This document shows positions 1 to 64,000 of a DNA stretch of 64,000 nt, piece after piece (the first letter of the stretch is position 1; every line of letters begins with the position of its first letter). This DNA is from a virus. Lineage: Duplodnaviria > Caudoviricetes. Made by a program: the position numbers and the translations under genes. The notes beneath the pieces are model-generated. The model saw only the letters and a list, made by a program, of their open reading frames with translations, did not search any database and was not told the origin of the DNA. The stretch lies in IMG/VR virus record IMGVR_UViG_3300041964_000148. One strand, 5' to 3'.

Positions 1-211
1 GATTTTCTAAATCTGTTTTAACGCCACATTCAGGACAATCAAAAGTGACAAAGTAATCTGTCTCGTCACGAACAGTTGAGCTTGTTTGATACAAATCTTC
101 CTCGTCTACTAATAATTCTGCTCCACAACCTCCACCTCCGTTCCCTTGCCCAGTGCATATAGCCTTTGTACTCCAGCCTTTTTGTCCTGAACCTTGTTTT
201 AGTACTTTCAT
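1..211 (-). CDS. hypothetical protein, 3' end outside window (possible Zn-ribbon)
   Basis: Manual translation from ATG at 211: MKVLKQGSGQKGWSTKAICTGQGNGGGGCGAELLV...CPECGVKTDLEN, open to the window edge. Confidence 0.7.
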   Translation of the reverse strand, partial: MKVLKQGSGQKGWSTKAICTGQGNGGGGCGAELLVDEEDLYQTSSTVRDETDYFVTFDCPECGVKTDLEN

Positions 212-263
212 GGTTTCACCTAATTACTACTAAGTTCTTGGTTTCTTGTTAACTATCTAGAAT

Positions 264-530
264 CTATAGTCCTCCTAGTAAATGCTCACTTTGTCTGTAG
301 TCAGAGTGTGCTTCGTCTACATCGAACTCGATGCCAAGAGAGTTAGGATGCCCCATTGAACCAAGATAAAGCTTTACTTCTATTTGGTCGTCTTTGAGTC
401 CAGGGAAATCAGACTTAGCAATAGCTGCCAATACCTTTACATCCTCAAATGTTTTTACGTGCGAAGCCGTTATCTGGCAACGATGCTGTTTTTGCCACTT
501 CAATAATATGCGGTCAGATTTTTGTGTCAT
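264..530 (-). CDS. hypothetical protein
   Basis: ORF in a compact co-directional run of small genes. Confidence 0.65.
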   Translation of the reverse strand: MTQKSDRILLKWQKQHRCQITASHVKTFEDVKVLAAIAKSDFPGLKDDQIEVKLYLGSMGHPNSLGIEFDVDEAHSDYRQSEHLLGGL

Positions 531-575
531 TTCTTCACCTCGTAAATGTTTTCACAATCAATTGCGATCGCCTCA

Positions 576-809
576 CTAAAGACTGGCTAAATAGTCTCTA
601 ACTGCATTCTTAATCTCTAATTCGTCCTCAGTAGCTCTCCAGTCAGTCCACATATGCAGTCTCTTTGCCTTGGGGCTTTTGTTGTTTCTGTAATAAAACA
701 CATCGAGCGTCTGAGTTCTGATTGTTTCGGTAACTTTCGCCTGGTTAATGAGGGGATAGCGAATGTGGACTATTCTTATTTCTGCCTTAGTTATTTCTGC
801 CTTAGTCAT
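576..809 (-). CDS. hypothetical protein
   Basis: ORF in co-directional run; GAAGG-like RBS. Confidence 0.65.
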   Translation of the reverse strand: MTKAEITKAEIRIVHIRYPLINQAKVTETIRTQTLDVFYYRNNKSPKAKRLHMWTDWRATEDELEIKNAVRDYLASL

Positions 810-825
810 TTCTTGCCTTCAGTAA

Positions 826-1221
826 TTAGGATTCAGCCAGTTTACTTAAAAGGGAAAACGCCCTCAGACTAGCGATTTTGATCAGTTCGGACTTAGCTTC
901 GTCGCCTAAAGACTGAAGCTTGCCGATGATTCTGCGCTTGTCTTCCTCTTCCAGTAACTCTTCTAGTACCGGAATCATGTTGGATGGCTCTAGCTTCACT
1001 CGACTGCGCGAAGACGCAATCATCAAGGCGTCTATGTCTCTTTCGATTAAGTGAGATTCCTGAAGTTGTCTTTCAACTTCAGGATTAGTTGATGGGGCAA
1101 AAGATGCTCGGAAATCGTTAATTAATTGTTGCTCTTCTGGTGTCATAAATTTGTTGAATGGTATGTGGGCAAGAACGATAGTGGGCGATCGCAGCATTGG
1201 GCAAATCCGAGCCGTAGTCAC
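826..1221 (-). CDS. hypothetical protein (start may be downstream, MTPEEQ)
   Basis: Helical, charged ORF in co-directional run. Confidence 0.6.
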   Translation of the reverse strand: MTTARICPMLRSPTIVLAHIPFNKFMTPEEQQLINDFRASFAPSTNPEVERQLQESHLIERDIDALMIASSRSRVKLEPSNMIPVLEELLEEEDKRRIIGKLQSLGDEAKSELIKIASLRAFSLLSKLAES

Positions 1222-1262
1222 TATGGCTCGGATTAATACTCACAGCTTGCGAATGTTTTGGT

Positions 1263-1559
1263 TCATGATTTTGGTCTGTGAAAAAAGAACATTAAGTCAC
1301 CCGAATAGAAAATATCATCATCGTCTTGTTCGACTGGCTTAACAATTGGAAGAAACTGAGTTGAATGAAGTCTCCACCCATCTTTTGCATACTCGTTCAT
1401 AAATTCAGTTACGAGCGTTGAGGCTGTTTCTTCGTTATGGCATAGTTTAACGGCAAGGTACTCTTCTTTGACTGGACTACGAGTTTTCTCTGCGTCAGCC
1501 TTCTCTTCTTCTTCTTTAACGAGGCGATTGAATTTCTCTTCATGTGATTCAACTGACAT
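1263..1559 (-). CDS. small protein, DUF4177-like
   Basis: EYLAV...MNEYAKDGWRL...FFFHRP pattern; GGAGG RBS. Confidence 0.55.
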   Translation of the reverse strand: MSVESHEEKFNRLVKEEEEKADAEKTRSPVKEEYLAVKLCHNEETASTLVTEFMNEYAKDGWRLHSTQFLPIVKPVEQDDDDIFYSGDLMFFFHRPKS

Positions 1560-1589
1560 TGTATTCCTCCGCTACTTTTTGATGGGATA

Positions 1590-1949
1590 CTATATGTCAA
1601 GAAAAGTACTTTTTGGAATAGCTAGCCACCCATCGGCAGGTAAAATTCCCCCCCTATCTTTGGGAATGGAAAGAGCCGCACCTTTTTCGTCGGTAAAATG
1701 CAACTGACAACTAGCACACCCCTCAAATTTCCAAGTTCCGTAGTTCGCGTATCTCATTCCAGTGCCGACACTATCGGCAGCCGCAAGCTCGTAATATTCG
1801 CCTATTTTTAGTGAAACTGGGATTGCTACGGGTGTTAGTTTTTCGGGCGGCAGTTCATCCGGTAATGCATCATCGTCGATATTGTATCCTTTGTAGGTCA
1901 TAGCTTCCTTAGTAACGCAGTAAAATGATTGTAACAAATACGGTATCAT
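1590..1949 (-). CDS. hypothetical protein
   Basis: ORF track; likely start at MTYKGY. Confidence 0.55.
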   Translation of the reverse strand: MIPYLLQSFYCVTKEAMTYKGYNIDDDALPDELPPEKLTPVAIPVSLKIGEYYELAAADSVGTGMRYANYGTWKFEGCASCQLHFTDEKGAALSIPKDRGGILPADGWLAIPKSTFLDI

Positions 1950-2015
1950 CTATGAGCCAACCAAAATTACAGCCTGATTGGGCGGCGATCGCAAACTGAT
2001 CAATAGTAATGGCCC

Positions 2016-2066
2016 CGTAGCCACATCCTCTTAGAATCCCTCGTCTTTTAAGCGAGGGAGATGTCA
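2016..2066 (+). mobile_element. orphan IS200/IS605 right-end remnant
   Basis: CGTAGCCACATCCTCTTAGAATCCCTCG-TCTTTTAAG-CGAGGGAGATGTCA closely resembles the right end of the element at 31114 (CGTAACATCCTTTGAGAATCCCTCG...CGAGGGAGTACGTCAA); no tnpB attached. Confidence 0.6.
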
Positions 2067-2099
2067 TACTAAGGCTTAATTCGCCAAGTTTTAAAGCAG

Positions 2100-2369
2100 A
2101 TGTTGGATCTTGAAGAGTTCGGTGTCACATGGAGAGAATTGTCCGAGATCTCTTATAGCGCGACAAGTATATTAGAAGAAAACGCCCCCAGGTGGGACGA
2201 ACTAACTTATCAGCAACAATTACTTATTGAAATAGGCTTGCGCCAAGTACAAGCTGCCGCTAATAGACAAATCAAGTCAGCAGAGTATTGGCGCGATTTT
2301 GTCAAAAATCGATTGGAAACGAGGTTAATGGTTTCAGGGGCAAGCAATCAGAGGGATAGATTGAGATAA
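2100..2369 (+). CDS. hypothetical protein
   Basis: TAATG-coupled to the endolysin. Confidence 0.65.
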   Translation: MLDLEEFGVTWRELSEISYSATSILEENAPRWDELTYQQQLLIEIGLRQVQAAANRQIKSAEYWRDFVKNRLETRLMVSGASNQRDRLR

Positions 2370-3865
2370 TGTCGCCAATTTCGCTCTCTGCCCTAAAACC
2401 CGAATACCAGAAACTCTGGGACACCTGCACTATCAACCCAGAATCTAAGAAAGAAGCGGAAGGAATAGTAGCCCGAATACTCGCTCAGAAATCTCGCTAT
2501 CAATCTATCGCATCCTCAATCGGCTGCCCCTGGGAATTTGTTGCCGTAATTCACAACATGGAGGCAAGCTTAAACTTTAACTGCCACCTGCACAACGGTG
2601 ATCCGCTTAGTGGGTATACCTACAACGAACCCCCCAATCGTCCAGCTCATGGTAAGCCACCTTTCACTTGGGAAGAAAGTGCCGAGGATGCGCTGAAGTT
2701 AATGCAAATAGATCAAGTCAAGGATTGGTCAGTTACCGGGAGACTGTTTCAAGGAGAGCAATATAACGGTTGGGGATACCGCCTATACCATCCAGAAGTT
2801 CTAACCCCTTATTTGTGGAGTGGAACTAGCCATTACGTCCGAGGCAAATATGCCTCGGATGGCTACTTTGATCGAAATCTAAAAAGTGAACAAATAGGCA
2901 TCGTGCCATTGCTCAAGCTCTTGTCAAGCAACGCGAACACCCAACAGCAACCTATTGCAAAAATGACGACAGAATTATTAAAGGGCGGCGCTTGCAAGTT
3001 GCGGATAGAGAAAGATGCATACCTTACTCAAGCGCCTATTCCAGCACTAGAGTTAAAGACAAGCGATCGCATACTTCGTGTTCGGGCAGGGACTATATTG
3101 CCCGTACTAGCTTGGCGACAAGTAGGGGCAGGATTCCTGGTCGTGACCTTTGGCAAAACCCTTCGAGGGTACAACACCTGGCACGTCAGAGAAGAGGATG
3201 TAAGAATGTCGCCCCTCGTGCCCAAACTCCCGGTTCAAATTGCGGCGAAGCCAGTTGTTCCAGGTGATTTATCCAGTTTGCCGGGGGACAAAATCATCCG
3301 ATTCCTGCATAGCCGCGACTTCCGGGTCCGGGCGCTCAACATCGTGTACCTCGTTGGCGCTTCGGCAGAGGACTGGTCACCGATACCCAACTTAGTAGAT
3401 GGCTGGAACGACGTTCGTTGCGTGGTTCGCGACAATGGCGAGGTACTTGGGAGCTGGCAAGCAACGACAGATCCGGGGGAACATTACCTAGAGAATCCCA
3501 TGAACCCACTGGGATGCGCCATTGTCGCATTAGGGCAGCACAAAGATGCTTGGGAGATTGGGGAACACAAAGCTGGACATTGGGGATTAGTTCAGTGTGG
3601 AGATCTAGTAATTTATCGCGACCAGCTCGCAACCGGAGTGCGATCGGGTCACACTGTTCGGGCAGGGGCTGAGTGTGGACTGAACCACCACGGGACTGGC
3701 GAACGAGATGGAGACCCAAACTCAATCGGGTTTTGGAGCGCTGGTTGCTGCGTTGGGCTGTATCGAAAATCTCACGATAAATTTATGGATTTGTGCAGAC
3801 ATTCGGGCAACTCAACTTTTGACGCTACCCTGATTGATGGAGCAACACTATACAACTTTCGTTAA
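2369..3865 (+). CDS. endolysin: N-terminal lysozyme-family (COG5526-like) domain plus a second putative peptidoglycan-acting domain
   Basis: VIHNMEASLNF..HLHNGDPL..TWEESA..YNGWGY..PYLWSGT..GKY.SDG; C-terminal ATTDPG..YRD..NHHG..WSAGC. Confidence 0.8.
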   Translation: MSPISLSALKPEYQKLWDTCTINPESKKEAEGIVARILAQKSRYQSIASSIGCPWEFVAVIHNMEASLNFNCHLHNGDPLSGYTYNEPPNRPAHGKPPFTWEESAEDALKLMQIDQVKDWSVTGRLFQGEQYNGWGYRLYHPEVLTPYLWSGTSHYVRGKYASDGYFDRNLKSEQIGIVPLLKLLSSNANTQQQPIAKMTTELLKGGACKLRIEKDAYLTQAPIPALELKTSDRILRVRAGTILPVLAWRQVGAGFLVVTFGKTLRGYNTWHVREEDVRMSPLVPKLPVQIAAKPVVPGDLSSLPGDKIIRFLHSRDFRVRALNIVYLVGASAEDWSPIPNLVDGWNDVRCVVRDNGEVLGSWQATTDPGEHYLENPMNPLGCAIVALGQHKDAWEIGEHKAGHWGLVQCGDLVIYRDQLATGVRSGHTVRAGAECGLNHHGTGERDGDPNSIGFWSAGCCVGLYRKSHDKFMDLCRHSGNSTFDATLIDGATLYNFR

Positions 3866-3877
3866 AAATTAGAATTT

Positions 3878-4336
3878 ATGCCTACTCAGCAACTATCTCC
3901 TTCTCAATGGGTCGTTGATATTTCTGCCCTTTCCAACGCGGCAGGAAATTTCCTCTCCTTGGCTGGAGGCACCATAACTACAGTTGTTTCTGTTGCAGCA
4001 GTCGCTGCTGTAGTGGGAATTTGCGTTATTAACAACAAAGATTTACCCCCTTGGGCGCAGGTAGCCTTGGGGACAGGTACTGTAGCTGGGGTTGTTTACG
4101 ATCCCAAGAAAGATCAGACAAGAATTCATCAAGAATTCCAGCAGCCAGTGGACAATGCCTCAATTGCCACAGCACCCAATTCCTCCACAAATACAGAGCT
4201 GCGAACTGCTCCTGATATCAGCGTAATGCGATCGCAACCTTCCCCACCTCCCGATCCTGAATGGTTACAGGATAGTAACGAGTTGGACGACAGTGGGGAA
4301 TGGTTGACACCTAAGGAACTTGCAATGATGGGTTAA
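3878..4336 (+). CDS. putative holin / membrane protein
   Basis: Two hydrophobic segments; directly after the endolysin. Confidence 0.5.
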   Translation: MPTQQLSPSQWVVDISALSNAAGNFLSLAGGTITTVVSVAAVAAVVGICVINNKDLPPWAQVALGTGTVAGVVYDPKKDQTRIHQEFQQPVDNASIATAPNSSTNTELRTAPDISVMRSQPSPPPDPEWLQDSNELDDSGEWLTPKELAMMG

Positions 4337-4551
4337 GGTGTTAAATAGTAACAGTAGTAACGTATCCACGCTGTCCTGACGGGCATCGTGGTTTTTAATG
4401 CGTGTTTCGTAGTAAATTTGAAAACGATCGCATCCTTTGAGACAAAACGCCGGATGCGATCGCTATCCACACACATAAGGAATAAAAACTCATGTCATAA
4501 CAATTATATCGGCGTATTATTTTTCGGCAAACTCCTCACCACACACACACT

Positions 4552-6621
4552 ATGCAACAAACACTAGAAAAACCTTGGCTAATTGGATTTCGACTCTACC
4601 AACTAGACCTTCGGAGAGAAATTATAAAAGCCTGGAGAGAAGGCGCACAGAGGATACTGGTTCAACTTTGTACTGGTGGTGGCAAAAGCATGATTATTCG
4701 TTCATTCCAGCTAGAGCTGTGGCTGAAGGGCAAGAAAGTTCTGCTGGTTTGTCAAGATACTGGGATACTGACTCAGTTGTTAAGCCATGCGATTGAGTCT
4801 GGTATTCCTCAAGATCAGGTAGGGGTTCTAAAAGCCTGGAAAAGTGGCGAATATCCCCTTGAATTGCACAAGCCTATGCAGATTGCAATGGTTCAAAGCC
4901 TGACTAACAATTGGGAAGAATTAACGTCGGGGACACATCCCCTTGCCCCCGATTTAATCCTAATTGATGAGTGCCATCATTGCGACAGCCAAAATAATTA
5001 CTTCCAGCTTTGGGAGCAATTTCCAGAGGCGAAAATACTAGGTTTGTCGGCTACTCCTGCCCGTCCCAACGGTCACGGCTTCTACTATCCAGAGGAAGAA
5101 GGGCAAGATAGAAAGTATTTATTTGATCGGCTCATTCTAGGAGTGCCAAAGCGATCGCTCATTGACCAAGGGTTTCTGCCAGAGTGCGGAACTTACTTTG
5201 CTCTAACCCCCAGTCTCAGAGGCGTGGCAAAGAAAAGAGGGGAATTCAGGGTAACAGGTGCTAATGGACTAGAGTCCCGATACAACAATGCCACTATTCG
5301 GGGTGATGTCATTCGTGCTTGGCGGGAGTTCGTTTACGACAGATTCGGTGCTGCTCCTACTATGTGCTATGGGGTGAGTGTTGCTCACATCAAAGACATC
5401 GCTGCTGATTTTAGAGCAAACAATATCCCCGCTGTGGCTTTGCACGGGAAAATGGGCAGGGGTGAGCAGGCTAAAGTCCTGAAGTCATTTATCGCAAGAG
5501 AAGCGGTTATTTTGTGCCTGTGCGGCATGGGTCAAGAAGGCTTTGATCTGGCTACCCTAGCTAAGTCAATGGGGCTAGAAGCCGAAAACGTATTTTGCGT
5601 GATCAAGGCATTGGCAACAACAAGCCTTGTTAAAAACTCACAGCTAGATGGACGAATACGAGGCATAGACTTAATGCGATGGAATTGGCGGCAATTGCCC
5701 GAAAAGGTTGAGGTTATTGAGACAGATCAACCAATAAATCAACCACAAGCAACAGACGCAGTTCTAGGAGGTTCTCGCTCACCGATTCATGGGGCAATGG
5801 TGCTAGGTGGAATGGCAGGGGTTGAATCGCTGCTCAAATCGAAGGATATAGGCGGAAGGGTAGCGGGAATTAAGAAGGTTCTGGCAATGTCCAGGCTTGA
5901 CTTGTTGGAGCCTTTCTTAGTGCCAGGGAACGAAGACCCCTCCCCACAGGTTCAGGCGTTAGTTGAAACCATCCTAGATCATAAGGGGTTAGCTTCTGTG
6001 GGCAAGCTGCTTTACGGCGTGATAATCGACTGCGGCAACAATTTTGTCCGCCACGAAGTATACGACGCCGAACATGAATGGAGTTTGGAGGGGGTCACAG
6101 TTAGACCTCTTAATAGCAAGCAGTGTCCGGAGTGCAGCCTGGTTGGCTTGAAAGCCAACCTAAGCAAATGCCCAAATTGTGGTCACGTTTTCTCTAAAGA
6201 AAAAGTCGAAGAAAACAGCCAAACCCCAGCAGGCGAAGGGGCGACTATTAGCCAAGATAAAGAATGCCAAATGGCGCTATTAGACAAGGAGGCTTGGCGC
6301 TCTTGGAAAGAGTTAATGAAGGAAAAACGTAGCAACTATGTCGCGCTGACAGAATTTATTATGTCGGGCGCACCGATACCAGAAATAGCAAGAGCTGGAA
6401 GGCAATGTAAAACACAGAAAGGTATACCTTATAAGAAATATGCCATTTACAGTCTTTGGCTTGGTTGCCAGCGCAAAATTCATGGGCAACTTTGGCTCCC
6501 CACTTTAGAAGCATTAGAAGAGTGGTGCAATGCTTTCGGCTACAGAAGGGGAATAGCTAGGGACTGGATGGCTGAATGTGAAGAATATGTTACAAAAAGA
6601 AAAACCCCTTTGCTCTTCTAA
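4552..6621 (+). CDS. SF2 DEAD/DEAH-box helicase with C-terminal Zn ribbon
   Basis: TGGGKS, DECH, SAT, EGFD and QLDGR motifs; CPEC..CPNC. Confidence 0.9.
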   Translation: MQQTLEKPWLIGFRLYQLDLRREIIKAWREGAQRILVQLCTGGGKSMIIRSFQLELWLKGKKVLLVCQDTGILTQLLSHAIESGIPQDQVGVLKAWKSGEYPLELHKPMQIAMVQSLTNNWEELTSGTHPLAPDLILIDECHHCDSQNNYFQLWEQFPEAKILGLSATPARPNGHGFYYPEEEGQDRKYLFDRLILGVPKRSLIDQGFLPECGTYFALTPSLRGVAKKRGEFRVTGANGLESRYNNATIRGDVIRAWREFVYDRFGAAPTMCYGVSVAHIKDIAADFRANNIPAVALHGKMGRGEQAKVLKSFIAREAVILCLCGMGQEGFDLATLAKSMGLEAENVFCVIKALATTSLVKNSQLDGRIRGIDLMRWNWRQLPEKVEVIETDQPINQPQATDAVLGGSRSPIHGAMVLGGMAGVESLLKSKDIGGRVAGIKKVLAMSRLDLLEPFLVPGNEDPSPQVQALVETILDHKGLASVGKLLYGVIIDCGNNFVRHEVYDAEHEWSLEGVTVRPLNSKQCPECSLVGLKANLSKCPNCGHVFSKEKVEENSQTPAGEGATISQDKECQMALLDKEAWRSWKELMKEKRSNYVALTEFIMSGAPIPEIARAGRQCKTQKGIPYKKYAIYSLWLGCQRKIHGQLWLPTLEALEEWCNAFGYRRGIARDWMAECEEYVTKRKTPLLF

Positions 6622-6720
6622 ATCGTAATATGAAGGCGATCGCAAAGCGCAGGTCGCCTTCCCTCGGATGTTCGCTTTTCAGTGAAATTAGATAGCTCAA
6701 AAAAGTAGTGGAAGACCCCA

Positions 6721-7353
6721 ATGAAAATTAACAGTTTGACGTTTCAAACAACCCCTTGTAGCGACGGGCGCATGGCTTTTATGTGTCCTGAACTTGGGAT
6801 CTGTGAACTTCTGCCCGATGATCCTGATGAGGATGAGGGTATTGTCTACAGAGTTGCAGACCTAGCGACAGTATGTGAGGAAGCCCTAGTTTTCCTCTGG
6901 GACGCTAAAGCACTAGAGGAGACCCCAGCCCTAGTTGAACTACTTAAAAGCATTGATTTAGATGACGCCAGGGAGGGCATTAACTCCTCCCGCGAGGAAT
7001 GGGCAATCGAGAGCAATTATCCAGCTCTAAAAACCCACTGGAACAGGAGAGTGGCAATCCCTTATATAAGGTGGGAGATGCCACAAGAAGATCGGTACGT
7101 TTCAAAAGCAGACTTTGCGATCGCTATCGCAAATTGGGAACAAGAAAAGGAAGCAGAGAAAGAAGCATGGGAGATACTGCTCTGCAAAGGTAAAGATGAT
7201 CAAAGGTGGATCGACTGGATTCACTGGGTAACAAAAAAATTACTTCCAACTTATCAAAAGAAGTACCGGAAGAAGGTTTGGGAGGAGTGGGAAAAGGTTG
7301 GTTTACCAGTTTTGCCGTTTGAAGAGACTTTGAAGAGAAAAAAACCACTATAA
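6721..7353 (+). CDS. hypothetical protein
   Basis: 210-aa ORF followed by a terminator. Confidence 0.7.
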   Translation: MKINSLTFQTTPCSDGRMAFMCPELGICELLPDDPDEDEGIVYRVADLATVCEEALVFLWDAKALEETPALVELLKSIDLDDAREGINSSREEWAIESNYPALKTHWNRRVAIPYIRWEMPQEDRYVSKADFAIAIANWEQEKEAEKEAWEILLCKGKDDQRWIDWIHWVTKKLLPTYQKKYRKKVWEEWEKVGLPVLPFEETLKRKKPL

Positions 7354-7360
7354 CCAAATA

Positions 7361-7395
7361 AAAACCCCCTTGATCGTGTTGATCAAGGGGGTTTT
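7361..7395. terminator. bidirectional intrinsic terminator
   Basis: AAAACCCCCTTGATC-N5-GATCAAGGGGGTTTT between convergent genes. Confidence 0.8.
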
Positions 7396-7416
7396 CAGAA
7401 TTAAAGAGACTTGCAT

Positions 7417-9249
7417 TTAACCAGCGATCGCTCTCATCTGCCGAGCCTCTTCCAGCTCCTGTTTTAATTGCTCAATTTCCCGTTCCTTTTGAGCTAACTG
7501 CGCCTCAATTGCCTGTGCCTGCTCAGAAAGAAACTGTTCATTCAGGATTTTATTCTCGTTCTCCTTCCTGAGTTCTTCATTTTCTGCCTGTAACTCACTC
7601 ACCTGTAATCGCAGAAGAGTATTTAGATTTTGTACATTTTCTACCTCCTCCCTGGAAATTTTTTCTGGCTTCTCCCCTGTCTGCTTTCTAGGCTTTGGGT
7701 TGAAACGGAACTTGTATTTGTCCTCCCAGTTCTCCTCGGTGGAAACTGATTTGATCGTTTCAGAGATCGCCTTTTTGGTCAGCTCTGGCGCAGATTCAAT
7801 AACGAGTTTCTTCGCCTCCAAAATTTCCTCTTCCTCAGCGTCTCTGAAGGTATCCATCCTTCTCAACTCCAAGGCTGCCGCATCGGACATCCCCTTGACC
7901 TTCACCTGAATATCCTGATCTACTAGGGGTAGTAACTCACGCCGCTCTTGTTCGGCATTAGCCTTTTCCCTCGCACTGTTGGGACGATAAGGGAATCCTT
8001 CCTCGTCGTGAAGGCGCCGACACATTTGCTCAAAAGTGCCGTATTCTTGGGACTTCCGGCGATTATCATTCTGGAAAACAACAAACTTGAGTTCCCACAG
8101 GTAGTCTGTCACCGCTTCGGAAAAAGGCTGGCTTATTTCGATCAACTTAACGGCGATCGCCCGACACTTCCTCTCATGTTCTGAGGTAAGGAAAGTCCAG
8201 TCCTCGCCCTCTTCCCCTTCTTCCTCTGTTACCTCTGCAATAGAGTCATCCAACTTCTTACAGTCACTATAAGAAGTTCCATCACTTTCCTCTTCCTCTG
8301 TTTCAGGATCTGTCTCAGGAGCGGCTTCCTCAACTGCTGCCGGTTGTGCAACTACTTCTGTTACTTGTAATTTGCTCACCACAGGGGAGCGTGGCGTAAA
8401 TTGAAGTAAGTTACTTTTCGTTGGTTCTGGAGGCGTAAAGATCACTTCAATGGGGGCAAAATCATCTTCCTCTTGATCTTCTTCTCGATCCTCTTCCGGA
8501 TCATCTAAGAAATCTTCTAAAAACCGTCCTTCTAGCCCTAACTCTCCCTCTATTTCCGGATATTCTAAGAAGTCTTCTTCGAGTTCTTCTAGGGGTTCTT
8601 CTGGGAGCAACTCTTCAACAAAATCAGTAATTTCTGAGATTAGTTCCGGCATCGACACTTCGTTTGTCGCCTCAGCCTCTTCAAGAGGCTCAGCCCCAGC
8701 CCCCTGAAAAGGGGCAATTTCATCTTCTACTTCTAGCAATTTATCCAAAAGGGCTTGAGCCTCAGCCTGATCTTTTACAAACTTCGTTGATTGAATAGGA
8801 TCTTGCCCTTTAATGTCAAAGCGCATTCCACTGGCAGTTACCGAGGCGATCGCCTTTACTCCCCTAGCCTCTACTGTTTGTTTTTTGGTGGGACGTAGGA
8901 ACCGATCCTCAACCCACTTCTTATTCCAATTCCCACTAGGAGAAATAACGTTGCAGTAAGCTTTACCTTTATAAAAATCATCTACAGGATCATGCTGAAT
9001 CACTTCAGCAAAAAAACCTGTGTGGTCGCCCCGATCATCGAAAATACTAAGGATTTCCCCAATTTTAAGTTTCTCAACTTCCTTTAAGGAAACTGAAGGT
9101 ACCCAGTCTACTGTTCGCAGATCTTTACTGTAATTAGTGAGTTCACAACGAATTTGGTCTTTTTTCCCTTTTTCGATTACACGAGCATAATAGCCCTTAT
9201 ATTGCCCCTTAAGAACGCGATTTATAGGACTTGCTGTAGTTGTAGACAT
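7417..9249 (-). CDS. large acidic protein with C-terminal coiled coil
   Basis: 610-aa ORF; E/D-rich middle; heptad C-terminus. Confidence 0.75.
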   Translation of the reverse strand: MSTTTASPINRVLKGQYKGYYARVIEKGKKDQIRCELTNYSKDLRTVDWVPSVSLKEVEKLKIGEILSIFDDRGDHTGFFAEVIQHDPVDDFYKGKAYCNVISPSGNWNKKWVEDRFLRPTKKQTVEARGVKAIASVTASGMRFDIKGQDPIQSTKFVKDQAEAQALLDKLLEVEDEIAPFQGAGAEPLEEAEATNEVSMPELISEITDFVEELLPEEPLEELEEDFLEYPEIEGELGLEGRFLEDFLDDPEEDREEDQEEDDFAPIEVIFTPPEPTKSNLLQFTPRSPVVSKLQVTEVVAQPAAVEEAAPETDPETEEEESDGTSYSDCKKLDDSIAEVTEEEGEEGEDWTFLTSEHERKCRAIAVKLIEISQPFSEAVTDYLWELKFVVFQNDNRRKSQEYGTFEQMCRRLHDEEGFPYRPNSAREKANAEQERRELLPLVDQDIQVKVKGMSDAAALELRRMDTFRDAEEEEILEAKKLVIESAPELTKKAISETIKSVSTEENWEDKYKFRFNPKPRKQTGEKPEKISREEVENVQNLNTLLRLQVSELQAENEELRKENENKILNEQFLSEQAQAIEAQLAQKEREIEQLKQELEEARQMRAIAG

Positions 9250-9932
9250 AGTTGGCTCTCTGTTGTTTGTATTTGGTTATCAACTTGCACTGGTATATCT
9301 AGACCGAGAAACTTGTTGTGCCCGCGAACGACCGCTCTGTTGTTCCGGTGATGTAATGCTGATGCTCCATCTAGGGCGATCGCTTCTTCATGTACCCCAG
9401 GTTCGCCCTTCCTGGGAGAAGTGGTGTAACCCTTGTGCTGGGCTAAACCGTACATGGAAAACTGAGGCCAGGACGCAAGGCGAGTGATTAGTTCGTCGCG
9501 CCATTCTTTGGCAATAATCGACGCAGCAGCGATCGCACAAATTTTGGTATCCCCTTTTATCACTGCCGATTGCCGACGCTTACCTATTCCTGGGATGAGG
9601 TTGCGTCCATCAACAAAGATTTGATCAGCATTGATATTAAGCCCTTCAACCGCCCGCTTCATTGCCAAGAGGGATGCTCGGCAAATATCGCCTTCGTTAA
9701 TTTCCCTGACTGAGCCTACGCCAATCTTGTAACGCCCTATCTCCTTGAGTAAGGGGACAAGAACAGAGCGTTGTTTTGGGGAACGTTGTTTTGAGTCCCT
9801 CCCCTCGTACTTGCCCCATTCCAGTACCTTTTCCAACTCCTGAAGATGTTCGGGAAGCGGACTATAGGCACAAGCTACGACAGGACCAAAGGCGGGCCCT
9901 AAGCCGACTTCATCTACGCCAATTAAAATCAT
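9222..9932 (-). CDS. rnhB: ribonuclease HII
   Basis: GVDEVG.GP.FGPV, DSK, VDG, KGD....IAAASIIAK..RD, HKGY motifs. Confidence 0.92.
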   Translation of the reverse strand: MILIGVDEVGLGPAFGPVVACAYSPLPEHLQELEKVLEWGKYEGRDSKQRSPKQRSVLVPLLKEIGRYKIGVGSVREINEGDICRASLLAMKRAVEGLNINADQIFVDGRNLIPGIGKRRQSAVIKGDTKICAIAAASIIAKEWRDELITRLASWPQFSMYGLAQHKGYTTSPRKGEPGVHEEAIALDGASALHHRNNRAVVRGHNKFLGLDIPVQVDNQIQTTESQLCLQLQQVL

Positions 9933-10119
9933 CAGAACACCTCCGATGCGGGAAACTCAGTGTCCTTAGATCTGAGAGGAACGCACGGTAGCGGTTTTAA
10001 CCGCCTACAGTCTTTAGAATCCATATCCATAACCATCCTTTTGGTGAATTTGCTGACAATATTTATATTTTCTCCGTCACGGTTCTCCGTGATGAATGTA
10101 ATGAACTGCTGCCAGTGCC

Positions 10120-11373
10120 TTACGGCTCAGGCAGTTTCTGACGCTTCTTTTCCCACGCTTGCTGAAAGCCTCCACAATGTTTAGTTGTGGGTTTTTCAGT
10201 AGAGGCTTGAGATCCACGTTTGTCGAGCGTCGTTCCAACGCCCGTTGCCCATATTAGGCAAACTTTAGCTGAGGCTACATCTCTGTCTTCGACACAGCCG
10301 CAAGGACATTGATGTAGTCGTTCAGCCAGTGTTTTAGGTTTGACTTGCCAGCAGTCAGGACATCGTTGAGAAGGCTTGAGTGTCTTAGTTGGAGCTTTCA
10401 GAAATACCCCATCAGCTTCACCTAATTTGTACTCCAGCATTCCCCCCAAAATTCCCCAACCTACATCCAAAATGGAGCGGTTTAGCCCAGACTTCTGTCG
10501 CTTCCGCTTTCCCTTCTTGGCTTTTTTAGTCATCCCCTTGATGTTGAGTTTCTCTGTCACGACCATGCTGTTACTGCTTACTATCTGTGTCGTGACCTGA
10601 TGCGCCCAGTCTTGACGTTGATTAGTCGCTTTGCGCTGCAACTTATTGACTTTAGACTGAGCTTTTTTCCAGCGTTTTGATCCCTTAATCTTTTTCTTGA
10701 AATTGGGGCTACGTTTCCGACGCTTCTGTTTAGATGCCGCTCTGATTTTCTCTTGAGTTGCACCCAAGAAGCGAGGATTTTCTATTTTGGTTCCATCGCT
10801 ACAAGCGACGGCTGTTAGAGTGCCAAAATCAATGCCAATTGCACCCGTTCCGGTTTCTCGGACTGGCTCACATTTGACGGTGATTGAGGCATACCATTTG
10901 CCTTGTCGGTACACGATGGTGCAAGTTGTTGGGATTCCCCAAGTTCTTGCCTTTCCTCTCATCTGAATTTGCCCTAAGTTAGACAGTTCCAGATAGCCGT
11001 TGTCACCCGTGGTGTGTGCTTTCCAACCAGGTGCCGCTGGGTAAGTCCATCCACTATAACGACGAATTGACTTGAATCGGGGGTATCCTCCCAAGCCTTT
11101 GAAGAACCGCTCGTAAGCCATGTCAACCCGTTTAAGGGTAGCCTGTAGGGCTTGGCTTCCTAGCTCTTTGTACTCTGTCCAGACCGTCTTGAACTCAGGT
11201 AATGAGTTTTGTTGGTCGTAGTAGGTAACTGATTTCCCAAAACGTTGATATTGCGTCTTCTTGTTGTACAGCGCTGCATTATAAAGGTCTTTATGTAAAC
11301 GCCTCCAATAGCTCAACTTTTGGGCTTGAGCAATGGAAGGATAAAGACGAAAGGTGCAACGACGGGTTATCAT
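10120..11373 (-). CDS. tnpB: RNA-guided endonuclease TnpB
   Basis: HTH N-terminus; RuvC D (GIDFG), E (VTEKL), D (DRDVA); Zn finger. Confidence 0.93.
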   Translation of the reverse strand: MITRRCTFRLYPSIAQAQKLSYWRRLHKDLYNAALYNKKTQYQRFGKSVTYYDQQNSLPEFKTVWTEYKELGSQALQATLKRVDMAYERFFKGLGGYPRFKSIRRYSGWTYPAAPGWKAHTTGDNGYLELSNLGQIQMRGKARTWGIPTTCTIVYRQGKWYASITVKCEPVRETGTGAIGIDFGTLTAVACSDGTKIENPRFLGATQEKIRAASKQKRRKRSPNFKKKIKGSKRWKKAQSKVNKLQRKATNQRQDWAHQVTTQIVSSNSMVVTEKLNIKGMTKKAKKGKRKRQKSGLNRSILDVGWGILGGMLEYKLGEADGVFLKAPTKTLKPSQRCPDCWQVKPKTLAERLHQCPCGCVEDRDVASAKVCLIWATGVGTTLDKRGSQASTEKPTTKHCGGFQQAWEKKRQKLPEP

Positions 11374-11401
11374 GATGCCAGTATAACGTCAGAGTAAGGT
11401 C

Positions 11402-11545
11402 ATGAAGAAGCTAACTGTTCGATTTTCTGATAGCGAGTACAAGAGCCTGACTCAACAGAGTATTGATGTTGAGCGTTCTCTGAACGAGATTGTCCGAGAA
11501 GCCGTTAGAGAATATATAAAGAATCAGACTTCCCCACAGCATTGA
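11402..11545 (+). CDS. ribbon-helix-helix (CopG-like) protein inside the IS
   Basis: Manual translation MKKLTVRFSDSEYKSLTQQSIDVERSLNEIVREAVREYIKNQTSPQH (below the ORF-track cutoff). Confidence 0.75.
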   Translation: MKKLTVRFSDSEYKSLTQQSIDVERSLNEIVREAVREYIKNQTSPQH

Positions 11546-11573
11546 TTCGCTTTCATCCCCCAGTGCCTTCGGC

Positions 11574-12701
11574 TCAGGGGGATTTCCCGCTCACACTTGT
11601 TAAGCGTTCTTTGAGTACAGCAAATGCGATCGCTCCCACCTGAGGGACAATGGCATTTCCCAATACAGATACCTGGCTGTTCATGAGACCTCGTGCCTCC
11701 ATATACTCTTTTAGAGTTTGGTCAAACTCTTGCTTGAGTTCTTGATATTCGCTTGCGCCCTCTCCTTCAAGGCACTCAGCTTGTCGATCAAATTTTTTGT
11801 GGTAGGCTCGCTTGAGTTGATCATACTCTCTTCGATCTGCTGGTGATAGGGCTTTAATTTCTCTTGGAGAAAGTTCAACCGAGCCACGAGGCTCCCTTGT
11901 AAAACTGGGCATTGTGGATGCGGTGAGCCACCCATCAAGGTCTGGGTGTCGCAAGAGATATCCGCCCAAGTTGGCGGGTAGCCCATCATCGCTGCCACAA
12001 AGTAAGGGTTGAGGGTAGTGTCCTTTGTCGTTAAATTCAGTAGGGAGTACTTTCTCCTGTTTTTTGCCTCCGCCACTGAGCCGCCCCGTGAGAGACCGGC
12101 TGTTGGCGTAGGCAATAATCCATATTCGCGCTCGAAGGTGGGTTCCTCCCACTCCAATGCGGAATCTTTTTTCTTTACCTCGGCTAGAGCCTGTTTCCAA
12201 ATGGGCGCATGGTACAGTTCCCCATTCGACATCGAACCCCAGCTCGTCCAGGTCTCGCAAAATTCCCTTGAAAAATTCTCCAGATTCGGAAGATAGCAAT
12301 CCAGGGACGTTTTCCAGCACCGCCCATCTGGGCTGAACTTCGCGAAGGATTCGCCGAATCTCAGGCCATAAGTCCCGCTCGTCTTCCGAAGCCTTTTTCT
12401 TGCCGAGGACTGCGTGGGGTTGGCAAGGGAAGCCGCCGGAGATTCCGTCGATCCTAGGGACTCCCAATTGTCGAAGAGATTCAACTGTAACATCGCATAC
12501 ATTTTTAATTAAAGGAATGCCAGGGAACCTAAGTGACAACAATTCTTGGCAGTAATCATCATTATCACATACAGCAACTGTCTCAAGTCGAAGATCATTG
12601 TCATCCCCTTCTCTACTAATGGATTCTGCCAGGAGGAATCCTCCTCCTCCAGAACACAAATCCAACACGTAGTGGGTGTTCTCGTCCTGTAATAGCTTCA
12701 T
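11574..12701 (-). CDS. C5 DNA methyltransferase, alpha subunit (3' end altered by IS)
   Basis: Motifs I (LCSGGGG), IV (GFPCQ), VI (ENV), VIII (RARIW), X (GNAIVP); motif IX missing. Confidence 0.88.
   Translation of the reverse strand: MKLLQDENTHYVLDLCSGGGGFLLAESISREGDDNDLRLETVAVCDNDDYCQELLSLRFPGIPLIKNVCDVTVESLRQLGVPRIDGISGGFPCQPHAVLGKKKASEDERDLWPEIRRILREVQPRWAVLENVPGLLSSESGEFFKGILRDLDELGFDVEWGTVPCAHLETGSSRGKEKRFRIGVGGTHLRARIWIIAYANSRSLTGRLSGGGKKQEKVLPTEFNDKGHYPQPLLCGSDDGLPANLGGYLLRHPDLDGWLTASTMPSFTREPRGSVELSPREIKALSPADRREYDQLKRAYHKKFDRQAECLEGEGASEYQELKQEFDQTLKEYMEARGLMNSQVSVLGNAIVPQVGAIAFAVLKERLTSVSGKSP
11711..12493 (-). CDS. C5 methyltransferase beta subunit, nested in an alternative frame
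   Basis: LLPTPTA and motif-IX-like LNPYFVAAMMGYPPTW; paralogous to 12802..13722. Confidence 0.75.
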   Translation of the reverse strand: MLQLNLFDNWESLGSTESPAASLANPTQSSARKRLRKTSGTYGLRFGESFAKFSPDGRCWKTSLDCYLPNLENFSREFCETWTSWGSMSNGELYHAPIWKQALAEVKKKDSALEWEEPTFEREYGLLPTPTAGLSRGGSVAEAKNRRKYSLLNLTTKDTTLNPYFVAAMMGYPPTWADISCDTQTLMGGSPHPQCPVLQGSLVARLNFLQEKLKPYHQQIEESMINSSEPTTKNLIDKLSALKERAQANIKNSSKSLTKL

Positions 12702-13927
12702 TTTTCCTCCTTAAGTGCTGACAAACGTTCCTTAAGTACAGCAAATGCGATCGCTCCGACATGAGGGACAATCGCGTTCCCGAATATCGATAGCTGGGTA
12801 TTTATTGCCTTTTTAAGTTCTTTGTACTCGTTAAGCTTGAGCAAGAATTGCTCCTGGAATTGGCAATATTGGTTTGCGCTCTCTCCTTCAAGGCACTCAG
12901 CTTGTCGATCAAATTCCTTATCGAAGGCTCGTTTGAGTTTCTGATATTCGCTTCGATCTTCTGGTGAAAGGGATCTAATTTCTCCTGGAGTGAGTTCAAT
13001 TGAACAACGCACCTGCCGAAAGAAGCAGGGGATTGTGGATGCGGTGAGCCACCCATCAAGGTCTGGGTGTCGCAAGAGATATCCGCCCAGGTTGGGGGGT
13101 AGCCCATCATCACCGCCGAAAGGTAAGGATTGAGGCATCTGCTCTCTTGATGTGGGGTCATCAGCCGGACAAAGCGACTCAACCCCACTGACCCATTTAC
13201 TCCTTGGTTGCTGATCTTCCTTGGTGTTCCATTTCTTGTGAAATAGATCTTCGTATTCTCGTTGAAGACCGCCGCCATTGTGGCATCGGATGCCGTTGGG
13301 GTAGGGATCAGGGTTTTGATGATTTGTCGCAGCCCCTTCCCCTTGAAGGTGGCGGTAAGCGACAATCCAGACTCGCTCTCGGAGATGAACTCCTCCAGCT
13401 CCAATAAACTCGTTAGGGCTTGCTTCCATATAGGCGCAGGAAATAACTCCCCACTCAACATCAAACCCCAGTTGGGCAAGATCTCCAAATATTCCTCGTA
13501 GGAACCGTCCAGCGTCCGTTCTAAATAGCCCTGGGACATTTTCAAAAACCGCCCAGATGGGCTGAACTTCGCGAAGGATTCGCCGAATCTCCGGCCACAA
13601 GTCCCGTTCGTCTTTAGAGCCTTTTTTCTTGCCGGCGACGCTATGGGGCTGGCAGGGGAATCCGCCGCAAATTCCGTCGATTTTGGGGATTCCCAATTGT
13701 CGAAGAGATTTAGTTGTGACATCGGATATATCTGGGATGACAGGGATGTGGGGAAATCTTAGCCTTAATACATCCTGACAATTTTCGTTGTTATCGCACA
13801 CAACTACCGTCTCCAGCCGCAGGGCGTTTTTAGCCTGCTGGGAGATGGCTTCCGCTAGGATAAATCCTCCTCCTCCAGAGCATAAATCCATTACGTAGTG
13901 GATGTTTTCGTCATGTGACAGGCTCAC
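12698..13927 (-). CDS. C5 DNA methyltransferase, alpha subunit (paralog)
   Basis: Same motifs I, IV, VI, VIII, X; motif IX missing. Confidence 0.88.
   Translation of the reverse strand: MSLSHDENIHYVMDLCSGGGGFILAEAISQQAKNALRLETVVVCDNNENCQDVLRLRFPHIPVIPDISDVTTKSLRQLGIPKIDGICGGFPCQPHSVAGKKKGSKDERDLWPEIRRILREVQPIWAVFENVPGLFRTDAGRFLRGIFGDLAQLGFDVEWGVISCAYMEASPNEFIGAGGVHLRERVWIVAYRHLQGEGAATNHQNPDPYPNGIRCHNGGGLQREYEDLFHKKWNTKEDQQPRSKWVSGVESLCPADDPTSREQMPQSLPFGGDDGLPPNLGGYLLRHPDLDGWLTASTIPCFFRQVRCSIELTPGEIRSLSPEDRSEYQKLKRAFDKEFDRQAECLEGESANQYCQFQEQFLLKLNEYKELKKAINTQLSIFGNAIVPHVGAIAFAVLKERLSALKEEK
12802..13722 (-). CDS. C5 methyltransferase beta subunit, nested in an alternative frame
   Basis: LIPTPTASD and LNPYLSAVMMGYPPTW; 306-codon open overlapping frame. 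Confidence 0.78.
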   Translation of the reverse strand: MSQLNLFDNWESPKSTEFAADSPASPIASPARKKALKTNGTCGRRFGESFAKFSPSGRFLKMSQGYLERTLDGSYEEYLEILPNWGLMLSGELFPAPIWKQALTSLLELEEFISESESGLSLTATFKGKGLRQIIKTLIPTPTASDATMAAVFNENTKIYFTRNGTPRKISNQGVNGSVGLSRFVRLMTPHQESRCLNPYLSAVMMGYPPTWADISCDTQTLMGGSPHPQSPASFGRCVVQLNSLQEKLDPFHQKIEANIRNSNEPSIRNLIDKLSALKERAQTNIANSRSNSCSSLTSTKNLKRQ

Positions 13928-14567
13928 TTTTTACCTCCACGACAGAGGAACATGGGAGACTTTTTTGTCCCGGAATCGTGCCTATAAAGCTGTTCCAAGC
14001 GTCCAAATCGGTTTTGATGACATCCAGTTGCTTTGGATCTTTAGCCTCCCAGCGCACTGCCTTAACCCCTCCAGGAAAATGAAATTCAACGACCAAGGGG
14101 TTCAACTCATACCCACCCCAGCATCTTGTAAAACTGATCCCAGGAAATAGTTCTAGTAAGTATTTTTGCGCCTTGTCTTTTTCTTCTTGAATCCTCTTGG
14201 ACTTAGCATTGAAGTCTGCTTGGCAGTCTCGACTACAAAACGCGACCTTTCTATTGAACTTCGGTTCTAGAGGTTCCCAACGCTCATCCTCCTCTTCATT
14301 GTTTTTGGACACGTTACAAAAGCAATGAGGACACTCAAAAGTCCAACCATCGTTGTACAGGATCTCCGCTGGGACATACCCCAGTGCCGCGTAGTGATCG
14401 TATTCAGGTAGCCGCTCAACCTTGAGGATTTCCGGTTCACTCCACAATTTACAGGCTCCTGCCACCGCCGCTTGCGCTTTTTCTAGGGCAAAAACAATAT
14501 CCGCCCCCTCTTCCTCATCTTCCACATACCAAGCTACTGAAGCTGTCGGATTCACTAAATCATTCAT
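13911..14567 (-). CDS. hypothetical phage protein (Cys motifs)
   Basis: GWTFECPHC, FCSRDC; overlaps neighbours in the operon. Confidence 0.7.
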   Translation of the reverse strand: MNDLVNPTASVAWYVEDEEEGADIVFALEKAQAAVAGACKLWSEPEILKVERLPEYDHYAALGYVPAEILYNDGWTFECPHCFCNVSKNNEEEDERWEPLEPKFNRKVAFCSRDCQADFNAKSKRIQEEKDKAQKYLLELFPGISFTRCWGGYELNPLVVEFHFPGGVKAVRWEAKDPKQLDVIKTDLDAWNSFIGTIPGQKSLPCSSVVEVKSEPVT

Positions 14568-15438
14568 AATTTGTCTCCGTCACGGTTCTCCGTGATGAAC
14601 TATCTAACTGGTATTTTTTGATCAATAAATCCAACTTGTCGGCGATAAAGTTGGGATAGCACATCTCCTGTGCGCCATCAAAGACCGTCCATAACTGCCA
14701 CCAAGCCGTTAGATCCATCTCTCCTTCGCGCTCTAGAAAAATATCGGCTTCCTCTTCCACCCCATAGGCATTAAGGCTGTAGAACAAAGGGGCAGAACAG
14801 CGATCGCAAACTCTCCGACCATCGGCTATTTCCAGGCTGAACCTGTGAGGCTTGATTGTGTAGTAGGAACTACTCCACCAATACCCCCACTGGCAAAGTC
14901 TCCACAGAGTATCTGCAAGCTTATAATGCTGCCGGGATAGCAACATACAGGCGTAAATCAAGCTACTCCGAGTTCGGGTTATGAAACTACTTGCACAATC
15001 CCAGCAGTATTCTTCCCCAGTATCTTTGAGGAACCGCTGGTCGAGGTAATAAGGGTCTGAGATATTCACCCCCCTGGATAGCTCCTGAAGTCGCTCAAAA
15101 GCTTCCTCAAGTCTAGACACTCGCTCTGGTGATGCATTTCTCTTGGGATAAACATCATGCTGCAACCAAACTTTGGCTGCCCTAATATCTACGATCAGGT
15201 CTTTGACTAGGTAAAGGAACCTGTCCCCCGCAGGGATTCTTGGAGGGGTGATTTGTTCACGCAGTAGTTGCGATCGCGTTGCGAGGTTTGCTAAATCAAA
15301 CCCACTCAAATCCAACCAAGGGTATAGGGGTTCATAGGTGCGAACCTTCCGCCGGGATTCTTCCTGCTCAACTATTTCAATTTCGGAACTTATTCGGTTT
15401 AATTGCCGGATTAACGTGTCTAAGACTGGTGATCTCAT
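14560..15438 (-). CDS. hypothetical protein (CxxC pairs)
   Basis: CWDC, CDRC; operon context. Confidence 0.7.
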   Translation of the reverse strand: MRSPVLDTLIRQLNRISSEIEIVEQEESRRKVRTYEPLYPWLDLSGFDLANLATRSQLLREQITPPRIPAGDRFLYLVKDLIVDIRAAKVWLQHDVYPKRNASPERVSRLEEAFERLQELSRGVNISDPYYLDQRFLKDTGEEYCWDCASSFITRTRSSLIYACMLLSRQHYKLADTLWRLCQWGYWWSSSYYTIKPHRFSLEIADGRRVCDRCSAPLFYSLNAYGVEEEADIFLEREGEMDLTAWWQLWTVFDGAQEMCYPNFIADKLDLLIKKYQLDSSSRRTVTETNYE

Positions 15439-15472
15439 TTTTACTTTGTCATGAACCTCTGTTGTGTAGCTT

Positions 15473-17071
15473 TTAGAACTCGTAGATTGCTATTATTCTT
15501 CCCTGCTCGTCATAGTCGGCACAGTACTCCTCGTTTTCCTCAATAAACTTCTGAGCTTGGGTTTGGACAGATATATCAACTCGAAACACCGAGTCTTCCA
15601 GCGCTGCTTTTAATCGGTCGAGAACTGCCTCAGGTGAAGATGGTGGCGGAGCCTTGGGCAAAGTTCGCTTCCGAGCTAGCTCTGCTATCTGCTGGAATAT
15701 TAGCTTTGAACCCGCAGCGGCGTGTTGTTGATCTTCCTCTGTTATTTGCTTTGGTTTCCACTCGTTATGATTTTCTACGCCTTGTGGCAGGACAGGGGTT
15801 TTTGTAATGTCTCGTCCTGACAGTGTTTCGGATTTGGATACCCCTGTTTGAGGCATTGGTGATCGCACAGCTTCTAGATTGGTCTCTAGATACTCCTTCT
15901 CATCGTCAGGTACAACTCCACCACTGGCTATACGCTGTGCAGCACTTTCATAGTGGTGGTTGAAGGTTAGAGAGTAGGTTCTCCACCTCAAAGAAATTTT
16001 GTCTGGTTCATTAAAGAAATTACTAATGACAGCTTCTTCGGCATCATAAACGGACGAGTATGTCCACTTCTTCATCCACTCCTGAGCTTTCCATCTGACA
16101 AACTCACCCTTAAACTCGTTATTTCGATTTAGCCAGGGTGTCTCACCTTCACAGTACACAAGGTTAGGATGCACCTCGCGCCTTCGATCCTGCCTCCACT
16201 TTGTAGATTCAGAGACTTTTTTATCTGTTATCACAGCAGCGGCGGAATTTTTATCTTCACCAGGAGTTTCTATTGCTTGCAAAGGAATGACCTCAATTTG
16301 TGGATCTTTTGACAGGGTGTTGCTTGGAGTTTCTTCTTCCGGTTCCGGAATCTCAAATCCAAATTGCTTTTCTTTCGCAGCCCTAGGGTTATTGCCGATA
16401 GATCTTGGATTGGTTCCAACAGCCCTAGGGTTATTACCGATAGCTCTTAAATTAGTTCCATCTTCTCTTTTTCCTGATTTACTTCCCCCTTCTTTTTTTT
16501 CCCCGCTTGCGGGGTTAGGGGGGTTGATCTGATGAATAGATCTAATTTCTGATCTATTCATAGATGATGGTCCACCCAGCGGATGCTCCATCATCTCCTG
16601 GGTGGATGGTCGATCATCCTCTGAGTGGATACTCTCATTTTCAGGATCATCCATTTTTGGCACTATCTGATTTCTCGACGTTACAGCCGTTTTAGAGGCA
16701 TTCATGATTAACTCACCGATTGTCTCTGGATTGGGTCTGTAAAACTTAGTTTGATTCCATTGACCCGATAAAAACTGACCCGATATCAAGTAACCCTTAT
16801 CTTCAATATTTAAAAGTAGCCGTTGAAGTTTGCGGGGGTTCCCCAAGCACGGATACATCTCACTCCACTCTTGGTAAGTGGCAGCAGTCCACCACTCGTC
16901 ATCGTGGTAGTACTTTTCCCTGCCAGTGATCGCATTGTTTTGACACCAATCTTCTATGATTTCAAGTAGCAAAGCCTCAAGTACTCCAATTTGGTTCGCC
17001 ATTCCCCACACCAGCTTGGTAAAAGGAAGACGATGGAGGGACTTGTAGGCAGCTACAGCAGCCGTAGTCAT
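15473..17071 (-). CDS. phage replication initiator / replisome organizer-like protein
   Basis: N-terminal wHTH-like segment (EALLL..I.DW..W...TYQEW..R.LQRLL..GYL..TKFYRPN); internal repeats. Confidence 0.7.
   Translation of the reverse strand: MTTAAVAAYKSLHRLPFTKLVWGMANQIGVLEALLLEIIEDWCQNNAITGREKYYHDDEWWTAATYQEWSEMYPCLGNPRKLQRLLLNIEDKGYLISGQFLSGQWNQTKFYRPNPETIGELIMNASKTAVTSRNQIVPKMDDPENESIHSEDDRPSTQEMMEHPLGGPSSMNRSEIRSIHQINPPNPASGEKKEGGSKSGKREDGTNLRAIGNNPRAVGTNPRSIGNNPRAAKEKQFGFEIPEPEEETPSNTLSKDPQIEVIPLQAIETPGEDKNSAAAVITDKKVSESTKWRQDRRREVHPNLVYCEGETPWLNRNNEFKGEFVRWKAQEWMKKWTYSSVYDAEEAVISNFFNEPDKISLRWRTYSLTFNHHYESAAQRIASGGVVPDDEKEYLETNLEAVRSPMPQTGVSKSETLSGRDITKTPVLPQGVENHNEWKPKQITEEDQQHAAAGSKLIFQQIAELARKRTLPKAPPPSSPEAVLDRLKAALEDSVFRVDISVQTQAQKFIEENEEYCADYDEQGRIIAIYEF
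16379..16448. repeat. three to four 21-bp tandem units (RAIGNNP/RAVGTNP/RSIGNNP) inside the initiator gene
   Basis: GCCCTAGGGTTATT recurs with 42-bp period. Confidence 0.7.
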
Positions 17072-17124
17072 GAATTCTCCTTGTTATATCGTCTGGTTTT
17101 GTAGGTACTTTGATGAATGATGTA

Positions 17125-17763
17125 TTACAACAATTCCTTTTGCATGACAAGTAAAACAAATGCCTCTATTAGCCCAAGGACGTAATAGTAAATTTCCTCA
17201 AATACGGCTTCCTCAAAACCGTAAAGATAAAAAGAGGATTTAACTCTTTCTGGTACCACGCTTGTAAGAAAAGGATACGCTTGCTCTAGCTGCCCCCTTT
17301 CTGTCACTACACCATAAGCCCTTGAGATTAGGTCGTGGAACCCAGAAAGGTGGGCTTCGGTAAATTTGTGATCAATTGGATCTCCTGCGTGATCTGTCAG
17401 TAGGTTTTTAAGGAATTCCTTGAACCAGCCTTCGATAACTGCCATATTGACCACTGATCCAACGCAAAATGCGGCGAGATTGGCTTTCCTCTCTTCTTCA
17501 TTAAATTCAAACCAATCGCCACGAACCCGATATTCTTTTAAAAGCCTATGCCAGTATGTCTCGTCAGATGGGGCGTCCACTGTCCAAAACGAATCGATAA
17601 TTTTCAGTGGATAGGGCGATTGATTTTGTAAAGTCTGGTGTCTCGCTATAGGTTTAACGCTGCGCCCAATCTTGTAGCGATTGGTTCCAACTGCGTGAAT
17701 CAAATAAACCCAGCCTTCACGTCCTACTGAAATATCCTCTAGTCTTATTATTTTGCCCATCAC
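17125..17763 (-). CDS. GIY-YIG (T5orf172-like) domain protein
   Basis: GWVYLI..YKIGRS..R..LQ..SP..E..H..RVRGDWF. Confidence 0.85.
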   Translation of the reverse strand: MMGKIIRLEDISVGREGWVYLIHAVGTNRYKIGRSVKPIARHQTLQNQSPYPLKIIDSFWTVDAPSDETYWHRLLKEYRVRGDWFEFNEEERKANLAAFCVGSVVNMAVIEGWFKEFLKNLLTDHAGDPIDHKFTEAHLSGFHDLISRAYGVVTERGQLEQAYPFLTSVVPERVKSSFYLYGFEEAVFEEIYYYVLGLIEAFVLLVMQKELL

Positions 17764-17815
17764 AAAACCTCTTTGGCGATCGCCAGTGTAATTGCATCAA
17801 TAGGATCGTCAATAT

Positions 17816-18010
17816 TCATCCTTTACCTCCTGACACGTCTTCTGCCTGCACATTGATCGCCGTGCAGTGTTTATGGGACTTGCTAAACTCCTTGCTCATA
17901 GCTAACCAGAGTTCTAGAGGCACTGGAGTGTTGGGCTGATAATGCCCGCCACATCGCTTGCACCTAAAGTCTAAATTTGGGGTTGTGACAACCCAATCTT
18001 GTTTACTCAT
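17816..18010 (-). CDS. small Zn-binding hypothetical protein
   Basis: CKRCG..HKHC; ATGA coupling. Confidence 0.6.
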   Translation of the reverse strand: MSKQDWVVTTPNLDFRCKRCGGHYQPNTPVPLELWLAMSKEFSKSHKHCTAINVQAEDVSGGKG

Positions 18011-18315
18011 CCTTCTCCCTCTGCATCCACTGCATTTAATCGAGCATCCAACTCTTCCTGGCTCTTGATGTCCCCAAGCAACTCTGTGCTGTTAACATCA
18101 ATGCCTATTCTGGTGAGATGCTCTGTGAACAGTTGTTGCACTTCCGGCTCACAGTGCGCCATCGCATCTACCCATGTTGGGCTTCGCTTGTTAGCGTTGG
18201 CAAATGTGAATCGGTAGTAGAATGAGGTCGCATCGTGCGGGGACTCAGGAGAATGCTCGACCGCACAAATTCTGCATTTATTTGGGGCAGGAGGTACTAC
18301 TTGCCAGTCGGTCAT
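18007..18315 (-). CDS. hypothetical phage protein
   Basis: CRICAVEH..PH..TW.DAMAHC; GGAGG RBS. Confidence 0.7.
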   Translation of the reverse strand: MTDWQVVPPAPNKCRICAVEHSPESPHDATSFYYRFTFANANKRSPTWVDAMAHCEPEVQQLFTEHLTRIGIDVNSTELLGDIKSQEELDARLNAVDAEGEG

Positions 18316-19110
18316 GCCAAACCTCCTACAGCGATTTGCTGCAAGTAGATATCTTGGATCATTTTGCTATTCCTTTTAGTGCAAACTTTTTTCCGCATAC
18401 TGGGGCGGAAGTAGAGTTCTAAAATTAAGAACTTCATTGGAACAAATCTGAATACTTGTCGGCAAGGCAAAAAATGCCCTATAATACTTTCCATAGCGCT
18501 CCGCTTATCGCAATTAAGTGGACTTAACTCGCTTCCTGAAAGGCCTCTTTAGATGGTCAGATCTAAAGCCCCGCCTGGGAGCGAATCTTTTCAAAAATGA
18601 TAGCACATTCTTTGTGTGTGGATTTATGCAAGCAAGAAGGCTTCGCTCTTGCATACCTGCCCAAAAAACTGTACTATTAAATACTGAAGGCACTAATGCG
18701 CCTCGAAGAAAAAGCATATATTAATCCTTAGATGCAGACACCCCTCGGTGTCTTTTTTTTGTTTATATAGGAATTTTAGGCTTACCTCGGAAAATGGGCA
18801 ACCCTTTTTTAACTATGCCCACGCGATCGCTTGGGGTTACAGTACCGCGTTACAATCTTCGTCTAACATTTCATTCGATATGGGGGTGATAGGTAGAATT
18901 ATGTGTTTGCAGAAACTTGGTTAAGTACAGTTCTGGCGATTGTCACTAAAGGCAAAAAAACTCTGAAGACGTTACAGGATTAGGGTTTTGGCGGCTGGCA
19001 GTTTGAGGTAAAAGTAATTGACCACCCAACTCTCGCCTTTATTTATGCGATCGCACTTCACCTGGGTTGATGTTACAATCCGGGAAGTCTTGTGAAAAAT
19101 TTATCGCATT

Positions 19111-19956
19111 ATGCAAACCAAAAAGAATTCCTCAGCGGCAGACCGCAAGGATGTTGCCTTGCTCTTTACGTCGGATTTAATCGAAGCCCTTCTCAAAGGA
19201 ACGAAAACCCAGACCCGCAGAATAATCAATCCTCAGCCTGTCCTAGAAGACGGGATTTGGATGTGGAAGCGAAAAGGTGAAACCCCCATTCCGTTAGTGA
19301 ATCAATCCTTGTCCATGCTGGCAGAAAGTCGGTATCAGGTAGGTGATCGCCTCTACGCTAAGGAGTCGATGTATCTCGACAAGGACGATCTCGGCGAGGG
19401 CGACTGTTGGTATTACGATTTAGATAAGAAGAAAGTTATGGTTTCGCGGGAAGACGAAGGAGCCATGCTTGCCTGGGCGCACCATAAGCAGACGACTACT
19501 CAAAGCGCTCTATTCATGCCGCGATGGGCAGCCCGAACTTGGAGGGAGATTGCAGAAGTTAGCGTTCAGCGTATAGGTGATATCAGCGAGGAAGATGCGA
19601 TCGCCGAAGGGATTGTCCCACTGATATACAGGGCTTCAGCCGAAGGACACTATGTTCGCTACTATCATTACGAGTATCAGACGTACCATACAACCTACGA
19701 CGGGGACGGGGCGCGGCAAAGCTTCCGAACACTCTGGAACCAAATCAACGGAAAATGGACAGCCATTCGGAAGAACATGGACGGCGGCGAAACCAAAAAA
19801 AAGGAGTTGTCGCATTATATTTCGTACCCTTGGAATGAGGAGGATATTAAGGACAAACCCGATGTTCGTAACAAAAATATCCCTTTTCTCGCTTGCCCGA
19901 ACCCTTGGGTCTGGGCGATAAAATTCACCACGGTTCTCCGTGACGAAGGAAAATAA
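19111..19956 (+). CDS. ASCH/PUA-like phage protein
   Basis: G.KTQTRR..GDRLY.KE..FMPRWA.R..DA.AEG..NPWVW family pattern. Confidence 0.75.
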   Translation: MQTKKNSSAADRKDVALLFTSDLIEALLKGTKTQTRRIINPQPVLEDGIWMWKRKGETPIPLVNQSLSMLAESRYQVGDRLYAKESMYLDKDDLGEGDCWYYDLDKKKVMVSREDEGAMLAWAHHKQTTTQSALFMPRWAARTWREIAEVSVQRIGDISEEDAIAEGIVPLIYRASAEGHYVRYYHYEYQTYHTTYDGDGARQSFRTLWNQINGKWTAIRKNMDGGETKKKELSHYISYPWNEEDIKDKPDVRNKNIPFLACPNPWVWAIKFTTVLRDEGK

Positions 19957-21341
19957 TGATTTTCGCATCTCTTTTCTCTGGGTTTGGATTGGCAGATATC
20001 GGAGCCAAATTGGCAGGTTGCGAATTGGCTTGGGGGATCGAATTGGATGAGGCGATCGCAGAAATTTCTCGCCAACTAGGACACCGAGTCCTGTGCCAGT
20101 CCGTAACCGAAACTGATTTTAGTAAGCTGGAAAAGCCCGACATTCTTTGGGTTTCCCCACCGTGCCCAAATTTTTCTGTGGCAAAGCAGGGCGCTAAAGA
20201 AACTGCCCTCGACATTGAGCTAGCTAATGCTGTAGTTAATGCGATTTCAATCCTAGAGCCGAAATATTTCATCTTGGAAAATGTCGAGGCGTACAAGCGA
20301 AGCAAATCCTTGAGAATCATTGAGGACAAGCTTTACAGCCTTGGCTACTGGATTGATCGGCAGGTATTTAATTCTGCTGATTTTGGGGTTCCTCAAACTC
20401 GCAGACGTTTAATTGTCCGTGCGGTTAGGCATGGCTTCGTTCCGCAAATGCCCCAAGCGCAAAGCTGGTTAGGCTGGTATCAAGCTATAGAAGACCTTTT
20501 GCCAGATCTCCCAGAAACAACGCTTGCAAAATGGCAAAGGGATAGGCTGGGGGCTGCTTTTGAAAAAGGACAGGATATTGATGGGGACTTGTGGATCGGT
20601 GGCTCAAACTGCTCGGAAAGTTTCTTGCAGTTTGCCATAGATAATCGCCCAACTATCCCTGGGATAAGGAAAAGGGGGCAGCCGTTGCCTACAATTCCTG
20701 CCGATGTCGCCACCAATAGTAAGGCTAGAGCAATTCTAGTTCCTGGAGGAAATGCAAGTAGTTTTCCTATCCGTGCAGACCACCAACCGGCTGCAACCGT
20801 CGGAGATACACATCGGACGGGGAATAGACCAAAAGCTGTCCTTGTCTGTGGTATTGGAAACAGAGGAGAATCTTTGTCAACCCGACAAGACGAGGAGCCA
20901 GCTCTCACTGTTACAGGTGGGCATCAAGCTCTAAGAGCTATGCTCATCCAATCCAAAAACCCCAATCAGGAGTATGGGAACGGAATAAGGGAAGGTGGAG
21001 AACCTGCCCAGACTGTAATCACAGATGGCAAACCTAGTCACCAATTAAAGGCGGTACTGATCGATGTCAGCAATATAATTCGTGATTGTACTGTCCGACA
21101 GATGGATGAGCCATCGTTTACCATTACAGCCGAAAAGATGCGTCGCCCAATTTCAACCCCAAAGGCGATTCTGGAATCGGCAAGAATTGTGCAAATGAGT
21201 TCTCGCTGTCTGGCACGGTTTCAAACCTTGCCGGATTGGTACGAACTTCCCGTTAAAAATGCTTTAGCTTGCAAGGGGATTGGGAATGGAGTCCCTTGTA
21301 ATATGTCCGAACAAATCGTGCGATCGCTAATAGGAAGTTAA
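19956..21341 (+). CDS. C5 DNA methyltransferase with repeated TRD-like segments
   Basis: LFSGFG, SPPC, ENV, PQTRRR, ARFQTLPD, GNGVP; five repeat units in the variable region. Confidence 0.9.
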   Translation: MIFASLFSGFGLADIGAKLAGCELAWGIELDEAIAEISRQLGHRVLCQSVTETDFSKLEKPDILWVSPPCPNFSVAKQGAKETALDIELANAVVNAISILEPKYFILENVEAYKRSKSLRIIEDKLYSLGYWIDRQVFNSADFGVPQTRRRLIVRAVRHGFVPQMPQAQSWLGWYQAIEDLLPDLPETTLAKWQRDRLGAAFEKGQDIDGDLWIGGSNCSESFLQFAIDNRPTIPGIRKRGQPLPTIPADVATNSKARAILVPGGNASSFPIRADHQPAATVGDTHRTGNRPKAVLVCGIGNRGESLSTRQDEEPALTVTGGHQALRAMLIQSKNPNQEYGNGIREGGEPAQTVITDGKPSHQLKAVLIDVSNIIRDCTVRQMDEPSFTITAEKMRRPISTPKAILESARIVQMSSRCLARFQTLPDWYELPVKNALACKGIGNGVPCNMSEQIVRSLIGS

Positions 21342-21343
21342 AA

Positions 21344-22306
21344 ATGAGCAAAACCTCGATTCAATGGACTGGTAGATCTTGGGGTTATCAGCAGGGCTGC
21401 TCTCCAAAGAGTCCCGGTTGCCCCAACTGCTACGCCGAAAAGATTGCCAAGCGATTGGCGAAGAATCCCAATGTCCCCCAGTATACGGATGAAATTGCCC
21501 TTTGGAACGGTGTCATGAATCTCCATATCCCCGGACTTGTGGAGCCGCTGCTACAGAGAAAAGGGACGACATGGTTTCCGAGTATGACTGATCCTTTCCA
21601 CCCAAACGTACACAACGAATGGATTGGACTGGCAATTTTAGTAGCAGCACTTTGCCCACAACATCGATTTTTGATGTTAACTAAGCGCCCAGAGGGAATC
21701 TTGGAGTGGCTTAATTCATCTGTTTGTGACGAATTCAGCCAATCTGGAGGAGCCTTTGCTGCATTGGCGCTGCACTGGATGTCTCAATGTGGGCTAGAAG
21801 ATTGGTGGGATTTACTTGAGGATGCAATCTCTCGGTATCCGCGTACAGACACCTATGAGAACTTCCCCATCCCCAATACCTGGCTCGGTGCATCAGTTGA
21901 AGACCAAAAAAGAGCTGACGAGCGGATGCCACTGATGCACGAACTTAAGAAAAAGGGCTGGCACACGTTTATTTCGGCGGAACCCCTCTTGGAGAAGGTG
22001 GATTTGCACCTCGACAAGTACCCAGTTGACTGGGTAATCATTGGCGGCGAATCTGGCAACAAATCGCGAACTTTTAATCTTAACTGGGGGCGATCGCTTA
22101 TTCAACAATGCCAGGATAATGGAATTGATGTGTTTTTCAAGCAGATGGGGGGCAATGCCACCGATTCTGTTCCCTACATACCAGGAACTTTAGCAGAGTC
22201 AGTGAGCTGGCAAGTAGAATTTAAAGATAAAAAGGGAGGGACACTGGAGGAATGGCCGAGAGAGTTTCAGATTCGGGAAGTTCCGAAGATTCTACAGATA
22301 GCGTAG
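21344..22306 (+). CDS. phage Gp37/Gp68 (DUF5131) family protein
   Basis: TSIQWT..GC...SPGC.NCYA, SMTD.FH, LTKRP, SAEPLL, WVIIGGESG, FFKQ.G. Confidence 0.9.
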   Translation: MSKTSIQWTGRSWGYQQGCSPKSPGCPNCYAEKIAKRLAKNPNVPQYTDEIALWNGVMNLHIPGLVEPLLQRKGTTWFPSMTDPFHPNVHNEWIGLAILVAALCPQHRFLMLTKRPEGILEWLNSSVCDEFSQSGGAFAALALHWMSQCGLEDWWDLLEDAISRYPRTDTYENFPIPNTWLGASVEDQKRADERMPLMHELKKKGWHTFISAEPLLEKVDLHLDKYPVDWVIIGGESGNKSRTFNLNWGRSLIQQCQDNGIDVFFKQMGGNATDSVPYIPGTLAESVSWQVEFKDKKGGTLEEWPREFQIREVPKILQIA

Positions 22307-22563
22307 TGCATCGCTGCCACGCCAAAGGTTGTAAGCGTCCGATCGCGGCAAGGTTCCTAATGTGTTACAAACACTGGGGCATGGTTCCTTTGGCTTTGCA
22401 ATGTCAGATTTATGCTGCTTATAGACCGGGACAAGAGGTTGACAAGCAGCCATCTAAAAAATACTTAGGCGCGATAAAAAAGGCGATCACTGAAGTTGCT
22501 CGACGAGAAAATCCCAGATCTTATTTCCCCAAGCAATCAAAGGCAAAGGTGGTAGATGGCTGA
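22306..22563 (+). CDS. small Zn-binding phage protein
   Basis: H.CHA.GC..FLMC..HW; likely GTG start overlapping the upstream stop. Confidence 0.65.
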   Translation: MHRCHAKGCKRPIAARFLMCYKHWGMVPLALQCQIYAAYRPGQEVDKQPSKKYLGAIKKAITEVARRENPRSYFPKQSKAKVVDG

Positions 22564-22846
22564 TTATTTCGATTCGTTCGGGACACTTGCCCGCCGCATC
22601 TATTCATCCCCTGTTGTAACCTATGGCGCTCCGATAGATCAGGGAAAAGTTGTCGCTAAGGCAATTTACGATGGCACCCTGCTTCCCAGCTTCATCCACG
22701 AAAACGGCGGTGATTATAAACAGTATCCTCAATTTCTGGTTGATAATCGCATTGGCTCTGTGTTCGACGATTTAGAGGAAGGGCAGCAGGTTGTGGTGGG
22801 GCAAGGCAAGAGTAGCGATCAGTTCTCTCAGCATTCGGAAGCCTGA
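22556..22846 (+). CDS. hypothetical protein
   Basis: Overlap-coupled; followed by a terminator. Confidence 0.6.
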   Translation: MADYFDSFGTLARRIYSSPVVTYGAPIDQGKVVAKAIYDGTLLPSFIHENGGDYKQYPQFLVDNRIGSVFDDLEEGQQVVVGQGKSSDQFSQHSEA

Positions 22847-22866
22847 GTTTTAAAGGGCTGTGGCAC

Positions 22867-22907
22867 AAAAAAGAAGGGTCTGCGAAAAATGCAGACCCTT
22901 CTTTTTT
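22867..22907. terminator. bidirectional terminator
   Basis: AAAAAAGAAGGGTCTGC-N7-GCAGACCCTTCTTTTTT. Confidence 0.8.
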
Positions 22908-23385
22908 ATTTGGTGGGTTCAGGTACAGAGTCAATATCGGCATCAATAGTTTCATCTGTCTCGATCAATCGATACTGGTAATAAAGAGTTACTTTTGTTC
23001 GGTGGGGTTCAACATGGATCAATTCGACCTGGTAGAAACGCCCGTTTACCCAAAAGAAGGAGTTTTCGTCTACATCCTTGGGGGAAAAGTTGATTGGAAA
23101 TATGTAGGCACTTTCCTCAGAATCCTTAATGCTACCGGTGCCTTGATTGATGGCGATCGCACTCAACTTAGTAGTAATTGTCCATCCTTCAAGCTTGCGG
23201 CACGTCCATCCGTATACGGCTGCTGCCCCATATTCTGGTTGAGCTTTCTCGATTATCCCTTTTTTGCATATTCGGATATCGTCGCCCTTTTCGTTCTTGC
23301 AATCTATTAGGGCTTGGAGATCAAACCAGGATTGTGATTGTTGGGCAAGCCAATTGTTCATAATAAGATCGGGAGTCCTACACAT
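22906..23385 (-). CDS. putative head-closure / neck protein
   Basis: Beta-rich, ..FWVNGRFYQV.. pattern; adjacent to a virion morphogenesis gene. Confidence 0.4.
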   Translation of the reverse strand: MCRTPDLIMNNWLAQQSQSWFDLQALIDCKNEKGDDIRICKKGIIEKAQPEYGAAAVYGWTCRKLEGWTITTKLSAIAINQGTGSIKDSEESAYIFPINFSPKDVDENSFFWVNGRFYQVELIHVEPHRTKVTLYYQYRLIETDETIDADIDSVPEPTK

Positions 23386-23394
23386 TAGTCGCTT

Positions 23395-23931
23395 GTGCCT
23401 AAAATTAGTCTAACCGTCCAACGCAATAACTACCCCCTACTTCGCACCCACATCACAGAAATTGAGAAAGAAGTGCCACGGCTGGGGCAGAGGTGGGCAA
23501 GGGAATCGGCACAGTTTTTTGACGACACCTATCGCGATCGCTTGGCAAGTCAAGGTAGAGGTGGGCAGCCTCCGCCTTTGAGTTCGGTCACACGACATCT
23601 CTACCGACGGCTGGGAGAACCCAATGGTAGTGGCATCCGCAACCATATAGAACTGACTTACAATCAGCAGGAGAATACTTTTACAGCTACGTTGGGCATC
23701 CCCCAGGGGCGTCCTACTATCGTCGCCAAAGTCCAAGATCAAGGAGCCACAATCCGCGTCACGCCACGGATGCGTGGTTTTTTAGCTGTTCATGGAGTTT
23801 TCCTGAAGGCGACGACGACCCATATCCAAATCCCAGCGCGGCATTCTTGGGAGTATTCCTTGCGGGATGCCAAGGAAGAAGCTAAACGTAAGCTTAAAAA
23901 CTTTTGGATTGACCTACAACGCCAGGTGTAG
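23395..23931 (+). CDS. phage virion morphogenesis / tail completion protein
   Basis: PPLS..T..R; QDQGATIRVTPRMRGFL..IPAR. Confidence 0.7.
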   Translation: MPKISLTVQRNNYPLLRTHITEIEKEVPRLGQRWARESAQFFDDTYRDRLASQGRGGQPPPLSSVTRHLYRRLGEPNGSGIRNHIELTYNQQENTFTATLGIPQGRPTIVAKVQDQGATIRVTPRMRGFLAVHGVFLKATTTHIQIPARHSWEYSLRDAKEEAKRKLKNFWIDLQRQV

Positions 23932-24004
23932 GCACAAAAAAACTCATCACGGTTCTCCGTGATGAGTTTTATTCAGAAAGCTGTTGGCATCAAATTACAG
24001 GATT

Positions 24005-24349
24005 CTATTCTTCCCAGATTGGCTTCCAATGTCCTGGGCATGGATTTTCCCCTGGTTCTATGTAGCCACAGAATAGAGCTGGATCTTCATCCTGATGATC
24101 CTCATCCCCAACGAATTCAACCTCTGCTGCGGGCGTAGGGATATGACAGCCCGAAGTTAAAACAAGCCCAATAATGGCATTGCTTCTTTCCTGTTTCATC
24201 CAATCTTCTGCATCCCAGTCCCGCACTAGCGCCCAAGCAACTAGTGGAACTTTAAATAAGGTCTTATCTTCTTGGTGTTGAAACACGGCGCACCATCCGT
24301 TGGCGGATGTAATAGAAAGAATATCCTGAGAATTCAGTGATGGAGGCAT
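24005..24349 (-). CDS. hypothetical protein
   Basis: A.GW.AVF..PLVAWALV; own promoter and AAAGCAAGATC leader. Confidence 0.7.
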   Translation of the reverse strand: MPPSLNSQDILSITSANGWCAVFQHQEDKTLFKVPLVAWALVRDWDAEDWMKQERSNAIIGLVLTSGCHIPTPAAEVEFVGDEDHQDEDPALFCGYIEPGENPCPGHWKPIWEE

Positions 24350-24446
24350 GATCTTGCTTTAAATGAATTACTCCTATTTTAACGTAATTTAACATACAAT
24401 AAAGCCCTCAACACGTAGCTGTGTTGAGGGCTTTATTGTGGGAAGG

Positions 24447-25244
24447 TTACTCTATAATTACTTCGTATCCAACGGCATCAGCGAGTTGCTGTGCCAAAGA
24501 TGATTCATTTTGTGAGCTGATCGTAGGCGTATATTCCCTTCGTAGTACGCTCTTCTGCTCGTCATTAATGTCGTGGCGGAAGTATGTCATACTGGCTTCT
24601 CCACGAAGCAGGATGTCTTCATAGAGACATCGGTAGACATAATCGTCATAGCTCCAGCCATACGCCCAGAAGCTGCCTTCATCCGTATTTTCGTCAGGAT
24701 AAAAGACTCCATCTTCGGTCAATTGTTCGTAACAGTCAGTGTCAATCTCCCAGCCGTTCCCGACCAGATCTTCAAACAATTCGTAGGATGCATCAACTGG
24801 TAGCTTCTTAAAAAGGTCATTGAGTTCCTCCAAAGCCGCTGGGGTTGGGTATATGGTGAGAGAGCGATCACATTCTAATACGATCGAAATATAGTGCCCC
24901 ATCGCAATAGTTATTCTCTGTGGAATTGGAGTTGGCTCCAAAAATACATCAGGATCATCTGACCCAGTAAAATGCTGGAAGAGTAAGTACGCAGACATAC
25001 TCATGGATGGTGGCAACTGTGATCTCTGCCATTCCTTTGCCGTAGTATCGCCTTCTCCTTTGCACCCTGATGGGAATGCAAGGATAGGGGTCTCTTCGGC
25101 TCTCCAACCAAACCCAAGAGGGTTGTACTGAGCAGTTAAGTACCCTTTTTCATTAATTGAAAGAGGGTTTTTCCAGAGATTGCTTTCCATGTTCCGCCAG
25201 CGGTAAAATCGACGGCGCAACATTTGATCCAATTTATTTGGCAT
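24447..25244 (-). CDS. hypothetical protein
   Basis: ORF with GTTATAAT promoter and AAAGCAAAATC leader. Confidence 0.7.
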   Translation of the reverse strand: MPNKLDQMLRRRFYRWRNMESNLWKNPLSINEKGYLTAQYNPLGFGWRAEETPILAFPSGCKGEGDTTAKEWQRSQLPPSMSMSAYLLFQHFTGSDDPDVFLEPTPIPQRITIAMGHYISIVLECDRSLTIYPTPAALEELNDLFKKLPVDASYELFEDLVGNGWEIDTDCYEQLTEDGVFYPDENTDEGSFWAYGWSYDDYVYRCLYEDILLRGEASMTYFRHDINDEQKSVLRREYTPTISSQNESSLAQQLADAVGYEVIIE

Positions 25245-25359
25245 GATTTTGCTTTAAAAGTGACTACTTTCATTATAACGTAATATGACGTACAAGCGGA
25301 AAGCCTCTACAGAGTTTTCTGTTGTGCAATAATAGTTTTACCCGCGTGTTACTGGGGTT

Positions 25360-25683
25360 ATGGTAAAACAAAATCGGTTGGACAATGGTACTTTTGCTCC
25401 TAAGTCATCTGAACGTAGAGAAGTTAGAACCTTGCGGGTGACTGATAAAACTTGGCAAGTTTTAGGTGGGATAGCCCAGTCAATGGATATCACTCGTGCT
25501 GACCTCTTTGAGGAACTAGTTGCTAGTGGGGCAATTGAACAATGGGGAAGTGTCAAAAATGAAATAGAACATCTTAAAAAGGAGCTTCAAGAACTAGCTG
25601 TTGAGAAGGAAAGCCTAACTCGACAGATTACTACATTGCGAAATAAAAAAGTTGAGTATTTTCAGCCTAGATTGTTTGATTAA
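25360..25683 (+). CDS. putative RHH DNA-binding protein with coiled coil
   Basis: RTLRVTD.TW..L..IA....ITRADL.E, then heptads. Confidence 0.55.
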   Translation: MVKQNRLDNGTFAPKSSERREVRTLRVTDKTWQVLGGIAQSMDITRADLFEELVASGAIEQWGSVKNEIEHLKKELQELAVEKESLTRQITTLRNKKVEYFQPRLFD

Positions 25684-25748
25684 ATACACGAATAAGCGGG
25701 TGCAAAGAAAAAAACCAGTTGTATTGCAAGCTATGATCTACAAAAAAT

Positions 25749-26612
25749 ATGACCTTTTTTATCGGCGTTCACGACGTGACCGATGCCATCCTTTTTGGCA
25801 ATTGTATGATTTCTGTGAACCGCCTCAAGGCAACTAAGGGAAGATCTAACTGGTATTGTTGGCTCAAATGGTATTGGGGCAGCGATCGCACTAAACCCTT
25901 CAAGTCAAGGCAATCAACAAGGAAGCGAACCGCGAGGAAAGCTCCTTTCCCTGTGAAGAACTGGATTCTCGATTCTGGGGCATTTACGTGCCTCGAAACG
26001 ATGGGAACACAAATGTGTATTGCAGAATATGTATCCCTGATTGAATACTGGCATCAGCATGGCAATTTATTAGCCATTGTTACTCAAGATTATATGTGTG
26101 GGCAGTTCATGCTGGAGAAGACGCGCCAAACCGTGGAGGTTCACCAGCGCTTGACTGTCTACCGTTACGATGCAATTCAAAAATTACTGAATGCTCGTGG
26201 GATAAACGTATATCAAATGCCCGTTCTCCAAGGATATCAACCAGAAGAATATGTAGAACATATCCGACTATATGGCGATCGCCTGAAGTCGGGGATGTGG
26301 GTTGGGGTTGGCAGTGTTCGCGACCGAAATGACAAGCCTAAAGAATTAGAGGCAGTATTTCTCGCTATTCGTAGGGAGCTTAAGGCGCAGGGGCTAGAAG
26401 ATATCAAGCTCCACGGGTTTGGATTAAAGGAGAAGGCTCTTAAACATCCTCTTGTTGACGCTTTGGTCGATACTACCGACTCAATGAGTTGGGAATACGA
26501 TGCGGGGAGAAAGAATGTGAGGGGTGATAAACGTCGGGCATTGGGAGTTCAATACGAACAAAAAATGAATGGGCGATCGCGCCAATTAGTACTCACTGAT
26601 TTGTTTGTATAA
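25749..26612 (+). CDS. queuine tRNA-ribosyltransferase-fold / DpdA-like base-exchange protein
   Basis: LDSGAF, QDYMC, PVLQG, GVGSV, LHGFG.K, DSMSW. Confidence 0.75.
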   Translation: MTFFIGVHDVTDAILFGNCMISVNRLKATKGRSNWYCWLKWYWGSDRTKPFKSRQSTRKRTARKAPFPVKNWILDSGAFTCLETMGTQMCIAEYVSLIEYWHQHGNLLAIVTQDYMCGQFMLEKTRQTVEVHQRLTVYRYDAIQKLLNARGINVYQMPVLQGYQPEEYVEHIRLYGDRLKSGMWVGVGSVRDRNDKPKELEAVFLAIRRELKAQGLEDIKLHGFGLKEKALKHPLVDALVDTTDSMSWEYDAGRKNVRGDKRRALGVQYEQKMNGRSRQLVLTDLFV

Positions 26613-26670
26613 CTTTTGTTACAATTAGGGAAACACAGTACTCTGTGATCTAATTTTTTAAGGCAAAACC

Positions 26671-27363
26671 ATGCAAGAGAAAGTCGAAGTTAAATTACTG
26701 CTCGACCAGTACCAAATCGAATTAATTCGAGACTGGGTTAAGGGAGCGCAGGACAACCTGCACGACCAAAACAATGGCTGGGAGTGGGGCATCAATGCCC
26801 CAGCGAATTACAACGAGGAGCATTTAATGCGTTATGGCACAACCTCGCACGAGGAGGCTCAAGGTCTACTTGAGGACATCACACATCAATTGCCGCCAAC
26901 ACAAGATCAGGAATTGGTTGCTACTGAAAAAGAGAAAAATATGCACTGCATGGAATGCAACTATATATGGAACGCCCATGAAGAGTGGAAGCCAGAGCTA
27001 ACTTGTCCTCAGTGTGACAGTGGGGACATTGCAAGCACGACTCCCAGCCAGCTCTCAGACCAATTATTGGATGAAGTAGAGCCATTAATAGTAGGCTGGG
27101 TCAAGTATTGCGAAGGCAAACTACTGCAAATTGACGGCACTGTGTGCAGCACAAGCGATATTGAAGTTTTACTAAAAGATACAATTCCGACAAAAGACGG
27201 CTCAGAAATTGTTGCCTGCTCTCTAGAGATTCCAGGTGTACCTAACCCTTGGTCAGCAACCGATGATTGTTTTGGCTATGAGTACGATCAAAAGAAAGAC
27301 AGGACAACGTATCATTTCTACGGGAAAACTGCCGAGCTACTAAGGAAATTGTTCTCGGTGTAG
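26671..27363 (+). CDS. hypothetical protein (Zn ribbon)
   Basis: CMEC..CPQC; GCAAAACCATG leader. Confidence 0.7.
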   Translation: MQEKVEVKLLLDQYQIELIRDWVKGAQDNLHDQNNGWEWGINAPANYNEEHLMRYGTTSHEEAQGLLEDITHQLPPTQDQELVATEKEKNMHCMECNYIWNAHEEWKPELTCPQCDSGDIASTTPSQLSDQLLDEVEPLIVGWVKYCEGKLLQIDGTVCSTSDIEVLLKDTIPTKDGSEIVACSLEIPGVPNPWSATDDCFGYEYDQKKDRTTYHFYGKTAELLRKLFSV

Positions 27364-27490
27364 ATCTTGGAAACCTTTGATCGCGTAAAATAACAACAAC
27401 TTACAAAACCCGCTGGGTGATTTATTCACCCAGCGGGTTTTGCTTTTTCTCATCACGGAGAACCGTGACGAACACCATATTCTTATAAAA

Positions 27491-29716
27491 ATGCCTAATC
27501 CTCTACCTCTCAAGTCGCATACCCTCCAGATCAAGCCCATCCCCCCAGCTTCACCAACAAAACCCGCAGTCCCCCTGGCTGAAGAGTTTGACCTCAATTC
27601 CCGCGCCACAATCCGAATGTTTCAACTGGCGCGGAAACAGGGGTGGAAAACACTGCCCAAAGTGGAGGTCGTTTCAGGGAAATTGAAAATCAATGGGGAG
27701 GCGATCGCGCGCGCTTACCCATCTGAATCAATCCCGATTAACGCCACCATCTCTATCCCCCCTTTGGATAATCCAACTGCGATTATTAAGCGGGATGACT
27801 ATTTGTCCCTTGTTGTGGTCGGCACAGAAGTTGGCGTGGCGCAGGATGCCAGCATTGGCAAAAGTTTCAGATATCGTGACCCACAAACCAAACAGATGGC
27901 AATCGCGCCTCCAGGGACTGAGAATTCCAGGGAGTATCGTTCCTTTTGGCTGCTGGCTTTAAGTGGGCAACCCCTTACACCGGAAGATATTCTGGGTTCA
28001 ACGAGCTTGGAAGCGAGTGGCGATCGTCGGGTTGCGATCGTTAACAATTTCGACTCAGGTTTCTTAGTTGCGCCTGGGCTGCGATATTGGGCAGCAGACC
28101 CCAACTGGACAAGTGGGCTGGCGTATACACTCTTGCCGGAGTGTATTGAAGTTCTGCCAATTTGTACAATTAAGAGAATCCAAAACTTCGTTGAAGATGG
28201 TTCAACCCAAGGGTTTGGGGGAGAAGCGCCTCTTACTAATGATCTTATTTCACCCCTAGCGTCCCTCGAACTAGGCGACCTGAAAACAGAGGTTGAGCGG
28301 CGGGTTTTAGAAATTTGTGCTGGAATACCGGGACGGGGCAAGACCAATAAGCGGATTATTCTTAATTTAAGTGCAGGGCAAGCCGGGGGAAATCCTGGTC
28401 GTGCTGGGGTAGCTGCTTCGTCGCCCAACGGAAGTTATTGCATGGGCAATGATCAGCGGGTTAGCTTTACTAATGAGCAGATTACCCAGACGCTGGGGGT
28501 TCAGATAGTTGTCGCGAGTAACGATGGGTCTGGGAAGGCACGATTAGCTGTTGGCTTGAACACGAATGCCCCTCTAGGCTCTATTTTTAGCCCCGACCGG
28601 ACTCAACACCGCATCTACTCGACAGATGGGGTTGAGCAATCATCATTGGGTTCTTTCAGTAACCTGGGTGGCAACGGTTCATTACAGTGGGTGGCGGGGG
28701 AAAACTCCTCAATCCGTCCTGGCAGTACCGTTTTCTTCGTGCCGGCAATCATTTATCCCAGTGGCAGCGGTTTCTCTGTTCCTCTTTCCGTCGCCGAACG
28801 TGCTTGGTACGGGCAAGGGGCGGTGACGGCGGCGTTGTCGCCGGAGAATGTGCGGTTTGGTCTGCACAACGACTTGGATGCCTTTGAGTCGCCGGCGAAA
28901 GGGGAGCCGTACATCGTAATTTATGGCAGTGAGCGAATGGCGCTGCACTATATCTATAAGTTGGTCACTGTGACGGCTGACCCTAATGGGGTAGTTTCTA
29001 TCCCCTTGGCAGAACGCGGCTGTTTTGCCTTTATCCAGGGGACTCAAGGGCGAATTGATGCCCCAGCCTACAAAGGAGTTCCATCCGGAAAGACTGTACA
29101 GGCACTCGTATACTACCCACCGAGAAGCCAGGAAACATGGCAGTTGCAGTTGAAGTACCCTGAGTATCAGGGAATTGGTGCGTCTGACCCAGCATTCCTC
29201 AATGGGGCAACTATTGCCAGTCCTGTTCAGCAGTTTATCCACACGCAAGGGGGTGGATTGTCTGTTCATGCTGTTAACGCAGTTCTCCGCGAAAGTTGTG
29301 TAGCCTCCCATCTACCTCGTGTAGAATCGGCTGTGGCTGCACACGAATTCAACGCCCCAATTCAGATATCGGGTGAAGCGTACAACGGACCCATCACGTT
29401 CCGGGGCGATATCCCTCTACTCCCAGCCCGGAACTTAGTATTTCCTAGCCCTGGACAAGTGCTGGAAGTGAAGACAGTGGCTGGAACGAGAGAGCGATCG
29501 CTTAACGTTGCCCTCTACTCCAATGGGTATCCTTTAGGCTTCCGCGCCTCGGTTCTGGCATCTCGTAGTCCCTTTCAAGTGTTCGTGGCATTTGCTGTGA
29601 AGAAAAGGGATGTGACGCGGTTGGTGATTATTACCCACAACTGCCGTGGCGCGGCTGGAGAGGATGTAATATTGGATGCAGGACAAGAAAGCGCAATTGA
29701 TATTTTTGAATTATGA
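27491..29716 (+). CDS. putative virion (tail/baseplate) protein
   Basis: Large beta- and Gly-rich ORF; likely start MPNPLP after the terminator. Confidence 0.5.
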   Translation: MPNPLPLKSHTLQIKPIPPASPTKPAVPLAEEFDLNSRATIRMFQLARKQGWKTLPKVEVVSGKLKINGEAIARAYPSESIPINATISIPPLDNPTAIIKRDDYLSLVVVGTEVGVAQDASIGKSFRYRDPQTKQMAIAPPGTENSREYRSFWLLALSGQPLTPEDILGSTSLEASGDRRVAIVNNFDSGFLVAPGLRYWAADPNWTSGLAYTLLPECIEVLPICTIKRIQNFVEDGSTQGFGGEAPLTNDLISPLASLELGDLKTEVERRVLEICAGIPGRGKTNKRIILNLSAGQAGGNPGRAGVAASSPNGSYCMGNDQRVSFTNEQITQTLGVQIVVASNDGSGKARLAVGLNTNAPLGSIFSPDRTQHRIYSTDGVEQSSLGSFSNLGGNGSLQWVAGENSSIRPGSTVFFVPAIIYPSGSGFSVPLSVAERAWYGQGAVTAALSPENVRFGLHNDLDAFESPAKGEPYIVIYGSERMALHYIYKLVTVTADPNGVVSIPLAERGCFAFIQGTQGRIDAPAYKGVPSGKTVQALVYYPPRSQETWQLQLKYPEYQGIGASDPAFLNGATIASPVQQFIHTQGGGLSVHAVNAVLRESCVASHLPRVESAVAAHEFNAPIQISGEAYNGPITFRGDIPLLPARNLVFPSPGQVLEVKTVAGTRERSLNVALYSNGYPLGFRASVLASRSPFQVFVAFAVKKRDVTRLVIITHNCRGAAGEDVILDAGQESAIDIFEL

Positions 29717-29967
29717 ACAACAACGAAGAAACAATCGAAATCCCAAAGTCTATTGTCATGGAAGTAATGGAGAATCTTCAAAAAACATATGGGTTGCTAA
29801 AAAGCACGGAGAAGGTTGAGGAAAAGGTTCTACCACTTCGGGTAGGGCGTGCAACGGAACTAACTCAGGTGACTCTCAAGAATTTGTCGCAGGTTATCCC
29901 GGAATTGAAGGACAAGCCGGTAGAAAAGTTGCTCCAAGAAGGTATAGACCTAGCTGAAGAGCAATAA
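29713..29967 (+). CDS. hypothetical protein
   Basis: ATGA-coupled. Confidence 0.65.
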   Translation: MNNNEETIEIPKSIVMEVMENLQKTYGLLKSTEKVEEKVLPLRVGRATELTQVTLKNLSQVIPELKDKPVEKLLQEGIDLAEEQ

Positions 29968-29976
29968 TCAAAATAA

Positions 29977-30210
29977 TCAAGCAACCTGAGATTGAGATTG
30001 CAGAACAGAGGCAGTCGGCACTAACTTCCAGCCGGACTGCCTTAATTTTTGATAAGTTGCCCACCCTTTTGAGCCACGAGCAATGCGACAATCTGGTACA
30101 GCGTATTGTCTCAAGCTCGTATAGGGAACCCAATGACTCTCACTTGTAACTTTTAGATGGAGGATTTTCTCGGAATTTCCGCCTAGGGGAGCCAACCAAC
30201 ACATTTGCAT
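29977..30210 (-). CDS. small conserved cyanobacterial-type hypothetical protein
   Basis: W.PY...VPD...SKGWATYQKL...GW.L. Confidence 0.6.
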   Translation of the reverse strand: MQMCWLAPLGGNSEKILHLKVTSESHWVPYTSLRQYAVPDCRIARGSKGWATYQKLRQSGWKLVPTASVLQSQSQVA

Positions 30211-30335
30211 AAATTTCGTCCAAAATTTACATCAGATTAGCGTATTCTTGAGACTGAAGAAATAACATTTTGCGAAGATTCTGAGAGAAAAAATGAGTGG
30301 CAAGCCCTCGTGGCTTGCCACTTGGCGAAACAAGA

Positions 30336-30614
30336 TTAACTATTGATTACATCAGGGTGGGGTATGCTCCAAACATCATCCAAAACCTCTAATTCATCGG
30401 TGTCGTCAATTGTTGTGTGATCTCCATCACCCCAAAAACAAATTATTTGCCCTGATCGCCATTCTGAACTTAAACTTTCGCACAGCCGCATACAAACGCC
30501 TATATCACCTTGACATGGATTAATCATTCGCACTCTGACACAAGGTTGAATGTAATCAACCCTCTCGTCAGAAGAACTCCAACTCATAAATTCTTTGAAC
30601 TCTGCACCTGTCAT
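30336..30614 (-). CDS. hypothetical protein
   Basis: ORF track. Confidence 0.55.
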   Translation of the reverse strand: MTGAEFKEFMSWSSSDERVDYIQPCVRVRMINPCQGDIGVCMRLCESLSSEWRSGQIICFWGDGDHTTIDDTDELEVLDDVWSIPHPDVINS

Positions 30615-30709
30615 GTGTCTTTTCCCTAAACATCAATTGGTTATGCTCTCGCTTATCGGCAACCCTAGTGGGATTTGTCTCTTAGCGCAAACAAATTGTT
30701 ACAATTGTA

Positions 30710-31117
30710 TTGAAGTTATGGACAAAAAGACATGGTAGCATTTTGGGAAATGGCTTGTTAGTGGTCTACCACTTACAGGAAGAAGTCTTTGTGTATTTTG
30801 ACTTCTGTTGTTTCAATCCCACTGATTTTGGTTCTTTTAGGGGATTTTATTCTGATCTGGCAATTGGATATGAACAGTTGCCAACTCCGTCAACAATTAA
30901 AGATTTTCGGCTTAAATTACAGGCGATCGCTAATGGTCAAACATTCACAGGATGGAAAGGAGGCAGCTACAATATGGACGGAGACTCAAGGATATGGGTC
31001 GCAAATTCAGGAGAGGCAACTGAAACAGTATTGATTGACGCTATATATATCCCCGACAACGAACGGTTAGTACTAAAGACCGACTATTTTCCCTATTCGG
31101 AAGTCCACTGGGGTTGA
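30710..31117 (+). CDS. hypothetical phage protein (start uncertain)
   Basis: SFRGFYSDLA..G.TF.GWKGG.Y.M..WVA pattern; stop codon supplied by the IS end. Confidence 0.65.
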   Translation: MKLWTKRHGSILGNGLLVVYHLQEEVFVYFDFCCFNPTDFGSFRGFYSDLAIGYEQLPTPSTIKDFRLKLQAIANGQTFTGWKGGSYNMDGDSRIWVANSGEATETVLIDAIYIPDNERLVLKTDYFPYSEVHWG

Positions 31118-32577
31118 CGTACTCCCTCGGCTGAAGCACGAGGGATTCTCAAAGGATGTTACGAGGCAGGCTGAAGCCGTGCCTCTCCACCCTTTTTCCT
31201 GCTTCGCAGACTCTTAACTAGACCGTTGCCAGTCCCCGTCAGACCGTCTCCACAGGCAATTTCTTCCACGCTGCGTCCCAGCGCAGAGATCCCTCTATTG
31301 CGGATCACTTGTGCTGCTGCCACATCCCGATGGGTTGTGTAGCCGCATTCAGGACAAGCATGAAGCCTGTCGCTTAGTTCTTTCTTTCCGGTATGCGTAT
31401 CGCATTGAGGACACACTTGCGAGGTGTAATCCTTATTCACCTTATCGAAGTAAACACCCCGTTTCCAGCACACCCATTGCAGAATTGAAACGAACTGTCC
31501 AAATCCAGCATCAAGGGTATGTTTACCAAGCATCCCTTTTGCCCAAGTGCGGAAGTTGATATCCTCAACAAACAGCATTCCAGCTTCGTCACAAAGTTTG
31601 TGAGCCAACTTGAAATGCCAGTCTTTACGAGTGTCCGCAATGCGCTGGTGCAATCGTGCAATTTTCCGAGTGAGCCTGTGCCGATTATTTGAGCCTTTCT
31701 GCTTGTGCTTCAGCCTGCGTTGCAGCAATGTCAGCTTGCGTTGCAGTTCTTGAAGGAAACGAGGGCGTTCAATCAGCGCTCCATCAGACGTTGCAGCAAA
31801 TTTGTCTAACCCTAAATCAATCCCCCTCGGATGCCCACTAGGGACAGGATCAGGTATATTTACATCACATTCAAGCGTGAACATCAGGAAGTACCCCGAA
31901 GCCTTACGAACCACCCGAACCTGCTTCACGATAAAGCCGTCCGGGATGTCGCGAGACTTGACGTATTCCACCCACCCCAACTGTGGCAATTTGATTTGAC
32001 TCCCCTTCAAGAATTGAGACTTACCCAACTGCGGATACACAAATGAGCGCATCCGATATCGGTTCTTGAATCGGGGAAACCCCAGACCTTTGCGCTTCAT
32101 GTCGATAAAAGCGGTTTCCAGCTTTCTCAGAACTTGCTGCAACACCTGAGCATTCACAGTTTTAAGTTCTCTTAATTGCTCTTTTGCCAGTGTTAGAGAC
32201 TTGGCTTGAGCGTTGTAGTTAGGGTAAGGTTCATCAGCCGAGATGATGTACTCAGAAATGATGGAGCAAGCATTTACCGGACATTTACGAGAATTAATCC
32301 AGTCTTTGCGTTCACGTAAAGCAAAGTTCCAGACTTTTCGACACACCATTAAAGTGTGTTCGATTAGCTGGACTTGCTCATCTGTCGGCATTGCTTTGTA
32401 CTCGTAAGTTAGGGTTAACACTGCTTTCACCTCCTTCTACAAATCATACCCTAGCTTTGTAGAAGTTGAGACAAAGCGTAAATACTCTTACGATTAAACC
32501 CGGACAAACAGAGGGCTAAAGCCCTGAGTTAGCTTTCATCCCCCGGTTGAAACGCGGGGGTTCTCAGCATCTTTTCG
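31114..32577 (-). mobile_element. IS200/IS605-family element (tnpB only)
   Basis: Right end hairpin ending ..GTCAA; left-end hairpin with GGGGATGAAAGC as in the element at 10102; preceded by TTTAT. Confidence 0.8.
31159..32430 (-). CDS. tnpB: RNA-guided endonuclease TnpB
   Basis: GIDLG / FVEDI / HRDVA; CPQC..CPEC. Confidence 0.93.
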   Translation of the reverse strand: MKAVLTLTYEYKAMPTDEQVQLIEHTLMVCRKVWNFALRERKDWINSRKCPVNACSIISEYIISADEPYPNYNAQAKSLTLAKEQLRELKTVNAQVLQQVLRKLETAFIDMKRKGLGFPRFKNRYRMRSFVYPQLGKSQFLKGSQIKLPQLGWVEYVKSRDIPDGFIVKQVRVVRKASGYFLMFTLECDVNIPDPVPSGHPRGIDLGLDKFAATSDGALIERPRFLQELQRKLTLLQRRLKHKQKGSNNRHRLTRKIARLHQRIADTRKDWHFKLAHKLCDEAGMLFVEDINFRTWAKGMLGKHTLDAGFGQFVSILQWVCWKRGVYFDKVNKDYTSQVCPQCDTHTGKKELSDRLHACPECGYTTHRDVAAAQVIRNRGISALGRSVEEIACGDGLTGTGNGLVKSLRSRKKGGEARLQPAS

Positions 32578-32752
32578 ATAAAAAGTTGCCAATAAGCGAT
32601 CGCACACCCTTCCTTCCATCACAACCGACAAACCCACCGAAGCTGCATTCGGTGGGCTTTTGCTTTCATCACGGAGAACCGTGACGATGAAAAGTCACTT
32701 TTAAACTTTAGTACTTCGTTATAATACATATAGACGTTATTTAAAGCAAATC

Positions 32753-33283
32753 ATGAATTGGTCAATAAAGAACACTGTTGCTGAATCCCTTCGGCTACCA
32801 GTAGGAGAAAGGTTTTCCCCTGGAGGCTTCAGATGTGAGGATATGCCCGATATGACAGAAGAAGCGGCAGAATACCTAATTAAAAAGGATTGGGAAGGTG
32901 AAGTTAGAACACAATCAGAAATAATAGTTATTGCTCGATTATTAGGAGCATTTGAAGGATATATCGATTTCTTGTTAGTCCCAAACCCTGAAACTATTAC
33001 ACCTCAACCAAAGAGTAGTAAAGATCCTCTTGGGAGCGTAATGGGAGAAAAAAGACAGTTACTGGCGCATCAAATTATTAAAAGATGGCAGCCTTTATTT
33101 GGCTCAGGATGCTTTCCAGATGCCAGGTTTATGGCTGATCTAATTGACGAATATATTCGGATTGATGAACAGGGCTTACTAAGTGAGATTCTTACTGGTA
33201 GAGCCTTTGAAGATGTCCCGAATTGGTTGATTCTACACCACCTCTGCGAAGTGGCACGAGTTTACTACTCAAAACACAGGTAA
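32753..33283 (+). CDS. hypothetical protein
   Basis: GTTATAAT promoter, AAAGCAAATC leader, downstream terminator. Confidence 0.7.
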   Translation: MNWSIKNTVAESLRLPVGERFSPGGFRCEDMPDMTEEAAEYLIKKDWEGEVRTQSEIIVIARLLGAFEGYIDFLLVPNPETITPQPKSSKDPLGSVMGEKRQLLAHQIIKRWQPLFGSGCFPDARFMADLIDEYIRIDEQGLLSEILTGRAFEDVPNWLILHHLCEVARVYYSKHR

Positions 33284-33372
33284 TAACTTCGCGATCACTT
33301 GAAATAACCCCCCGAAAATATTTTTCGGGGGGTTATTTTTTTCGCCACGGTTCTCCGTGATGAACAACACAA

Positions 33373-33603
33373 CTACCAAAACTCATTGCCAACAGGTGAC
33401 CCCCAATCCGTTGGTCTATGGCAATTCTCTGGGGTCACTCCCTCTAATAACTCTTCCAACGTATAGCTCGGCACTTGAGATTTTTTAATCTCAACCAATG
33501 TTACCGATTCAACTTCTCGCAGCATTGCCGCGATTTGTGAGCTAATCTGTTGAGGAAACTCCGATTCAACACAGACCTTAATAATCAAAGTTGTTTCTGC
33601 CAT
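33373..33603 (-). CDS. orphan antitoxin-like protein with MazE C-terminal toxin-binding segment
   Basis: YTLEELLEGVTPENCH..DWG.PVGNE.W matches the MazE/ChpAI tail; no AbrB motif; no mazF adjacent. Confidence 0.7.
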   Translation of the reverse strand: MAETTLIIKVCVESEFPQQISSQIAAMLREVESVTLVEIKKSQVPSYTLEELLEGVTPENCHRPTDWGSPVGNEFW

Positions 33604-33654
33604 GAGGCGACTTCCCTCTTAACAATAAAGCAATTGTAGCAATCAATTAATGCG

Positions 33655-36525
33655 ATGCCCTATTCTCGTCGAGTCTATGACCTGCTCCCCATTTTTGCGA
33701 GAATGGTGGATGAAGAACGCGGACTATTGCGCCATATTTGCGACTGGGGCATCCAGCCGGAACTGGATGAACTCTATTCCAAAATCCAGCTTCAAGAGTA
33801 CTTCTACAATCCAGACCACCCTGCGAGTTGGGGACATCTAGACTGGCTTGGGCAATTTGTCGGGCTTGGCATCCTAGACGGGCATTGGCTCGGAGTCGGA
33901 CTTAAGCCCAGTTGGTCGATCGCCACAAAAGTCGATGTTATTAAGCGGGCATGGAATTACTGGCAGATTAAGGGAAGTGAGGCAGGTATTCGGGAGGCGA
34001 TCACAATGTGGCTGCGCTTCCAGGATAAAAGTCGCCTCATCCTCCACCTTCCCTTTGGCACGATTCCGACGGATGAACCACCCAACTGGCACGGATGGAA
34101 TACTCCTTATGATATTTCCCTCAACCAAACTTTTCCTGAGAAGCAGCGGATGGGTTGGGGGAATTATTGGGGCAATCATCACCAGCCGGACTACTATACC
34201 CTGCAAGCCGATTGGGAGTGGGAGTGGGGACAGTTAGTTGATTCCGGTGGGGGCGACTACGCGGGGGAACCCTGGCAAGACAGGGCAAATGAGGATGGAG
34301 AAATTGTCCGCGAACTCGACTATGTAGCGCCGCCTGATATTTACATGGAACGCTCACGCCTGGGCGATCGCGAACTATGGATGCATTTTTATCTCAAGGA
34401 GTCTGAGTGGAACCGCATCTTCCCTGATATCTTTGAGCTAAATCTTGAAACTATCCCCATAACCACAACTGCTTCTGTATTTGGTTGGCTCCAAGGAATC
34501 CGGCAACCTGCCATTCAACCATTAATCCAAGCTCCTCAGTCGATTGAGGACATGACGGTAACGGAGATTGAGTTTGATGGGATGCAGTGGGGGCAGCTAC
34601 TGGCAACCGAGGGTTGGGTACTGCCGGGGGGCGCCTGGGCTTATGCCGGAACTTTATGGCCTTTTGATGTTGCCGACCCCTACACGACGATAGAAACAGT
34701 AGAGTCCAAAATTGAGTGGGGCGTGTGGGAACCGGAACTGTGGGATGGGCAGCCGTGGGGAGCGGTGATTGGAGAAGCTGTAAATCATGAATCTCTCTCA
34801 ATTTTCTTAGATGATTTACAGCCGATGCCGACCCTGAAAGGTGAGACGTTGAGCATTGAGACGAGGGACTTGCCTTATTACTCAGAGGCTGCCCCTAATT
34901 ACTGGTACGCTCCCTGGGAAGAGCGAATAATAACTGAAACGGTTACGGTGCAGCATCCTGGGACTGGGTGCTTGGAGGGCATTCCAATTAAGTTTGATTC
35001 CACTCCCGACATCCTGACTATATCTTTAGGGCGATCGCTCTCCCAAGTGACGAACCAGCTATTTGTCCCCTATGAGGAACCGGGGGAACCCAGGGTCGTT
35101 CCAAACGACTCAGTAGAAACACTGAGTATCAGCATTCCTCGCCCTGATTCTGGAGGATTCACTAATGCCTCCGCGCAGGTTCAGACGGTGGAGAGTGGGA
35201 TCTGGATGGATGCCTTATTTTTTGATATGGGAGGAACTGTTGAGCCACCATTTGCTCCTGCCTACGTAGAACGAAGTATGCCGATTGATGGCTTTGACTT
35301 GGGAAATGTCGAGGGATTCCAGCCGGGAAGAACCCAAGGAAATTACCCTATCCCACCTGGATTTGAGGAAGCGGTGATTATTGAAAATGACTTTTTCTCG
35401 CACTCCTCCCTTGAGGGAGAAACCTTAAGTGCAGGGGATCTGACCGACTTGATAATCCCGACAACACGCACACAGATGGAGATGGTAGAGCCAGTTGGTA
35501 TTGCAACCTATGGCGGTGAGTACGAGGAGTATTCGTACTACTACGATTCTGGCTTTACTGGGGATATCAGTGAGGTAGCTATCCCAATGCAGACACTGAG
35601 CATCAACACCTCTCAATGGGCGGCTGTCGAGACACTCTCCGCTACACCGGAGGTTGACGGGTATCTGTGCAATGTTTTTGCCGGATGGAGCACCCTAACC
35701 CCGACGAGCATTAATCAGTACAAGGTGGAACCGGAAGGGGAGGATAGCTCAATATTTGAAGCCTATCCCCTACTTGCCCAAGCCATTGATGGGGAAAGCT
35801 GGAAGTTGCTGGTAGAGACAGAAGAAGAATTCTATATCCTTCAACCTGTAACGATGTTCTGGAAGGAACGGGGGCGGCAAATTCCGATTGGGAAGGAAGT
35901 AAGGCGATCGCAAATCTTCTCGTTTGAGGAAGGGATGACGGACTTGTATTTGGAGTTTGTCTTCCAGCCAAAAGTTGACACCTACATTCACTCTGCCTCG
36001 CTGTCGTTGGCGGGTAAGCTGATCCAGCATCAAAACTACTACTACAAACTCAACGCGCCCGACGAGGCGTATATTGGGTTCGTTTTTGATGTGCCGTTCC
36101 GGTTGCCGAGTGGCGCCGGTTCACCGCAAGAGGAAGTACTACTCGAAGAAATTCTGCCCAACTTAACCCAGGAGCTATTACAGCTTGCTGGATTACCTAC
36201 TAACTCTGGGTTAGTACCTACGCCTGTGATTACTACCTTGCCGACTGAGCCTGTTGTTTCCCCCGAAAGTTTGACAGATATCTTGCGATCGCTTCGTGAT
36301 TTGATCCGTGAAAAAGGTGGAGATAAGCACTTCCCGTTCACAATTGAATTGCCAAGTACAGATGTGGAAATTGTCCATAATTTGGGCAAGTATCCGTCTG
36401 TGACGTTCATAGATACTGTTGATGGCGAAGGTAATAAGTCTTACGGAGATGTTAGATACATTGACCGAAATACGATTGTTATTTCGTTCTCTGATCCAAC
36501 TATTGGGCGAGTGTTCTGCAATTAA
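33655..36525 (+). CDS. phage baseplate/tail protein (P2 gpI-like N-terminus)
   Basis: YDLLP..LDWLGQFVG..KGSEAGI; C-terminal HNLGKYPSV..D.NTI.I.F domain. Confidence 0.7.
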   Translation: MPYSRRVYDLLPIFARMVDEERGLLRHICDWGIQPELDELYSKIQLQEYFYNPDHPASWGHLDWLGQFVGLGILDGHWLGVGLKPSWSIATKVDVIKRAWNYWQIKGSEAGIREAITMWLRFQDKSRLILHLPFGTIPTDEPPNWHGWNTPYDISLNQTFPEKQRMGWGNYWGNHHQPDYYTLQADWEWEWGQLVDSGGGDYAGEPWQDRANEDGEIVRELDYVAPPDIYMERSRLGDRELWMHFYLKESEWNRIFPDIFELNLETIPITTTASVFGWLQGIRQPAIQPLIQAPQSIEDMTVTEIEFDGMQWGQLLATEGWVLPGGAWAYAGTLWPFDVADPYTTIETVESKIEWGVWEPELWDGQPWGAVIGEAVNHESLSIFLDDLQPMPTLKGETLSIETRDLPYYSEAAPNYWYAPWEERIITETVTVQHPGTGCLEGIPIKFDSTPDILTISLGRSLSQVTNQLFVPYEEPGEPRVVPNDSVETLSISIPRPDSGGFTNASAQVQTVESGIWMDALFFDMGGTVEPPFAPAYVERSMPIDGFDLGNVEGFQPGRTQGNYPIPPGFEEAVIIENDFFSHSSLEGETLSAGDLTDLIIPTTRTQMEMVEPVGIATYGGEYEEYSYYYDSGFTGDISEVAIPMQTLSINTSQWAAVETLSATPEVDGYLCNVFAGWSTLTPTSINQYKVEPEGEDSSIFEAYPLLAQAIDGESWKLLVETEEEFYILQPVTMFWKERGRQIPIGKEVRRSQIFSFEEGMTDLYLEFVFQPKVDTYIHSASLSLAGKLIQHQNYYYKLNAPDEAYIGFVFDVPFRLPSGAGSPQEEVLLEEILPNLTQELLQLAGLPTNSGLVPTPVITTLPTEPVVSPESLTDILRSLRDLIREKGGDKHFPFTIELPSTDVEIVHNLGKYPSVTFIDTVDGEGNKSYGDVRYIDRNTIVISFSDPTIGRVFCN

Positions 36526-36594
36526 AACTAAGGTTGCAAAATGTTACGATAATAGTACGCCCCTATCGGGCAACATTCTATTCAAAGCAAAACT

Positions 36595-37575
36595 ATGAAC
36601 ACAAGAAAAAGATTTGATGCGGTTATTCAATACGAAGATCGTGTTGAATACCGAGATGAGTACTGGTTAGTAATTGACGGGAAAATTGCAAGCCGTAGAT
36701 TTTATGAAGGAGTCTGTGAAAGCGGTCTTACACCCTTAGAAGTAACGACTGCAATAAACGCAGCCCTTGCATCTGTGGGTTCCAAAGCCCTGACTTTTGA
36801 AACCTTAGATTGGACAGAAAAGATAAACGATGCCGCCCAATACTTTGGGTGTGATGAGCGAACTGCGCTTGAAAAATTGCTGGAAGAACGCAATGCGGCA
36901 ACAATCAATGAAGTCGAGAAGGTAACTCCAGAAAAAGTATCAGAAATGGAACTTGCTGTGAAGATCGTCTTCACAGATCCAATCCAGGATACGGAAAAAG
37001 TAATGCAGAACGTCTGCGACGCTTTAAAGTATCAAGTAGAGTATGGATTGGGGTTAGTTGCTGAGGACGAAGAAGAAGGTTGCACCCAAACTGTTGTTGC
37101 GGCATTCCAAGGTAAGGAATATCTTGCCCTAAACTATCGACCAACGCCAAAATTGTTGACTGACGAAGAGTATCTGAGGCTCTCTCGTCTCTTTTTCGGT
37201 ACAACTAAGCCAACAGCAAGACTGTTCCGATTCCACCCTGGAACAGCCGAGCTAATGAAAAGAGCGGATCGTTACAGGGATGCATTGCAATCTTTAGAAT
37301 ACGAAGAGTTCTGCCGAACTCTGTCGGAGCTAACTAGCACCCCGCAGCCTTTCACTGTAGACGGGCTGACGGCAAACTGGAATGTTGTTTACCACTATGT
37401 AAACAATCCCCAACAATCGTCTCTTCTTCTTGTAGAGATATTAGAAGCCGCTAACGCAATCGTTGATCTTCCGATTACACCTGAAGTAATTGACTCACTG
37501 GATATCAGTGAACAAGCGAAGGTTGAATTGGTTGGTAAAGGGTTGGCAATTATTTGGTTTAAAACCCAGATTTGA
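36595..37575 (+). CDS. hypothetical protein with FTDP domain
   Basis: Shares KVSE..KIVFTDPIQ segment with the next two genes. Confidence 0.7.
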   Translation: MNTRKRFDAVIQYEDRVEYRDEYWLVIDGKIASRRFYEGVCESGLTPLEVTTAINAALASVGSKALTFETLDWTEKINDAAQYFGCDERTALEKLLEERNAATINEVEKVTPEKVSEMELAVKIVFTDPIQDTEKVMQNVCDALKYQVEYGLGLVAEDEEEGCTQTVVAAFQGKEYLALNYRPTPKLLTDEEYLRLSRLFFGTTKPTARLFRFHPGTAELMKRADRYRDALQSLEYEEFCRTLSELTSTPQPFTVDGLTANWNVVYHYVNNPQQSSLLLVEILEAANAIVDLPITPEVIDSLDISEQAKVELVGKGLAIIWFKTQI

Positions 37576-37639
37576 GGCTAACAAAAGGTAAGGAATATCT
37601 TGTCGCCAACTATCGACCAATCCAACAAGAGGACAAAAC

Positions 37640-37867
37640 ATGGATAACCCAAGAGTATCAAAAGTAAAAATCGAGCTGCAAATTGACTTTACAGATCCTG
37701 TTGAAGGCGCGGAACAAGTGATGGAAGGCACTTGTGAAGCACTCCGAAAGCTATTGCAAGAGCGTGGGCTAATTCTTGATGAAATAGAAATCGGTACAAT
37801 GGATTTTCGCGAATCGGGGAAACATACCTCGATATGGCAGTTAAACACTAAGCCCTCCGAAAATTAA
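37640..37867 (+). CDS. hypothetical protein with FTDP domain
   Basis: RVSKVKIELQIDFTDPVE..CEAL. Confidence 0.65.
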   Translation: MDNPRVSKVKIELQIDFTDPVEGAEQVMEGTCEALRKLLQERGLILDEIEIGTMDFRESGKHTSIWQLNTKPSEN

Positions 37868-37990
37868 GCCGATCACGCTTAAAAACAAACCCGCCTAAGT
37901 AATCATTTGGGCGGGTTTTGTATTTGCATAAATGTTAAAATCAAAGTATGGCTACAAGCCTAATTAGTGCAGCCTTTTTAAAGCAAAACT

Positions 37991-38587
37991 ATGAGCGAAC
38001 CAAAAGTATCGGAAGCGGAAATTGTAGGAATGGAAGTTGTTGTGAAGATCGTCTTCACAGATCCAATTCAGGCTCATAATACGGGTGAAGTCTTGGAGCA
38101 TATTACTCAAGCTCTCCAACGTGAGATAGCTAATTGCGGACTTACTCCTGATGACGAAGAATCCTCTGTCGAGAGTGTTTCCTTGGAATACTCAGGAAGT
38201 AAAACCCTTGTGTGGAGTTGTTCTAGTTCTACTGAAAATATCGAAGATGCCAACGAAAAAAGTTTTAGCATCCCAGCCGAAGCGTACTCGGATGATTGTC
38301 TTGTAAAGATAAAATTTGACGCAGTGGACTACATCAAAAATGCTGATGTAGAAGCATTACAAGCCTTAATAAATTGTGGTTGGGGTGGTGACTACCCAGG
38401 CGATTATGTCGCTAAATATTACGAAGATGGGGTACTCAAACCCCTATTCGACTACCTTGACTCCATTAAGGACATCCACTCTAAAAAAGATCAGCGTGGC
38501 TTTGAGTGCTACGTAGATGGGTACCAAGCACAGAAGTGGCTAGCAGCTAATCGCCTCGAAGTATTCAATAAATTGAGTCCCTTCTAA
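37991..38587 (+). CDS. hypothetical protein with FTDP domain
   Basis: KVSE..KIVFTDPIQ; C-terminal GWGGDY.GD..GFEC.VD. Confidence 0.7.
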   Translation: MSEPKVSEAEIVGMEVVVKIVFTDPIQAHNTGEVLEHITQALQREIANCGLTPDDEESSVESVSLEYSGSKTLVWSCSSSTENIEDANEKSFSIPAEAYSDDCLVKIKFDAVDYIKNADVEALQALINCGWGGDYPGDYVAKYYEDGVLKPLFDYLDSIKDIHSKKDQRGFECYVDGYQAQKWLAANRLEVFNKLSPF

Positions 38588-38712
38588 ATTGAAGTGGAGC
38601 AAATATTCGAGGACTGAAGATTTATTTAGCGATCGCGTTGCCTCTACTTAGGGTAGAATGACCCTGAGAAAACCAACAAAGCCCGTCGGGTGATTTATTC
38701 ACTCGACGGGCT

Positions 38713-39183
38713 TTGTCGTATTACAGAGGTTTTTACGCTGTGCCTCGTTATTCCAATACACTCGAAGTCCGCTTTAATGTAGTCGAGGAGCATCGCTGGG
38801 AAGTTTACCAGGAGATGCCCAGCGTTGCTCAGTTGGGTGCCAGTGAGGCTCTCAAGCGCGACGGCTGGGTCTTTTTTGTCCGAGACAGCGATCGCATCGT
38901 TCCGTATTATTTCGATGCCAGTAGCCTAACTATTTACCCATTTACAGGCAATGTTGTCGTTGCCCCTCGGAAACTTAGGACACGCATCGGCAATGGGACA
39001 GATCGAGAATTTATCGTTAACCACGGGTTCAACTCTTTGGATGTTGATGCGTCGGCATGGGAGTTTGTCGCAACTCGTAGGTACAGAATTGAATGTAATA
39101 TCTTTAAGGTAGATGAAAATAGTATAGGTTTTGAGTTTTCCGAGCCGCCGACACAGGATGCTATCGAAGTTTTGATCGGTTAG
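38713..39183 (+). CDS. putative tail-associated protein
   Basis: IGNG....F.V.H.FN..DV...D.NSI..F..PP domain, related to the C-terminus of 33655..36525. Confidence 0.55.
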   Translation: MSYYRGFYAVPRYSNTLEVRFNVVEEHRWEVYQEMPSVAQLGASEALKRDGWVFFVRDSDRIVPYYFDASSLTIYPFTGNVVVAPRKLRTRIGNGTDREFIVNHGFNSLDVDASAWEFVATRRYRIECNIFKVDENSIGFEFSEPPTQDAIEVLIG

Positions 39184-39193
39184 ATTAAGGCAC

Positions 39194-39232
39194 AAAAAAA
39201 GCCCCCACCAGGATTTCCTGGTGGGGCTTTTT
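39194..39232. terminator. bidirectional terminator closing the ribozyme operon
   Basis: A7-GCCCCCACCAGGA-TT-TCCTGGTGGGGC-T5. Confidence 0.85.
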
Positions 39233-39267
39233 AATATTTAGTGCCTGTTATTTGGCTTCAAAAAAGT

Positions 39268-40251
39268 TTAAGCACTGGCTACAGTTTTCTTAATTACTGT
39301 AAGAACTTCTTCGGGGGAGAGTAGAGATGCATATCCCTGTTCACTTCCTCCTACTTCAGAGTTCCCACCCCAACGCTTCTCAACCTCTTCCTCTCCCCGC
39401 TTTTGGGATTCAAGGAAATTGAGTTCGTCAAAGACAGCTTGAGAATTCCAAGTCGCCTCTGGCGAATAGCGGCCAATAGTGTACTTGAGATGTGGCTCAA
39501 ATTTGCCATTCGCCGTAAATTCGGGGTTGTATGCGATCGCATACTTGCCGAAGCGGTAGGCATAACCTGTCGCCCCAATATGCGCTGATTCTACGACAGC
39601 GATGTCGCCATCAACGGCAATGAGTTTGGATGCCTTGAATGCATCCATTTTTGTTTTGATGCCCTTTTCGCGGCTACCCTCTGGTTCAACACCAGCGATA
39701 AGCCACTTCAGGACATTTACAACCTTTTGCTTAACTCCGACAGAATCGACTGCTCGTTCACGCACATAGGAGTGCATGGCAATTAGCGGATCTTTCTGGA
39801 GTTTTTCTGCATACTCCTCTGAAGACATTTCTGTCTGTGATTCTCGTACCCAGCCCCCCTTGTCGGATTTGTCCACAAGGGCAATTCGTTGAACGAAATC
39901 TCCATCAGGCTGGACACCCAGCTCATCAAAGCTTAACTGTCCATGCTTTTTAAGGAGGACTGCGGCGGCGCAGTACGCATCCAGATCTTCTTTGCCGATA
40001 AATACGGCACTGTCATGAGGTACTCGCCAGAAATGTCCGTCTGTGAACATTTCGATGGCAAAGGCCGCCGCGCTATATGGCTTATTACTTCCATCATGCT
40101 GAGGATCGATATTGAAATCCAAGGCATCAACTGCCCAAGGATAGGCTTCGGCTCCAAAGCATAAGCAGTCATATTCCTTCTTGATGCGCTCAATGAGAGC
40201 GACATCTTCGGCTTGATTGCGGGGGTTTAGGACGTAGAATGTAATGCTCAT
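39268..40251 (-). CDS. hypothetical protein, possible DHH-like phosphoesterase fold
   Basis: ID.QH, DLD, KYTI, WGG..VGGS; start moved to the ATG after GCAAAACC, downstream of the ribozyme. Confidence 0.65.
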   Translation of the reverse strand: MSITFYVLNPRNQAEDVALIERIKKEYDCLCFGAEAYPWAVDALDFNIDPQHDGSNKPYSAAAFAIEMFTDGHFWRVPHDSAVFIGKEDLDAYCAAAVLLKKHGQLSFDELGVQPDGDFVQRIALVDKSDKGGWVRESQTEMSSEEYAEKLQKDPLIAMHSYVRERAVDSVGVKQKVVNVLKWLIAGVEPEGSREKGIKTKMDAFKASKLIAVDGDIAVVESAHIGATGYAYRFGKYAIAYNPEFTANGKFEPHLKYTIGRYSPEATWNSQAVFDELNFLESQKRGEEEVEKRWGGNSEVGGSEQGYASLLSPEEVLTVIKKTVASA

Positions 40252-40291
40252 GGGTTTTGCTTGATCACGGAGAACCGTGACGATAGTTTTT

Positions 40292-40344
40292 GCTCCCTCA
40301 CTATTTTTCACCCAGGCTTGGGACTGGCGTCGGCTAGTTTAAGC
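40292..40344 (-). ncRNA. twister ribozyme (P1 type)
   Basis: GCU-UAA-ACUA-GC-CGACG-CCAG-UCCCAAGC-CUGG-GUGAAAAA-UAGU-GAGGG-AGC; predicted cut U40341/A40340. Confidence 0.88.
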
Positions 40345-40384
40345 GGCTCCCCCAAGGGGAGCCTAACTTTCATTAAACTGAGAT

Positions 40385-40873
40385 TTACTTTGATAACTTA
40401 TTTACCCATTGAAGCTGTGGGTTTTGCTCTCTAAAGGCAGAATCCCATTTATATCGCCCCATTTCTGGATGGTATGGAAAGTCATTTTCCCACCACACAG
40501 AGATACATTTTTTTAGCGATTCTAAGGTTATCATTCCTTCTACTGATGGAACACTATACCCAGAAGCCGCAGATGACTGTATTTGGGAACAAGGTATTGC
40601 TTTGAAATTAATTCCCCGCTCTAAACATCGCGAGATAATTTCCCCTAAAGCAAATATGGAATCTCTTCCAAAATCTAAAGATAGGCAATTTTGAGATTCT
40701 TGATATCGAACCTGAGAAGTGTAACTAAGAAGACTGCTATCTGGTAACTGTGTCGCAGTTCCATGATAATCGTCGTCTTCGTCTATTTTGGGAGCAAACG
40801 AGGGAAATACCTGAAATACTGCTTCTTTCGCTAGCTCTGAATTTTCTAAGAATAAAAATCTGGCTGAAAACAT
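40385..40873 (-). CDS. hypothetical protein
   Basis: GCAAAACCATG leader; flanked by ribozymes. Confidence 0.7.
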   Translation of the reverse strand: MFSARFLFLENSELAKEAVFQVFPSFAPKIDEDDDYHGTATQLPDSSLLSYTSQVRYQESQNCLSLDFGRDSIFALGEIISRCLERGINFKAIPCSQIQSSAASGYSVPSVEGMITLESLKKCISVWWENDFPYHPEMGRYKWDSAFREQNPQLQWVNKLSK

Positions 40874-40893
40874 GGTTTTGCATTATAAATTTT

Positions 40894-40945
40894 GCTCCCT
40901 CTGCATTTTTATCCAGGCTGGGGACTGGCATTGGCTGCATTAAGC
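40894..40945 (-). ncRNA. twister ribozyme (P1 type)
   Basis: GCU-UAA-UGCA-GC-CAAUG-CCAG-UCCCCAGC-CUGG-AUAAAAA-UGCA-GAGGG-AGC, close to the canonical rice twister; predicted cut U40942/A40941. Confidence 0.92.
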
Positions 40946-40970
40946 GGCTCCCAAGGGAGAGCCTTTACAT

Positions 40971-41996
40971 TTATATGAGCGCTTCGTGGGCGATCGCATT
41001 AATGTAAGCGATCGCATCCTCGTAGGTTGGGCGAGATGGGTACTCGTGAACCCCTATTTTTAGCTCAAACAGGGAAACTGGTTCCCCGAACGGGTCATTT
41101 GGGTTCTGCACCCTCGGACTTTTGCTTGTCGAGTGGCAGTATCGATCAAATAGGATGTATTTTTCTAACGTCCCTCCTTGGAGGAAGCGCTCAACGTCTT
41201 CCTCAAATGTTCGGTCTTTTGGAATAGAGTATTCTACTCCTTGAGTCCAAAAAGACTTGGACTGAACAAGGGGCATTGCTAACTTTACATGGCGTTTGCC
41301 AAGTTCAGTTGCCGCTAAATCCCAGAAAACTGCCAAGGCTTGTAGTAACTCTTCCGAGAGATCTTCTCGGTCTAGATTTAAACTGGACAACGGATGCCCA
41401 ATAACTTCATGATTGCCGTATCCTGTCCAGCGACAGTAATCCAACAAAAATTCCTCAGGGTTTTCGGGGACAACCCATCCCCATTTAATCGCTAGAAGAA
41501 GACCTTCTGCGATCGCCCATCCTACCGAATTGTTGGGGCAGTGAAGCAATCGCTGCGTCAGTCGCCCCTCTTGGGCGGCTTCAAGACTGTCATTGTTCTG
41601 GTAGCTTGTCCAGCACCAGGCCCAAGCTACAAGAGAACTTCGTAAATGTGCATGGGCGAAGTTGGGTGTATAGTTTAGGGCAATTACATCGAATATTGTT
41701 GTCCAGTAGCCCCACTCTGCTATTTCCGCCAACTTCCCCCATCCCATTTGGTTATGGGGATCGGGCAGATCGTATATCGGCTTCTCGAATATCGCGTATT
41801 CGCTTATTCCAGTTGCAATTCGTGCAATTTCTCGCACCTTTTCCGGATGTTCGTCGTCGCAGCAGGCAAGCAGATATCTTGCCGCGAATGACAAGTCACT
41901 TCCGTCTTCCAACGCTGCTATCTTCTCGATCTCTTCAATATGGCGATTGTTGATAATTGAGGCGATCATTCGTTCGATTTTTTCTTCAGATTGCAT
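40971..41996 (-). CDS. hypothetical protein
   Basis: 341-aa ORF; GCAAAACCATG leader. Confidence 0.75.
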   Translation of the reverse strand: MQSEEKIERMIASIINNRHIEEIEKIAALEDGSDLSFAARYLLACCDDEHPEKVREIARIATGISEYAIFEKPIYDLPDPHNQMGWGKLAEIAEWGYWTTIFDVIALNYTPNFAHAHLRSSLVAWAWCWTSYQNNDSLEAAQEGRLTQRLLHCPNNSVGWAIAEGLLLAIKWGWVVPENPEEFLLDYCRWTGYGNHEVIGHPLSSLNLDREDLSEELLQALAVFWDLAATELGKRHVKLAMPLVQSKSFWTQGVEYSIPKDRTFEEDVERFLQGGTLEKYILFDRYCHSTSKSPRVQNPNDPFGEPVSLFELKIGVHEYPSRPTYEDAIAYINAIAHEALI

Positions 41997-42035
41997 GGTT
42001 TTGCTTGATCACGGAGAACCGTGACGATAGTTTTT

Positions 42036-42088
42036 GCTCCCTCACTATTTTTCACCCAGGCTTGGGACTGGCGTCGGCTAGTTTAAGC
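42036..42088 (-). ncRNA. twister ribozyme (P1 type)
   Basis: Identical to the copy at 40292..40344; predicted cut U42085/A42084. Confidence 0.88.
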
Positions 42089-42113
42089 GGCTCCCAAGAG
42101 GGAGCCTATGTTG

Positions 42114-42695
42114 TTAGTTGTAAATAGAAGAGATATCCAAAATCTCATCTATCTTTTCCTGGTCTAATCCGATAATTTCGCGTTGTTTATAATAGCGGAA
42201 ATTATCATTTTCAGACATGAATTGGATGCGTTCAGCAATAGGGAGGCGAATGATTCGCTCATACGTTACTGGTAGTAGTATGTAGAAATCGTCTGAACTG
42301 AACTCAGGGTCATACCCTAAATCATCTTCGTCTGAAGAGATCCAACACGCTAGCCCAGCTTCCATTTGAAGTTTTTTTTCTACCTCGAAAACTACTTCAG
42401 ATATTCCAGCCTTTCCAGATGAAAAACAATGCCAGTCATAAGGCGCGTTATCTGATTTGTATAGGTTCGCGAACCTGTTGTCTGGAATGTCTTCGTTGCA
42501 GTGAAAAGATGCTGCTATGCCTTGGCTTCCCATCATTCCATTCCAGTGGAGCTGAATGTTTTGAACCACAATTTTTCGATTGAACAAATCCAGCATGAGC
42601 TGAATTTCTTGGTCGGTTACGAAATGGCGCTTTATTTGACGCATTTGGTGATGTGCTTCGTATTTGTACTCGTACATTAGAATTTTCCCTTTCAT
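42114..42695 (-). CDS. hypothetical protein
   Basis: Start moved to MKGKIL after AGCAAAACC. Confidence 0.7.
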   Translation of the reverse strand: MKGKILMYEYKYEAHHQMRQIKRHFVTDQEIQLMLDLFNRKIVVQNIQLHWNGMMGSQGIAASFHCNEDIPDNRFANLYKSDNAPYDWHCFSSGKAGISEVVFEVEKKLQMEAGLACWISSDEDDLGYDPEFSSDDFYILLPVTYERIIRLPIAERIQFMSENDNFRYYKQREIIGLDQEKIDEILDISSIYN

Positions 42696-42710
42696 GGTTT
42701 TGCTGATTTT

Positions 42711-42764
42711 CTCAATTGGTTGGCTATCCACACCCGCCGCGAGGAGGCTTGAGTATTTGGGTGC
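42711..42764 (-). ncRNA. minimal HDV-like ribozyme (no P4)
   Basis: GCACCC-AAAUA-CUCAA-GCC-UCCUCGC-GGC-GGGUGU-GG-AUAGCCAA-CCAA-UUGAG; predicted cut 5' of G42764. Confidence 0.85.
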
Positions 42765-42808
42765 ATTGCCCCCGAAGGGGCAGGGGAGGATTTAATCCTC
42801 TAAGAACA

Positions 42809-42982
42809 CTAAGGAGGAGTGTCATTTTCTTCGCTTTTCCACCTCTCCTCTAAGAAGTTTTCGCGCTCTAGCTCTTCATTCTTCTGTCCGGCATACCAGA
42901 CCATTAATTGGTTGAGTTTCCATGCGTTTTCAGCATTGGGGTTAGCTTTGAAGGCTTCAAAAGCTTTATCTAGTTGGTTCAT
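42809..42982 (-). CDS. small hypothetical protein
   Basis: MNQLDKAFEAF.. after an AAAGG RBS, downstream of the twister. Confidence 0.65.
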   Translation of the reverse strand: MNQLDKAFEAFKANPNAENAWKLNQLMVWYAGQKNEELERENFLEERWKSEENDTPP

Positions 42983-43001
42983 TGATTTACCTTTGTAAAT
43001 T

Positions 43002-43057
43002 ACACCTCTCTGCGTTAGGGGCTGGAGACCCTTAGCTTTCGCTAGGCGCATTAGTAC
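43002..43057 (-). ncRNA. twister ribozyme with P3 hairpin
   Basis: GUAC-UAA-UGCGCC-UAGC-GAAA-GCUA-AGGG-UCUCCAGC-CCCU-AA-CGCA-GAGAG-GUGU; pseudoknot covaries to CUC/GAG; predicted cut U43053/A43052. Confidence 0.8.
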
Positions 43058-43106
43058 GCCCCCAAAGGGGCGGGGGAGGATTTAATCCTCTAGATTTACG
43101 CTATTA

Positions 43107-43385
43107 TCAACTAGCCAATTTAACATTCCATTGACTTCCCATACCCATGTCATACTGACGACGGCACGAGACTGGAAACTTCTCTCCATCTATTTCTGTA
43201 TGTCCTTTGTAGTCTTCTCCTCCTCCGTAAGCGTCAGAAAAAGTATTGGTACGCTCAAGATGAAAGACTAAATCATAGCGAGTACTCTCTGGAATAGTTC
43301 TAATTTTGTCAAGCAGTGATGGAGTCCGGATGTGTACTCCGTCAGTTACCGCTTTTCTCATTTGTTCCATTGTCCACTGTGTCAT
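43107..43385 (-). CDS. hypothetical protein
   Basis: 92-aa ORF between ribozymes; AAGGA RBS. Confidence 0.7.
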   Translation of the reverse strand: MTQWTMEQMRKAVTDGVHIRTPSLLDKIRTIPESTRYDLVFHLERTNTFSDAYGGGEDYKGHTEIDGEKFPVSCRRQYDMGMGSQWNVKLAS

Positions 43386-43417
43386 TTGTTTTTCCTTGTC
43401 ATGGTTTTGCTGATTTT

Positions 43418-43471
43418 CTCAATTAGTTGTATATCCACACCCGCCACGAGGAGGCTTGAGTATTTGGGTGC
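43418..43471 (-). ncRNA. minimal HDV-like ribozyme (no P4)
   Basis: GCACCC-AAAUA-CUCAA-GCC-UCCUCGU-GGC-GGGUGU-GG-AUAUACAA-CUAA-UUGAG; predicted cut 5' of G43471. Confidence 0.88.
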
Positions 43472-43506
43472 ATGGGCGATAACTCAAGAGAGCGATCGCC
43501 TGACTA

Positions 43507-44334
43507 TTAGTCCTTTAAATAAATTGCGTTAGGTGGTACGGGGGTTAGTACTTCCTCCGTCTCGTAATCCCAAGGTTCTTGACTTTTTCGCTTATGAACG
43601 AAAGAGACCAAAAACTTTTGATTACCCTCTTCTTTAAGAAGTTCTGAACGCATATCAACGTTGATTCTAGGAGCATCATTTAGCTCCCATTGATTGTCAG
43701 GAACCTCTAGTAAATCAACAAGCATATTGGGTTTGTTGATTAACCATTTTTCAATACTCTCGAAGTCGTCAAGGCTGCAACCGTAGTAGCCCTGTAGAGT
43801 TAAGTTGAGCGTTTTATCTACGCTTATTCCGCTCCATCCACTGTCATAGTAGTATGGGACAGATTCTAACCCTTTTTCAAGGATTGATGTTGCTGCAAAT
43901 TGAATTGCTTCTTCACAAGAGTGAAACTCTTTGCCTAGTAATTGCTGAAGAGTTGCTTGGAGATCCTTTAAAGGTTTTCCAAAAACTACGTCTTTAGCAG
44001 CAAAGACTACTTCATTGCGAAACCGTTCATCGCTAGCAGCTAATGTTACTGCCTCTGCGGCTGTGACAAGAATGCATCTTCCGTCCCAGTCTTCATCTTC
44101 GTCTCGTGGAACGTCGTACCCATCTTTGGCGAGGAATACCAGCGCTTCATCGGGAATGAGGATTTCATAAATTCCGAAGTTATCCCATCCTTCTGGAAGG
44201 TATGGGTAGGCGAACCCAACCTTTCCCTCTAATAAGAAAGAGAGGTGATTGCGATCGCTTCCGTGGTAACTGTCTCCTGGTTTTACAGGGGAAAAGTTTA
44301 TTCCACTTCCTAAGCTGTGATAGAAAATTGTCAT
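43507..44334 (-). CDS. hypothetical protein
   Basis: 275-aa ORF; AAAGCAAAACCAATG leader. Confidence 0.75.
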   Translation of the reverse strand: MTIFYHSLGSGINFSPVKPGDSYHGSDRNHLSFLLEGKVGFAYPYLPEGWDNFGIYEILIPDEALVFLAKDGYDVPRDEDEDWDGRCILVTAAEAVTLAASDERFRNEVVFAAKDVVFGKPLKDLQATLQQLLGKEFHSCEEAIQFAATSILEKGLESVPYYYDSGWSGISVDKTLNLTLQGYYGCSLDDFESIEKWLINKPNMLVDLLEVPDNQWELNDAPRINVDMRSELLKEEGNQKFLVSFVHKRKSQEPWDYETEEVLTPVPPNAIYLKD

Positions 44335-44354
44335 TGGTTTTGCTTTAATTAAAT

Positions 44355-44414
44355 GTACCCTTCTGCGTTTATTCAGACTTAGGACTGACAGCTAATAGCT
44401 GGTCGCATTAGTAC
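44355..44414 (-). ncRNA. twister ribozyme with P3 hairpin
   Basis: GUAC-UAA-UGCG-AC-CAGCU-AUU-AGCUG-UCAG-UCCUAAGU-CUGA-AUAAA-CGCA-GAAGG-GUAC; both pseudoknots covary (CCU/AGG, AC/GU); predicted cut U44410/A44409. Confidence 0.9.
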
Positions 44415-44443
44415 GCCCCCGAAGGGGCATTAGTTTATCTGTA

Positions 44444-45115
44444 TCAAGAAACGGCTTCAAAGATTGAAGCTAAATTCTTGAAAGTTTTGAAATAAAATGT
44501 GCCGTATTTTACCCATTGATGGTAGTTACCATCATGAATGGGCGTATGCTCACTTGAGCGAGCATCATACACAACTGGATTACTTGGAAGTGTTCGTATC
44601 TTTTGCTCCATCCCTTCAATTAGAAGGGTTGAAGAGATTTTATCCCACCACAGCACCCATAAGTCATCCCAAGCTCGTCGCCCGTCTGCTATCTGCATCT
44701 CTGGATAAAGACACAAGAAAACAAACTCAGGCATTAGTTCTTCCCAACTATAGGGAATTCCTTGTCGGCGATGGTCTTTTTTCTCAACCATTTTTGGCTG
44801 TTTTTTCATGAATTCTGCGATCACTGTCGGTTGCAGTAACGGGACAGGGATACAAGCGTAAGCTTCCCCTTCTCCTATAGATATTCCGGCTAAGTCGTAG
44901 TAGGCGTTGTCTCCTGCATCTTCGTAGACCAGGGAACAAGCCCCTGACTCATAAGCAGTAGCCCAAAGCAAGTTGGCGTAGAAAAGGAGGGTTTCATTTC
45001 CCTCGTGTGCCACCGCCTTGGCTTTGAACTTGTTACTTAGATTGATTGCCATTTTTGCTCTGGTAGAAGCATCTGGCATGATTTCAGTTTTGGCATTGAT
45101 TTGTTGATTCGTCAT
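44444..45115 (-). CDS. hypothetical protein
   Basis: Start moved to MTNQQ, downstream of the ribozyme. Confidence 0.7.
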   Translation of the reverse strand: MTNQQINAKTEIMPDASTRAKMAINLSNKFKAKAVAHEGNETLLFYANLLWATAYESGACSLVYEDAGDNAYYDLAGISIGEGEAYACIPVPLLQPTVIAEFMKKQPKMVEKKDHRRQGIPYSWEELMPEFVFLCLYPEMQIADGRRAWDDLWVLWWDKISSTLLIEGMEQKIRTLPSNPVVYDARSSEHTPIHDGNYHQWVKYGTFYFKTFKNLASIFEAVS

Positions 45116-45141
45116 TGTTTTTACTGATGGTTTTGCTTTAT

Positions 45142-45194
45142 GTTCAATTGGTTGGTTATCCGCACCCGCCGCGTGGAGGCTTGAACTTGGGTGC
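45142..45194 (-). ncRNA. minimal HDV-like ribozyme (no P4)
   Basis: GCACCC-AA-GUUCAA-GCC-UCCACGC-GGC-GGGUGC-GG-AUAACCAA-CCAA-UUGAAC; P2 covaries relative to the other two copies; predicted cut 5' of G45194. Confidence 0.87.
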
Positions 45195-45219
45195 ATTGCC
45201 CCCGAAGGGGCGGGAGGAA

Positions 45220-45591
45220 TTAAAGCCTCCAAGTCGTGTCGCGTCCCTGTCTGGGATCTTTTCCGCAACCGTTGTTCTGGGTTGCGGCGACTCTATCTCT
45301 TTCAGCTTGCTTCCGGTTTAGTTCTTCAACTCGCTCAAGTTTTACAAGCTGCTCACGCAATTTCTTGAGTTGAGGCTCTAACTCTTTCTGGAGAGCGATC
45401 GCTGTCCGCTGTTGGGCTCGCAGCGAATCTATCTCCGCTTGAATTGCAGCAAGAACCTCTGGAGGTTTATTCCGCTTCTTGGCTCCAAGAGGCTGGAGTT
45501 TCCTGCTACAATCCCATCGCTGGGATGTAGCAATATCAAGTTGCTGTTCTAGTGAGGCAATTTCTTGTCTCAATTTGTTAATGTCAGTCAT
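45220..45591 (-). CDS. coiled-coil hypothetical protein
   Basis: TAATG-coupled to the upstream gene. Confidence 0.7.
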   Translation of the reverse strand: MTDINKLRQEIASLEQQLDIATSQRWDCSRKLQPLGAKKRNKPPEVLAAIQAEIDSLRAQQRTAIALQKELEPQLKKLREQLVKLERVEELNRKQAERDRVAATQNNGCGKDPRQGRDTTWRL

Positions 45592-46028
45592 TAGTTGCTC
45601 TGGCAGAAATGGCAGTCGTACCCAGTACGGTACTCTCCGCTAGCCCCGTTGAAGGAGCCACAATACCCGCAGTAATCTCCGTTGCCACAGAGATGCTCTG
45701 TGACCGTTTTGAAATACAGGGGCTTGATTAAGCAGAAGTCGCCTTCTACCCGCATTCCATAAGTGCCGAAGCTGCTTCCGTCAGAACGGAATGGGCGGAA
45801 TAGTTTCCACTCTTCGCCCCCATTTTGCCAACTAACAATGGTGTCGTTTTGGCGCTGGGGAGGGGTTTTCTCTCCGATTGCGAAGGTGTCTTTTACTTGG
45901 CAAGCAACAAGATGGTTGTTTTCCATCTCATTGATTTCCTCGGCAGACTTCTCTTTGAAACGAGAAGAACTCCTTACCGTAGTGAAATTTTGGTAAAGAT
46001 CACTCGTGAACATATAGTAATTCATCAT
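45591..46028 (-). CDS. hypothetical protein with C-terminal Zn ribbon (first gene of the operon)
   Basis: CGYCG..CHFC; ATG after AGCAAAACC. Confidence 0.7.
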   Translation of the reverse strand: MMNYYMFTSDLYQNFTTVRSSSRFKEKSAEEINEMENNHLVACQVKDTFAIGEKTPPQRQNDTIVSWQNGGEEWKLFRPFRSDGSSFGTYGMRVEGDFCLIKPLYFKTVTEHLCGNGDYCGYCGSFNGASGEYRTGYDCHFCQSN

Positions 46029-46052
46029 GGTTTTGCTTCCTAACATAATACC

Positions 46053-46082
46053 ATTGTAACATTTGTGTTACACCACCGTCAA
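46053..46082 (-). promoter_or_regulatory. sigma-70 promoter with overlapping palindromic operator
   Basis: TTGACG-N18-TACAAT with TG extension; palindrome TGTAACA-N4-TGTTACA at 46055..46072. Confidence 0.7.
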
Positions 46083-46156
46083 TCTGTCTTTCAACAGTAT
46101 ACGTAGCACTGGAAGACCCCACTTCCATCACTTTCAAGTTATGAAGCTATGAACTA

Positions 46157-46867
46157 TCACAGTCCTCTGGGAGTGGGGCGATAGTGGGCGATCGCACCCT
46201 CTAGTTGCTCAACCAATCTTTCCCTCACACCTGATTGGCTCAGTACTTTGCAATCCTTCCCGTACCGGATGATTTCCCGGATGAACCAGAAGGTACTTGT
46301 AATCCTGCGGGTGACGACCTTCACCTTGCCGTCCCAAGAGTCAAGCCGATCCTTCTCCCCCTCCCTGAAGGCGTGAGCCAGCCCTCTGTATAATTCAAAC
46401 TGCACAGGAATCGTTGCCATGCCTTCTTCCCGCCAAGTGCTGGCATCCAGCGGGAAGAAGGCATCAGCGTTAGTTACGCGGTCAAACCGGAAGCACCAGT
46501 TATGGCGCAGTGGCTCTAAGTCCTGGTTATCCTCGGTTTCATCGCACCAGCATTCGAGGTAGTAGTAGCCCTCTCTAAGCACTCGCTCTCCGTAGCGAAC
46601 GGTGAAGACAAAGGGTTTGCCCGCTGCATCTGCGTAGGAGAAACGAAAGGGAGTTTTGTTGCACAACAGTTCTAAAATCTTCCTCGCCTGGGGTGAGTCT
46701 AGGCTGGGAGGTATGCTTGTTTCGACTGCTTCGTGTGCGATCGCCTTGTAGAAAGCCGTCTGATTTCCTTCTTCGCCCCACAGGTATCCGTGTTTGGCTG
46801 CGATCACCTTGAATTGCCGTTGCTCCTCTTCAGTAACACTGAGTTGGACTGTATTTCGCTTGCTCAT
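46157..46867 (-). CDS. WYL-domain transcriptional regulator (RHH-like N-terminus, cyanobacterial type)
   Basis: QLSV.E.E...F..IA..HG..WG..GN; F.FSY.DA.G; YLECWCDETE; NW.FRFDR; FWF.REI.RYG..C.V. Confidence 0.85.
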   Translation of the reverse strand: MSKRNTVQLSVTEEEQRQFKVIAAKHGYLWGEEGNQTAFYKAIAHEAVETSIPPSLDSPQARKILELLCNKTPFRFSYADAAGKPFVFTVRYGERVLREGYYYLECWCDETEDNQDLEPLRHNWCFRFDRVTNADAFFPLDASTWREEGMATIPVQFELYRGLAHAFREGEKDRLDSWDGKVKVVTRRITSTFWFIREIIRYGKDCKVLSQSGVRERLVEQLEGAIAHYRPTPRGL

Positions 46868-46947
46868 TGACTTTTGAGTGGTAACAGGATAAATATAATT
46901 CTATCCTGCTAATTGCTAGAATAGGGGATGTCCCCTAGGAGAAATTC

Positions 46948-47373
46948 ATGCTCGACATATTCGACAAAGACGGAACCTTAGTTGAAACCAAGTCTGGAGA
47001 ACCGTTTCCCAAGCTTGGCGACCAAAGGTTGATCTCAGGAGTCAAAGAGCGAATCGCGGATTCGGCTGCCGCAGGCAACATCATTGTTGTTGCTAGCAAT
47101 CAAGGTGGCATTGAGAAAGGGTACAAGCCCTTGGAGGATGCGATCGCAGAATTCCAGGAGGTGATGAAACTTCTTCCTGAAATTAGTATGTGTCTTTTTT
47201 GCCCTGATTTTGCAGGTAATGATTGCTGGATAGTTGCAAATCCCTTGCAAAATGCCATTAACGTTTTTCCTCCAGATACAACCCATGTACTCTTCCGCTC
47301 TAGTAGTTTAAACGAAATATTTATTTCATTCGCGTACAGAGCGGGGAAGAACAACAACGTACCAACTCTTTGA
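46948..47373 (+). CDS. HAD-family (GmhB / PNKP 3'-phosphatase-like) protein, apparently C-truncated
   Basis: FDKDGTL, ASNQGG, FCP; later KP and GD motifs not seen. Confidence 0.7.
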   Translation: MLDIFDKDGTLVETKSGEPFPKLGDQRLISGVKERIADSAAAGNIIVVASNQGGIEKGYKPLEDAIAEFQEVMKLLPEISMCLFCPDFAGNDCWIVANPLQNAINVFPPDTTHVLFRSSSLNEIFISFAYRAGKNNNVPTL

Positions 47374-47627
47374 GCGAATTAATTGTAAAAAGTGAAAACC
47401 TTAACTTCCCCGAACTTGCTGGTTCAATTGCCCAGATTACTTGGGCAGAACAAATTCGCCAAAAAACGAGTTCTGAGATTCTGCGGCGAGTCAATCCTGA
47501 ACACAAAAGTAAGTTACTAGAATTGTTACCCATGCTACCAGTGTTGGCAAAAGAGTGGATTGATAATCGCGATAACTCTGTTGATTGGGCAATGTCTAAA
47601 CTCAAACAACTTGCTCGATATCGATAG
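47370..47627 (+). CDS. hypothetical protein
   Basis: PEL.GS..QI.WA..IR..A..WIDNR pattern. Confidence 0.65.
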   Translation: MSELIVKSENLNFPELAGSIAQITWAEQIRQKTSSEILRRVNPEHKSKLLELLPMLPVLAKEWIDNRDNSVDWAMSKLKQLARYR

Positions 47628-47644
47628 TCTAATAGCAGGTATCA

Positions 47645-47932
47645 ATGAATAATTCAATTGCAAACACTTTAGACCTTCTACGCCAGGAATTTCCAAACTT
47701 GGAGTGGAAAGGGTACAAGATCAATAAAGATCATGCTCATGGCTTTGTTGCTGTCTTCTGTGGTTGGTGGAAGTTAACCGTTGAGGTTACTTCTTTTGGT
47801 TGTATGGCAAATCTTTCTGGAGGACATAGCATTATTACTGGTTCCCCCAACGAGCAAGGTAAATCACTCGAAGAGGTAATAGCCCATGTCAGAAATGAAT
47901 GGGAAAAAATTGCTCATGCGATGAGCAAGTAA
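47645..47932 (+). CDS. hypothetical protein
   Basis: Co-directional; followed by a terminator (about 47955..47987). Confidence 0.65.
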   Translation: MNNSIANTLDLLRQEFPNLEWKGYKINKDHAHGFVAVFCGWWKLTVEVTSFGCMANLSGGHSIITGSPNEQGKSLEEVIAHVRNEWEKIAHAMSK

Positions 47933-47991
47933 TTTGCAACGCAGATATCTATGAGCAAAGCCTCGGCAAGATTGCCGAGGCTTTTTTGTGT

Positions 47992-48837
47992 CTATTTTGT
48001 AGCGTTACTTACCTTTCTGGCTGCCACCTTATCCTTGGAACTAGCCTTCAGGAACTTAGGAGGGGAAGCTGAAGGCATACTGTTCGACTCTATAACCTCG
48101 AACAAATTCAACTCCGGCACAAATCGAGTTCTTACCTGGATAAAAGGGGGTTTCCCTTGCTTTTCTTTATTGCCCTGTGGATTAAACCTGAATGGCTTTA
48201 CCAACGAATTTTGCCACTTCAAGGGGATATGTATTGCTTTTAGGGCTTGAACTTTTTCTTGCCCAGTGAAGCCTTCAAGAAAACGAACTCTCGCTTCATT
48301 TGAATTTCTGAAGACTGTGAGAACTGGCAGCTTGGAGACTGGGATGAATTGCCACAGTCCAGATAACTCAAATTCAAAATCCTTGAATTTATTGGTAACC
48401 GACCCTTCGGCATGAGAACGAGCTATCTCTTCATGTTTGGGTCCAACAAATCCCACCAAATTGAAAGAAAGCTGGCAGGGACGATCTCTCCCAGGAAAGT
48501 GGACAAATCGCGGGTAAACAATCAGTCTCTGGAATGCTATTCCCGTGGTTTCTATATACTTTCTTAAGGCAAAAAAAACGCCCGTGTTTCTACGCTTGTA
48601 ACCTAATCGATGAATTTCTTCTCCTTGGTCAAGTCCACAATACCCCAATCGATAGGAATTATCTCCAATCTTGATGGACGCGACACCCTGTTCGTTGAAA
48701 GAAACCTCACCGGATATGATCCCAACTGCCTTGAATAAGGCATCAGGATCTGGCTTTTCTGCTAAGGTTACCTGGGTGGCTTTGGGCTTAAGGACTGGCT
48801 TAAGTACTAGCTTAGGATTTGCTGTAATTGCAGGCAT
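47992..48837 (-). CDS. hypothetical protein of a type seen on cyanobacterial plasmids
   Basis: F.AVGII.GEV..RL.VYP..GLWQFIPV pattern (recalled, not searched). Confidence 0.6.
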   Translation of the reverse strand: MPAITANPKLVLKPVLKPKATQVTLAEKPDPDALFKAVGIISGEVSFNEQGVASIKIGDNSYRLGYCGLDQGEEIHRLGYKRRNTGVFFALRKYIETTGIAFQRLIVYPRFVHFPGRDRPCQLSFNLVGFVGPKHEEIARSHAEGSVTNKFKDFEFELSGLWQFIPVSKLPVLTVFRNSNEARVRFLEGFTGQEKVQALKAIHIPLKWQNSLVKPFRFNPQGNKEKQGKPPFIQVRTRFVPELNLFEVIESNSMPSASPPKFLKASSKDKVAARKVSNATK

Positions 48838-48963
48838 GGTTAAGGTTAATCTAAGACTTTGTGCTTCACATGGATCATTTTGCCATGTATTTCGCTGGAT
48901 AGTTCAATATTTGGTTAATAAGAAAACTGTTATAATCATTTATAGTTTTTGTGAGTAAAATAT

Positions 48964-50403
48964 ATGCCGATCGCAGGCTTAACTGGTCGCCCCAAGGAGT
49001 TTAGTACCGTAGGGCGTATTGATATTTCTGTATTCAAAGGACGGCGCAAAACTGCAACAAGGGCAGGAACCGATCTAGAAACACATTTGCGAATCGCTAC
49101 TACCAACCCAACTGCTGCTAAAATCCTGCGCGAGTACTACGGCGAACCAGATGGCAATGGTGACTTTTTGACCGAAACAATCAATGTTTACTTAGGGTTT
49201 GATGATGTTAATAAGACTTTTTGGACTGGGATGAGGAAGTTTAGTGCCTCTGGGCTTGAACTCGAATGCGATAGGCACACCATCTACAAGCGCTGCATCC
49301 CGTACACGGACGACAAAGGCAATAGATGGCGACCAGTAGTGGATGTTCAAGAAGTTTGCCCTATGCGCGACAAGGGCTTTTCTGGAGAGTGTCCGAATGA
49401 ATGCGTTAAGGAAGGTAGGCTTACTTTTTTCATCAAGGAGATCCTTGATCAAGACTTAATGCTTCCTGTTAAGCTAACCGTTCATGGTTATGCAGACATT
49501 ACCCACATTGATGAGCGATTGCCATCCCTCTTTGATGAGTTGGGCAGCTTAACTACCTCTCCATTCCCCTCTATCCTCACTCGGAACAAGATTCCGTTCG
49601 TTCTCAGCCGCGTTAAGGTCAGAAATAAAAGGCCGGGAATGAAGGAGAACGGACAAGACGCTAGAGGGAAAAAGCTCTACAAGCGTACAGGAACGAAGTC
49701 CGATGATTGGACTTGGGCAATTGATATTCAGTGCGACCCCTACTGGATGGAGCTGCGGCGTAAGTGGCAACTTGTACAGGAGTTGCGAAGCTATGGGAGG
49801 CAGCTACCTGGGCAAACGATCGCATCTCTGCTAAATGGGGACGCTTCCACAGTTATTGATGTAGAAGCGACCACCGTTGCAGAGCCTCTCGCACTCCCAA
49901 CGCACAGTAGCACGGTTGAGATTGAGTCTGTATCCAGTGAGTTACTGTCGGCTCCTGCAAGTGATCGCTATTTAAACAACCCCCAACTCGATCTACTGGA
50001 GAACCTATTTGAACAAAATGAATGGGATGAAGAGTCCGTTAGTGCAATGCTACAAAGGGAATTTGAGGTGGCGGAGCTGAATGAACTCAAGGCTGATGAT
50101 TATGAGAAAGTGTATGCGATCGCCTCTAGCCCTCAGCGCATCACTGTAGAATGTTGGACTCAAGAAATTGAACCTGTATTTAGGCAGAATGGCTGGTTTC
50201 TACTCCAGGATGGAAAGGAGAAGATGATGGCAGCCTTCCTCATGCTGCAATCTGAGTACGGGATAACCCGTTTAGGGGAAATATACACGTCCCAGATACC
50301 TGAAGTACTGGAGTTTGCCGCAAACCATGAAGTGCGCGATCGCTGGTTGAATCTCCCTGAACCAAAGCCCACCCAATCTCTCCCATCTCAGAGCGGTGAC
50401 TAA
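48964..50403 (+). CDS. Gp3-like recombination directionality factor-family protein
   Basis: G.I...KG; CD; CP..CP.EC..EGRL.F.I; IPFVL.R. Confidence 0.55.
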   Translation: MPIAGLTGRPKEFSTVGRIDISVFKGRRKTATRAGTDLETHLRIATTNPTAAKILREYYGEPDGNGDFLTETINVYLGFDDVNKTFWTGMRKFSASGLELECDRHTIYKRCIPYTDDKGNRWRPVVDVQEVCPMRDKGFSGECPNECVKEGRLTFFIKEILDQDLMLPVKLTVHGYADITHIDERLPSLFDELGSLTTSPFPSILTRNKIPFVLSRVKVRNKRPGMKENGQDARGKKLYKRTGTKSDDWTWAIDIQCDPYWMELRRKWQLVQELRSYGRQLPGQTIASLLNGDASTVIDVEATTVAEPLALPTHSSTVEIESVSSELLSAPASDRYLNNPQLDLLENLFEQNEWDEESVSAMLQREFEVAELNELKADDYEKVYAIASSPQRITVECWTQEIEPVFRQNGWFLLQDGKEKMMAAFLMLQSEYGITRLGEIYTSQIPEVLEFAANHEVRDRWLNLPEPKPTQSLPSQSGD

Positions 50404-50479
50404 TTATTTGTCATTAATGACTAATTGTTGTCATCACGACTAATTAAGTGTCGTCAATGACAAGTTAAATGTCGTCAAA
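50398..50479. repeat. four degenerate ~21-bp tandem repeats
   Basis: GACTAATTATTTGTCATTAAT / GACTAATTGTTGTCATCAC / GACTAATTAAGTGTCGTCAAT / GACAAGTTAAATGTCGTCAAA. Confidence 0.75.
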
Positions 50480-50509
50480 GATGAAACTTCGGCTCCCCAT
50501 GAGCCGAAG

Positions 50510-50971
50510 TTAACAGCACCAAATTAGCAACCCTCTTAATCTCAATTCAACCGCAACCATCCAGTCTGGGAAGCTGTTCCTAACTTCTACAAAGTGACTT
50601 TGCCCAAGGGGTTGGTAAACAGCGGAAGCTGGAGAGTACAAATCTCCAGCAGCTTCTAACCAATTTGGGTAAGATGCGATCCAGAATGCAGGAATTCCTT
50701 GCGATCGCATCTTCCAAATATTTAAAGTCATCAGGAGCGGGCAGGTATAACTGTGACCGCTCCTGCCGTGAATAGAGTGTCCAACCCACCAGAAATCTTT
50801 TAGTCGAAGAATCACTTGATCCTTGGAGCAGCGAAACTCTTGCCATCCAAATAGAAGTTTTGGGTTGATGCGTGTATAAATCTCTTCTCTGAGCGCACTG
50901 TTAATCATGATTTTGTGAGATTCTTTTTTTAGAGGCAACTTCTGTCGAAATTCCTGATAAAAGGGTAACAC
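50510..50971 (-). CDS. hypothetical protein
   Basis: ORF track; likely start MINSAL. Confidence 0.55.
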   Translation of the reverse strand: MLPFYQEFRQKLPLKKESHKIMINSALREEIYTRINPKLLFGWQEFRCSKDQVILRLKDFWWVGHSIHGRSGHSYTCPLLMTLNIWKMRSQGIPAFWIASYPNWLEAAGDLYSPASAVYQPLGQSHFVEVRNSFPDWMVAVELRLRGLLIWCC

Positions 50972-51039
50972 AGGGACTTTTGTAGTTCTTGTATTACCCT
51001 TTGTTACAATGAGGCTAATAACACTTTAGTACCTTTAGT

Positions 51040-51267
51040 ATGAAAGACCCGGAATTCCGATTAAAAATCGAGACGACCTCCGACTCAAGCTCTGCCTACA
51101 AATATGCGGGGGACATCGAAGTCATTTACCCGTCCCCAAAACATGACAATTCTGTTGTGGAGCTACGGGTCAGTGAGTATCAGTTAATCGTTGACATTGA
51201 CAAATTAAGTAAAGCAATGGAAGCGGTTAAAGCTATTCGACAGGTAATAACACCGACCGATGATTAG
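51040..51267 (+). CDS. hypothetical protein
   Basis: TGTTACAAT promoter upstream. Confidence 0.6.
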   Translation: MKDPEFRLKIETTSDSSSAYKYAGDIEVIYPSPKHDNSVVELRVSEYQLIVDIDKLSKAMEAVKAIRQVITPTDD

Positions 51268-51300
51268 CGATCGCATTCTCCTGGTTAAGATGCTAGGATT

Positions 51301-51468
51301 GTATCAAGTACAGATTTGAGTGAACGAGTTAGGTGTACGCCTTCAAATCTAAAAAACACAGGCTTCCCTGAACTGTATTGCCTAACGTAAGGTGTAAAGG
51401 AAGTCAGAGGCTCACGTAGAGCTACAGCGGGTGAAAATCCCGCTATTTTAATGCCTTTAACTTGATAC
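51301..51468 (+). ncRNA. candidate structured ncRNA, family unassigned
   Basis: 9-bp closing helix and four internal helices; complementary loop segments; T-loop-like UGAAAAU. Confidence 0.55.
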
Positions 51469-51587
51469 TATAGCGATCGCATCTCATTTCAATTACTCTG
51501 GTCTTAATTAACAAAGCCGCTCCCGGTGAAATACTTGGAGCGGCTTTTTGCGCTTGAAAATTTAGAACGCATCATTTAGAACGCCCT

Positions 51588-54080
51588 ATGGTTTCCCTAG
51601 AAAAATTCGTCCGCCCCGACTTCGCCGAAGGTAGATTTACTGATCTAAATGAAGGAAGGATTATGGGTGGAATCCCCGCAGAGATAACTTCTCTGGATGA
51701 CCCAGAAAAAATTGGGCGAATTCAAGTCTGTTGTCCCCTAATTGATGACACTGCAAACCTGCCAAATGGAGAAGATGGTTGGGTTCACGTTATTGAACTT
51801 TTTACGAATAATGCAACTCCCGGTGGAGACCATCGTTTACTTCACCTGGGCAGCCAGGTAATCCTTCTCCCTATATTAGGGCATCCCAACCAAATGATAC
51901 TTCTGGGCTGTATTCCCAACCGAGTGGATCGCCCTTCCCCGGAGGTAAATCGGGCGGAAGGGTTGTATGGGCATCAGACTCAGAACGGAATTTTTAAAAT
52001 CCGCAACGACAAGGAGCAATCAGAAATTAATGCATTCCCCCACGGAGTAACACAACATATCTCTGGCGCTGGGGATATCACCCAGCAAACTAAAGAGGGA
52101 GCGAAGATGCAGCTCAAAGCCGATGGCACCGTTCGTAACGAGAACCCCAAGTCTTCAACGACACTCGCGCCGGATGGCAGTGTAGAGACGCGGAATGCGG
52201 CATCCGGTACCAGTGTACTCACCAAAGACGGCAACTGGGAAATCAAATCTAAAAACCAAGCCTCTCTAAAACTCAACGCCGGCGATGCGGTGATGGAAGG
52301 TCCGAAGTCCCAACTCTCCTCCCTCGTCTCTGACCTTAAGCAAAAACTCGCCGGACCACTTGGGCAAGGCGAGTCCCTTGTGCGCCAAATTGAAGGGCTT
52401 AAGGATTCAATCGGCACCATGAGTGTGGATAACCTACTTGTCCAACTACCTCAGGCGATCGCATCCGTAAACGAAATTATTAAATCCTTTCCCGACGCAT
52501 TAGACACCCTTAACGAACTTAAGAAGTTTTCTGTTGAGGAACTCGGCGATTCGCTCATGGGGCAGGCTAACCACTTCCTCGACAAGGGGATAGGGAATAT
52601 TATCCCTGTAATTCAGAAGGTCTTATCCAGTCCTGGCTCTATTGAAGACAAGGTGAATGAACTAGTACTAAACCTGGGCTATACCGGATCTAAACAAGAC
52701 CTACAGAGGACTTTATCAAGTCTAGACGGGATGCCCGATATCCAGACACAGGCTGTAGTAAGCCTTGTAGCGCCTGGGGGGTTTGAGGCATCGCAGAACA
52801 TATTCGGTTTGGGATTGGAATCTTCCCTGGCTAAACTAGACCTACACCTGAACTCTACTAGACCTGTACTAGAGCTAAACCAGGAATTTACGACTAGCTC
52901 CAGTTCAGATCAAGTTCAGGGCTTGTCAAGTACTAATCAAGACCTAAACCTGGCTAAGGTGAGTGAGATGCTAACTAAACTTGGGATTGATAAAACCAAT
53001 CTAGACCTAGCTGCCATCCTTGACCCCAGCTTCTCCTTTACTCCCTCCCGACAAACTAATCCAAATTCACTCGTCACGGAGAACCGTGATATAAAACAAT
53101 TCCTTAACCAATTAATTGAACGAGAAATCCCCAGCCTCCTTCCTGCTCAACTAAAAGATCTATTCAGCAAGGGCGACGTAACAAATCTGGTTCAACTTGC
53201 CCTAACCGGAGGCAACCCGATGGGTATGTTGCTGGGTCAATCCGCCTCAAAACTTGTTGGGGATTTAGCGCCAACCTTATTGCAGGGTGTCGGACTAGGG
53301 AGTGCGATCGCTCCCGTCCAGAAAATCCTTAGTTCCCTCCAGTCGGGCAAATTGGATGGGGTGGGAGAAATTATTAACGACATCATTCCTGGTTTAGACC
53401 TTGATAAGGTCTTGTCAGGTGGTGTCCAGAGTGTTGTCGAGAACGTATTGCCCGATGTTTTGGGTGGATTAACGGGTAAACTTGGCGGACTCTTTGGTGG
53501 TGGGAAGAAAAAAGCTAACTTCGCCTTCAATTCTCTGGACGGCTCTGCGAAGGGTGGAGTTGTCCGTGCTAGTAAAGACAAAGTTGAAGTGGTGGCAGAC
53601 TCTGCTTTGCCCACTGCCAAGATGGTTGTTACGAAGGCGAAGGCATCCCTCGTTGCTCAAACTGGACTTGCCGAAGTGTTCGCGGGCGGTGCGACGGCTG
53701 GGCTATCTACCCCGTTCGGCTCATTCGGGTTTGGTCCCGATGGCGGAGACCTCTTTTCTAAGGGGGCGATGGCGATGCGAATTGCTCAAGAGCTTGGTAA
53801 GTCGGCGGGGTTGATGCTGCATCCTAAATCTGGCGTGTCCCTGGCTAGTTTTGCCGATAAGAAAAAGACGGCTGAAGTCACAATTGATGAGGGCAATATT
53901 TATATTTTTTCTTACGGCAGTGGACACGATGGTATTGCTGTCACTCCCGATGGTGTTTACCTAGAAGGCTGCCATATCCGATCCCTAGTTAATCGCCTTT
54001 CTAGTTTGGAATCTTCGTTCGCTAACTTATCTATCCAATCTGACTTAGGCGATGATTTCATCGGTGGTGCAATTGTTTAA
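51588..54080 (+). CDS. gp5/VgrG/gpV-like baseplate spike with large internal helical domain
   Basis: OB-fold (A.IT.LDDPE.IGRIQV..G.QV...GHPN...LG), followed by beta-repeats. Confidence 0.8.
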   Translation: MVSLEKFVRPDFAEGRFTDLNEGRIMGGIPAEITSLDDPEKIGRIQVCCPLIDDTANLPNGEDGWVHVIELFTNNATPGGDHRLLHLGSQVILLPILGHPNQMILLGCIPNRVDRPSPEVNRAEGLYGHQTQNGIFKIRNDKEQSEINAFPHGVTQHISGAGDITQQTKEGAKMQLKADGTVRNENPKSSTTLAPDGSVETRNAASGTSVLTKDGNWEIKSKNQASLKLNAGDAVMEGPKSQLSSLVSDLKQKLAGPLGQGESLVRQIEGLKDSIGTMSVDNLLVQLPQAIASVNEIIKSFPDALDTLNELKKFSVEELGDSLMGQANHFLDKGIGNIIPVIQKVLSSPGSIEDKVNELVLNLGYTGSKQDLQRTLSSLDGMPDIQTQAVVSLVAPGGFEASQNIFGLGLESSLAKLDLHLNSTRPVLELNQEFTTSSSSDQVQGLSSTNQDLNLAKVSEMLTKLGIDKTNLDLAAILDPSFSFTPSRQTNPNSLVTENRDIKQFLNQLIEREIPSLLPAQLKDLFSKGDVTNLVQLALTGGNPMGMLLGQSASKLVGDLAPTLLQGVGLGSAIAPVQKILSSLQSGKLDGVGEIINDIIPGLDLDKVLSGGVQSVVENVLPDVLGGLTGKLGGLFGGGKKKANFAFNSLDGSAKGGVVRASKDKVEVVADSALPTAKMVVTKAKASLVAQTGLAEVFAGGATAGLSTPFGSFGFGPDGGDLFSKGAMAMRIAQELGKSAGLMLHPKSGVSLASFADKKKTAEVTIDEGNIYIFSYGSGHDGIAVTPDGVYLEGCHIRSLVNRLSSLESSFANLSIQSDLGDDFIGGAIV

Positions 54081-55319
54081 ACTTCCCCGACCTCGGCGTA
54101 AGCAGGTCGGGGATTTCAGTAGCCCTAAGACATGATGCTCTAACGAGCAAGCAAGTCCTGAACCTCTAGGCTGGTCTAAAAGCAGCCCCAATGTAGAAAT
54201 ATTCTTAGCCCCATTCTCATCAGCATCACCAACCCAACCGCAATGACCGCATCTAAACTTCTTGCCACTTCTGTACGATTCACCTCTAACGGGGTGGATA
54301 TGCAGACACTTGTGGCAGGTCTGGGATGTATAACGAGGGTCAACAAACACCAGATTTATGCCAAACTTTACGGCTTTATAAGTGAGGAACTGGCGAAGCT
54401 GAAAAAACGCCCAACTATTACTTCTCCGTCTCTCTGTTTTAGAGCGAGGTTGTTGGTTGGTGCGCTCTCTGATGCCCGTCAAATCTTCCAGCGCAATGGT
54501 TTGTTTGGTGTTTTTGGCGTACTGAATGAGTCGGTAGCTGACAGTATGATTAACTTGTGCCTGAAATCTTCGCTCTCGCCCACTCAACCGTTGCAAGACC
54601 TGTCTCGCTCTACGGCGAGTAGACCTTGTGCCTTTGGACGCTTTCTCTTGTAACGAAGCTCTCACACGAGAATACTTGTCACGAACGAGTGTTATTTCCT
54701 TTCCACTAAACTTCTCCCCATCAGAGGTAACAGCAATGTCAGTGCGTCCCAAATCAACACCCAAAACCTTATCGGTCTTTTCAGGGTTTGGTGGCTCAGA
54801 TTCAAGCTGAATTTGCAGGTAATAAGTACCGTCTTTCCGCTTAACCAATACTGCCGTTTTAGGGTTCTTTCCAGTGAGCAAGTGACGTTGATAGTTGCCG
54901 ATATGCAAAGGGAACTTTTCTCTCCCTTTCATCATGGTCAAACTAACACTCCAGTCTTTCTCCTTAAAAGTGAAAGTTCTGGCGTCATAGGTTGCACTGG
55001 TTGGAGCAAACCCATTGACAGGTCGATTCTGTTGCTTTGCCGTTTTGCGGTTGGCACAGACCCTACGAACAGCATGGATAGTCATCTGAGCAGACAAACC
55101 AGAGTATTCCCGCGCTTCCTTGTAAATCAGGGATTGCACAGCAATTTGGTTAGTCAGCCTTGGGTCTGTGTTTTTGTTCACGTACTCACAGCAGCTTGCA
55201 AAGGCACGAAGTACCGCATCAAGTTTTTCAACCTGATGTTGAGATACTTCGAGTTTGCAGCTAACCGTAAGAACTTGAGACATTTTCAAATGTTGAAGAT
55301 TATGCTGCCAATATACCAT
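54045..55319 (-). CDS. tnpB: RNA-guided endonuclease TnpB (reads through the element end)
   Basis: GVDLG / ALEDL / DADEN; Zn finger; likely start MSQVLT. Confidence 0.92.
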   Translation of the reverse strand: MVYWQHNLQHLKMSQVLTVSCKLEVSQHQVEKLDAVLRAFASCCEYVNKNTDPRLTNQIAVQSLIYKEAREYSGLSAQMTIHAVRRVCANRKTAKQQNRPVNGFAPTSATYDARTFTFKEKDWSVSLTMMKGREKFPLHIGNYQRHLLTGKNPKTAVLVKRKDGTYYLQIQLESEPPNPEKTDKVLGVDLGRTDIAVTSDGEKFSGKEITLVRDKYSRVRASLQEKASKGTRSTRRRARQVLQRLSGRERRFQAQVNHTVSYRLIQYAKNTKQTIALEDLTGIRERTNQQPRSKTERRRSNSWAFFQLRQFLTYKAVKFGINLVFVDPRYTSQTCHKCLHIHPVRGESYRSGKKFRCGHCGWVGDADENGAKNISTLGLLLDQPRGSGLACSLEHHVLGLLKSPTCLRRGRGSLNNCTTDEIIA

Positions 55320-55449
55320 GTATTTACTAAAAACGGGGGCATCGAACCCCCATTTTTAGCCGCTATACCTCCCCGTCCTATTGCCGCTCATCCTTGCCTG
55401 ACGGCTACGGAAATCGCGTCAATTGAGAGTGGGGATTCCCGCGATTCTG
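54078..55449 (-). mobile_element. IS200/IS605-family element (tnpB only; ends approximate)
   Basis: Right-end hairpin CCCCGACC..GGTCGGGG-AAGTTTA; left end GAATCGCGGGAATCCCC. Confidence 0.7.
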
Positions 55450-55649
55450 TTGAATTGTTGGCATTCGCATCTTAGACTTGCTAACATAGAAGTAACCAAT
55501 GGTCGGGCGATATAATAGGTACTTCCAACGATTTTCTTCTTTTGAGTTGTTTTGGAGAGTCCCAATAAATAATTTCTTGATTCATGGTTTTGCTTATAGC
55601 TATCAGGGGCTGTCTCACCACTACGAGACAGCCCCTTTTGTTTGTAGTT

Positions 55650-56612
55650 TTAAACGAGATCCTCAAGTTTTATCTTTTTCTTGTAAGCTGTTTTCTTGAG
55701 TTTTTGCAGCGCCTTATTTTCGATCTGCCGAACTCGTTCTCGACTTAAATCTAATATCCTACCTATTTCAGCTAGGGTCATTGGCTCCCCTTCTCGACCA
55801 AAATATCGAAACTGAATTACCTCACGCTCTCTAGAGGTTAGATTATCCAATAAAACCCCCGCTGCTTCTTCTAAATCTGGGGAAACTGGGTCTTTTTCAT
55901 CCGGGATTAAATCTATTAGCTCAGTCTCGCTGTCCTTCCCGATAGGAGTTGACAGCGATACGACTTTTCTACTATGGCTTAGAACCTCGAATACATCTTC
56001 AACCTTTATTCCTAGCGCTTCTGCAATATCAGCCGCTTTTGGAGTCCTGCCCAGTTTGGATGCTAGTTCCCTAGATGCCTTCTTGATCTTGTTGAGTTTT
56101 TCTGTCATGTGAACCGGGATTCTGACTGAGCGAGAGTCAATGGCGATCGCGCGCGTAATTGCTTGGCGAATCCACCAGTAGGCATAGGTTGAGAATTTGT
56201 AACCTTTTTCCGGGTCAAATTTCTCTGCTGCTCGTTGCACCCCTAAATTCCCTTCTTGGATTAACTGCTGGAAATCCAAACCCCGATTTTGATACTTTTT
56301 GGCGCAAGCGACAACTAATTTTAAATTCGATGTCACCATTTTTTCTTTGGCTTTCATCCCTTTTCTCTCGGTGCGAAGAAGTTGGGACGGCTCCATGTTG
56401 GCAGCATCAGCCCACTCTTCTAGTGATGGCTCCCTCTCAAGAGTCCCCTGGAGAACCTCTCGGATTTCCTGCAACCTAACTAGTAAGACAACTTGCCGAG
56501 AGAGTTCAATTTCTTCCGCTGGCTTAAGTAGGGGAATTCTACCGATATCGCACAAATACTGGCGGACGCCATCCGTTATCAATGGTTTTTGCTTAGGTTT
56601 TTTTGTTGGCAT
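55650..56612 (-). CDS. RpoD/SigA-family (group 2-like) sigma factor
   Basis: YL.DIGRIPLL, LIQEG.LG..RA.EKFDP.KGYKFSTYAYWWIRQ, LSRERVRQIE. Confidence 0.93.
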   Translation of the reverse strand: MPTKKPKQKPLITDGVRQYLCDIGRIPLLKPAEEIELSRQVVLLVRLQEIREVLQGTLEREPSLEEWADAANMEPSQLLRTERKGMKAKEKMVTSNLKLVVACAKKYQNRGLDFQQLIQEGNLGVQRAAEKFDPEKGYKFSTYAYWWIRQAITRAIAIDSRSVRIPVHMTEKLNKIKKASRELASKLGRTPKAADIAEALGIKVEDVFEVLSHSRKVVSLSTPIGKDSETELIDLIPDEKDPVSPDLEEAAGVLLDNLTSREREVIQFRYFGREGEPMTLAEIGRILDLSRERVRQIENKALQKLKKTAYKKKIKLEDLV

Positions 56613-56807
56613 GATTACCTGAATTGCTGATATCTAAGTTTCCCGTAAAAAAAATGCGATCGCGTTCTCTCATCTACGCATCGCATTTTTCCCTTTTTAG
56701 GAGCATCTTTTCTTGATAATACAATGTTTCCTCGCCAACTCGACATAAAAAAGCGATCGAGCTAGGAGTGCGATCGCCGTTATCAGGGTGCATTTGTCTT
56801 ATTCTAC

Positions 56808-57080
56808 CTAGCTAGTCGCTTCCTCTGCCAACCTTTGTGCCAAATACTCCATCACTACGCTATCCCCAAATACCGCTTGGGAAACGTCCAGGTTGCCTCC
56901 ATATCCGTCAGCATCACCAGTGCGTTGAAAGCAAGCGCGATTGATTGCCGTGGCTTCTTCAATCGTCAATCCCGCTTCAGCAATTAGATCAAACTCGTTA
57001 CATCCGTGGTTGCTAAATTTTTCGGATGCCATTTCTAGGAGTTTTGCCGCCAACTTGAGTTCGTAAGGCTGTAATGTCAT
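56808..57080 (-). CDS. hypothetical protein
   Basis: LL.MAS..FSNHGCN pattern. Confidence 0.65.
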   Translation of the reverse strand: MTLQPYELKLAAKLLEMASEKFSNHGCNEFDLIAEAGLTIEEATAINRACFQRTGDADGYGGNLDVSQAVFGDSVVMEYLAQRLAEEATS

Positions 57081-57119
57081 TTTTGTTGATTAACCTTTGT
57101 TTTGTTCATTGGTGGTAAC

Positions 57120-57198
57120 TTATCTGGACAGCTCTAATCCCTTATCTGGACACCAGGACAGTTCTTATCTGGACACTAGGAGAGTTGTTATCTGGACA
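57120..57198. repeat. four direct repeats of TTATCTGGACA (iteron/operator-like)
   Basis: Exact 11-mer at 57120, 57142, 57165 and 57188. Confidence 0.85.
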
Positions 57199-57256
57199 GT
57201 TGGCGATCGCATTTAATACAGAACCTGTACAAGAACGTGATCGCTTTTTGCTCAGG

Positions 57257-57724
57257 CTAGGGGACAAGGATTAAGTCTGGACTGGCGACAACCTCGCTTG
57301 CCTGCTCCCCTTGGCTTAAAACTAGGTTGCCAAAACCAGTGTGCCGAGACCAGAACCGAACGAGCATCCATCCGGCTTTAGTGCGAATTCGGGCAACTTG
57401 CTCAAACTCTGAACCCGCGTCTCGGTACAACTGCCGTTTCTTTTCCAGATCGTCTGGATACCAGTCTTTGGAAGTGTTCCTTTGAATAGCTGCCTTCATG
57501 TCATCCGTAGACATGGCATCGAAGCCAAATAATTTCACGCTGGCAGCGTTGATCCCTAACTGAATTGTCTCAAGACCCCTACCATAAATATGAATGGGTT
57601 CCAAAAGTCCTGTGGGTTTCTCTGCATCTTCCATTTCTTGGAGGATACTATTAATGGCGGGAACAATGACGCCCCCAAACCAAACGAAGCCTTTTGGCGG
57701 ATCTTGATCAAGCGATAATATCAT
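57257..57724 (-). CDS. putative PAS-fold protein
   Basis: N.A...LFG; WYPDDL; E..ARIRTK.GW. Confidence 0.5.
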   Translation of the reverse strand: MILSLDQDPPKGFVWFGGVIVPAINSILQEMEDAEKPTGLLEPIHIYGRGLETIQLGINAASVKLFGFDAMSTDDMKAAIQRNTSKDWYPDDLEKKRQLYRDAGSEFEQVARIRTKAGWMLVRFWSRHTGFGNLVLSQGEQASEVVASPDLILVP

Positions 57725-57783
57725 CGTGTTTTCTCCTGTTTTGTTGATGTGCCGTAGATTTCTGACATCTACGGCACATATTT

Positions 57784-58563
57784 TTATCTTCTTAAAATGA
57801 TGTCAGTTGGAGGCGCGATCGCTTCCACCCCAAGGTTCCGTGAAAGCTGGTATGCTGTTCCAGCTTCGTCAATAAACGTTAGGTATTGGTGGGTGATCAT
57901 TCTCCAGCTTCCGTTCCGAGAGACACAGCGCCAAGAGACATCCTTCCTGGTATCTTCGGGCGTGATCACGCCGTTCCTGAGATCTCGAATCAGTTCCCCT
58001 GTTTGCACCCGAAACTGGTATAGGTCGAACTGATGCCAAAATTCATGCCGTTGCCTGTTTACGGCTTCTTTGAGCGTCGTAGTTGTCAAGAGAGCTACGG
58101 AAGAGGCGCTCATAACAACCTGTTTCTCATCATGGACTCGCGTGATCCCAGTGATTAACTCTGGGTTTTCCATCATCCAATTGACCCGATTAAGTATTTG
58201 GGTGCTAGCCGTAAGTTCGCCAATCTCGACAGTTGGCACAGTGATAAGTGGTCCATTGCTCATGGTAAAGTCTCCTGGTTGTTGTTTTTGTGAAGCGGTT
58301 ACTGGGATAGGGTTGCGGTTCATGGCATAAAATATTTCCACAGCAGACTGATTCCATGCCCTGCAAGCTTTTGCCAACTCGCCCCTTTTTTCCCTATATA
58401 GTTGCTTTGCCGCCTTTGAACTTGGCGTAAAGATGCGGATCAGATCGGAATAGAAAGCCCCAGGGTAGGGAATGTTATATTCCTGGGCAAACATTTTCCA
58501 CGCCGCTTGACTAACTATTAATGATGCATCCCTGATTAATGATCCCGTTAGATCCACAGTCAA
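57784..58563 (-). CDS. putative PAS-fold protein (paralog of the neighbour)
   Basis: WH..DL; WRC.SRNGSWR; similar C-terminal tail. Confidence 0.5.
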   Translation of the reverse strand: MTVDLTGSLIRDASLIVSQAAWKMFAQEYNIPYPGAFYSDLIRIFTPSSKAAKQLYREKRGELAKACRAWNQSAVEIFYAMNRNPIPVTASQKQQPGDFTMSNGPLITVPTVEIGELTASTQILNRVNWMMENPELITGITRVHDEKQVVMSASSVALLTTTTLKEAVNRQRHEFWHQFDLYQFRVQTGELIRDLRNGVITPEDTRKDVSWRCVSRNGSWRMITHQYLTFIDEAGTAYQLSRNLGVEAIAPPTDIILRR

Positions 58564-59233
58564 ATTCCTCCCTACGCATCTTGGTTAACTGATCGAGTTT
58601 TACCCCCGTAACGGACGATATAAGCTCAAGTTCTTCCTCTGTAGGTCTGCTACCCCCAGCGATCGCACTCACTCGGTTTTCATGATCTGGAATGATATCC
58701 TCGAACAGCTCAAGACAGCCAGCTTGGTTTAGATCAACCAACTTGGCGATAGTGAGAGTCTCAGATGGCTGTTGGATGGAAGTTTCCAAGACATTTTTAA
58801 TTTTGTCTTGAAGAATATTCCAGGCTTGGTTCATTACCTCCACCAGAAACAGTGGGGAGAGTTTGCTTAGTAGCCGCAAAATTTCCCCAGCAATCTGAGC
58901 CTCATCAATAGGGGTTTCAGTCTTATTAATCGCGTCGAAAATGCGATCGCTCGACAGTCGCCCCCTCATGTAGTGATGAAGATCGTTCTCATTTATCTCG
59001 ATTGCCTGTGCTAGCTCGGCAAGGTTTTTGTCCAAGATCCCTTGTTCCCCTCTCTCCCATCGTTTAACCGTTTCTGCCGAGAAACGCTTGCACTTTGGGA
59101 GGTTGCGGTTGAGGTAGTCGGTCAAAGCCGTCGGATCTTTGTTGCCGATACGCGATCGCACAAAGCTCAATAGCGTAGCTAGCCGCGCACGAGTGGCTAG
59201 CTTTTCTTCTTCTGGTTGTTTTTTTCTGCCCAA
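58511..59233 (-). CDS. XRE-like HTH repressor
   Basis: FSAETVKRWERG..L..LA.AI; second HTH-like segment; divergent arrangement. Confidence 0.65.
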   Translation of the reverse strand: MGRKKQPEEEKLATRARLATLLSFVRSRIGNKDPTALTDYLNRNLPKCKRFSAETVKRWERGEQGILDKNLAELAQAIEINENDLHHYMRGRLSSDRIFDAINKTETPIDEAQIAGEILRLLSKLSPLFLVEVMNQAWNILQDKIKNVLETSIQQPSETLTIAKLVDLNQAGCLELFEDIIPDHENRVSAIAGGSRPTEEELELISSVTGVKLDQLTKMRREEFDCGSNGIINQGCIINS

Positions 59234-59492
59234 TCCCCTCTTCCTCCTTACTCCTCGCCAATTGTCTCATTTATCTCGTCTATCTAACAATTTAGTTCTC
59301 CCAGTCTCAATAACTTGATACCTAAGAGATATTTTGAACCCCTTGTCAGATTTGAATTTACTTGCTTATACTGATTGTAGTAATTAAACGAGAAAAACGA
59401 AACTCAGTTTACTCTTTTAATTCAAAAGCAAAACCAGTTTCAAGACTATCAATCACGGTTCTCCGTGCCAATCACTTCTCATAAGCAAAACC

Positions 59493-59759
59493 ATGACTCG
59501 AATAAAAACCAAAACTCGAAGAAAAACCAAAGCACCAAAAAGCCCGGAATCAGTTAACGTAACTAGTTCCGGGGCGATCGCAGTCACTTTCACGATCGAG
59601 CTGGCACCCCATTTATGCAAGAGACTTAACTTGTTTCTTGCCCTCAGGGGGATCAGCTTGCCAACTCTGATCGTTTCGTGGCTTGATCGCTGGCTACCAG
59701 ATATCTCTGTTTCTCAAGAGTCGCCGAATGAGGGGGCGCTCCTGGTGACTGGGGATTAG
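59493..59759 (+). CDS. small RHH-like DNA-binding protein
   Basis: FTIEL...L.KRL....A.RGISL..LI. Confidence 0.55.
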   Translation: MTRIKTKTRRKTKAPKSPESVNVTSSGAIAVTFTIELAPHLCKRLNLFLALRGISLPTLIVSWLDRWLPDISVSQESPNEGALLVTGD

Positions 59760-59820
59760 TTGTCCCCTCTGCCATCCCGCCTCGAAGGCGGGATGGAGCA
59801 AATAGCCTTTTGGAGGAGTA

Positions 59821-60039
59821 ATGGGTAAAACCCCTTTTCAACAGTTCAGTGATGAAGTTGATCGGCTAATAGTCAAAGCTGACGGAACAGGTGATCCAGT
59901 CGTTATTCAAGGAGGACAGATACTGAAAGAGCTTAGAAGCTCTTACAAGGAATTAACAGACGAAACTTTTGCCAAATTTAAAGAAGGGCAGGCACAAAAA
60001 AGGCAAGCTAGAAACAATGACAGACAGAACAGAAGTTGA
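59821..60039 (+). CDS. hypothetical protein
   Basis: GGAGG RBS. Confidence 0.6.
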   Translation: MGKTPFQQFSDEVDRLIVKADGTGDPVVIQGGQILKELRSSYKELTDETFAKFKEGQAQKRQARNNDRQNRS

Positions 60040-60590
60040 TTACGCAAGGGTTGTAGCCGAACTACAGGCTCAAAATATGCTAATCACACCAGAAGAGGAG
60101 CGGATTGCAGATCGGCTAAACAGAGAGAACCCATCCGGTTTCTTCGGCGGTGTTCGACGTGCGATCTCTGCCTTTACTAGTTTGGTCAAATGATTGGTGG
60201 GGCGGAGTGTGTGTGACGAGTGAGGGAAATTTTCCCAACTGCCCTCCCTTCGGGGAGGCGGACTGGGGCAATAGCCCTCTGGCAGTGCCAATTACGTTTT
60301 GCCTGGGACTGCCAGTTTTCTATAGATAGTGAGGAGAGATGATTCGCTTCGGTGACAACCTTTTGGGCAAGCCTACTGGTAATCAAAAAAAATCTTGCGA
60401 GTTATTTTGTAACAATGACCCTTATGATTATCTAGAGGTCAAAGTTCAAAGCGGTGAAATCTATTGGGTTAACTCATTGGAAAGTAGGCGTTCTTACGAC
60501 TTCTGGCCCTCAAGCTATTTTGAGCCGTAGTCATATATCACAATATAGGACTACCGTCTCAAGAGATGGATTATAGGCGGGGTATAGCTT

Positions 60591-61613
60591 ATGGCTTTAC
60601 GAATCAACACAGGCGGAGAACCAGAATCCCAAAATAATGAGGTTTTGGGCGAGATTGAAGAACCAATAGTAGCAATAGAAGAAGACGATTCAGTTCATGT
60701 CGATTCTGAGGTCGTTGAGGAGGACTATGTGATAGAAACGGAGGTAAATTCTTCTAAATCAGAGACTAGAGTTGGTGATGTAGAAATTATCAATTACTTG
60801 CCAAGGGTTCCTTGGGATGTTCGCGGAGGGTTTCGAGACTTCACTGACAAGGAGTGGGCGATCGCACTTGAGGATTTCAAGCGAGGATATGCCCCACTAC
60901 CTCAGGAAGACTGGGAAAAATACCAAATCCCTGAGGAACCCATCGCTTATCGAACTAGGGAAAAACTCAGTGCAAATTGCCTGAAGGTTTCGGCGGGCAT
61001 GGTTGGCAAATGGGTTCAGGGAAATACCAATAAGCATCGGCAGATGTATCCTAACGGATACTTGCAAGATGAATTTGGGTTTACTCCCCAAGCTGTCGCT
61101 GTGTTCCGAAACATGATGCGATACACCTGTAAACGGCGATTTAAAGCCAACGAGCAAGGGGTAATTGAGTGGTCAAGGCTTGACCGTGACACTTCCCCCA
61201 TGAAAGACCCAGAGTATAGCGAGGAAAATCCCGACTATATCCTCTGCTCTCTCTACTGGGAGAAAAGGGAAGAGATGTGGCTTGACTATCTAGACTTAAT
61301 GGATTGGATAGAAGACTATCGCAAGCGCCAAAGCCTTTCTCAATCCTCTTTTCAGCCAGAAATGCCCCAAGTGTGGGGCGATAACGCGGCAAGATCTGAG
61401 GCTAGGGCAAGAGAGGAGTTGGCTAAACAGGAAATCGTCCTGTTTTGGGGACGGCAACTTGACCATTTAAAAGATCAGATCGTAGAGATGGCTCGCGATA
61501 AAGCTCAGGAAGCCTTGGCTGAAGGATTTGAGGCGATATCTGAAGTTGTCAAAAATGCCGAACCAGAGGTTCCCACTGAGGGAGATGATTTCTGGTCGGA
61601 GGACGGTAAATAG
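60591..61613 (+). CDS. hypothetical acidic protein
   Basis: 340-aa ORF upstream of the actin-like gene. Confidence 0.7.
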   Translation: MALRINTGGEPESQNNEVLGEIEEPIVAIEEDDSVHVDSEVVEEDYVIETEVNSSKSETRVGDVEIINYLPRVPWDVRGGFRDFTDKEWAIALEDFKRGYAPLPQEDWEKYQIPEEPIAYRTREKLSANCLKVSAGMVGKWVQGNTNKHRQMYPNGYLQDEFGFTPQAVAVFRNMMRYTCKRRFKANEQGVIEWSRLDRDTSPMKDPEYSEENPDYILCSLYWEKREEMWLDYLDLMDWIEDYRKRQSLSQSSFQPEMPQVWGDNAARSEARAREELAKQEIVLFWGRQLDHLKDQIVEMARDKAQEALAEGFEAISEVVKNAEPEVPTEGDDFWSEDGK

Positions 61614-61678
61614 AGTTTACCTAGCCTAGACCTAGGCTAGGTACAGACTAAACAGCATCTAAACAAAAGTTACACATT

Positions 61679-62878
61679 ATGGCGATCGCAAAAATGAAAG
61701 CATTACCTGCACAAGCAGAAGAGGATAACGATATTTCGGTGACTCCGTTGCCGGGAGGCATCATTGAAGTCAGGTTGGCAGAAGAAATGGTTATGCCCGA
61801 TGGGGGCGTAACTATGATCAACGACACAGGGCGTTCCACCCAAAAGGTGGGCTACCTGAAAAACAGCAAGATAATTCTTCTCCAAAAGTTAACCAGCTAC
61901 CTTGCCAAAATCGAGAAAGAGAAGTTTGTCAAAGCCGGCGGAAACGATTTCCTGGGTAAGCAGGCGGCGAAAGCAAGCACCAAAAACCGACTAAGTTTTG
62001 AATGCCCAGATGCCGATGGCTCTTCCCAGTGCTGGAGTTTCGGACAACACGCCGCGAAGCACGGAGGCACTGTCGGTTTAGGGGAGAGCAAGGTCGTAAA
62101 TTTGCGTTTACGAATCATGGCTTCTCTAACCTCTTGGGATATAACCAGTGGAGACGTTAACTTGGGAGTAACCATCCCATTCCAGAACACACGCCAATTC
62201 ACCGAAGAGCGGATGAAGGCGGAAAAAGAACTGGAGGAACAACTCATCTGGACATTCAAGAGCAAACCCTGTGCGGTCAACGTAGTCCGGAAGTTGATAG
62301 CGCCTGAATCGTACTTTGGGGAGCGCTTGGCTTGGAAAGCCAAAACCGATGAAAACGGCAAGCCCTATCCTTGTTTTGAGGGAATTGATCGGTTCATTGC
62401 TGACATGGGTTTCCAGTCCTTCAACTTAATTGTTGTTGACGAGGAAAACAATTTTGACCCAGATCTAAGCGTTAGCTTGGACTATGGCGTCAACCTGTAC
62501 TACAAAGCGGTAGCCGAAAGCATTGGGTTTAAGAATTTCGAGCATCCTGCGTTTATCTTGGCTGTCAACGAAGCTTCCTTGGTGGAATCATACCCCTTCC
62601 AGATACCAGGGACGATGAATGTTATCGATCTGTCGGCACACTGTCAAGTCGCAAAGAACAACTTCTTTCAGGGGTTGAAAACAAAGCTTAACCAGTTTTC
62701 CTCGAACGAGTCTATCTTGCAGAGTATTCGGCATTTCACTGTAGTTGGTGGCGGTGCATACTTGTTTGGTGATCAATTCGTTGACTACCTGTCGAATTCT
62801 GAAGGTTTTGTCTCTCCTTTGCCCGACCTTGCTAATGCGATCAGCATGGCTATGGCAATGGGGGAACTACTAGGGTAA
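61679..62878 (+). CDS. ParM/StbA-like actin-fold ATPase
   Basis: Phosphate-1 NDTGRS.QK, APE, phosphate-2 ADMG.QS.N, adenosine VVGGGA. Confidence 0.75.
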   Translation: MAIAKMKALPAQAEEDNDISVTPLPGGIIEVRLAEEMVMPDGGVTMINDTGRSTQKVGYLKNSKIILLQKLTSYLAKIEKEKFVKAGGNDFLGKQAAKASTKNRLSFECPDADGSSQCWSFGQHAAKHGGTVGLGESKVVNLRLRIMASLTSWDITSGDVNLGVTIPFQNTRQFTEERMKAEKELEEQLIWTFKSKPCAVNVVRKLIAPESYFGERLAWKAKTDENGKPYPCFEGIDRFIADMGFQSFNLIVVDEENNFDPDLSVSLDYGVNLYYKAVAESIGFKNFEHPAFILAVNEASLVESYPFQIPGTMNVIDLSAHCQVAKNNFFQGLKTKLNQFSSNESILQSIRHFTVVGGGAYLFGDQFVDYLSNSEGFVSPLPDLANAISMAMAMGELLG

Positions 62879-62953
62879 ATACTCCACCTTCCCATCCTGT
62901 TGGGATGGGGGGATTGAGTACTTATCTTAGCTGCCCTTAGGGGCAGTTTTACT

Positions 62954-63526
62954 ATGACCAAAAACAAATTGCCCGACGATAGCAGCTTCCAGTTTGACCG
63001 CTTCAAAAAGCGATCAAATGCCGAACAATTCCGAAAATTTGGAATTAATCCAGCCGCGATGGAAGACCTAGCCTTGCTTCAGCAAAGACACAACCTATAT
63101 CCAGAGAATTTAGAGCAAGCAAAGGCACATAACCAAAATTGGGCTTTTGAGCTAGATCAGCGACTTACTGAATTGACGGGTTACTCTCTCCAATCGCAGG
63201 AGCTGTGTGAGGTGGCTGACACACTAGCAAGCTCGGAAGCGCAAATCGAACGATATGAGAGGATCTCCTCGCGATTAGCCTTACTAGAAAAAGAGAAAAA
63301 AGAAACCATTTTCCGGCTAACTCGTGCCGGAGCCAAGCAACTTTTACCCTGGCTCCCTGTAGCTGCACTGATCATCCTTTCCGCTGTTATATACAACCAA
63401 TCCAATGGTAACCGCACTCAGAATTCCTCAACAGGCCCGTCGCAGCTCCAGCAGCAGCCTGGATCTACAGGTTCAGCAAATCGAGAAGAAGCTCCAGTTT
63501 CTAAGCCAACAGGCGAGACAAAGTGA
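62954..63526 (+). CDS. coiled-coil membrane-anchored protein
   Basis: Helical N-terminus; one transmembrane segment. Confidence 0.6.
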   Translation: MTKNKLPDDSSFQFDRFKKRSNAEQFRKFGINPAAMEDLALLQQRHNLYPENLEQAKAHNQNWAFELDQRLTELTGYSLQSQELCEVADTLASSEAQIERYERISSRLALLEKEKKETIFRLTRAGAKQLLPWLPVAALIILSAVIYNQSNGNRTQNSSTGPSQLQQQPGSTGSANREEAPVSKPTGETK

Positions 63527-63557
63527 GCATAGGGCAAGTACCCAGCATCAACTAATA

Positions 63558-64000
63558 ATGCTGGGTAAGGAGCTAGAGGCACGGGCTGATTCCCTTGATC
63601 CTGAAAAATATCGGCAACTCAAGGAGCATTTAATAGCCCTAGCTGCCGTAGCTGGAATTGGCATAGTTACCTTTACAGGAAGTTATGCCAACGATAAATC
63701 TCTGGGGGATTTTCGAGGGGCAAGTTTAAATTCCGCCCCAAAAGTAGAACACGTCCATTCATATAGACCCAGTACAGCCAATACTCAGCCTGTATCTAGG
63801 GTAAGTACAGGTAATACCAGCACTGAACAAGGACTAAACCTAAACCAAGACCAAAAAATTACTGCCCTAATGCGTGCCATTATTGGGCAGGAGAGCGCTG
63901 GAAAATTCAATGCCACTAATCGGCATTCTGGTGCCCTTGGGTATGGTCAAGTTATGCCAGAGAATGTCCCCTCCTGGACTCAGGAAGCCTTGGGATATCC
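63558..64000 (+). CDS. lytic transglycosylase (SLT-like), runs off the window
   Basis: Manual translation: TM segment, then AIIGQESAGKFNATN..SGALGYGQVMPENVPSW. Confidence 0.8.
   Translation, partial: MLGKELEARADSLDPEKYRQLKEHLIALAAVAGIGIVTFTGSYANDKSLGDFRGASLNSAPKVEHVHSYRPSTANTQPVSRVSTGNTSTEQGLNLNQDQKITALMRAIIGQESAGKFNATNRHSGALGYGQVMPENVPSWTQEALGY

What the first reader, a model, noticed from the sequence alone, without database searches (positions are those of the whole stretch)
39194..46082. Ribozyme-punctuated operon: eight consecutive gene junctions each carry a predicted self-cleaving ribozyme
Seen: one minus-strand promoter (46053-46082), ten ORFs and one terminator (39194-39232). Every intergenic gap except the TAATG-coupled first pair holds a ribozyme. 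The 5'->3' order is HDV-like (45194), twister (44414), HDV-like (43471), twister (43057), HDV-like (42764), twister (42088), twister (40945), twister (40344). All eight are in the sense orientation. Established: both classes self-cleave without protein, leaving 2',3'-cyclic phosphate and 5'-OH; phage minimal HDV-like (theta) ribozymes are described mainly beside tRNAs. Inference: a ~6.8-kb transcript cuts itself into nine mostly single-gene mRNAs without host RNases. I know of no description of two unrelated ribozyme classes used interchangeably to punctuate a protein-coding operon.
Basis: partly seen in the sequence, partly recalled or inferred. Interest (0 to 1): 0.97.

Follow-up and report, generated by a model that had tools for sequence, protein, structure and literature searches.

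The report
Operon punctuated by two ribozyme classes
All eight spacers between the ten genes of one operon, on a mobile element of an uncultured soil-crust cyanobacterium, carry a well-supported self-cutting RNA fold (five twister, three hepatitis-delta-like) that probably cuts the long message into single-gene messages. The arrangement is a known kind, but relatives swap the two ribozyme classes, or a terminator plus promoter, at the same junctions, which makes the role of bacterial ribozymes testable.

Summary
A minus-strand array of ten ORFs (46046-39268) has one strong promoter match, one strong terminator and eight intergenic spacers of 97-133 nt. Each spacer holds a stable hairpin, then a sense-strand ribozyme fold, then a conserved A-rich start-codon leader. 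Five folds are type-P1 twisters: Rfam E 1e-7 to 1e-10 for four, and a custom model E 8e-15 for the fifth. Three are minimal, P4-less HDV-like folds. Both folds covary in their helices, and the twister also in both pseudoknots, across copies from five related metagenome loci.

New here:
- At orthologous junctions relatives carry either class, or a terminator plus promoter.
- Gene order is reshuffled between relatives.
- Strain-variant contigs join across cassettes within or right beside the ribozyme modules.

Self-cleavage and single-transcript status remain untested; no RNA data exist.

Ribozyme clusters that flank genes in phages and prophages have been published since 2011. Non-tRNA minimal HDV-like ribozymes in phage spacers were reported in 2024. 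This scan has already found twister, hammerhead plus pistol, and HDV-like arrays on other DNA. This is therefore a new variant of a known kind: very clean and informative, but not categorically new.

The parts
46053..46082 (-). Candidate promoter (extended -10 type)
   Evidence: Best sigma-70-like match in 39000-47500. Its -10 region is conserved in L038 and L044.
46096..46126 (-). Conserved palindrome plus -10-like hexamer: possible second promoter or operator
   Evidence: Invariant block in five related loci. The same block recurs in internal spacers of L041 and L049 after terminators.
45591..46046 (-). Gene 1 (likely start at 46028 behind the conserved leader), Cys-rich C-terminus
   Evidence: No family hit.
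45220..45591 (-). Gene 2, conserved 123-aa coiled-coil head gene
   Evidence: 67-72% identical in L038, L041, L044, L049.
45138..45219 (-). Junction 1: double hairpin, then HDV-like ribozyme H1 (cut between 45195 and 45194)
44444..45115 (-). Gene 3 (223 aa)
44355..44428 (-). Junction 2: hairpin, then twister T1 (cut 44410/44409)
43507..44334 (-). Gene 4 (275 aa)
   Evidence: 65% identical to L044 gene 3.
43413..43490 (-). Junction 3: hairpin, then HDV-like H2 (cut 43472/43471)
43107..43385 (-). Gene 5 (92 aa), preceded by a 6-codon mini-ORF that starts at the conserved leader (43402)
   Evidence: Read.
43002..43092 (-). Junction 4: two hairpins, then twister T2 (cut 43053/43052). One mismatch in the T2 pseudoknot.
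42809..42982 (-). Gene 6 (57 aa)
42706..42802 (-). Junction 5: the same two-hairpin module as junction 4, then HDV-like H3 (cut 42765/42764)
42114..42695 (-). Gene 7 (193 aa)
42035..42107 (-). Junction 6: hairpin, then twister T3 (cut 42085/42084)
40971..41996 (-). Gene 8 (341 aa)
   Evidence: Homologues at 51-59% in L038, L041, L044, at other positions in the array.
40893..40964 (-). Junction 7: hairpin, then twister T4 (cut 40942/40941)
40385..40873 (-). Gene 9 (162 aa)
   Evidence: A variant contig joins across it, twister to twister.
40291..40363 (-). Junction 8: hairpin, then twister T5 (cut 40341/40340). The ribozyme is identical to T3, and the two junction modules are 97% identical over 106 nt.
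39268..40251 (-). Gene 10 (327 aa), DHH/DHHA1-like phosphoesterase fold; conserved tail gene of the array
   Evidence: pLDDT 91. Foldseek E 2e-5 and VIA Z 10 to pGpG phosphodiesterase, pAp phosphatase and RecJ. It is the last gene in L038, L041 and L044.
39194..39232 (-). Intrinsic terminator
   Evidence: 10-bp stem with 8 G-C pairs, plus U tract.
46157..46867 (-). WYL/WCX regulator directly upstream, same strand
   Evidence: Pfam WCX 1e-6; PADLOC WYL 9e-13. Same position in L038, L040, L054-L063.
46948..47373 (+). Divergent HAD-IIIA / polynucleotide 3'-phosphatase-like gene
   Evidence: Pfam PNK3P 3e-8. NCBIfam hits are below cut-off. Conserved neighbour.

Best explanation
This is a variable cassette array on a cyanobacterial plasmid- or phage-like element, transcribed as one long RNA from a regulated promoter next to a WYL regulator. 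Each gene junction is a three-part module: a G+C-rich hairpin, a self-cleaving ribozyme (twister or minimal HDV-like) and an A-rich leader with a fixed 8-nt motif abutting the start codon. Co-transcriptional self-cleavage would release up to nine mRNAs. Each upstream product would end 2-4 nt (0-4 by the fold) after a stable hairpin with a 2',3'-cyclic phosphate, which protects it from 3' exonucleases and tailing. Each downstream product would begin with a 5'-hydroxyl on a compact folded ribozyme, a poor substrate for 5'-end-dependent RNases, followed 10-40 nt later by its own translation start. The junction module thus acts as a genetic insulator. Any cassette dropped into the array gets defined ends and its own start, independent of its neighbours. 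Shown: the folds, their placement, their covariation, the grammar, and the interchange with terminator-promoter pairs in relatives. Inferred: cleavage, the single transcript, and the effect on stability.
For: Twister fold:
- Ten distinct copies keep P1, P2, P4 and both pseudoknots through changes on both sides.
- The three T1 pseudoknot pairs occur as CCC/GGG, CCU/AGG, CUC/GAG and UCC/GGA.
- The UAA cleavage site and the GA of the internal loop are invariant (Rfam; independent model).

HDV-like fold:
- Nine distinct copies give 99.3% paired cells.
- 7 of 16 pairs change on both sides (4 in P1, 2 in P2, 1 in P3). 0 of 500 shuffles reach this, and slid controls pair at 31-41%.
- The invariant features are the loop-3 positions U, C, C, C and G, the two P1.1 pairs, and a J4/2 of C-N-A-A directly before the 3' strand of P2.

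Placement and grammar:
- All eight spacers have a hairpin of -11 to -19 kcal/mol ending 0-4 nt before the predicted cut by the fold (2-4 nt in seven; in the eighth the fold pairs the last bases as well).
- None has a promoter or terminator match on the coding strand.

Interchange in relatives:
- The junction after the conserved gene 2 is HDV-like in the window and L041, and twister in L038, L044 and L049, behind the same hairpin.
- Gene 8 is preceded by a twister here and by an HDV-like fold in three relatives.
- The gene family of L041 gene 4 / L044 gene 4 follows a terminator plus promoter in one locus and an HDV-like ribozyme in the other.
- The more distant phage-like L045 puts a terminator plus promoter in the spacers around its gene-2 homologue and has no ribozyme hit.

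Literature:
- Triple hammerhead arrays cut about 2-kb polycistronic RNAs in vitro (PMC3088659).
- Twister-based polycistronic expression works synthetically (PMC9872166).
Against: No cleavage assay and no RNA data exist for this element.
- The four Rfam twister hits lie below Rfam's gathering score (44-56 against 67.2 bits), and the fifth copy gave no Rfam hit.
- The HDV-like folds score only 17-19 bits on Rfam HDV-type models.
- The HDV-like folds lack P4 and have a 6-bp P1.
- Four of the nine copies, including H1, start with G-C rather than the usual G-U wobble.
- Twister T2 has a C.C mismatch in one pseudoknot.
- A second conserved promoter-like block upstream, and unrecognised cyanobacterial promoters, could give several transcripts.
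- The stabilising effect of the ends is inferred from general RNA-decay knowledge, not from this system.
Confidence: 0.7

Rival explanations
1. The junction modules matter mainly at the DNA level. They are dispersed repeats that serve as recombination joints for gaining, losing and reordering cassettes, or they are selfish repeats that spread. RNA cleavage is secondary.
For: - Junctions 6 and 8 are 97% identical over 106 nt; junctions 3 and 5 are 93% identical over 84 nt.
- The two-hairpin module of junctions 4 and 5 is 94% identical yet is fused to different ribozyme classes.
- Contigs of strain variants join 40338 to 40940 (twister to twister, gene 9 gone), 42004 to 45148 (genes 3-7 gone) and 43071 to 45191 (genes 3-5 replaced by 334 nt), and one goes back from 45186 to 42757 (HDV-like to HDV-like).
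- Cassette order differs in every relative.
Against: - Compensatory changes preserve tertiary pseudoknot pairs, and the catalytic nucleotides are invariant. Only selection on the RNA fold explains this.
- Recombination at repeats may be a by-product.
- The joints come from metagenome contigs laid at 85% likeness, so some may be assembly artefacts or other strains.
Confidence: 0.15
2. The ribozymes act mainly in translation or regulation. The cleaved 5' end or the folded ribozyme promotes initiation at the SD-less leader, or cleavage is conditional and tunes each cistron.
For: - Every ribozyme sits 10-40 nt before a conserved SD-less leader.
- Ribozyme self-cleavage can drive cap-independent translation in eukaryotic RNA viruses (PMC13725137).
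Against: - The same leader precedes gene 1 and two genes elsewhere (25245, 26663) that have no ribozyme.
- No ligand-binding extension is visible.
- The published translation effect is eukaryotic.
Confidence: 0.08
3. Internal cistrons, cut at both ends, are ligated by an RtcB-type ligase into circular mRNAs, or their ends are healed by the neighbouring 3'-phosphatase-like enzyme.
For: - The predicted product ends (5'-OH and 2',3'-cyclic phosphate) are what RtcB joins.
- A polynucleotide-3'-phosphatase-like gene is a conserved neighbour.
Against: - No ligase gene was found among the window ORFs scanned (about 40 of 64 candidate ORFs).
- The phosphatase-like gene also accompanies L045, which has no ribozymes.
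- Perreault et al. looked for circular products of hammerhead arrays and saw none.
Confidence: 0.04
4. The folds are decayed or inactive relics, and host RNases do any processing.
For: - Sub-threshold Rfam scores.
- Minimal architectures: no P3 in three twisters, no P4 in the HDV-like folds.
- One pseudoknot mismatch.
Against: The cores are conserved and covary across loci whose proteins are only 50-80% identical. Eight of eight junctions are occupied.
Confidence: 0.03

Closest known systems
Clustered hammerhead ribozymes flanking single genes in prophages (Perreault et al. 2011, PMC3088659); shared gene neighbourhoods of twister, hammerhead, pistol and hatchet (review PMC6765202)
   Same: - Several sense-strand self-cleaving ribozymes sit between small, mostly unknown genes of a mobile element.
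- The proposed role is cutting a long transcript into gene-length mRNAs.
- More than one class can occur in a locus.
   Different: - The classes here are twister plus minimal HDV-like.
- Every junction is occupied.
- A fixed hairpin-ribozyme-leader grammar applies.
- The host is a cyanobacterium.
- Relatives show class substitution and terminator-promoter substitution at orthologous junctions.
Type-P1 twister ribozyme (Rfam RF03160; Roth et al. 2014 as cited in PMC6765202)
   Same: P1, P2, P4, both pseudoknots, the UAA cleavage site and the conserved loop nucleotides are present.
   Different: P3 is reduced to a 5-nt linker in three copies. Scores lie below Rfam's gathering score.
Minimal HDV-like / theta ribozymes of tailed phages (Kienbeck et al. 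2024, PMC10879173; Riccitelli et al. 2014 as cited there)
   Same: - Nested double pseudoknot with a strongly reduced P4.
- Catalytic C first in J4/2.
- Sense orientation in non-coding DNA of a mobile element.
   Different: - Not next to a tRNA: ARAGORN finds no tRNA gene in the window.
- The host is a soil cyanobacterium rather than a gut Bacteroidota phage.
- P1 has 6 bp.
- They stand in for twisters.
Synthetic ribozyme insulators and ribozyme-assisted polycistronic expression (pRAP, PMC9872166)
   Same: A self-cleaving ribozyme between cistrons gives each its own mRNA with defined ends.
   Different: This is natural, and it pairs the ribozyme with a protective upstream hairpin and a common leader.
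Integron cassette arrays (analogy only)
   Same: One promoter drives a variable string of promoterless cassettes separated by structured repeats.
   Different: No integrase or attC-like site was seen. The repeats are RNA catalysts. Exchange looks like ordinary recombination between repeats.

Membership tests
Twister ribozyme, type P1 | Helices P1, P2 and P4 in the type-P1 order | tested here: met
   All five window copies and five from relatives form them. Every helix has pairs changed on both sides.
Twister ribozyme, type P1 | Two pseudoknots between the P4 loop and the two internal loops | tested here: met
   T1 is paired in 10 of 10 copies, with four different triplet pairs. T2 is paired in 8 of 10. 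The window's T2 copy (43002-43057) has one mismatch.
Twister ribozyme, type P1 | Conserved cleavage-site U-A and loop nucleotides | tested here: met
   UAA and the GA of the 3' internal loop are invariant in all ten.
Twister ribozyme, type P1 | Score at or above Rfam's gathering score for RF03160 | tested here: not met
   44.1-55.9 bits against 67.2. E-values are still 1e-7 to 1e-10 in 7.3 kb. The shortfall comes from the short or missing optional P3.
Twister ribozyme, type P1 | Site-specific self-cleavage | not testable with these tools
   Needs in-vitro transcription.
HDV-like ribozyme | Nested double pseudoknot: P1, P1.1, P2, P3 | tested here: met
   16 pairs, 99.3% of cells paired, 7 pairs with changes on both sides, 0 of 500 shuffles as good.
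HDV-like ribozyme | Catalytic cytosine at the first position of J4/2 | tested here: met
   An invariant C is followed by N-A-A and then the 3' strand of P2 in all nine copies. The Rfam drz-agam-1 model aligns it to its own J4/2.
HDV-like ribozyme | G at +1 forming a G-U wobble that closes P1; 7-bp P1 | tested here: inconclusive
   G at +1 is invariant. The pair is G-U in 5 copies and G-C in 4. P1 has 6 bp.
HDV-like ribozyme | P4 helix | tested here: not met
   An unpaired 8-nt linker stands in its place. From my own knowledge, and not checked in a paper here, P4 is dispensable for activity; the theta paper does describe minimal forms with a shortened loop 4.
HDV-like ribozyme | Rfam gathering score of an HDV-type model | tested here: not met
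   17-19 bits against 37-44. The Rfam models are narrow.
Theta ribozymes (tRNA-associated minimal HDV-like) | Cleavage site within 5 nt of a tRNA 3' end | tested here: not met
   ARAGORN finds no tRNA gene in the window. The cuts lie 25-60 nt after protein stop codons.
Theta ribozymes (tRNA-associated minimal HDV-like) | Match to the published RNArobo descriptor | not tested
   The descriptor is given only in a figure, which I could not read.
Ribozyme-punctuated phage/prophage operon (Perreault 2011 type) | Several sense ribozymes flanking genes within one transcription unit of a mobile element | tested here: met
   Eight ribozymes between one promoter and one terminator. The mobile context is shown by TnpB genes, several orphan C5 methylases, a ParM-like gene, and ParA/ParB in the relative L041.

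The most novel reading that the evidence does not exclude
The hairpin-ribozyme-leader junction is a portable natural insulator part, and twister, HDV-like ribozyme and terminator-plus-promoter are interchangeable solutions to the same task. The same modules also serve as recombination joints of an integrase-free cassette array, through which a cyanobacterial mobile element swaps accessory (possibly anti-defence) genes while each newcomer is still expressed.
Probability: 0.3. Interest if true: 0.75.

Novelty: new variant of a known kind. Interest (0 to 1): 0.6.

Why it matters
The 2019 review of the field (PMC6765202) calls the biological roles of bacterial self-cleaving ribozymes "largely elusive". 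This family of loci works as a natural experiment. The same genes, in close relatives, are separated by a twister, by an HDV-like ribozyme or by a terminator plus promoter. That argues the three do the same job, namely making separate mRNAs. It also supplies matched constructs for testing effects on mRNA stability, translation and context-independence. In addition, it extends minimal HDV-like ribozymes from tRNA trimming in gut phages to mRNA punctuation in soil cyanobacteria.

Tried and rejected
- **Whole genome:** none is held, so there was no genome-wide count.
- **RNA evidence:** no RNA holder is listed among public runs. All holders are DNA metagenomes of biocrust and soil, so expression and cleavage ends could not be examined.
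- **Exact HDV-core pattern:** the scan gave 37 hits in GC-rich non-cyanobacterial genomes. All are chance by the covariance model. There were none in viral contigs.
- **Gene 2 profile:** it found no locus in metagenome contigs or viral contigs. Relatives came only through the protein index.
- **Similarity searches:** megablast and blastn of the operon and of three junction modules, plus tblastn of genes 2 and 10, found nothing in reference plasmids or phages.
- **Cargo genes:** Pfam, PHROGs, NCBIfam and PADLOC gave no credible hit for any cargo gene. The Atlas search of gene 8 was uninformative.
- **Papers:** Roth 2014, Weinberg 2015 and the Jimenez 2015 review are not held. Statements about them rest on the 2019 review.
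- **3'-phosphatase-like neighbour:** I considered that it heals the ribozyme-made ends and set the idea aside. The same gene family sits next to the gene-2 homologue in L045, which has no ribozymes.

Full report
**Anatomy**

On the minus strand, ten ORFs run from 46046 to 39268. Genes 1 and 2 overlap by a stop/start at 45591. The other eight junctions are spacers of 97-133 nt. The strongest sigma-70-like match in 39000-47500 is 46082-46053. The only strong minus-strand terminator is 39226-39203 with its U tract. No spacer holds a promoter or terminator match on the coding strand.

Read 5' to 3', every spacer has the same grammar:
- one or two G+C-rich hairpins (-11 to -19 kcal/mol) that end 0-4 nt before the predicted scissile bond by the fold (2-4 nt in seven of the eight);
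- a ribozyme fold;
- 10-40 nt later, an 8-nt A-rich motif that abuts the start codon.

**Twisters**

Rfam at its gathering scores reports nothing in the window. At E-value threshold it reports four type-P1 twister hits, all on the minus strand and all in spacers: 44355-44414, 42035-42089, 40893-40946 and 40291-40345, at 44-56 bits and E 1e-7 to 1e-10.

I built a covariance model from four other twisters, one from this window and three from relatives. Run with filters off on all 64 kb, it finds the fifth copy (43002-43057) at 57 bits, E 8e-15. It finds no site outside the five.

I parsed ten distinct copies from the window and from loci L038, L044 and L049.
- P1, P2 and P4 all keep pairing through changes on both sides.
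- The three T1 pseudoknot pairs occur in four compensating versions.
- T2 also covaries.
- The UAA cleavage site and the GA of the internal loop never change.
- Three copies have only a 5-nt linker in place of the optional P3. This explains the sub-threshold Rfam scores.
- The copy at 43002-43057 has one C.C mismatch in the T2 pseudoknot and may be slower.

**HDV-like folds**

The other three spacers hold a 55-nt nested double pseudoknot. It has a 6-bp P1 starting at G+1 (45194, 43471, 42764), P2 of 5-6 bp and P3 of 3 bp. Its 7-nt loop 3 has the U, C, C, C and G positions invariant; from memory, not checked here, this matches the HDV genomic ribozyme. Two P1.1 pairs follow, then an unpaired 8-nt linker where P4 would be, then a J4/2 of C-N-A-A directly before the 3' strand of P2.

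Nine distinct copies from the window, L038, L041, L042 and L044 give 99.3% paired cells. Seven of 16 pairs change on both sides: four in P1, two in P2 and one in P3. No shuffle in 500 reaches this, and slid controls pair at 31-41%.

A model of the nested part, whose nine training copies include the three in the window, finds only those three in the window (82-88 bits, expected by construction). It rejects all 37 exact-pattern hits from unrelated GC-rich genomes, which reach at most 19.6 bits. On an 81-nt slice, the best Rfam families are two HDV-type models. They lay P1/P3 and P2/P3/J4/2 where I place them, though at only 17 bits. ARAGORN finds no tRNA gene in the window.

**Relatives**

The window comes from a contig of up to 245 kb that is seen in many biocrust samples.
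- The HIP1 octamer occurs 68 times in 64 kb.
- Among plasmid records, the closest relatives of its sigma factor are on Acaryochloris and Nostoc plasmids.
- The window carries three TnpB genes, three or more C5 methylases, DpdA, DUF5131 and a ParM-like gene.
- The relative L041 has ParA and ParB beside the array.

Homologues of genes 8 and 2 led to five diverged loci: L038/39/40, L041/42/43, L044, L049/50 and L045/46/47. The first three (L038, L041, L044) keep the full frame. A WYL/WCX regulator stands upstream in L038/L040; L041 has an unrelated gene there, and L044's upstream gene is cut by the contig end. Genes 1 and 2 stand at the head and a gene-10 homologue at the tail. L049 keeps only a gene-2 homologue followed by a twister. 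The internal cassettes differ in content and order. Gene 8 is the 8th gene here, the 4th in L038, the 3rd in L041 and the 5th in L044.

**Interchange**

- The junction after gene 2 begins with the same hairpin in all loci. It continues as an HDV-like ribozyme in the window and L041, and as a twister in L038, L044 and L049.
- Gene 8 follows a twister here and an HDV-like fold in the three relatives.
- Gene 10 follows a twister in three loci and an HDV-like fold in L041.
- Within the window, the two-hairpin module of junctions 4 and 5 is 94% identical but is fused to a twister in one and an HDV-like fold in the other.
- In L041, one internal spacer is a terminator followed by the conserved promoter block. 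The same gene family in L044 follows an HDV-like ribozyme.
- The more distant, phage-like L045 has a small terminase subunit, a RecD2-like helicase and a gene-2 homologue at 58% identity. It puts a terminator plus a promoter-like box in the spacers around that homologue and has no ribozyme hit.

These substitutions are the best available argument that the ribozymes serve to make separate mRNAs.

**Population variation**

I laid contigs of four soil metagenomes that hold 37-71% of the stretch, at 85% likeness or better. Several join across cassettes within or right beside the junction modules:
- 40338 to 40940 (twister T5 to T4, gene 9 absent);
- 42004 to 45148 (genes 3-7 absent, in two runs);
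- 43071 to 45191 (genes 3-5 replaced by 334 other letters, in three runs);
- a back-joint from 45186 to 42757 (H1 to H3).

Junctions 6 and 8 are 97% identical over 106 nt. This fits recombination between junction repeats. Two caveats apply: these are short-read metagenome contigs, and they were laid at 85% likeness.

**Mechanism**

Established chemistry gives a 2',3'-cyclic phosphate on the upstream product and a 5'-hydroxyl on the downstream one (PMC8782182). By inference, the hairpin just before each cut gives the upstream mRNA a protected 3' end. It may also shield the ribozyme from misfolding with coding sequence. The 5'-OH plus the compact fold protects the downstream mRNA.

The common leader supplies translation. 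That leader is not ribozyme-specific. It also precedes gene 1 and two unrelated genes, at 25245 and 26663. In some cassettes it starts a mini-ORF that overlaps the real start, as at 43402. This suggests it travels with the junction module.

**Cargo**

Nine of the ten proteins match no family. Gene 10 has 222 relatives in the representative library. It folds with pLDDT 91 into a two-domain DHH/DHHA1-like phosphoesterase. Foldseek gives E 2e-5 and VIA-align gives Z 10 over 236-247 residues to pGpG phosphodiesterase PggH, a pAp phosphatase and RecJ. Atlas look-alikes are mostly viral.

An anti-defence role, such as degrading signalling nucleotides, fits the WYL regulator and the Csx3-like and HD genes in L045. 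It remains only a lead.

**Prior knowledge**

- Perreault et al. 2011 described multiple hammerheads flanking single genes in prophages. They proposed processing of long transcripts and showed cleavage of triple arrays in vitro.
- The 2019 review records the shared gene neighbourhoods of twister and hammerhead, their use to find three more classes, and the suggestion that ribozymes process polycistronic transcripts.
- Kienbeck et al. 2024 list 526 non-tRNA theta ribozyme hits, 493 in non-coding regions of phages, function unknown, and only 12 hits in bacterial genomes.
- This scan's own records already hold twister arrays, a hammerhead plus pistol array and two HDV-like arrays on other DNA.

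What I did not find described is the twister plus HDV-like pairing, their substitution (and that of terminator-promoter pairs) at orthologous junctions, the fixed three-part junction grammar, or the cyanobacterial setting.

**Verdict**

The novelty is that of a new variant of a known kind.

Noticed in passing
window 39268-40251 (-): The tail gene of the array folds as a DHH/DHHA1-type phosphoesterase (pLDDT 91; Z 10 to pGpG phosphodiesterase, pAp phosphatase, RecJ). It has 222 relatives, and its look-alike clusters are mostly viral. It may degrade signalling nucleotides or nanoRNA.
   Followed up: partly
window 46948-47373 (+); L040 29-334; L045 3943-4992: A HAD-IIIA / polynucleotide 3'-phosphatase-like gene is a conserved neighbour of the WYL regulator and array. 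A 349-aa form sits near the gene-2 homologue in L045, which lacks ribozymes, so the link is to the gene module and not to the ribozymes.
   Followed up: partly
window 25245-25252 (-), 26663-26670 (+), plus eight sites in the operon: The 8-nt A-rich motif abuts the start codon of gene 1 and of five downstream genes, and lies 1-13 nt upstream of three more. It also abuts the starts of two unrelated genes elsewhere in the window. There are 19 matches against 7 expected. It looks like an element-wide Shine-Dalgarno-less start signal.
   Followed up: partly
window 43382-43402 (-); L044 about 1600-1634 and 2530-2560: In some cassettes the conserved leader's ATG opens a mini-ORF of 2-6 codons that ends at or overlaps the real start codon. 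The leader therefore seems to belong to the junction module rather than to the gene.
   Followed up: no
window 46096-46126 (-); L041 about 11100-11140; L049 about 2290-2330 and 3010-3050: A conserved palindrome followed by a -10-like hexamer recurs at array heads and after internal terminators in relatives. It may be an operator of the WYL regulator or the true promoter.
   Followed up: partly
L053 436-536 and 915-1059: A more distant gene-2 homologue (53% identity) is flanked by spacers that have a strong hairpin but no recognisable twister, HDV-like fold, or clear terminator. These are places to look for another ribozyme class.
   Followed up: no
window 10120-11373, 31159-32430, 54045-55319: Three TnpB (IS605 OrfB) genes lie in the window. 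It also holds three or more orphan C5 DNA methylases (11574-13927, 19956-21341), DUF5131, DpdA and a ParM-like gene. This is a mobile, defence/anti-defence-rich replicon.
   Followed up: no
whole window: The cyanobacterial HIP1 octamer palindrome occurs 68 times in 64 kb, including inside the hairpin of junction 3 and in P1 of one HDV-like copy of L041.
   Followed up: no

Follow-up and report, generated by a model that had tools for sequence, protein, structure and literature searches.

The window analyzed here, a 64-kb stretch of DNA, belongs to a large cyanobacterial phage-like genome. On its minus strand lies an operon of about 6.9 kb that runs from a promoter-like site near position 46082 to an intrinsic terminator at 39203-39226 (Table 1, with its U run included). 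The promoter-like site has 10 of 12 matches and is the sole strong minus-strand site within 38900-46400, and the whole block is served by this one site and one terminator. Its UGUUACAAU element is also kept in the sister loci L229 and L232. Self-cleaving ribozymes are predicted at eight of the nine gene junctions, of the twister class at five and of the P4-less HDV-like class at three; between g1 and g2 there is no ribozyme.

Table 1. Features of the operon in order of transcription; all lie on the minus strand.
Feature	Coordinates	Description
Promoter-like site, operon head	46053..46082	TTGACG, 18 nt, TACAAT; TG before second hexamer
g1	45591..46046	First gene of the operon; 151 aa; no family
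g2	45220..45591	Conserved coiled-coil protein, 123 aa; homologues 47-72% identical in sister phage contigs
GC hairpin GCCCCUUCGGGGGC	45198..45211	Ends 3 nt ahead of predicted B3 cut
B3, P4-less HDV-like ribozyme	45142..45194	Predicted cut 45195/45194; 91 bits, model R2
g3	44444..45115	223 aa; no family
P0-type GC hairpin before twister 44355	44415..44428	
Twister 44355	44355..44414	Type P1 with P3; predicted cut U44410/A44409; T1 CCU/AGG, T2 AC/GU
g4	43507..44334	275 aa; no family; L232 homologue 65% identical
Hairpin GGCGAUCGC...GCC	43475..43500	Ends 3 nt ahead of predicted B2 cut
B2, P4-less HDV-like ribozyme	43418..43471	Predicted cut 43472/43471
g5	43107..43385	92 aa; no family
P0-type GC hairpin before twister 43002	43058..43071	Additional hairpin 43076-43090
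Twister 43002	43002..43057	Type P1 with P3 (GAAA loop); predicted cut U43053/A43052
g6	42809..42982	57 aa; no family
GC hairpin before B1	42768..42781	Ends 3 nt ahead of predicted cut
B1, P4-less HDV-like ribozyme	42711..42764	Predicted cut 42765/42764
g7	42114..42695	193 aa; no family
P0-type GC hairpin before twister 42035	42089..42106	
Twister 42035	42035..42089	Type P1 without P3; predicted cut U42085/A42084; identical to 40291 copy
g8	40971..41996	341 aa; no family; 51-60% identity in sister phages
P0-type GC hairpin before twister 40893	40946..40963	
Twister 40893	40893..40946	Type P1 without P3; predicted cut U40942/A40941
g9	40385..40873	162 aa; no family
P0-type GC hairpin before twister 40291	40345..40363	
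Twister 40291	40291..40345	Type P1 without P3; predicted cut U40341/A40340
g10	39268..40251	327 aa; no family; 79% identical homologues in L226 and L229
Intrinsic terminator, operon end	39195..39226	10-bp stem, then U run

A first-pass annotation had placed five twister copies between 40292 and 44414, and all five were recovered, on the minus strand, as matches to Rfam RF03160 (twister-P1). The copy at 44355-44414 scored 55.9 bits (E 1.7e-10), that at 40893-40946 48.4 bits, those at 40291-40345 and 42035-42089 44.1 bits each, and that at 43002-43057, which was detected only by a small-region scan, 33.8 bits (E 1.1e-5). Because all five scores fall under the RF03160 gathering threshold of 67.2 bits, a default Rfam search with this cut-off reports none of them. 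The alignments trace the low scores to a P3 that is missing or short and a P1 of just 3-4 bp; the gathering threshold itself is a convention of the database and does not describe a biochemical property. Poor covariance-model scores had been named in advance as an outcome that would refute the covariation claim; the values of 33.8-55.9 bits lie below the curated cut-off, but with E-values of 1e-5 to 1e-10 we do not count them as such an outcome. A covariance model made from the five copies and run with filters off over the 64-kb window returned exactly these five (59-87 bits), with the next match at 12 bits. All five copies exist as annotated, but they represent four independent sequences, since those at 40291 and 42035 are identical and lie within a 99-nt identical block (40351..40253 = 42095..41997) that precedes g10 and g8.

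Every helix and pseudoknot pairing listed in the first-pass annotation was found. P1 occurs in the window as GCU/AGC and GUAC/GUAC, and in the 43002 copy as GUAC/GUGU with two G-U pairs. The forms of P2 are ACUA/UAGU, UGCA/UGCA and UGCG/CGCA, those of P4 are CCAG/CUGG, UCAG/CUGA and AGGG/CCCU, and those of T1 are CCC/GGG, CCU/AGG and CUC/GAG. The optional P3 ascribed to two copies was seen in 43002 and 44355. T2 is GC/GC in three copies, AC/GU in 44355 and imperfect in 43002; both of the annotated forms are therefore present, but the AC/GU change comes from one copy alone, and the closest sister-phage relative of that copy (L229:2411) has an A.C mismatch at the T2 pair. As claimed, the UAA of the cleavage site and the GA before T1 (its T1' strand) are invariant in all copies, and the same is true of the G-U before T1, the AG of L4 and the AA before P2'. 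An exception among the conserved nucleotides is the A following the T1 strand, which is a C in 40893 and 43002.

With both pseudoknots included, 95.1% of the pair cells in the window copies are paired, and 15 of the 22 pairs are altered on both sides. This level of pairing was reached by 0 of 500 shuffles, and sliding the partner strand by 1-3 columns gave just 26-38% paired. Seven further copies from sister phage contigs brought the set to 11 distinct sequences, of which 95.5% of cells pair, with both-side changes at 16 of 22 pairs; over both sets the slid controls span 26-40%. T1 is 100% paired in this larger set (CCC/GGG, CCU/AGG, CUC/GAG and UCC/GGA), and all three of its pairs covary through a C-G to U-A swap. 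P2 and P4 are likewise 100% paired. In P1, which also covaries, the figure is 84-88%, and the innermost and outermost pairs are often open, as in the crystal structure of the env22 twister, where just two P1 pairs are Watson-Crick (PMC5408937). The matched base changes show that the fold is under selection and support the earlier proposal that structure and not sequence is what selection acts on. The twister fold, the cleavage-site U-A and the GA with the proposed general-base G are maintained through compensatory changes. Further support comes from the comparison of the window with L229, in which the ribozymes are 93-98% identical and the flanking genes 61-74%, though recent recombination, and not purifying selection, could account for part of this high identity between lineages.

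The copies share with type-P1 twisters (RF03160; Roth et al., 2014, as reviewed in PMC5408937; tested at scale in PMC11662667) the P1-P2-P4 core, a 3-bp T1, a 2-bp T2 (complete in four of the five), the U-A cleavage site, the GA before T1, the optional P3 and the upstream P0 hairpin, which precedes all copies here. They differ in scoring under the gathering threshold, in their 3-4 bp P1, in the lack of P3 from three copies, in the C that replaces the usually conserved A after the T1 strand in L4 (40893, 43002), in one covaried (AC/GU) and one imperfect T2, and in residing in a cyanobacterial phage-like genome.

It is plausible that the 43002 copy is weaker than the others. Its Rfam score is the lowest of the five, two of its P1 pairs are G-U, its T2 in the standard register has C.C at the first pair plus a C-G, and the alternative, shifted register results in a 3-bp P2. 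High-throughput data identify the pseudoknots as the sensitive part of twisters (PMC11662667). Whole-junction minimum-energy folds regained the hairpin together with P1, P2 (and P3) and P4 for four of the five twister copies; 43002 is the sole junction at which the minimum-energy fold gives up P1 and P2 to a competing helix.

The companion elements B1, B2 and B3 display the features of their class, namely a nested double pseudoknot of P1, P1.1, P2 and P3, a cytosine in J4/2 and G1 at the predicted cut. Among the HDV-like elements 99.3% of cells are paired, with both-side changes at 7 of 16 pairs. P1 takes the forms GCACCC/GGGUGU, GCGAUC/GAUCGC, GUACCU/GGGUAU and GCACUC/GAGUGU, and P3 is GCC/GGC or ACC/GGU; the CC of L3, the GG and the C in CAAC-N-AA are invariant. 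Rfam HDV-type models gave only 17 bits on these elements. They resemble the minimal P4-less HDV-like and theta ribozymes of gut phages (Riccitelli et al., 2014, as cited in, and Kienbeck et al., 2024, PMC10879173) in having P1, P1.1, P2, P3, an L3 of UCCNCGN, the C in J4/2 and no P4, and in lying in a tailed-phage-like genome. Unlike those ribozymes, they follow protein-coding genes and not tRNAs, carry a cyanobacterial rather than a Bacteroidota host signature, and alternate with twisters at equivalent junctions.

At all eight ribozyme junctions, with either ribozyme class, the predicted cut follows the end of a stable GC hairpin at a distance of 2-5 nt. The five twisters are all intergenic, 25-54 nt past the stop codon and 68-89 nt ahead of the next AUG. 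Sister phages exchange ribozyme class at equivalent junctions: before g8 a twister is found in the window and an HDV-like ribozyme in L226, L229 and L232, and before g10 three lineages have twisters, L226 an HDV-like ribozyme. Near-identical ribozyme types occupy different junctions in different lineages, and cassette content and order vary among sister phages, with only g2, g8 and g10 common to most loci. In the more distant relatives L233 and L239 the gene junctions hold a terminator hairpin, a U tract and a promoter-like box, and no ribozyme. A PNK3P-family gene is located near the operon in the relatives L233 and L231.

We consider it likely, from the sequence, that the five elements are genuine type-P1 twisters in operon spacers and that they cut the transcript into hairpin-ended single-gene mRNAs. 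Once RNA polymerase has passed a junction, the ribozyme would fold and cut. The upstream message would then end in the hairpin, a few more nucleotides and a 2',3'-cyclic phosphate, and the downstream one would carry a 5'-hydroxyl, followed by the folded ribozyme and then a short leader (…GCAAAACCAUG). The operon would thus yield single-gene mRNAs whose stability and translation are independent of their neighbours, and gene cassettes would become easy to exchange. Where the host has RNase J, the 5'-hydroxyl could make the downstream RNA less stable instead of protecting it, as with glmS and RNase J1 in Bacillus. RiboJ-type synthetic insulators, a design attributed to Lou and colleagues in 2012, reportedly place a self-cleaving ribozyme, in some cases with a hairpin after it, upstream of the start region and so strip upstream RNA context. 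The self-cleavers of the operon likewise lie just upstream of gene start regions; they differ in being natural, in being twister or HDV-like, and in adding a hairpin to the upstream product, and any insulation here is putative.

Clustered hammerheads of prophages provide a natural parallel (Perreault et al., 2011, PMC3088659). There too a single transcription unit contains several self-cleavers, placed around individual genes or short runs of phage genes without known function, and the arrays, for which in vitro cleavage was shown, were proposed to process long phage transcripts into single-gene mRNAs. The present operon differs in using twister and HDV-like ribozymes, in its greater density (eight of nine junctions), and in the constant hairpin before each cut, with cleavage here predicted from sequence. 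An equivalent processing role has been suggested for twisters (PMC6765202). The ribozymes are new examples of an already known type, and the transcript-cutting role has already been proposed for phage ribozymes.

The upstream hairpin could also be read as a brake. In a high-throughput in vitro assay P0 lowered twister cleavage (mean fraction cleaved 0.40 versus 0.85; PMC11662667), and for this reason some of the operon copies may be slow or conditional. Taken further, the ribozymes would be regulated or deliberately slow switches, kept inactive by P0 or by a phage or host factor, and the balance between polycistronic and cut RNA would shift during infection and with it the expression of individual cassettes. 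The 5' arm of the 40291-type P0 (GGCUCCC) is complementary to the ribozyme 3' end (GGGAGC) and might permit an inactive conformer, the 43002 copy has its competing fold, a WYL/WCX regulator gene is present at the operon head, and regulated cleavage was raised for phage hammerheads by Perreault et al. (PMC3088659). We nevertheless regard such switches as unlikely: the minimum-energy folds of four of the five junctions contain the active secondary structure, next to which P0 forms as a hairpin of its own, neither a ligand-binding domain nor an extra conserved element is present, and an equivalent hairpin precedes the HDV-like ribozymes, which have no sequence in common with the twisters, so that a twister-specific inhibitory pairing would not be general.

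The junction modules might instead act mainly as DNA, as repeated recombination sites of 60-100 bp that shuffle accessory cassettes between phages, with RNA activity secondary or a relic of a mobile element that carried ribozymes. The identical block ahead of g8 and g10, the variable cassette content and order of sister phages and the recurrence of near-identical ribozyme types at differing junctions are in keeping with this idea. It appears very unlikely, because recombination needs identity and not base pairing, yet the copies diverge while pairing is kept in every helix and both pseudoknots, and the filling of one slot by two unrelated ribozyme classes suggests that cutting is required; shuffling is more readily seen as a by-product of the modular layout. 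The ends left by twister and HDV-like cleavage, 5'-OH and 2',3'-cyclic phosphate, fit the chemistry of RtcB, and a host ligase of the RtcB type could in principle circularise or splice the internal cistrons that bear them; the PNK3P-family gene near the operon in two relatives is in keeping with this scheme. We give it hardly any credence, as ligation would restore an intact ribozyme, ready for another round of cutting, the operon showed no ligase gene, and Perreault et al. (PMC3088659), who searched for circular or spliced RNAs from hammerhead arrays, found none.

Within the transcript-cutting reading, we tentatively suggest, as a possibility that falls somewhat short of an even chance, that the hairpin named P0 by twister specialists stands outside the ribozyme proper and instead forms a 3' end that protects the upstream message. 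Hairpin, any self-cleaver and leader would then make up a class-independent boundary cassette that replaces a terminator-promoter pair. If so, every accessory gene would have its own mRNA and genes would be freely exchangeable, and the operon and its relatives would offer a natural three-way comparison, in which the same junctions carry a twister, an HDV-like ribozyme, or a terminator plus promoter.

The five twister copies all lie between minus-strand open reading frames, within a block of ten (g1 to g10, first to last) that has a promoter-like site at its head and an intrinsic terminator at its end; no comparable minus-strand signal was found between the two. The default Rfam search at gathering thresholds returned zero matches across the window. 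The curated gathering score of RF03160 (type-P1 twister) is 67.2, and all five matches recovered with this model fall below it (see table for scores). When Rfam was run over the whole window in E-value mode, it listed no ribozyme besides the twisters. A covariance model was then built from the five copies, and with filters off it retrieved the same five from the whole window at 59-87 bits, the next match scoring 12 bits. The E-values and this window-wide scan rule out chance matches. Copies 40291 and 42035 (named by start coordinate) are identical and sit within a 99-nt identical block (40351..40253 = 42095..41997), which leaves only four independent twister sequences. The first-pass annotation was thus right about the number and positions of the twisters.

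Ribozymes and associated features of the operon and of related phage contigs (bit scores are for RF03160)
Feature	Contig	Coordinates	Strand	Remarks
Promoter-like site	window	46082-46053	minus	TTGACG, 18 nt, TACAAT; operon head
Intrinsic terminator	window	39226-39203	minus	operon end
WYL/WCX-type regulator gene	window	46157-46867	minus	directly upstream of operon; conserved in L229 and L232
Inverted repeat GGAAGUGGGGUCUUCC	window	46090-46130		upstream of operon promoter
Twister 40291	window	40291-40345	minus	44.1 bits (E-value mode)
Twister 40893	window	40893-40946	minus	48.4 bits (E-value mode)
Twister 42035	window	42035-42089	minus	44.1 bits (E-value mode)
Twister 43002	window	43002-43057	minus	33.8 bits, E 1.1e-5 (scan limited to local region)
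Twister 44355	window	44355-44414	minus	55.9 bits, E 1.7e-10 (E-value mode)
HDV-like elements	window	42711-42764, 43418-43471, 45142-45194	minus	fill junctions without a twister (g1/g2 excepted)
g5 cassette start GCAAAACCAUG	window	43385-43402	minus	
Second small hairpin	window	43076-43090, 42786-42800, 45214-45231	minus	GAGGAUUAAAUCCUC or GGAGGCUUUAAUUCCUCC
CACGGTTCTCCGTGA in leaders	window	40265-40279, 42009-42023	minus	just after twisters 40291 and 42035
TnpB/Cas12f-like (OrfB_IS605) gene	window	54045-55319	minus	
Sigma-70 family gene	window	55650-56612		
Sister twisters	L229	2411-2480, 4332-4396, 5279-5342		
Sister twisters	L232	1549-1616, 4144-4207		
Sister twister	L237	3530-3607		
Sister twister	L243	778-843		
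Terminator hairpin, U tract, promoter-like box	L233	5418-5536, 5900-6045, 8245-8356, 8807-8895		
Terminator hairpin, U tract, promoter-like box	L239	1820-1956		
PNK3P-family gene	L233	3943-4992		near homologous block
PNK3P-family gene	L231	29-334		near homologous block

The pairings were read from the minus strand and from the covariance-model alignment; MAFFT misplaced the 3′ ends when the copies had been trimmed tightly. P1 occurs as GCU/AGC and GUAC/GUAC (GUAC/GUGU in the 43002 copy), P2 as ACUA/UAGU, UGCA/UGCA and UGCG/CGCA, P4 as CCAG/CUGG, UCAG/CUGA and AGGG/CCCU, T1 as CCC/GGG, CCU/AGG and CUC/GAG, and T2 as GC/GC, or AC/GU in the 44355 copy. The UAA and the GA ahead of T1 are invariant in all copies, and P3 is present in the 43002 and 44355 copies. 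Every helix, pseudoknot and invariant residue that the first-pass annotation had listed, together with the optional P3 in two copies, was therefore confirmed. When the full structure with both pseudoknots was imposed on the window copies, 95.1% of cells were paired and 15 of the 22 pairs were altered on both sides. These values were reached in 0 of 500 column shuffles, and sliding the 3′ partners by 1-3 columns reduced pairing to 26-38%; with four sequences, and a structure read from those same sequences, the counts are suggestive rather than conclusive.

The comparison was extended to sister contigs, which were reached via homologues of two operon proteins by exact-protein look-ups only. Seven sister copies brought the set to 11 distinct twisters, in which 95.5% of cells pair, 16 of 22 pairs are altered on both sides and the slid controls give 28-40%. 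They added the compensatory forms P2 UCUC/GAGA, P1 GUAU/AUAC and T1 UCC/GGA, the last of which means that a C-G to U-A swap is seen at each of the three T1 pairs. The evidence for T2 is weaker, since its A-U form occurs in the 44355 copy only and the nearest relative of that copy (L229:2411) shows A.C. Because the copies diverge in sequence yet keep their pairing, decayed duplicates can be ruled out, and the changes on both sides of pairs in the window and in the 11-sequence set support the earlier proposal that structure, not sequence, is under selection. Between the window and L229 the ribozymes are 93-98% identical and the neighbouring genes 61-74% identical at the DNA level, a difference that fits purifying selection and to which recombination may have contributed. 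We therefore regard the twister observation as confirmed and its reading as functional RNAs under structural selection as supported.

The junctions that lack a twister, apart from g1/g2, carry HDV-like elements, which HDV-type Rfam models match weakly (17 bits); all eight ribozymes of the operon are thus missed at Rfam default thresholds. The companion element has P1 GCACCC/GGGUGU, P3 GCC/GGC around L3 UCCUCGC, a GG for P1.1, an 8-nt linker where P4 would be, and C-N-A-A ahead of the 3′ strand of P2. A model of the element found exactly three copies in the window. Nine distinct copies were compared across the window and its sisters: 99.3% of cells were paired and 7 of 16 pairs were altered on both sides, with covariation in P1, P2 and P3 and P1 variants that include GCGAUC/GAUCGC and GUACCU/GGGUAU. 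P4-less "minimal" HDV-like ribozymes are known in gut phages (PMC10879173); those described here sit after protein-coding genes, not tRNAs. The P3-L3-P1 core is also shared by many viral contigs whose HDV-like ribozymes are canonical and carry P4.

Judged from the predicted folds, a self-cleaver is present at eight of nine gene junctions, the exception being the overlapping g1 and g2. The predicted cut falls 25-54 nt past the stop codon and 68-89 nt ahead of the next AUG; it would follow U40341, U40942, U42085, U43053 and U44410 in the twisters and positions 42765, 43472 and 45195 in the HDV-like elements. At 8/8 ribozyme junctions, whichever the class, the end of a stable GC hairpin lies 2-5 nt ahead of this cut. 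When the whole spacer is folded to minimum energy, the hairpin appears along with P1, P2, (P3) and P4 at four of the five twister junctions. This hairpin corresponds to the known optional stem P0 of twisters, which is present in ~10% of twister candidates, reduces cleavage in vitro and has a role described as unclear (PMC11662667). A twister-specific role is ruled out, as the HDV-like elements have the same hairpin ahead of them. Its recurrence before unrelated ribozymes instead suggests that the hairpin serves the RNA released upstream of the cut and not the ribozyme, and the locus in this way offers a concrete possible explanation for the P0 stem.

Other small elements were noted. At three junctions the GC hairpin has another small hairpin ahead of it (GAGGAUUAAAUCCUC or GGAGGCUUUAAUUCCUCC), which recurs in L229 and shows weak, non-significant matches to Rfam PhotoRC-I. 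There are 11 occurrences of the 15-nt quasi-palindrome CACGGTTCTCCGTGA in the window (0 expected); besides the two leaders it is found at 10078, 14581, 19929, 23948, 27453, 32669, 33346, 53074 and 59454, and it may function as a hairpin in the RNA or as a binding site for a protein. At the leader spot, sister phages retain a hairpin, but its stem (CACAG…CUGUG) and its loop differ. The inverted repeat GGAAG-N-CUUCC (GGAAGUGGGGUCUUCC) is kept in sister loci. The conserved g5 cassette start GCAAAACCAUG opens only a 6-codon mini-ORF, the stop of which overlaps the ATG of the 92-aa g5 ORF (AAAUGA). Outside the operon, the TnpB/Cas12f-like gene adjoins the sigma-70 family gene. HIP1 (GCGATCGC) occurs 68 times in the window vs 0.57 expected, an abundance that we take to be a cyanobacterial signature.

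Searches of Pfam, PHROGs, NCBIfam and PADLOC with the products of g1 to g10 gave no family match beyond coiled-coil noise. AlphaFold2 modelled g8 and g10 with low confidence (mean pLDDT 58.5 and 63.6, respectively), and no PDB match of the g10 model had a Foldseek E-value below 0.028. No relatives were found for g8 in viral_contigs, for a g2 alignment in metagenome_contigs, viral_contigs or genome_contigs, or by megablast against plasmids. The largest g2-bearing contig is 245 kb.

Only g2, g8 and g10 are common to most sister loci; the remaining cassettes vary. The separators vary as well. In the window g8 is preceded by a twister, but L226, L229 and L232 have an HDV-like ribozyme at that place; three lineages have twisters ahead of g10, where L226 has an HDV-like ribozyme; and the ribozyme after g2, HDV-like in the window and in L226, is of the twister class in L229, L232, L237 and L243. 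In L233 and L239, which are more distantly related, no ribozyme was found at the junctions; a hairpin with a U tract stands there instead, and a repeated promoter-like box (TTAAAC … TGTGATAAAAT) comes after it. Twister, HDV-like ribozyme and terminator plus promoter thus appear to be three exchangeable solutions for giving adjacent genes separate RNAs, and in all three a hairpin forms the 3′ end. No other indirect evidence speaks as strongly for cleavage at this position being the selected function, and the pattern argues that what selection preserves is the cut as such, at a fixed position behind the hairpin. A PNK3P-family (polynucleotide kinase 3′-phosphatase) gene lies near the homologous block in two related contigs; PNK3P-type enzymes act on 5′-OH and 3′-phosphate ends, the kind made by ribozymes.

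From the known chemistry of the two classes (PMC5408937, PMC8782182), the junction ribozymes would cleave co-transcriptionally, giving an upstream product that ends in the hairpin, 3-5 nt and a cyclic phosphate, and a downstream product that begins with a 5′-OH and the folded ribozyme. What the sequences themselves show is the folds, with their covariation and positions. The 43002 copy was suggested earlier to cleave more slowly. Read in the standard register, this copy has C.C as the first T2 pair, where relative L237 has G-C, and the alternative register proposed in the first-pass annotation has a P2 of three pairs. This copy also has two G-U pairs in P1 and the lowest Rfam score of the five, and in the minimum-energy folds of the five twister junctions a competing helix displaces P1 and P2 in this one only. 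In a large-scale assay of natural twisters, stems tolerated imperfections and pseudoknots and catalytic residues were sensitive (PMC11662667). With the imperfect T2, these features make slower cleavage a fair guess.

The twister family and this type of context are known already, and no new ribozyme class is present. Hammerhead arrays that flank single prophage genes were shown in 2011 to cleave both in vitro and inside E. coli, and a role in processing long phage transcripts was proposed at the same time (PMC3088659). Twisters were later found in similar contexts, their function being called largely elusive, and the roles of bacterial and phage self-cleaving ribozymes are likewise described as largely unresolved (PMC6765202). 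In a pattern search, canonical twister cores were found in >100 viral contigs. What distinguishes this locus is the density of cutters, two interchangeable classes, a constant hairpin and informative relatives. With cutters at eight of nine junctions, class swaps at orthologous junctions and terminator-promoter alternatives in relatives, the operon is an unusually clean natural test bed for the role of self-cleaving ribozymes.

What the first reader, a model, noticed from the sequence alone, without database searches (positions are those of the whole stretch)
40345..45211. Constant cassette grammar: strong hairpin 2-5 nt upstream of every predicted cut
Seen: GC-rich hairpins without U-tracts abut each ribozyme at 45198-45211, 44415-44428, 43475-43500, 43058-43071, 42767-42782, 42089-42106, 40946-40963 and 40345-40363. 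Three are GCCCC-UUCG-GGGGC. Both ribozyme types cut at or near their own 5' edge. Each upstream product would therefore end in a hairpin, a short tail and a cyclic phosphate. Each downstream product would begin with 5'-OH and a folded ribozyme. Inference: both ends are shielded (3' exonuclease block; 5'-OH is a poor activator of 5'-monophosphate-dependent RNase E/J decay), and the hairpin may insulate ribozyme folding. The same hairpin precedes both classes, so the parts look interchangeable.
Basis: partly seen in the sequence, partly recalled or inferred. Interest (0 to 1): 0.75.

Follow-up and report, generated by a model that had tools for sequence, protein, structure and literature searches.

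The report
Protective hairpin before each ribozyme cut
In a phage-like operon of a soil-crust cyanobacterium, every gene junction is a short strong RNA hairpin followed at once by a self-cutting RNA of one of two classes, so each cut-out message probably ends in a protective hairpin; relatives use a terminator plus a promoter at the same junctions.

Summary
All eight hairpins lie at the stated coordinates on the minus (sense) strand. None has a U-tract, and each ends 2-5 nt before the predicted cut of a twister (5) or a minimal HDV-like ribozyme (3). Both folds are supported by covariation.

The pattern is conserved. In six independent loci, 20 of 20 non-redundant junctions have such a hairpin, against 3.7% of random positions. 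At least five hairpin sequences are used.

After the same conserved 123-aa gene, the same cUUCGg hairpin is followed by HDV-like, twister-a or twister-b. Distant relatives have a hairpin with a U-tract plus a promoter there instead. The operon itself ends in a true terminator.

Best reading (about 0.55): the hairpin is the 3'-end cap of each ribozyme-released mRNA. This is the malE-malF/papBA principle with a cis-encoded nuclease. It may also stack on the 3-4 bp twister P1.

A thermodynamic test gave no support for folding insulation. The 5'-OH argument fails for RNase J. No RNA data exist, so cleavage and stability are inferred.

This scan has noted hairpin-preceded twisters in a phage before (e1-5324691). 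Ribozyme-punctuated operons have been known since 2011. This is a new variant of a known kind.

The parts
46053..46082 (-). Best promoter-like site (TTGACG-18-TGnTACAAT) heading the operon
   Evidence: 10 of 12 matches with an extended -10. It lies just upstream of the first gene (start 46046).
45220..46046 (-). Two head genes (151 aa and the conserved 123-aa coiled-coil H2) that overlap at ATGA, with no ribozyme between them
   Evidence: H2 is 54-72% identical in five other loci.
45213..45230 (-). AU-loop hairpin GGAGGCUUUAAUUCCUCC holding the H2 stop codon in its loop; first of a double hairpin
   Evidence: conserved in L015, L012 and L023.
45198..45211 (-). J1 hairpin, type A: GCCCC-UUCG-GGGGC (cUUCGg tetraloop). 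AAU tail, then the cut between 45195 and 45194.
45132..45194 (-). J1 minimal (P4-less) HDV-like ribozyme; G1 = 45194
   Evidence: 84 bits
44415..44428 (-). J2 hairpin, type A, flush against twister P1 (GUAC). Cut between 44410 and 44409.
44355..44414 (-). J2 twister, type P1 (subtype a)
   Evidence: 55.9 bits, E 1.7e-10
43475..43500 (-). J3 hairpin, type C: GGCGAUCGCUCUCUUGAGUUAUCGCC. CAU tail. Cut between 43472 and 43471.
   Evidence: the L015 orthologue has a C-G to U.G change.
43407..43471 (-). J3 HDV-like ribozyme
   Evidence: 78 bits
43076..43090 (-). J4 AU-loop hairpin GAGGAUUAAAUCCUC (non-coding here)
43058..43071 (-). J4 hairpin, type A variant: GCCCC-UUUG-GGGGC. Cut between 43053 and 43052.
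43002..43057 (-). J4 twister (subtype b; no Rfam hit, P1 GUAC/GUGU)
   Evidence: 48.5 bits, E 2.4e-10
42786..42800 (-). J5 AU-loop hairpin GAGGAUUAAAUCCUC
42767..42782 (-). J5 hairpin, type A with an extra U-A pair. AU tail. Cut between 42765 and 42764.
42700..42764 (-). J5 HDV-like ribozyme
   Evidence: 78.4 bits
42089..42106 (-). J6 hairpin, type B: GGCUCCC-UCUU-GGGAGCC, flush with P1. Cut between 42085 and 42084.
42035..42089 (-). J6 twister (subtype c)
   Evidence: 68.4 bits
42008..42025 (-). Post-twister leader hairpin GUCACGG-UUCU-CCGUGAU, ahead of AAGCAAAACC-AUG. It is a copy of a palindrome found 8 times in the window.
   Evidence: compensatory variants in L015 and L018.
40946..40963 (-). 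J7 hairpin, type B with one U.G pair. Cut between 40942 and 40941.
40893..40946 (-). J7 twister (subtype c')
   Evidence: 77.5 bits
40345..40363 (-). J8 hairpin, type B with an extra C-G pair (8 bp, 3-nt loop). Cut between 40341 and 40340.
40291..40345 (-). J8 twister (subtype c, identical to J6)
40264..40281 (-). Second copy of the post-twister leader hairpin
39268..45115 (-). Eight cassette ORFs with no Pfam or PHROG family: 45115-44444, 44334-43507, 43385-43107, 43051-42809, 42695-42114, 41996-40971, 40873-40385, 40251-39268
39203..39226 (-). True intrinsic terminator (10-bp GC stem followed by a U7 tract) ending the operon

Best explanation
Proposed mechanism. The junction hairpin is the 3'-end cap of each message released by ribozyme cleavage. 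One promoter, downstream of a WCX/WYL-type regulator gene, drives a long transcript. The hairpins lack U-tracts, so RNA polymerase reads through them. The twister or HDV-like ribozyme directly behind each hairpin then cuts 0-5 nt past the stem.

The upstream cistron is left ending in a very stable stem-loop (often cUUCGg). Its tail is too short to give 3'-5' exonucleases a foothold. Its 2',3'-cyclic phosphate cannot be extended by tailing enzymes. The downstream cistron starts with 5'-OH on a compact folded ribozyme. In the subtype-c twister junctions with the longer leader (J6 and J8 here, and two in other loci) a further hairpin follows, ahead of a conserved GCAAAACC-AUG leader.

Hairpin plus ribozyme therefore does, from a single promoter, what terminator plus promoter does at the same junctions in related elements. 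In the twister junctions the hairpin is flush with a minimal 3-4 bp P1. It probably also stacks on P1 and props it up before cleavage.

Shown versus inferred. Shown: anatomy, conservation, class swapping, and absence of terminator features. Inferred: cleavage in vivo, read-through, and stabilisation.
For: 1. Position. 20 of 20 non-redundant junctions in six loci (window, L015, L012, L018, L023, L007) have a single hairpin of -9.1 to -15.7 kcal/mol (minimal stem) ending 0-5 nt before the cut. Random positions give 3.7%.

2. Structure is kept while sequence changes.
- At least five hairpin sequences occupy the same place (types A-E).
- Within type B there is a U-A to A-U swap, an added C-G pair and U.G wobbles.
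- Within type C there is a C-G to U.G change.
- G.U pairs work only in RNA of the sense strand.

3. The hairpin is always on the 5'-product side. It stays the same while the ribozyme class changes. After orthologous gene H2 the junction is type A + HDV-like (window, L012), type A + twister-a (L015), or type A + twister-b (L018, L023).

4. Distant relatives (L019, L025) have no ribozymes. After the same H2 gene and other genes they carry similar GCUCCC...GGGAGC hairpins with a U-tract, followed by a TGTGATAAAAT promoter. L012 mixes both junction types.

5. No junction hairpin is terminator-like on the sense strand. The operon ends in a real terminator.

6. Hairpins after genes are the norm in this genome: 22 of 48 other genes. 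The junction hairpins therefore fit as gene-end elements.

7. Precedent.
- 3' stem-loops protect the upstream cistron after endonucleolytic cleavage (malEFG), and 5' structures protect the downstream one (papBA) (PMC5927463).
- Ribozyme arrays flank single genes in prophages (PMC3088659).
- Processing into transcripts of different stability has been proposed (PMC6765202).
- HDV-like theta ribozymes cut within 1 nt of a structured 3' end, a tRNA (PMC10879173).
Against: - There are no RNA data. Cleavage, read-through and half-lives are untested.
- Ribozyme scores are below Rfam's gathering threshold, and no Rfam HDV family matched.
- Many copies are paralogous or orthologous, so '20 of 20' overstates independence. 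Covariation within type B alone is statistically weak (88 of 500 shuffles reach it).
- The data do not separate a 3'-cap role from a ribozyme-helper role. Type-B hairpins always travel with subtype-c twisters (6 of 6). The type-C hairpin and its HDV-like ribozyme move together between non-homologous genes. Both facts tie the hairpin to the ribozyme as much as to the upstream gene.
- The stop codon lies only 4-10 nt before several hairpins. Terminating ribosomes would melt them transiently.
- Cyanobacterial exonuclease behaviour on 2',3'-cyclic-phosphate ends is assumed from E. coli and B. subtilis knowledge.
Confidence: 0.55

Rival explanations
1. The hairpin is mainly a ribozyme helper or insulator. 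It stacks coaxially on the very short twister P1. It keeps upstream ORF sequence and trailing ribosomes from mispairing with or unfolding the ribozyme. It plays the role of the P(-1)-type upstream helix known to aid the HDV ribozyme. This is not exclusive of the best explanation.
For: - In all 11 twister junctions the hairpin abuts P1 with 0 nt between them. P1 is only 3-4 bp and is the least well-paired helix (73% of cells).
- Type-B hairpins co-occur with subtype-c twisters 6 of 6 times. The type-C hairpin and its HDV-like ribozyme move as one unit.
- HDV-like junctions keep an invariant AU at positions -2 and -1.
- 7 of 13 unrelated phage twister-P1 copies also have an abutting GC hairpin, against a 25% baseline. 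One of three solitary cyanobacterial twisters does too (L011).
- From own knowledge: an upstream hairpin facilitates folding of the genomic HDV ribozyme (Chadalavada et al. 2000). Synthetic RiboJ couples a ribozyme with a hairpin.
Against: - A thermodynamic test compared the probability of the native nested helices in 100-nt context with the hairpin intact, shuffled or deleted. It gave no consistent gain: wild type better in 12 of 19 (shuffled) and 9 of 19 (deleted), with geometric mean ratios of 0.99 and 0.51. The test is crude: no pseudoknots and no kinetics.
- The same hairpin serves two unrelated folds, which argues against a fold-specific contact.
- HDV-like ribozymes need nothing upstream of position -1.
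- 6 of 13 phage twisters and 2 of 3 solitary cyanobacterial twisters lack such a hairpin.
Confidence: 0.25
2. The hairpins are leaky terminators or pause sites. They may be relics of terminators that lost their U-tract. They would grade transcription down the array, with the ribozyme merely trimming read-through RNA.
For: - Related elements have true terminators with similar GCUCCC...GGGAGC stems at the same junctions.
- From own knowledge: cyanobacteria lack Rho, so hairpin-dependent events dominate termination.
- On the opposite strand, three of the hairpins are followed by T-rich tails.
Against: - None of the eight has 5 or more U in the 8 nt after the stem on the sense strand (sequences).
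- The U-tract is replaced in every case by ribozyme sequence.
- Downstream genes are conserved and carry their own leaders, so substantial read-through is needed.
- Stems of 5-7 bp without a U-tract are poor terminators in studied systems (own knowledge).
Confidence: 0.1
3. The hairpins are DNA-level or protein-level signals: recombination sites that bound mobile cassettes (attC-like), or binding sites for an element-encoded protein.
For: - Related strains in soil metagenomes differ by whole-cassette deletions and replacements whose breakpoints fall inside junction modules. Examples: 40338>40940; 43071>45191 replaced by 334 nt; 42004>45148.
- Junction modules are direct repeats.
Against: - The breakpoints are equally well explained by homologous recombination between repeated ribozyme or hairpin modules. 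One joint has 13 shared letters, another 25.
- The hairpins are 14-26 nt, far shorter than attC sites.
- U.G wobble pairs (J7, L015) would be mismatches in DNA of the other strand.
- Several unrelated sequences occupy the site, which argues against a sequence-specific protein.
- No integrase gene was seen beside the arrays in the gene tables.
Confidence: 0.07

Closest known systems
3'-protective intercistronic stem-loops after endonucleolytic cleavage (malE-malF REP hairpin; 'programmed differential operon decay', Dar and Sorek 2018, PMC5927463) and the papBA 5' stem-loop
   Same: A stable stem-loop just upstream of an internal cut shields the upstream cistron from 3'-5' exonucleases. A structured 5' end shields the downstream one. 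The structures are conserved between relatives.
   Different: Here the cut is made in cis by a ribozyme at a fixed nucleotide, not by RNase E. The ends are 2',3'-cyclic phosphate and 5'-OH rather than 3'-OH and 5'-P. Every junction of the operon is equipped, and the module is repeated and shuffled.
Ribozyme-punctuated phage and prophage operons (hammerhead arrays, Perreault et al. 2011, PMC3088659; twister and other classes near phage genes, reviewed in PMC6765202)
   Same: Self-cleaving ribozymes flank single small genes of variable identity in a mobile, phage-like element. Processing into single-gene mRNAs has been proposed.
   Different: Two unrelated classes (twister and minimal HDV-like) alternate in one operon, in a cyanobacterium. 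Twisters were found in only 2 of 151 cyanobacterial genomes sampled. A conserved abutting hairpin is part of the unit; the papers read here do not mention it ('terminator' occurs 0 times in PMC3088659).
Twister ribozymes in bacterial 3'-UTRs (Felletti, Bieber and Hartig 2017, RNA Biol 14:1522; cited in PMC6765202; paper not held, content from own memory)
   Same: As I recall its abstract, reporter output depended on the stabilising properties of the secondary structure left at the 3' end after twister cleavage. That is the principle proposed here.
   Different: That was reporter work on individual motifs. I could not check whether a natural, conserved upstream hairpin was described. It involved no HDV-like partner, no class swapping and no terminator/promoter alternation.
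Theta (minimal HDV-like) ribozymes of gut phages (Kienbeck et al. 2024, PMC10879173)
   Same: A minimal HDV-like ribozyme has its cut site within about 1 nt of the 3' end of a structured RNA and so defines that end.
   Different: There the structured RNA is a tRNA and the proposed role is tRNA 3' maturation. Here it is a simple hairpin at the end of an mRNA, in a cyanobacterial element from soil crust.
Intrinsic (Rho-independent) terminators
   Same: A GC-rich stem-loop shortly after the stop codon. Related elements have real terminators with similar stems at the same junctions.
   Different: There is no U-tract. The U-tract and the following promoter are replaced by a ribozyme.
Synthetic insulators and operon-stability parts (RiboJ; Cetnar and Salis, bioRxiv 10.1101/2020.07.22.216051)
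   Same: A ribozyme plus hairpins is used to give each cistron defined, protected ends independent of its neighbours. J6 and J8 even have a ribozyme followed by a hairpin followed by the translation start, as in RiboJ.
   Different: This case is natural, conserved and uses two ribozyme classes. The key hairpin lies upstream of the ribozyme.

Membership tests
Twister ribozyme, type P1 (Rfam RF03160) | Score at or above the Rfam gathering threshold (67.2 bits) | tested here: not met
   Four copies score 44.1-55.9 bits (E 4e-7 to 1.7e-10). The J4 copy has no Rfam hit. The shortfall is mainly due to the missing or short optional stem.
Twister ribozyme, type P1 (Rfam RF03160) | P1-P2-P3 nested helices around the conserved UAA...GCC...GUCCCAAGCC...UAAA...GAGGG core, supported by covariation | tested here: met
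   Alignment A4 of 13 sequences: 89% of cells paired, all 11 pairs have compensatory change, and 0 of 500 shuffles reach the score. Core letters are aligned.
Twister ribozyme, type P1 (Rfam RF03160) | Self-cleavage between U and A of the UAA | not testable with these tools
   No RNA runs hold the locus. The cut site is assigned from published structures (own knowledge).
HDV-like ribozyme (minimal, P4-less; theta-like) | Nested double pseudoknot P1, P1.1, P2, P3 with a 7-nt L3 (UCCNCGY) | tested here: met
   Alignment A3 of 10 sequences: 99.4% of cells paired over 16 pairs in 4 helices, 7 pairs with compensatory change, slid controls 31-41%.
HDV-like ribozyme (minimal, P4-less; theta-like) | G1 at the cut site, paired G.U or G-C at the base of P1 | tested here: met
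   G1 is invariant. G.U in 6 of 10 and G-C in 4 of 10.
HDV-like ribozyme (minimal, P4-less; theta-like) | Catalytic cytosine in J4/2, and self-cleavage | tested here: inconclusive
   Invariant cytosines sit in the GGAUA..CAAC.AA linker before P2. Which one acts cannot be told, and activity was not tested. No Rfam HDV family matched at E up to 10.
Intrinsic terminator | GC-rich stem-loop directly followed by a U-tract | tested here: not met
   None of the eight junction hairpins is listed on the sense strand. The operon-end hairpin 39226-39203, followed by a U7 tract, is listed.
3'-protective intercistronic stem-loop (malEF type) | Stable stem-loop at the 3' end of the segment left by an internal cleavage, conserved among relatives | tested here: met
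   20 of 20 junctions; tails of 0-5 nt; hairpin kept with sequence turnover across six loci.
3'-protective intercistronic stem-loop (malEF type) | Measured stabilisation of the upstream cistron that depends on the stem-loop | not testable with these tools
   Needs half-life measurements.
Integron attC-type cassette boundary | Long imperfect inverted repeat with extrahelical bases, beside an integron integrase gene | tested here: not met
   Hairpins are 14-26 nt perfect or near-perfect stems. No integrase appears among the called genes of the arrays. U.G pairs point to RNA-level selection.

The most novel reading that the evidence does not exclude
Hairpin-plus-ribozyme modules are an evolutionarily interconvertible, cis-encoded substitute for terminator-plus-promoter pairs in phage-like elements of Rho-less cyanobacteria. 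The unusual end chemistry they create (2',3'-cyclic phosphate on a hairpin, 5'-OH on a folded ribozyme) acts as a regulated lifetime switch. The polynucleotide kinase/3'-phosphatase gene kept next to these operons would read that switch: healing the ends would license tailing and RNase E/J attack, or religation.
Probability: 0.15. Interest if true: 0.85.

Novelty: new variant of a known kind. Interest (0 to 1): 0.6.

Why it matters
What most bacterial and phage self-cleaving ribozymes do is still open (PMC6765202). This locus gives a clean natural experiment.

- The same genes occur with hairpin + twister, hairpin + HDV-like, or terminator + promoter at their junctions.
- This argues that the ribozyme's job is to make gene-sized messages with defined, capped ends.
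- It also shows that the hairpin, not just the ribozyme, is part of the functional unit.

The question becomes testable with a handful of reporter constructs. The locus also supplies ready-made compact parts (a 14-nt cap, a 55-65-nt cutter and a leader) for building insulated operons in cyanobacteria. If abutting hairpins are general (7 of 13 unrelated phage twisters here), they should be added to ribozyme search models and to thinking about phage mRNA stability.

Tried and rejected
- Rfam at gathering thresholds: no hit in the whole window.
- Whole-genome search: no genome is held for this window.
- RNA evidence: no RNA holder is listed for the locus. Holders are DNA runs of biocrust and soil metagenomes only.
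- Genome-collection scan with the twister core: only two solitary twisters, in other cyanobacterial MAGs and in a different context.
- Metagenome scan with the HDV-like core: 6 hits, of which 5 were chance matches in GC-rich DNA and 1 was real (L007). The viral scan gave none.
- Twister-P1 in 151 cyanobacterial genomes: 2 hits, too few for a phylum-wide hairpin test.
- Homologues of the 151-aa head protein: only itself.
- Pfam and PHROGs on the cassette proteins: nothing. The Atlas gave only 'phage-like hypothetical' for the last gene and nothing usable for the 341-aa gene.
- Idea that the type-B hairpin's 3' arm (GGGAGCC) mimics the twister's 3' end (GGGAGCA) as a switch: dropped. In L015b the hairpin arm is GGGUGCC while the twister end is GGGGGCA.
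- Thermodynamic insulation test: no consistent effect.
- Formal covariation within type-B hairpins alone: weak. One compensatory pair, reached by 88 of 500 shuffles.
- tblastn of the L019 kinase-phosphatase against the window's PNK3P region: no match, so the two phosphatase genes are not close homologues.
- Felletti et al. 2017 could not be read. A literature search for ribozyme + intercistronic + stem-loop + exonuclease found no paper.

Full report
**What is there**

The feature lies on the minus strand. The DNA is rich in GCGATCGC (HIP1) and comes from biocrust metagenomes, so the host is a cyanobacterium.

The operon layout is as follows.
- The best promoter-like site of the region is at 46082-46053.
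- Two overlapping head genes follow: a 151-aa gene and a conserved 123-aa coiled-coil gene, called H2 here.
- Eight ORFs without any Pfam or PHROG family come next.
- A textbook terminator closes the operon (39226-39203, followed by a U7 tract).

Each of the eight junctions after H2 reads: stop codon, 4-30 nt, GC-rich hairpin, 0-4 nt, ribozyme, leader ending in GCAAAACC-AUG.

**The ribozymes are real enough to place the cuts**

- Four elements match Rfam twister-P1 at E 4e-7 to 1.7e-10, although below the gathering score.
- A fifth twister (J4) and three minimal, P4-less HDV-like elements were recognised by eye. Covariance models built from this window and related loci then recovered them (R2 and R1).
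- The HDV-like double pseudoknot is 99.4% paired over ten sequences. Seven pairs show compensatory change, and G1 is invariant with a G.U or G-C pair at the base of P1.
- All 11 nested twister pairs show compensatory change.
- From published structures (own knowledge), HDV-like ribozymes cut 5' of G1 and twisters cut between the U and the first A of UAA. That gives the eight cut sites listed under parts.

They fold alone with stem energies of -9.6 to -15.7 kcal/mol.
- They end 2-5 nt before the cut and lack U-tracts on the sense strand.
- Three are the hyperstable cUUCGg hairpin GCCCC-UUCG-GGGGC. With one mismatch allowed, this motif occurs only at four junctions in the window.
- Only 3.7% of random same-strand positions have such a hairpin ending within 5 nt.
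- A fair caveat: 22 of 48 other genes of the window also have a strong hairpin somewhere within 60 nt after their stop. The special points are the exact abutment, the short stems and the missing U-tract.

**Related loci make the case**

- The 341-aa cassette protein and H2 have few relatives (6 and 13 clusters). Their contigs hold the same operon.
- The shared layout is: WCX regulator, a roughly 160-aa gene, H2, a variable cassette array, a conserved last gene, and a terminator. A PNK3P phosphatase gene is often next door.
- ParA/ParB, methylase, RecD-like helicase or small-terminase genes lie nearby. This marks a phage- or plasmid-like element.
- The models find 12 further non-redundant ribozyme junctions in L015, L012, L018, L023 and L007. 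Every one has an abutting hairpin, so 20 of 20 in total.
- At least five different hairpin sequences occupy the site:
  - A: GCCCC-UUCG-GGGGC.
  - B: GGCUCCC-N4-GGGAGCC.
  - C: GGYGAUCGC...AUCGCC.
  - D: UUGCCC-CCUU-GGGCAA.
  - E: GCGAGCG-N13-CGCUCGC.
- Pairing is maintained through changes. Type B shows a U-A to A-U swap, an extra C-G pair and U.G wobbles. Type C shows a C-G to U.G change.
- U.G pairs make sense only in sense-strand RNA.

**Three comparisons point to the function**

1. After the orthologous H2 gene the hairpin is always type A, but the ribozyme differs. It is HDV-like in the window and L012, twister-a in L015, and twister-b in L018 and L023. Within the window, the same double hairpin precedes a twister (J4) and an HDV-like ribozyme (J5). 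The parts really are exchanged, with the boundary at the hairpin's 3' end.
2. More distant relatives (L019, L025; H2 58-63% identical to the window's H2) have no ribozymes at all. After H2 and other genes they carry similar GCUCCC...GGGAGC stems with a U-tract, followed by a TGTGATAAAAT promoter. L012 uses both junction types in one array.
3. The window's operon starts with a plain promoter and leader and ends with a plain terminator. Hairpin plus ribozyme therefore occupies exactly the niche of terminator plus promoter.

**Mechanism**

Most likely (about 0.55), the hairpin is the 3' cap of each ribozyme-released mRNA.
- The polymerase reads through.
- The ribozyme cuts just past the stem.
- The upstream message ends in a stable hairpin with a tail of 5 nt or less and a 2',3'-cyclic phosphate.
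- From general knowledge of PNPase, RNase II and RNase R, that tail is too short for a 3'-exonuclease foothold, and the cyclic phosphate cannot be extended by tailing.

This is the malE-malF principle, and the folded ribozyme at the new 5' end parallels the papA 5' stem-loop (PMC5927463). The nuclease, however, is encoded in cis.

In all 11 twister junctions the hairpin is flush with a 3-4 bp P1, the weakest helix. A second role as a stacking prop is therefore plausible (rival 1, about 0.25).

A thermodynamic test of 'folding insulation' showed no consistent benefit of the hairpin. It cannot see pseudoknots or kinetics.

From own knowledge, cyanobacteria have RNase J.

Leaky termination (0.1) and DNA- or protein-level signals (0.07) are less likely, for the reasons given under rivals.

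**Variation and generality**

- Contigs of related strains from four soil-metagenome studies differ by whole-cassette deletions or replacements. The breakpoints lie inside junction modules. This fits recombination between the repeated modules.
- Outside this family, 7 of 13 unrelated phage twister-P1 copies also have a GC hairpin abutting P1, against 25% of random positions by the same loose rule.
The grammar may be widespread but is not universal.

**What is known and what is new**

Already in the literature:
- Ribozyme arrays flanking single genes in prophages (PMC3088659).
- The idea that they yield transcripts of different stability (PMC6765202).
- 3'-protective stem-loops (PMC5927463).
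- HDV-like ribozymes that define a structured 3' end (PMC10879173).
- From memory, Felletti et al. 2017 showed in reporters that the structure left after twister cleavage sets expression. I could not read that paper.

What I did not find described:
- A conserved natural unit of hairpin plus ribozyme in which two unrelated ribozyme classes are swapped behind the same hairpin.
- The alternation of that unit with terminator plus promoter at orthologous junctions.
- Its occurrence in cyanobacteria, where twisters were found in only 2 of 151 genomes sampled.

I therefore rate it a new variant of a known kind, with interest 0.6. All functional steps remain inferred, because no RNA data exist for this DNA.

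Noticed in passing
window 46948-47373 (+); L017 29-334; L019 3191-4992: A PNK3P-domain (polynucleotide 3'-phosphatase) gene sits divergently next to the WCX regulator of the operon, and the synteny is kept in L017. In L019 a 349-aa P-loop kinase + PNK3P protein (like T4 Pnkp), an HD_4 protein and a Csx3-like protein lie just upstream. An end-healing enzyme beside an operon that makes 2',3'-cyclic-phosphate and 5'-OH ends may be meaningful. The two phosphatases are not close homologues.
   Followed up: partly
window 10077, 14580, 23947, 27453, 32669, 40265, 42009, 53074: The palindrome TCACGG-N4-CCGTGA occurs 8 times in the window (0.02 expected). Two copies are the post-twister leader hairpins of J6 and J8. 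It looks like a dispersed short hairpin repeat of the host genome, reused in the operon.
   Followed up: partly
window 43385-43410 (-): In the J3 leader the conserved GCAAAACC-AUG opens a 6-codon uORF (MTRKNK). Its stop overlaps the start of the 92-aa gene (AUGA), suggesting translational coupling. In J1 the same leader lacks the AUG, and the gene starts 14 nt further on.
   Followed up: no
window, minus strand: starts of genes at 46046, 44334, 43385 region, 42695, 41996, 40873, 40251: The leader motif GCARAAYC(N)AUG, without a Shine-Dalgarno sequence, precedes seven operon genes. It is shared with L015 and L018 but not with L012, L023 or L007.
   Followed up: partly
window 39100-46200 versus soil-metagenome contigs: Related strains show cassette presence/absence and replacement polymorphisms with breakpoints in the junction modules. 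Examples: 601-nt deletion 40338>40940 between two twisters; 43071>45191 replaced by 334 nt; 42004>45148.
   Followed up: partly
L019 4992-13208; L025 1827-2438: In the ribozyme-free relatives nearly every small gene has its own terminator and a promoter with the box TGTGATAAAAT preceded by TTAAAC(C/G)TTTAAT. This is a dense array of single-gene transcription units, probably recognised by one regulator or sigma factor.
   Followed up: no
window 39268-40251 (-): The conserved last gene of the operon (327 aa; about 53-80% identical in L012, L015 and L018) resembles clusters of hypothetical proteins mostly from tailed phages (feature score 0.95). The function is unknown.
   Followed up: partly
L011 1320-1391 (G093); L032, L028, L033, L031, L044: A solitary twister in another cyanobacterial genome, and about half of the unrelated phage twister-P1 copies, also have a GC hairpin flush with P1.
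   Followed up: partly
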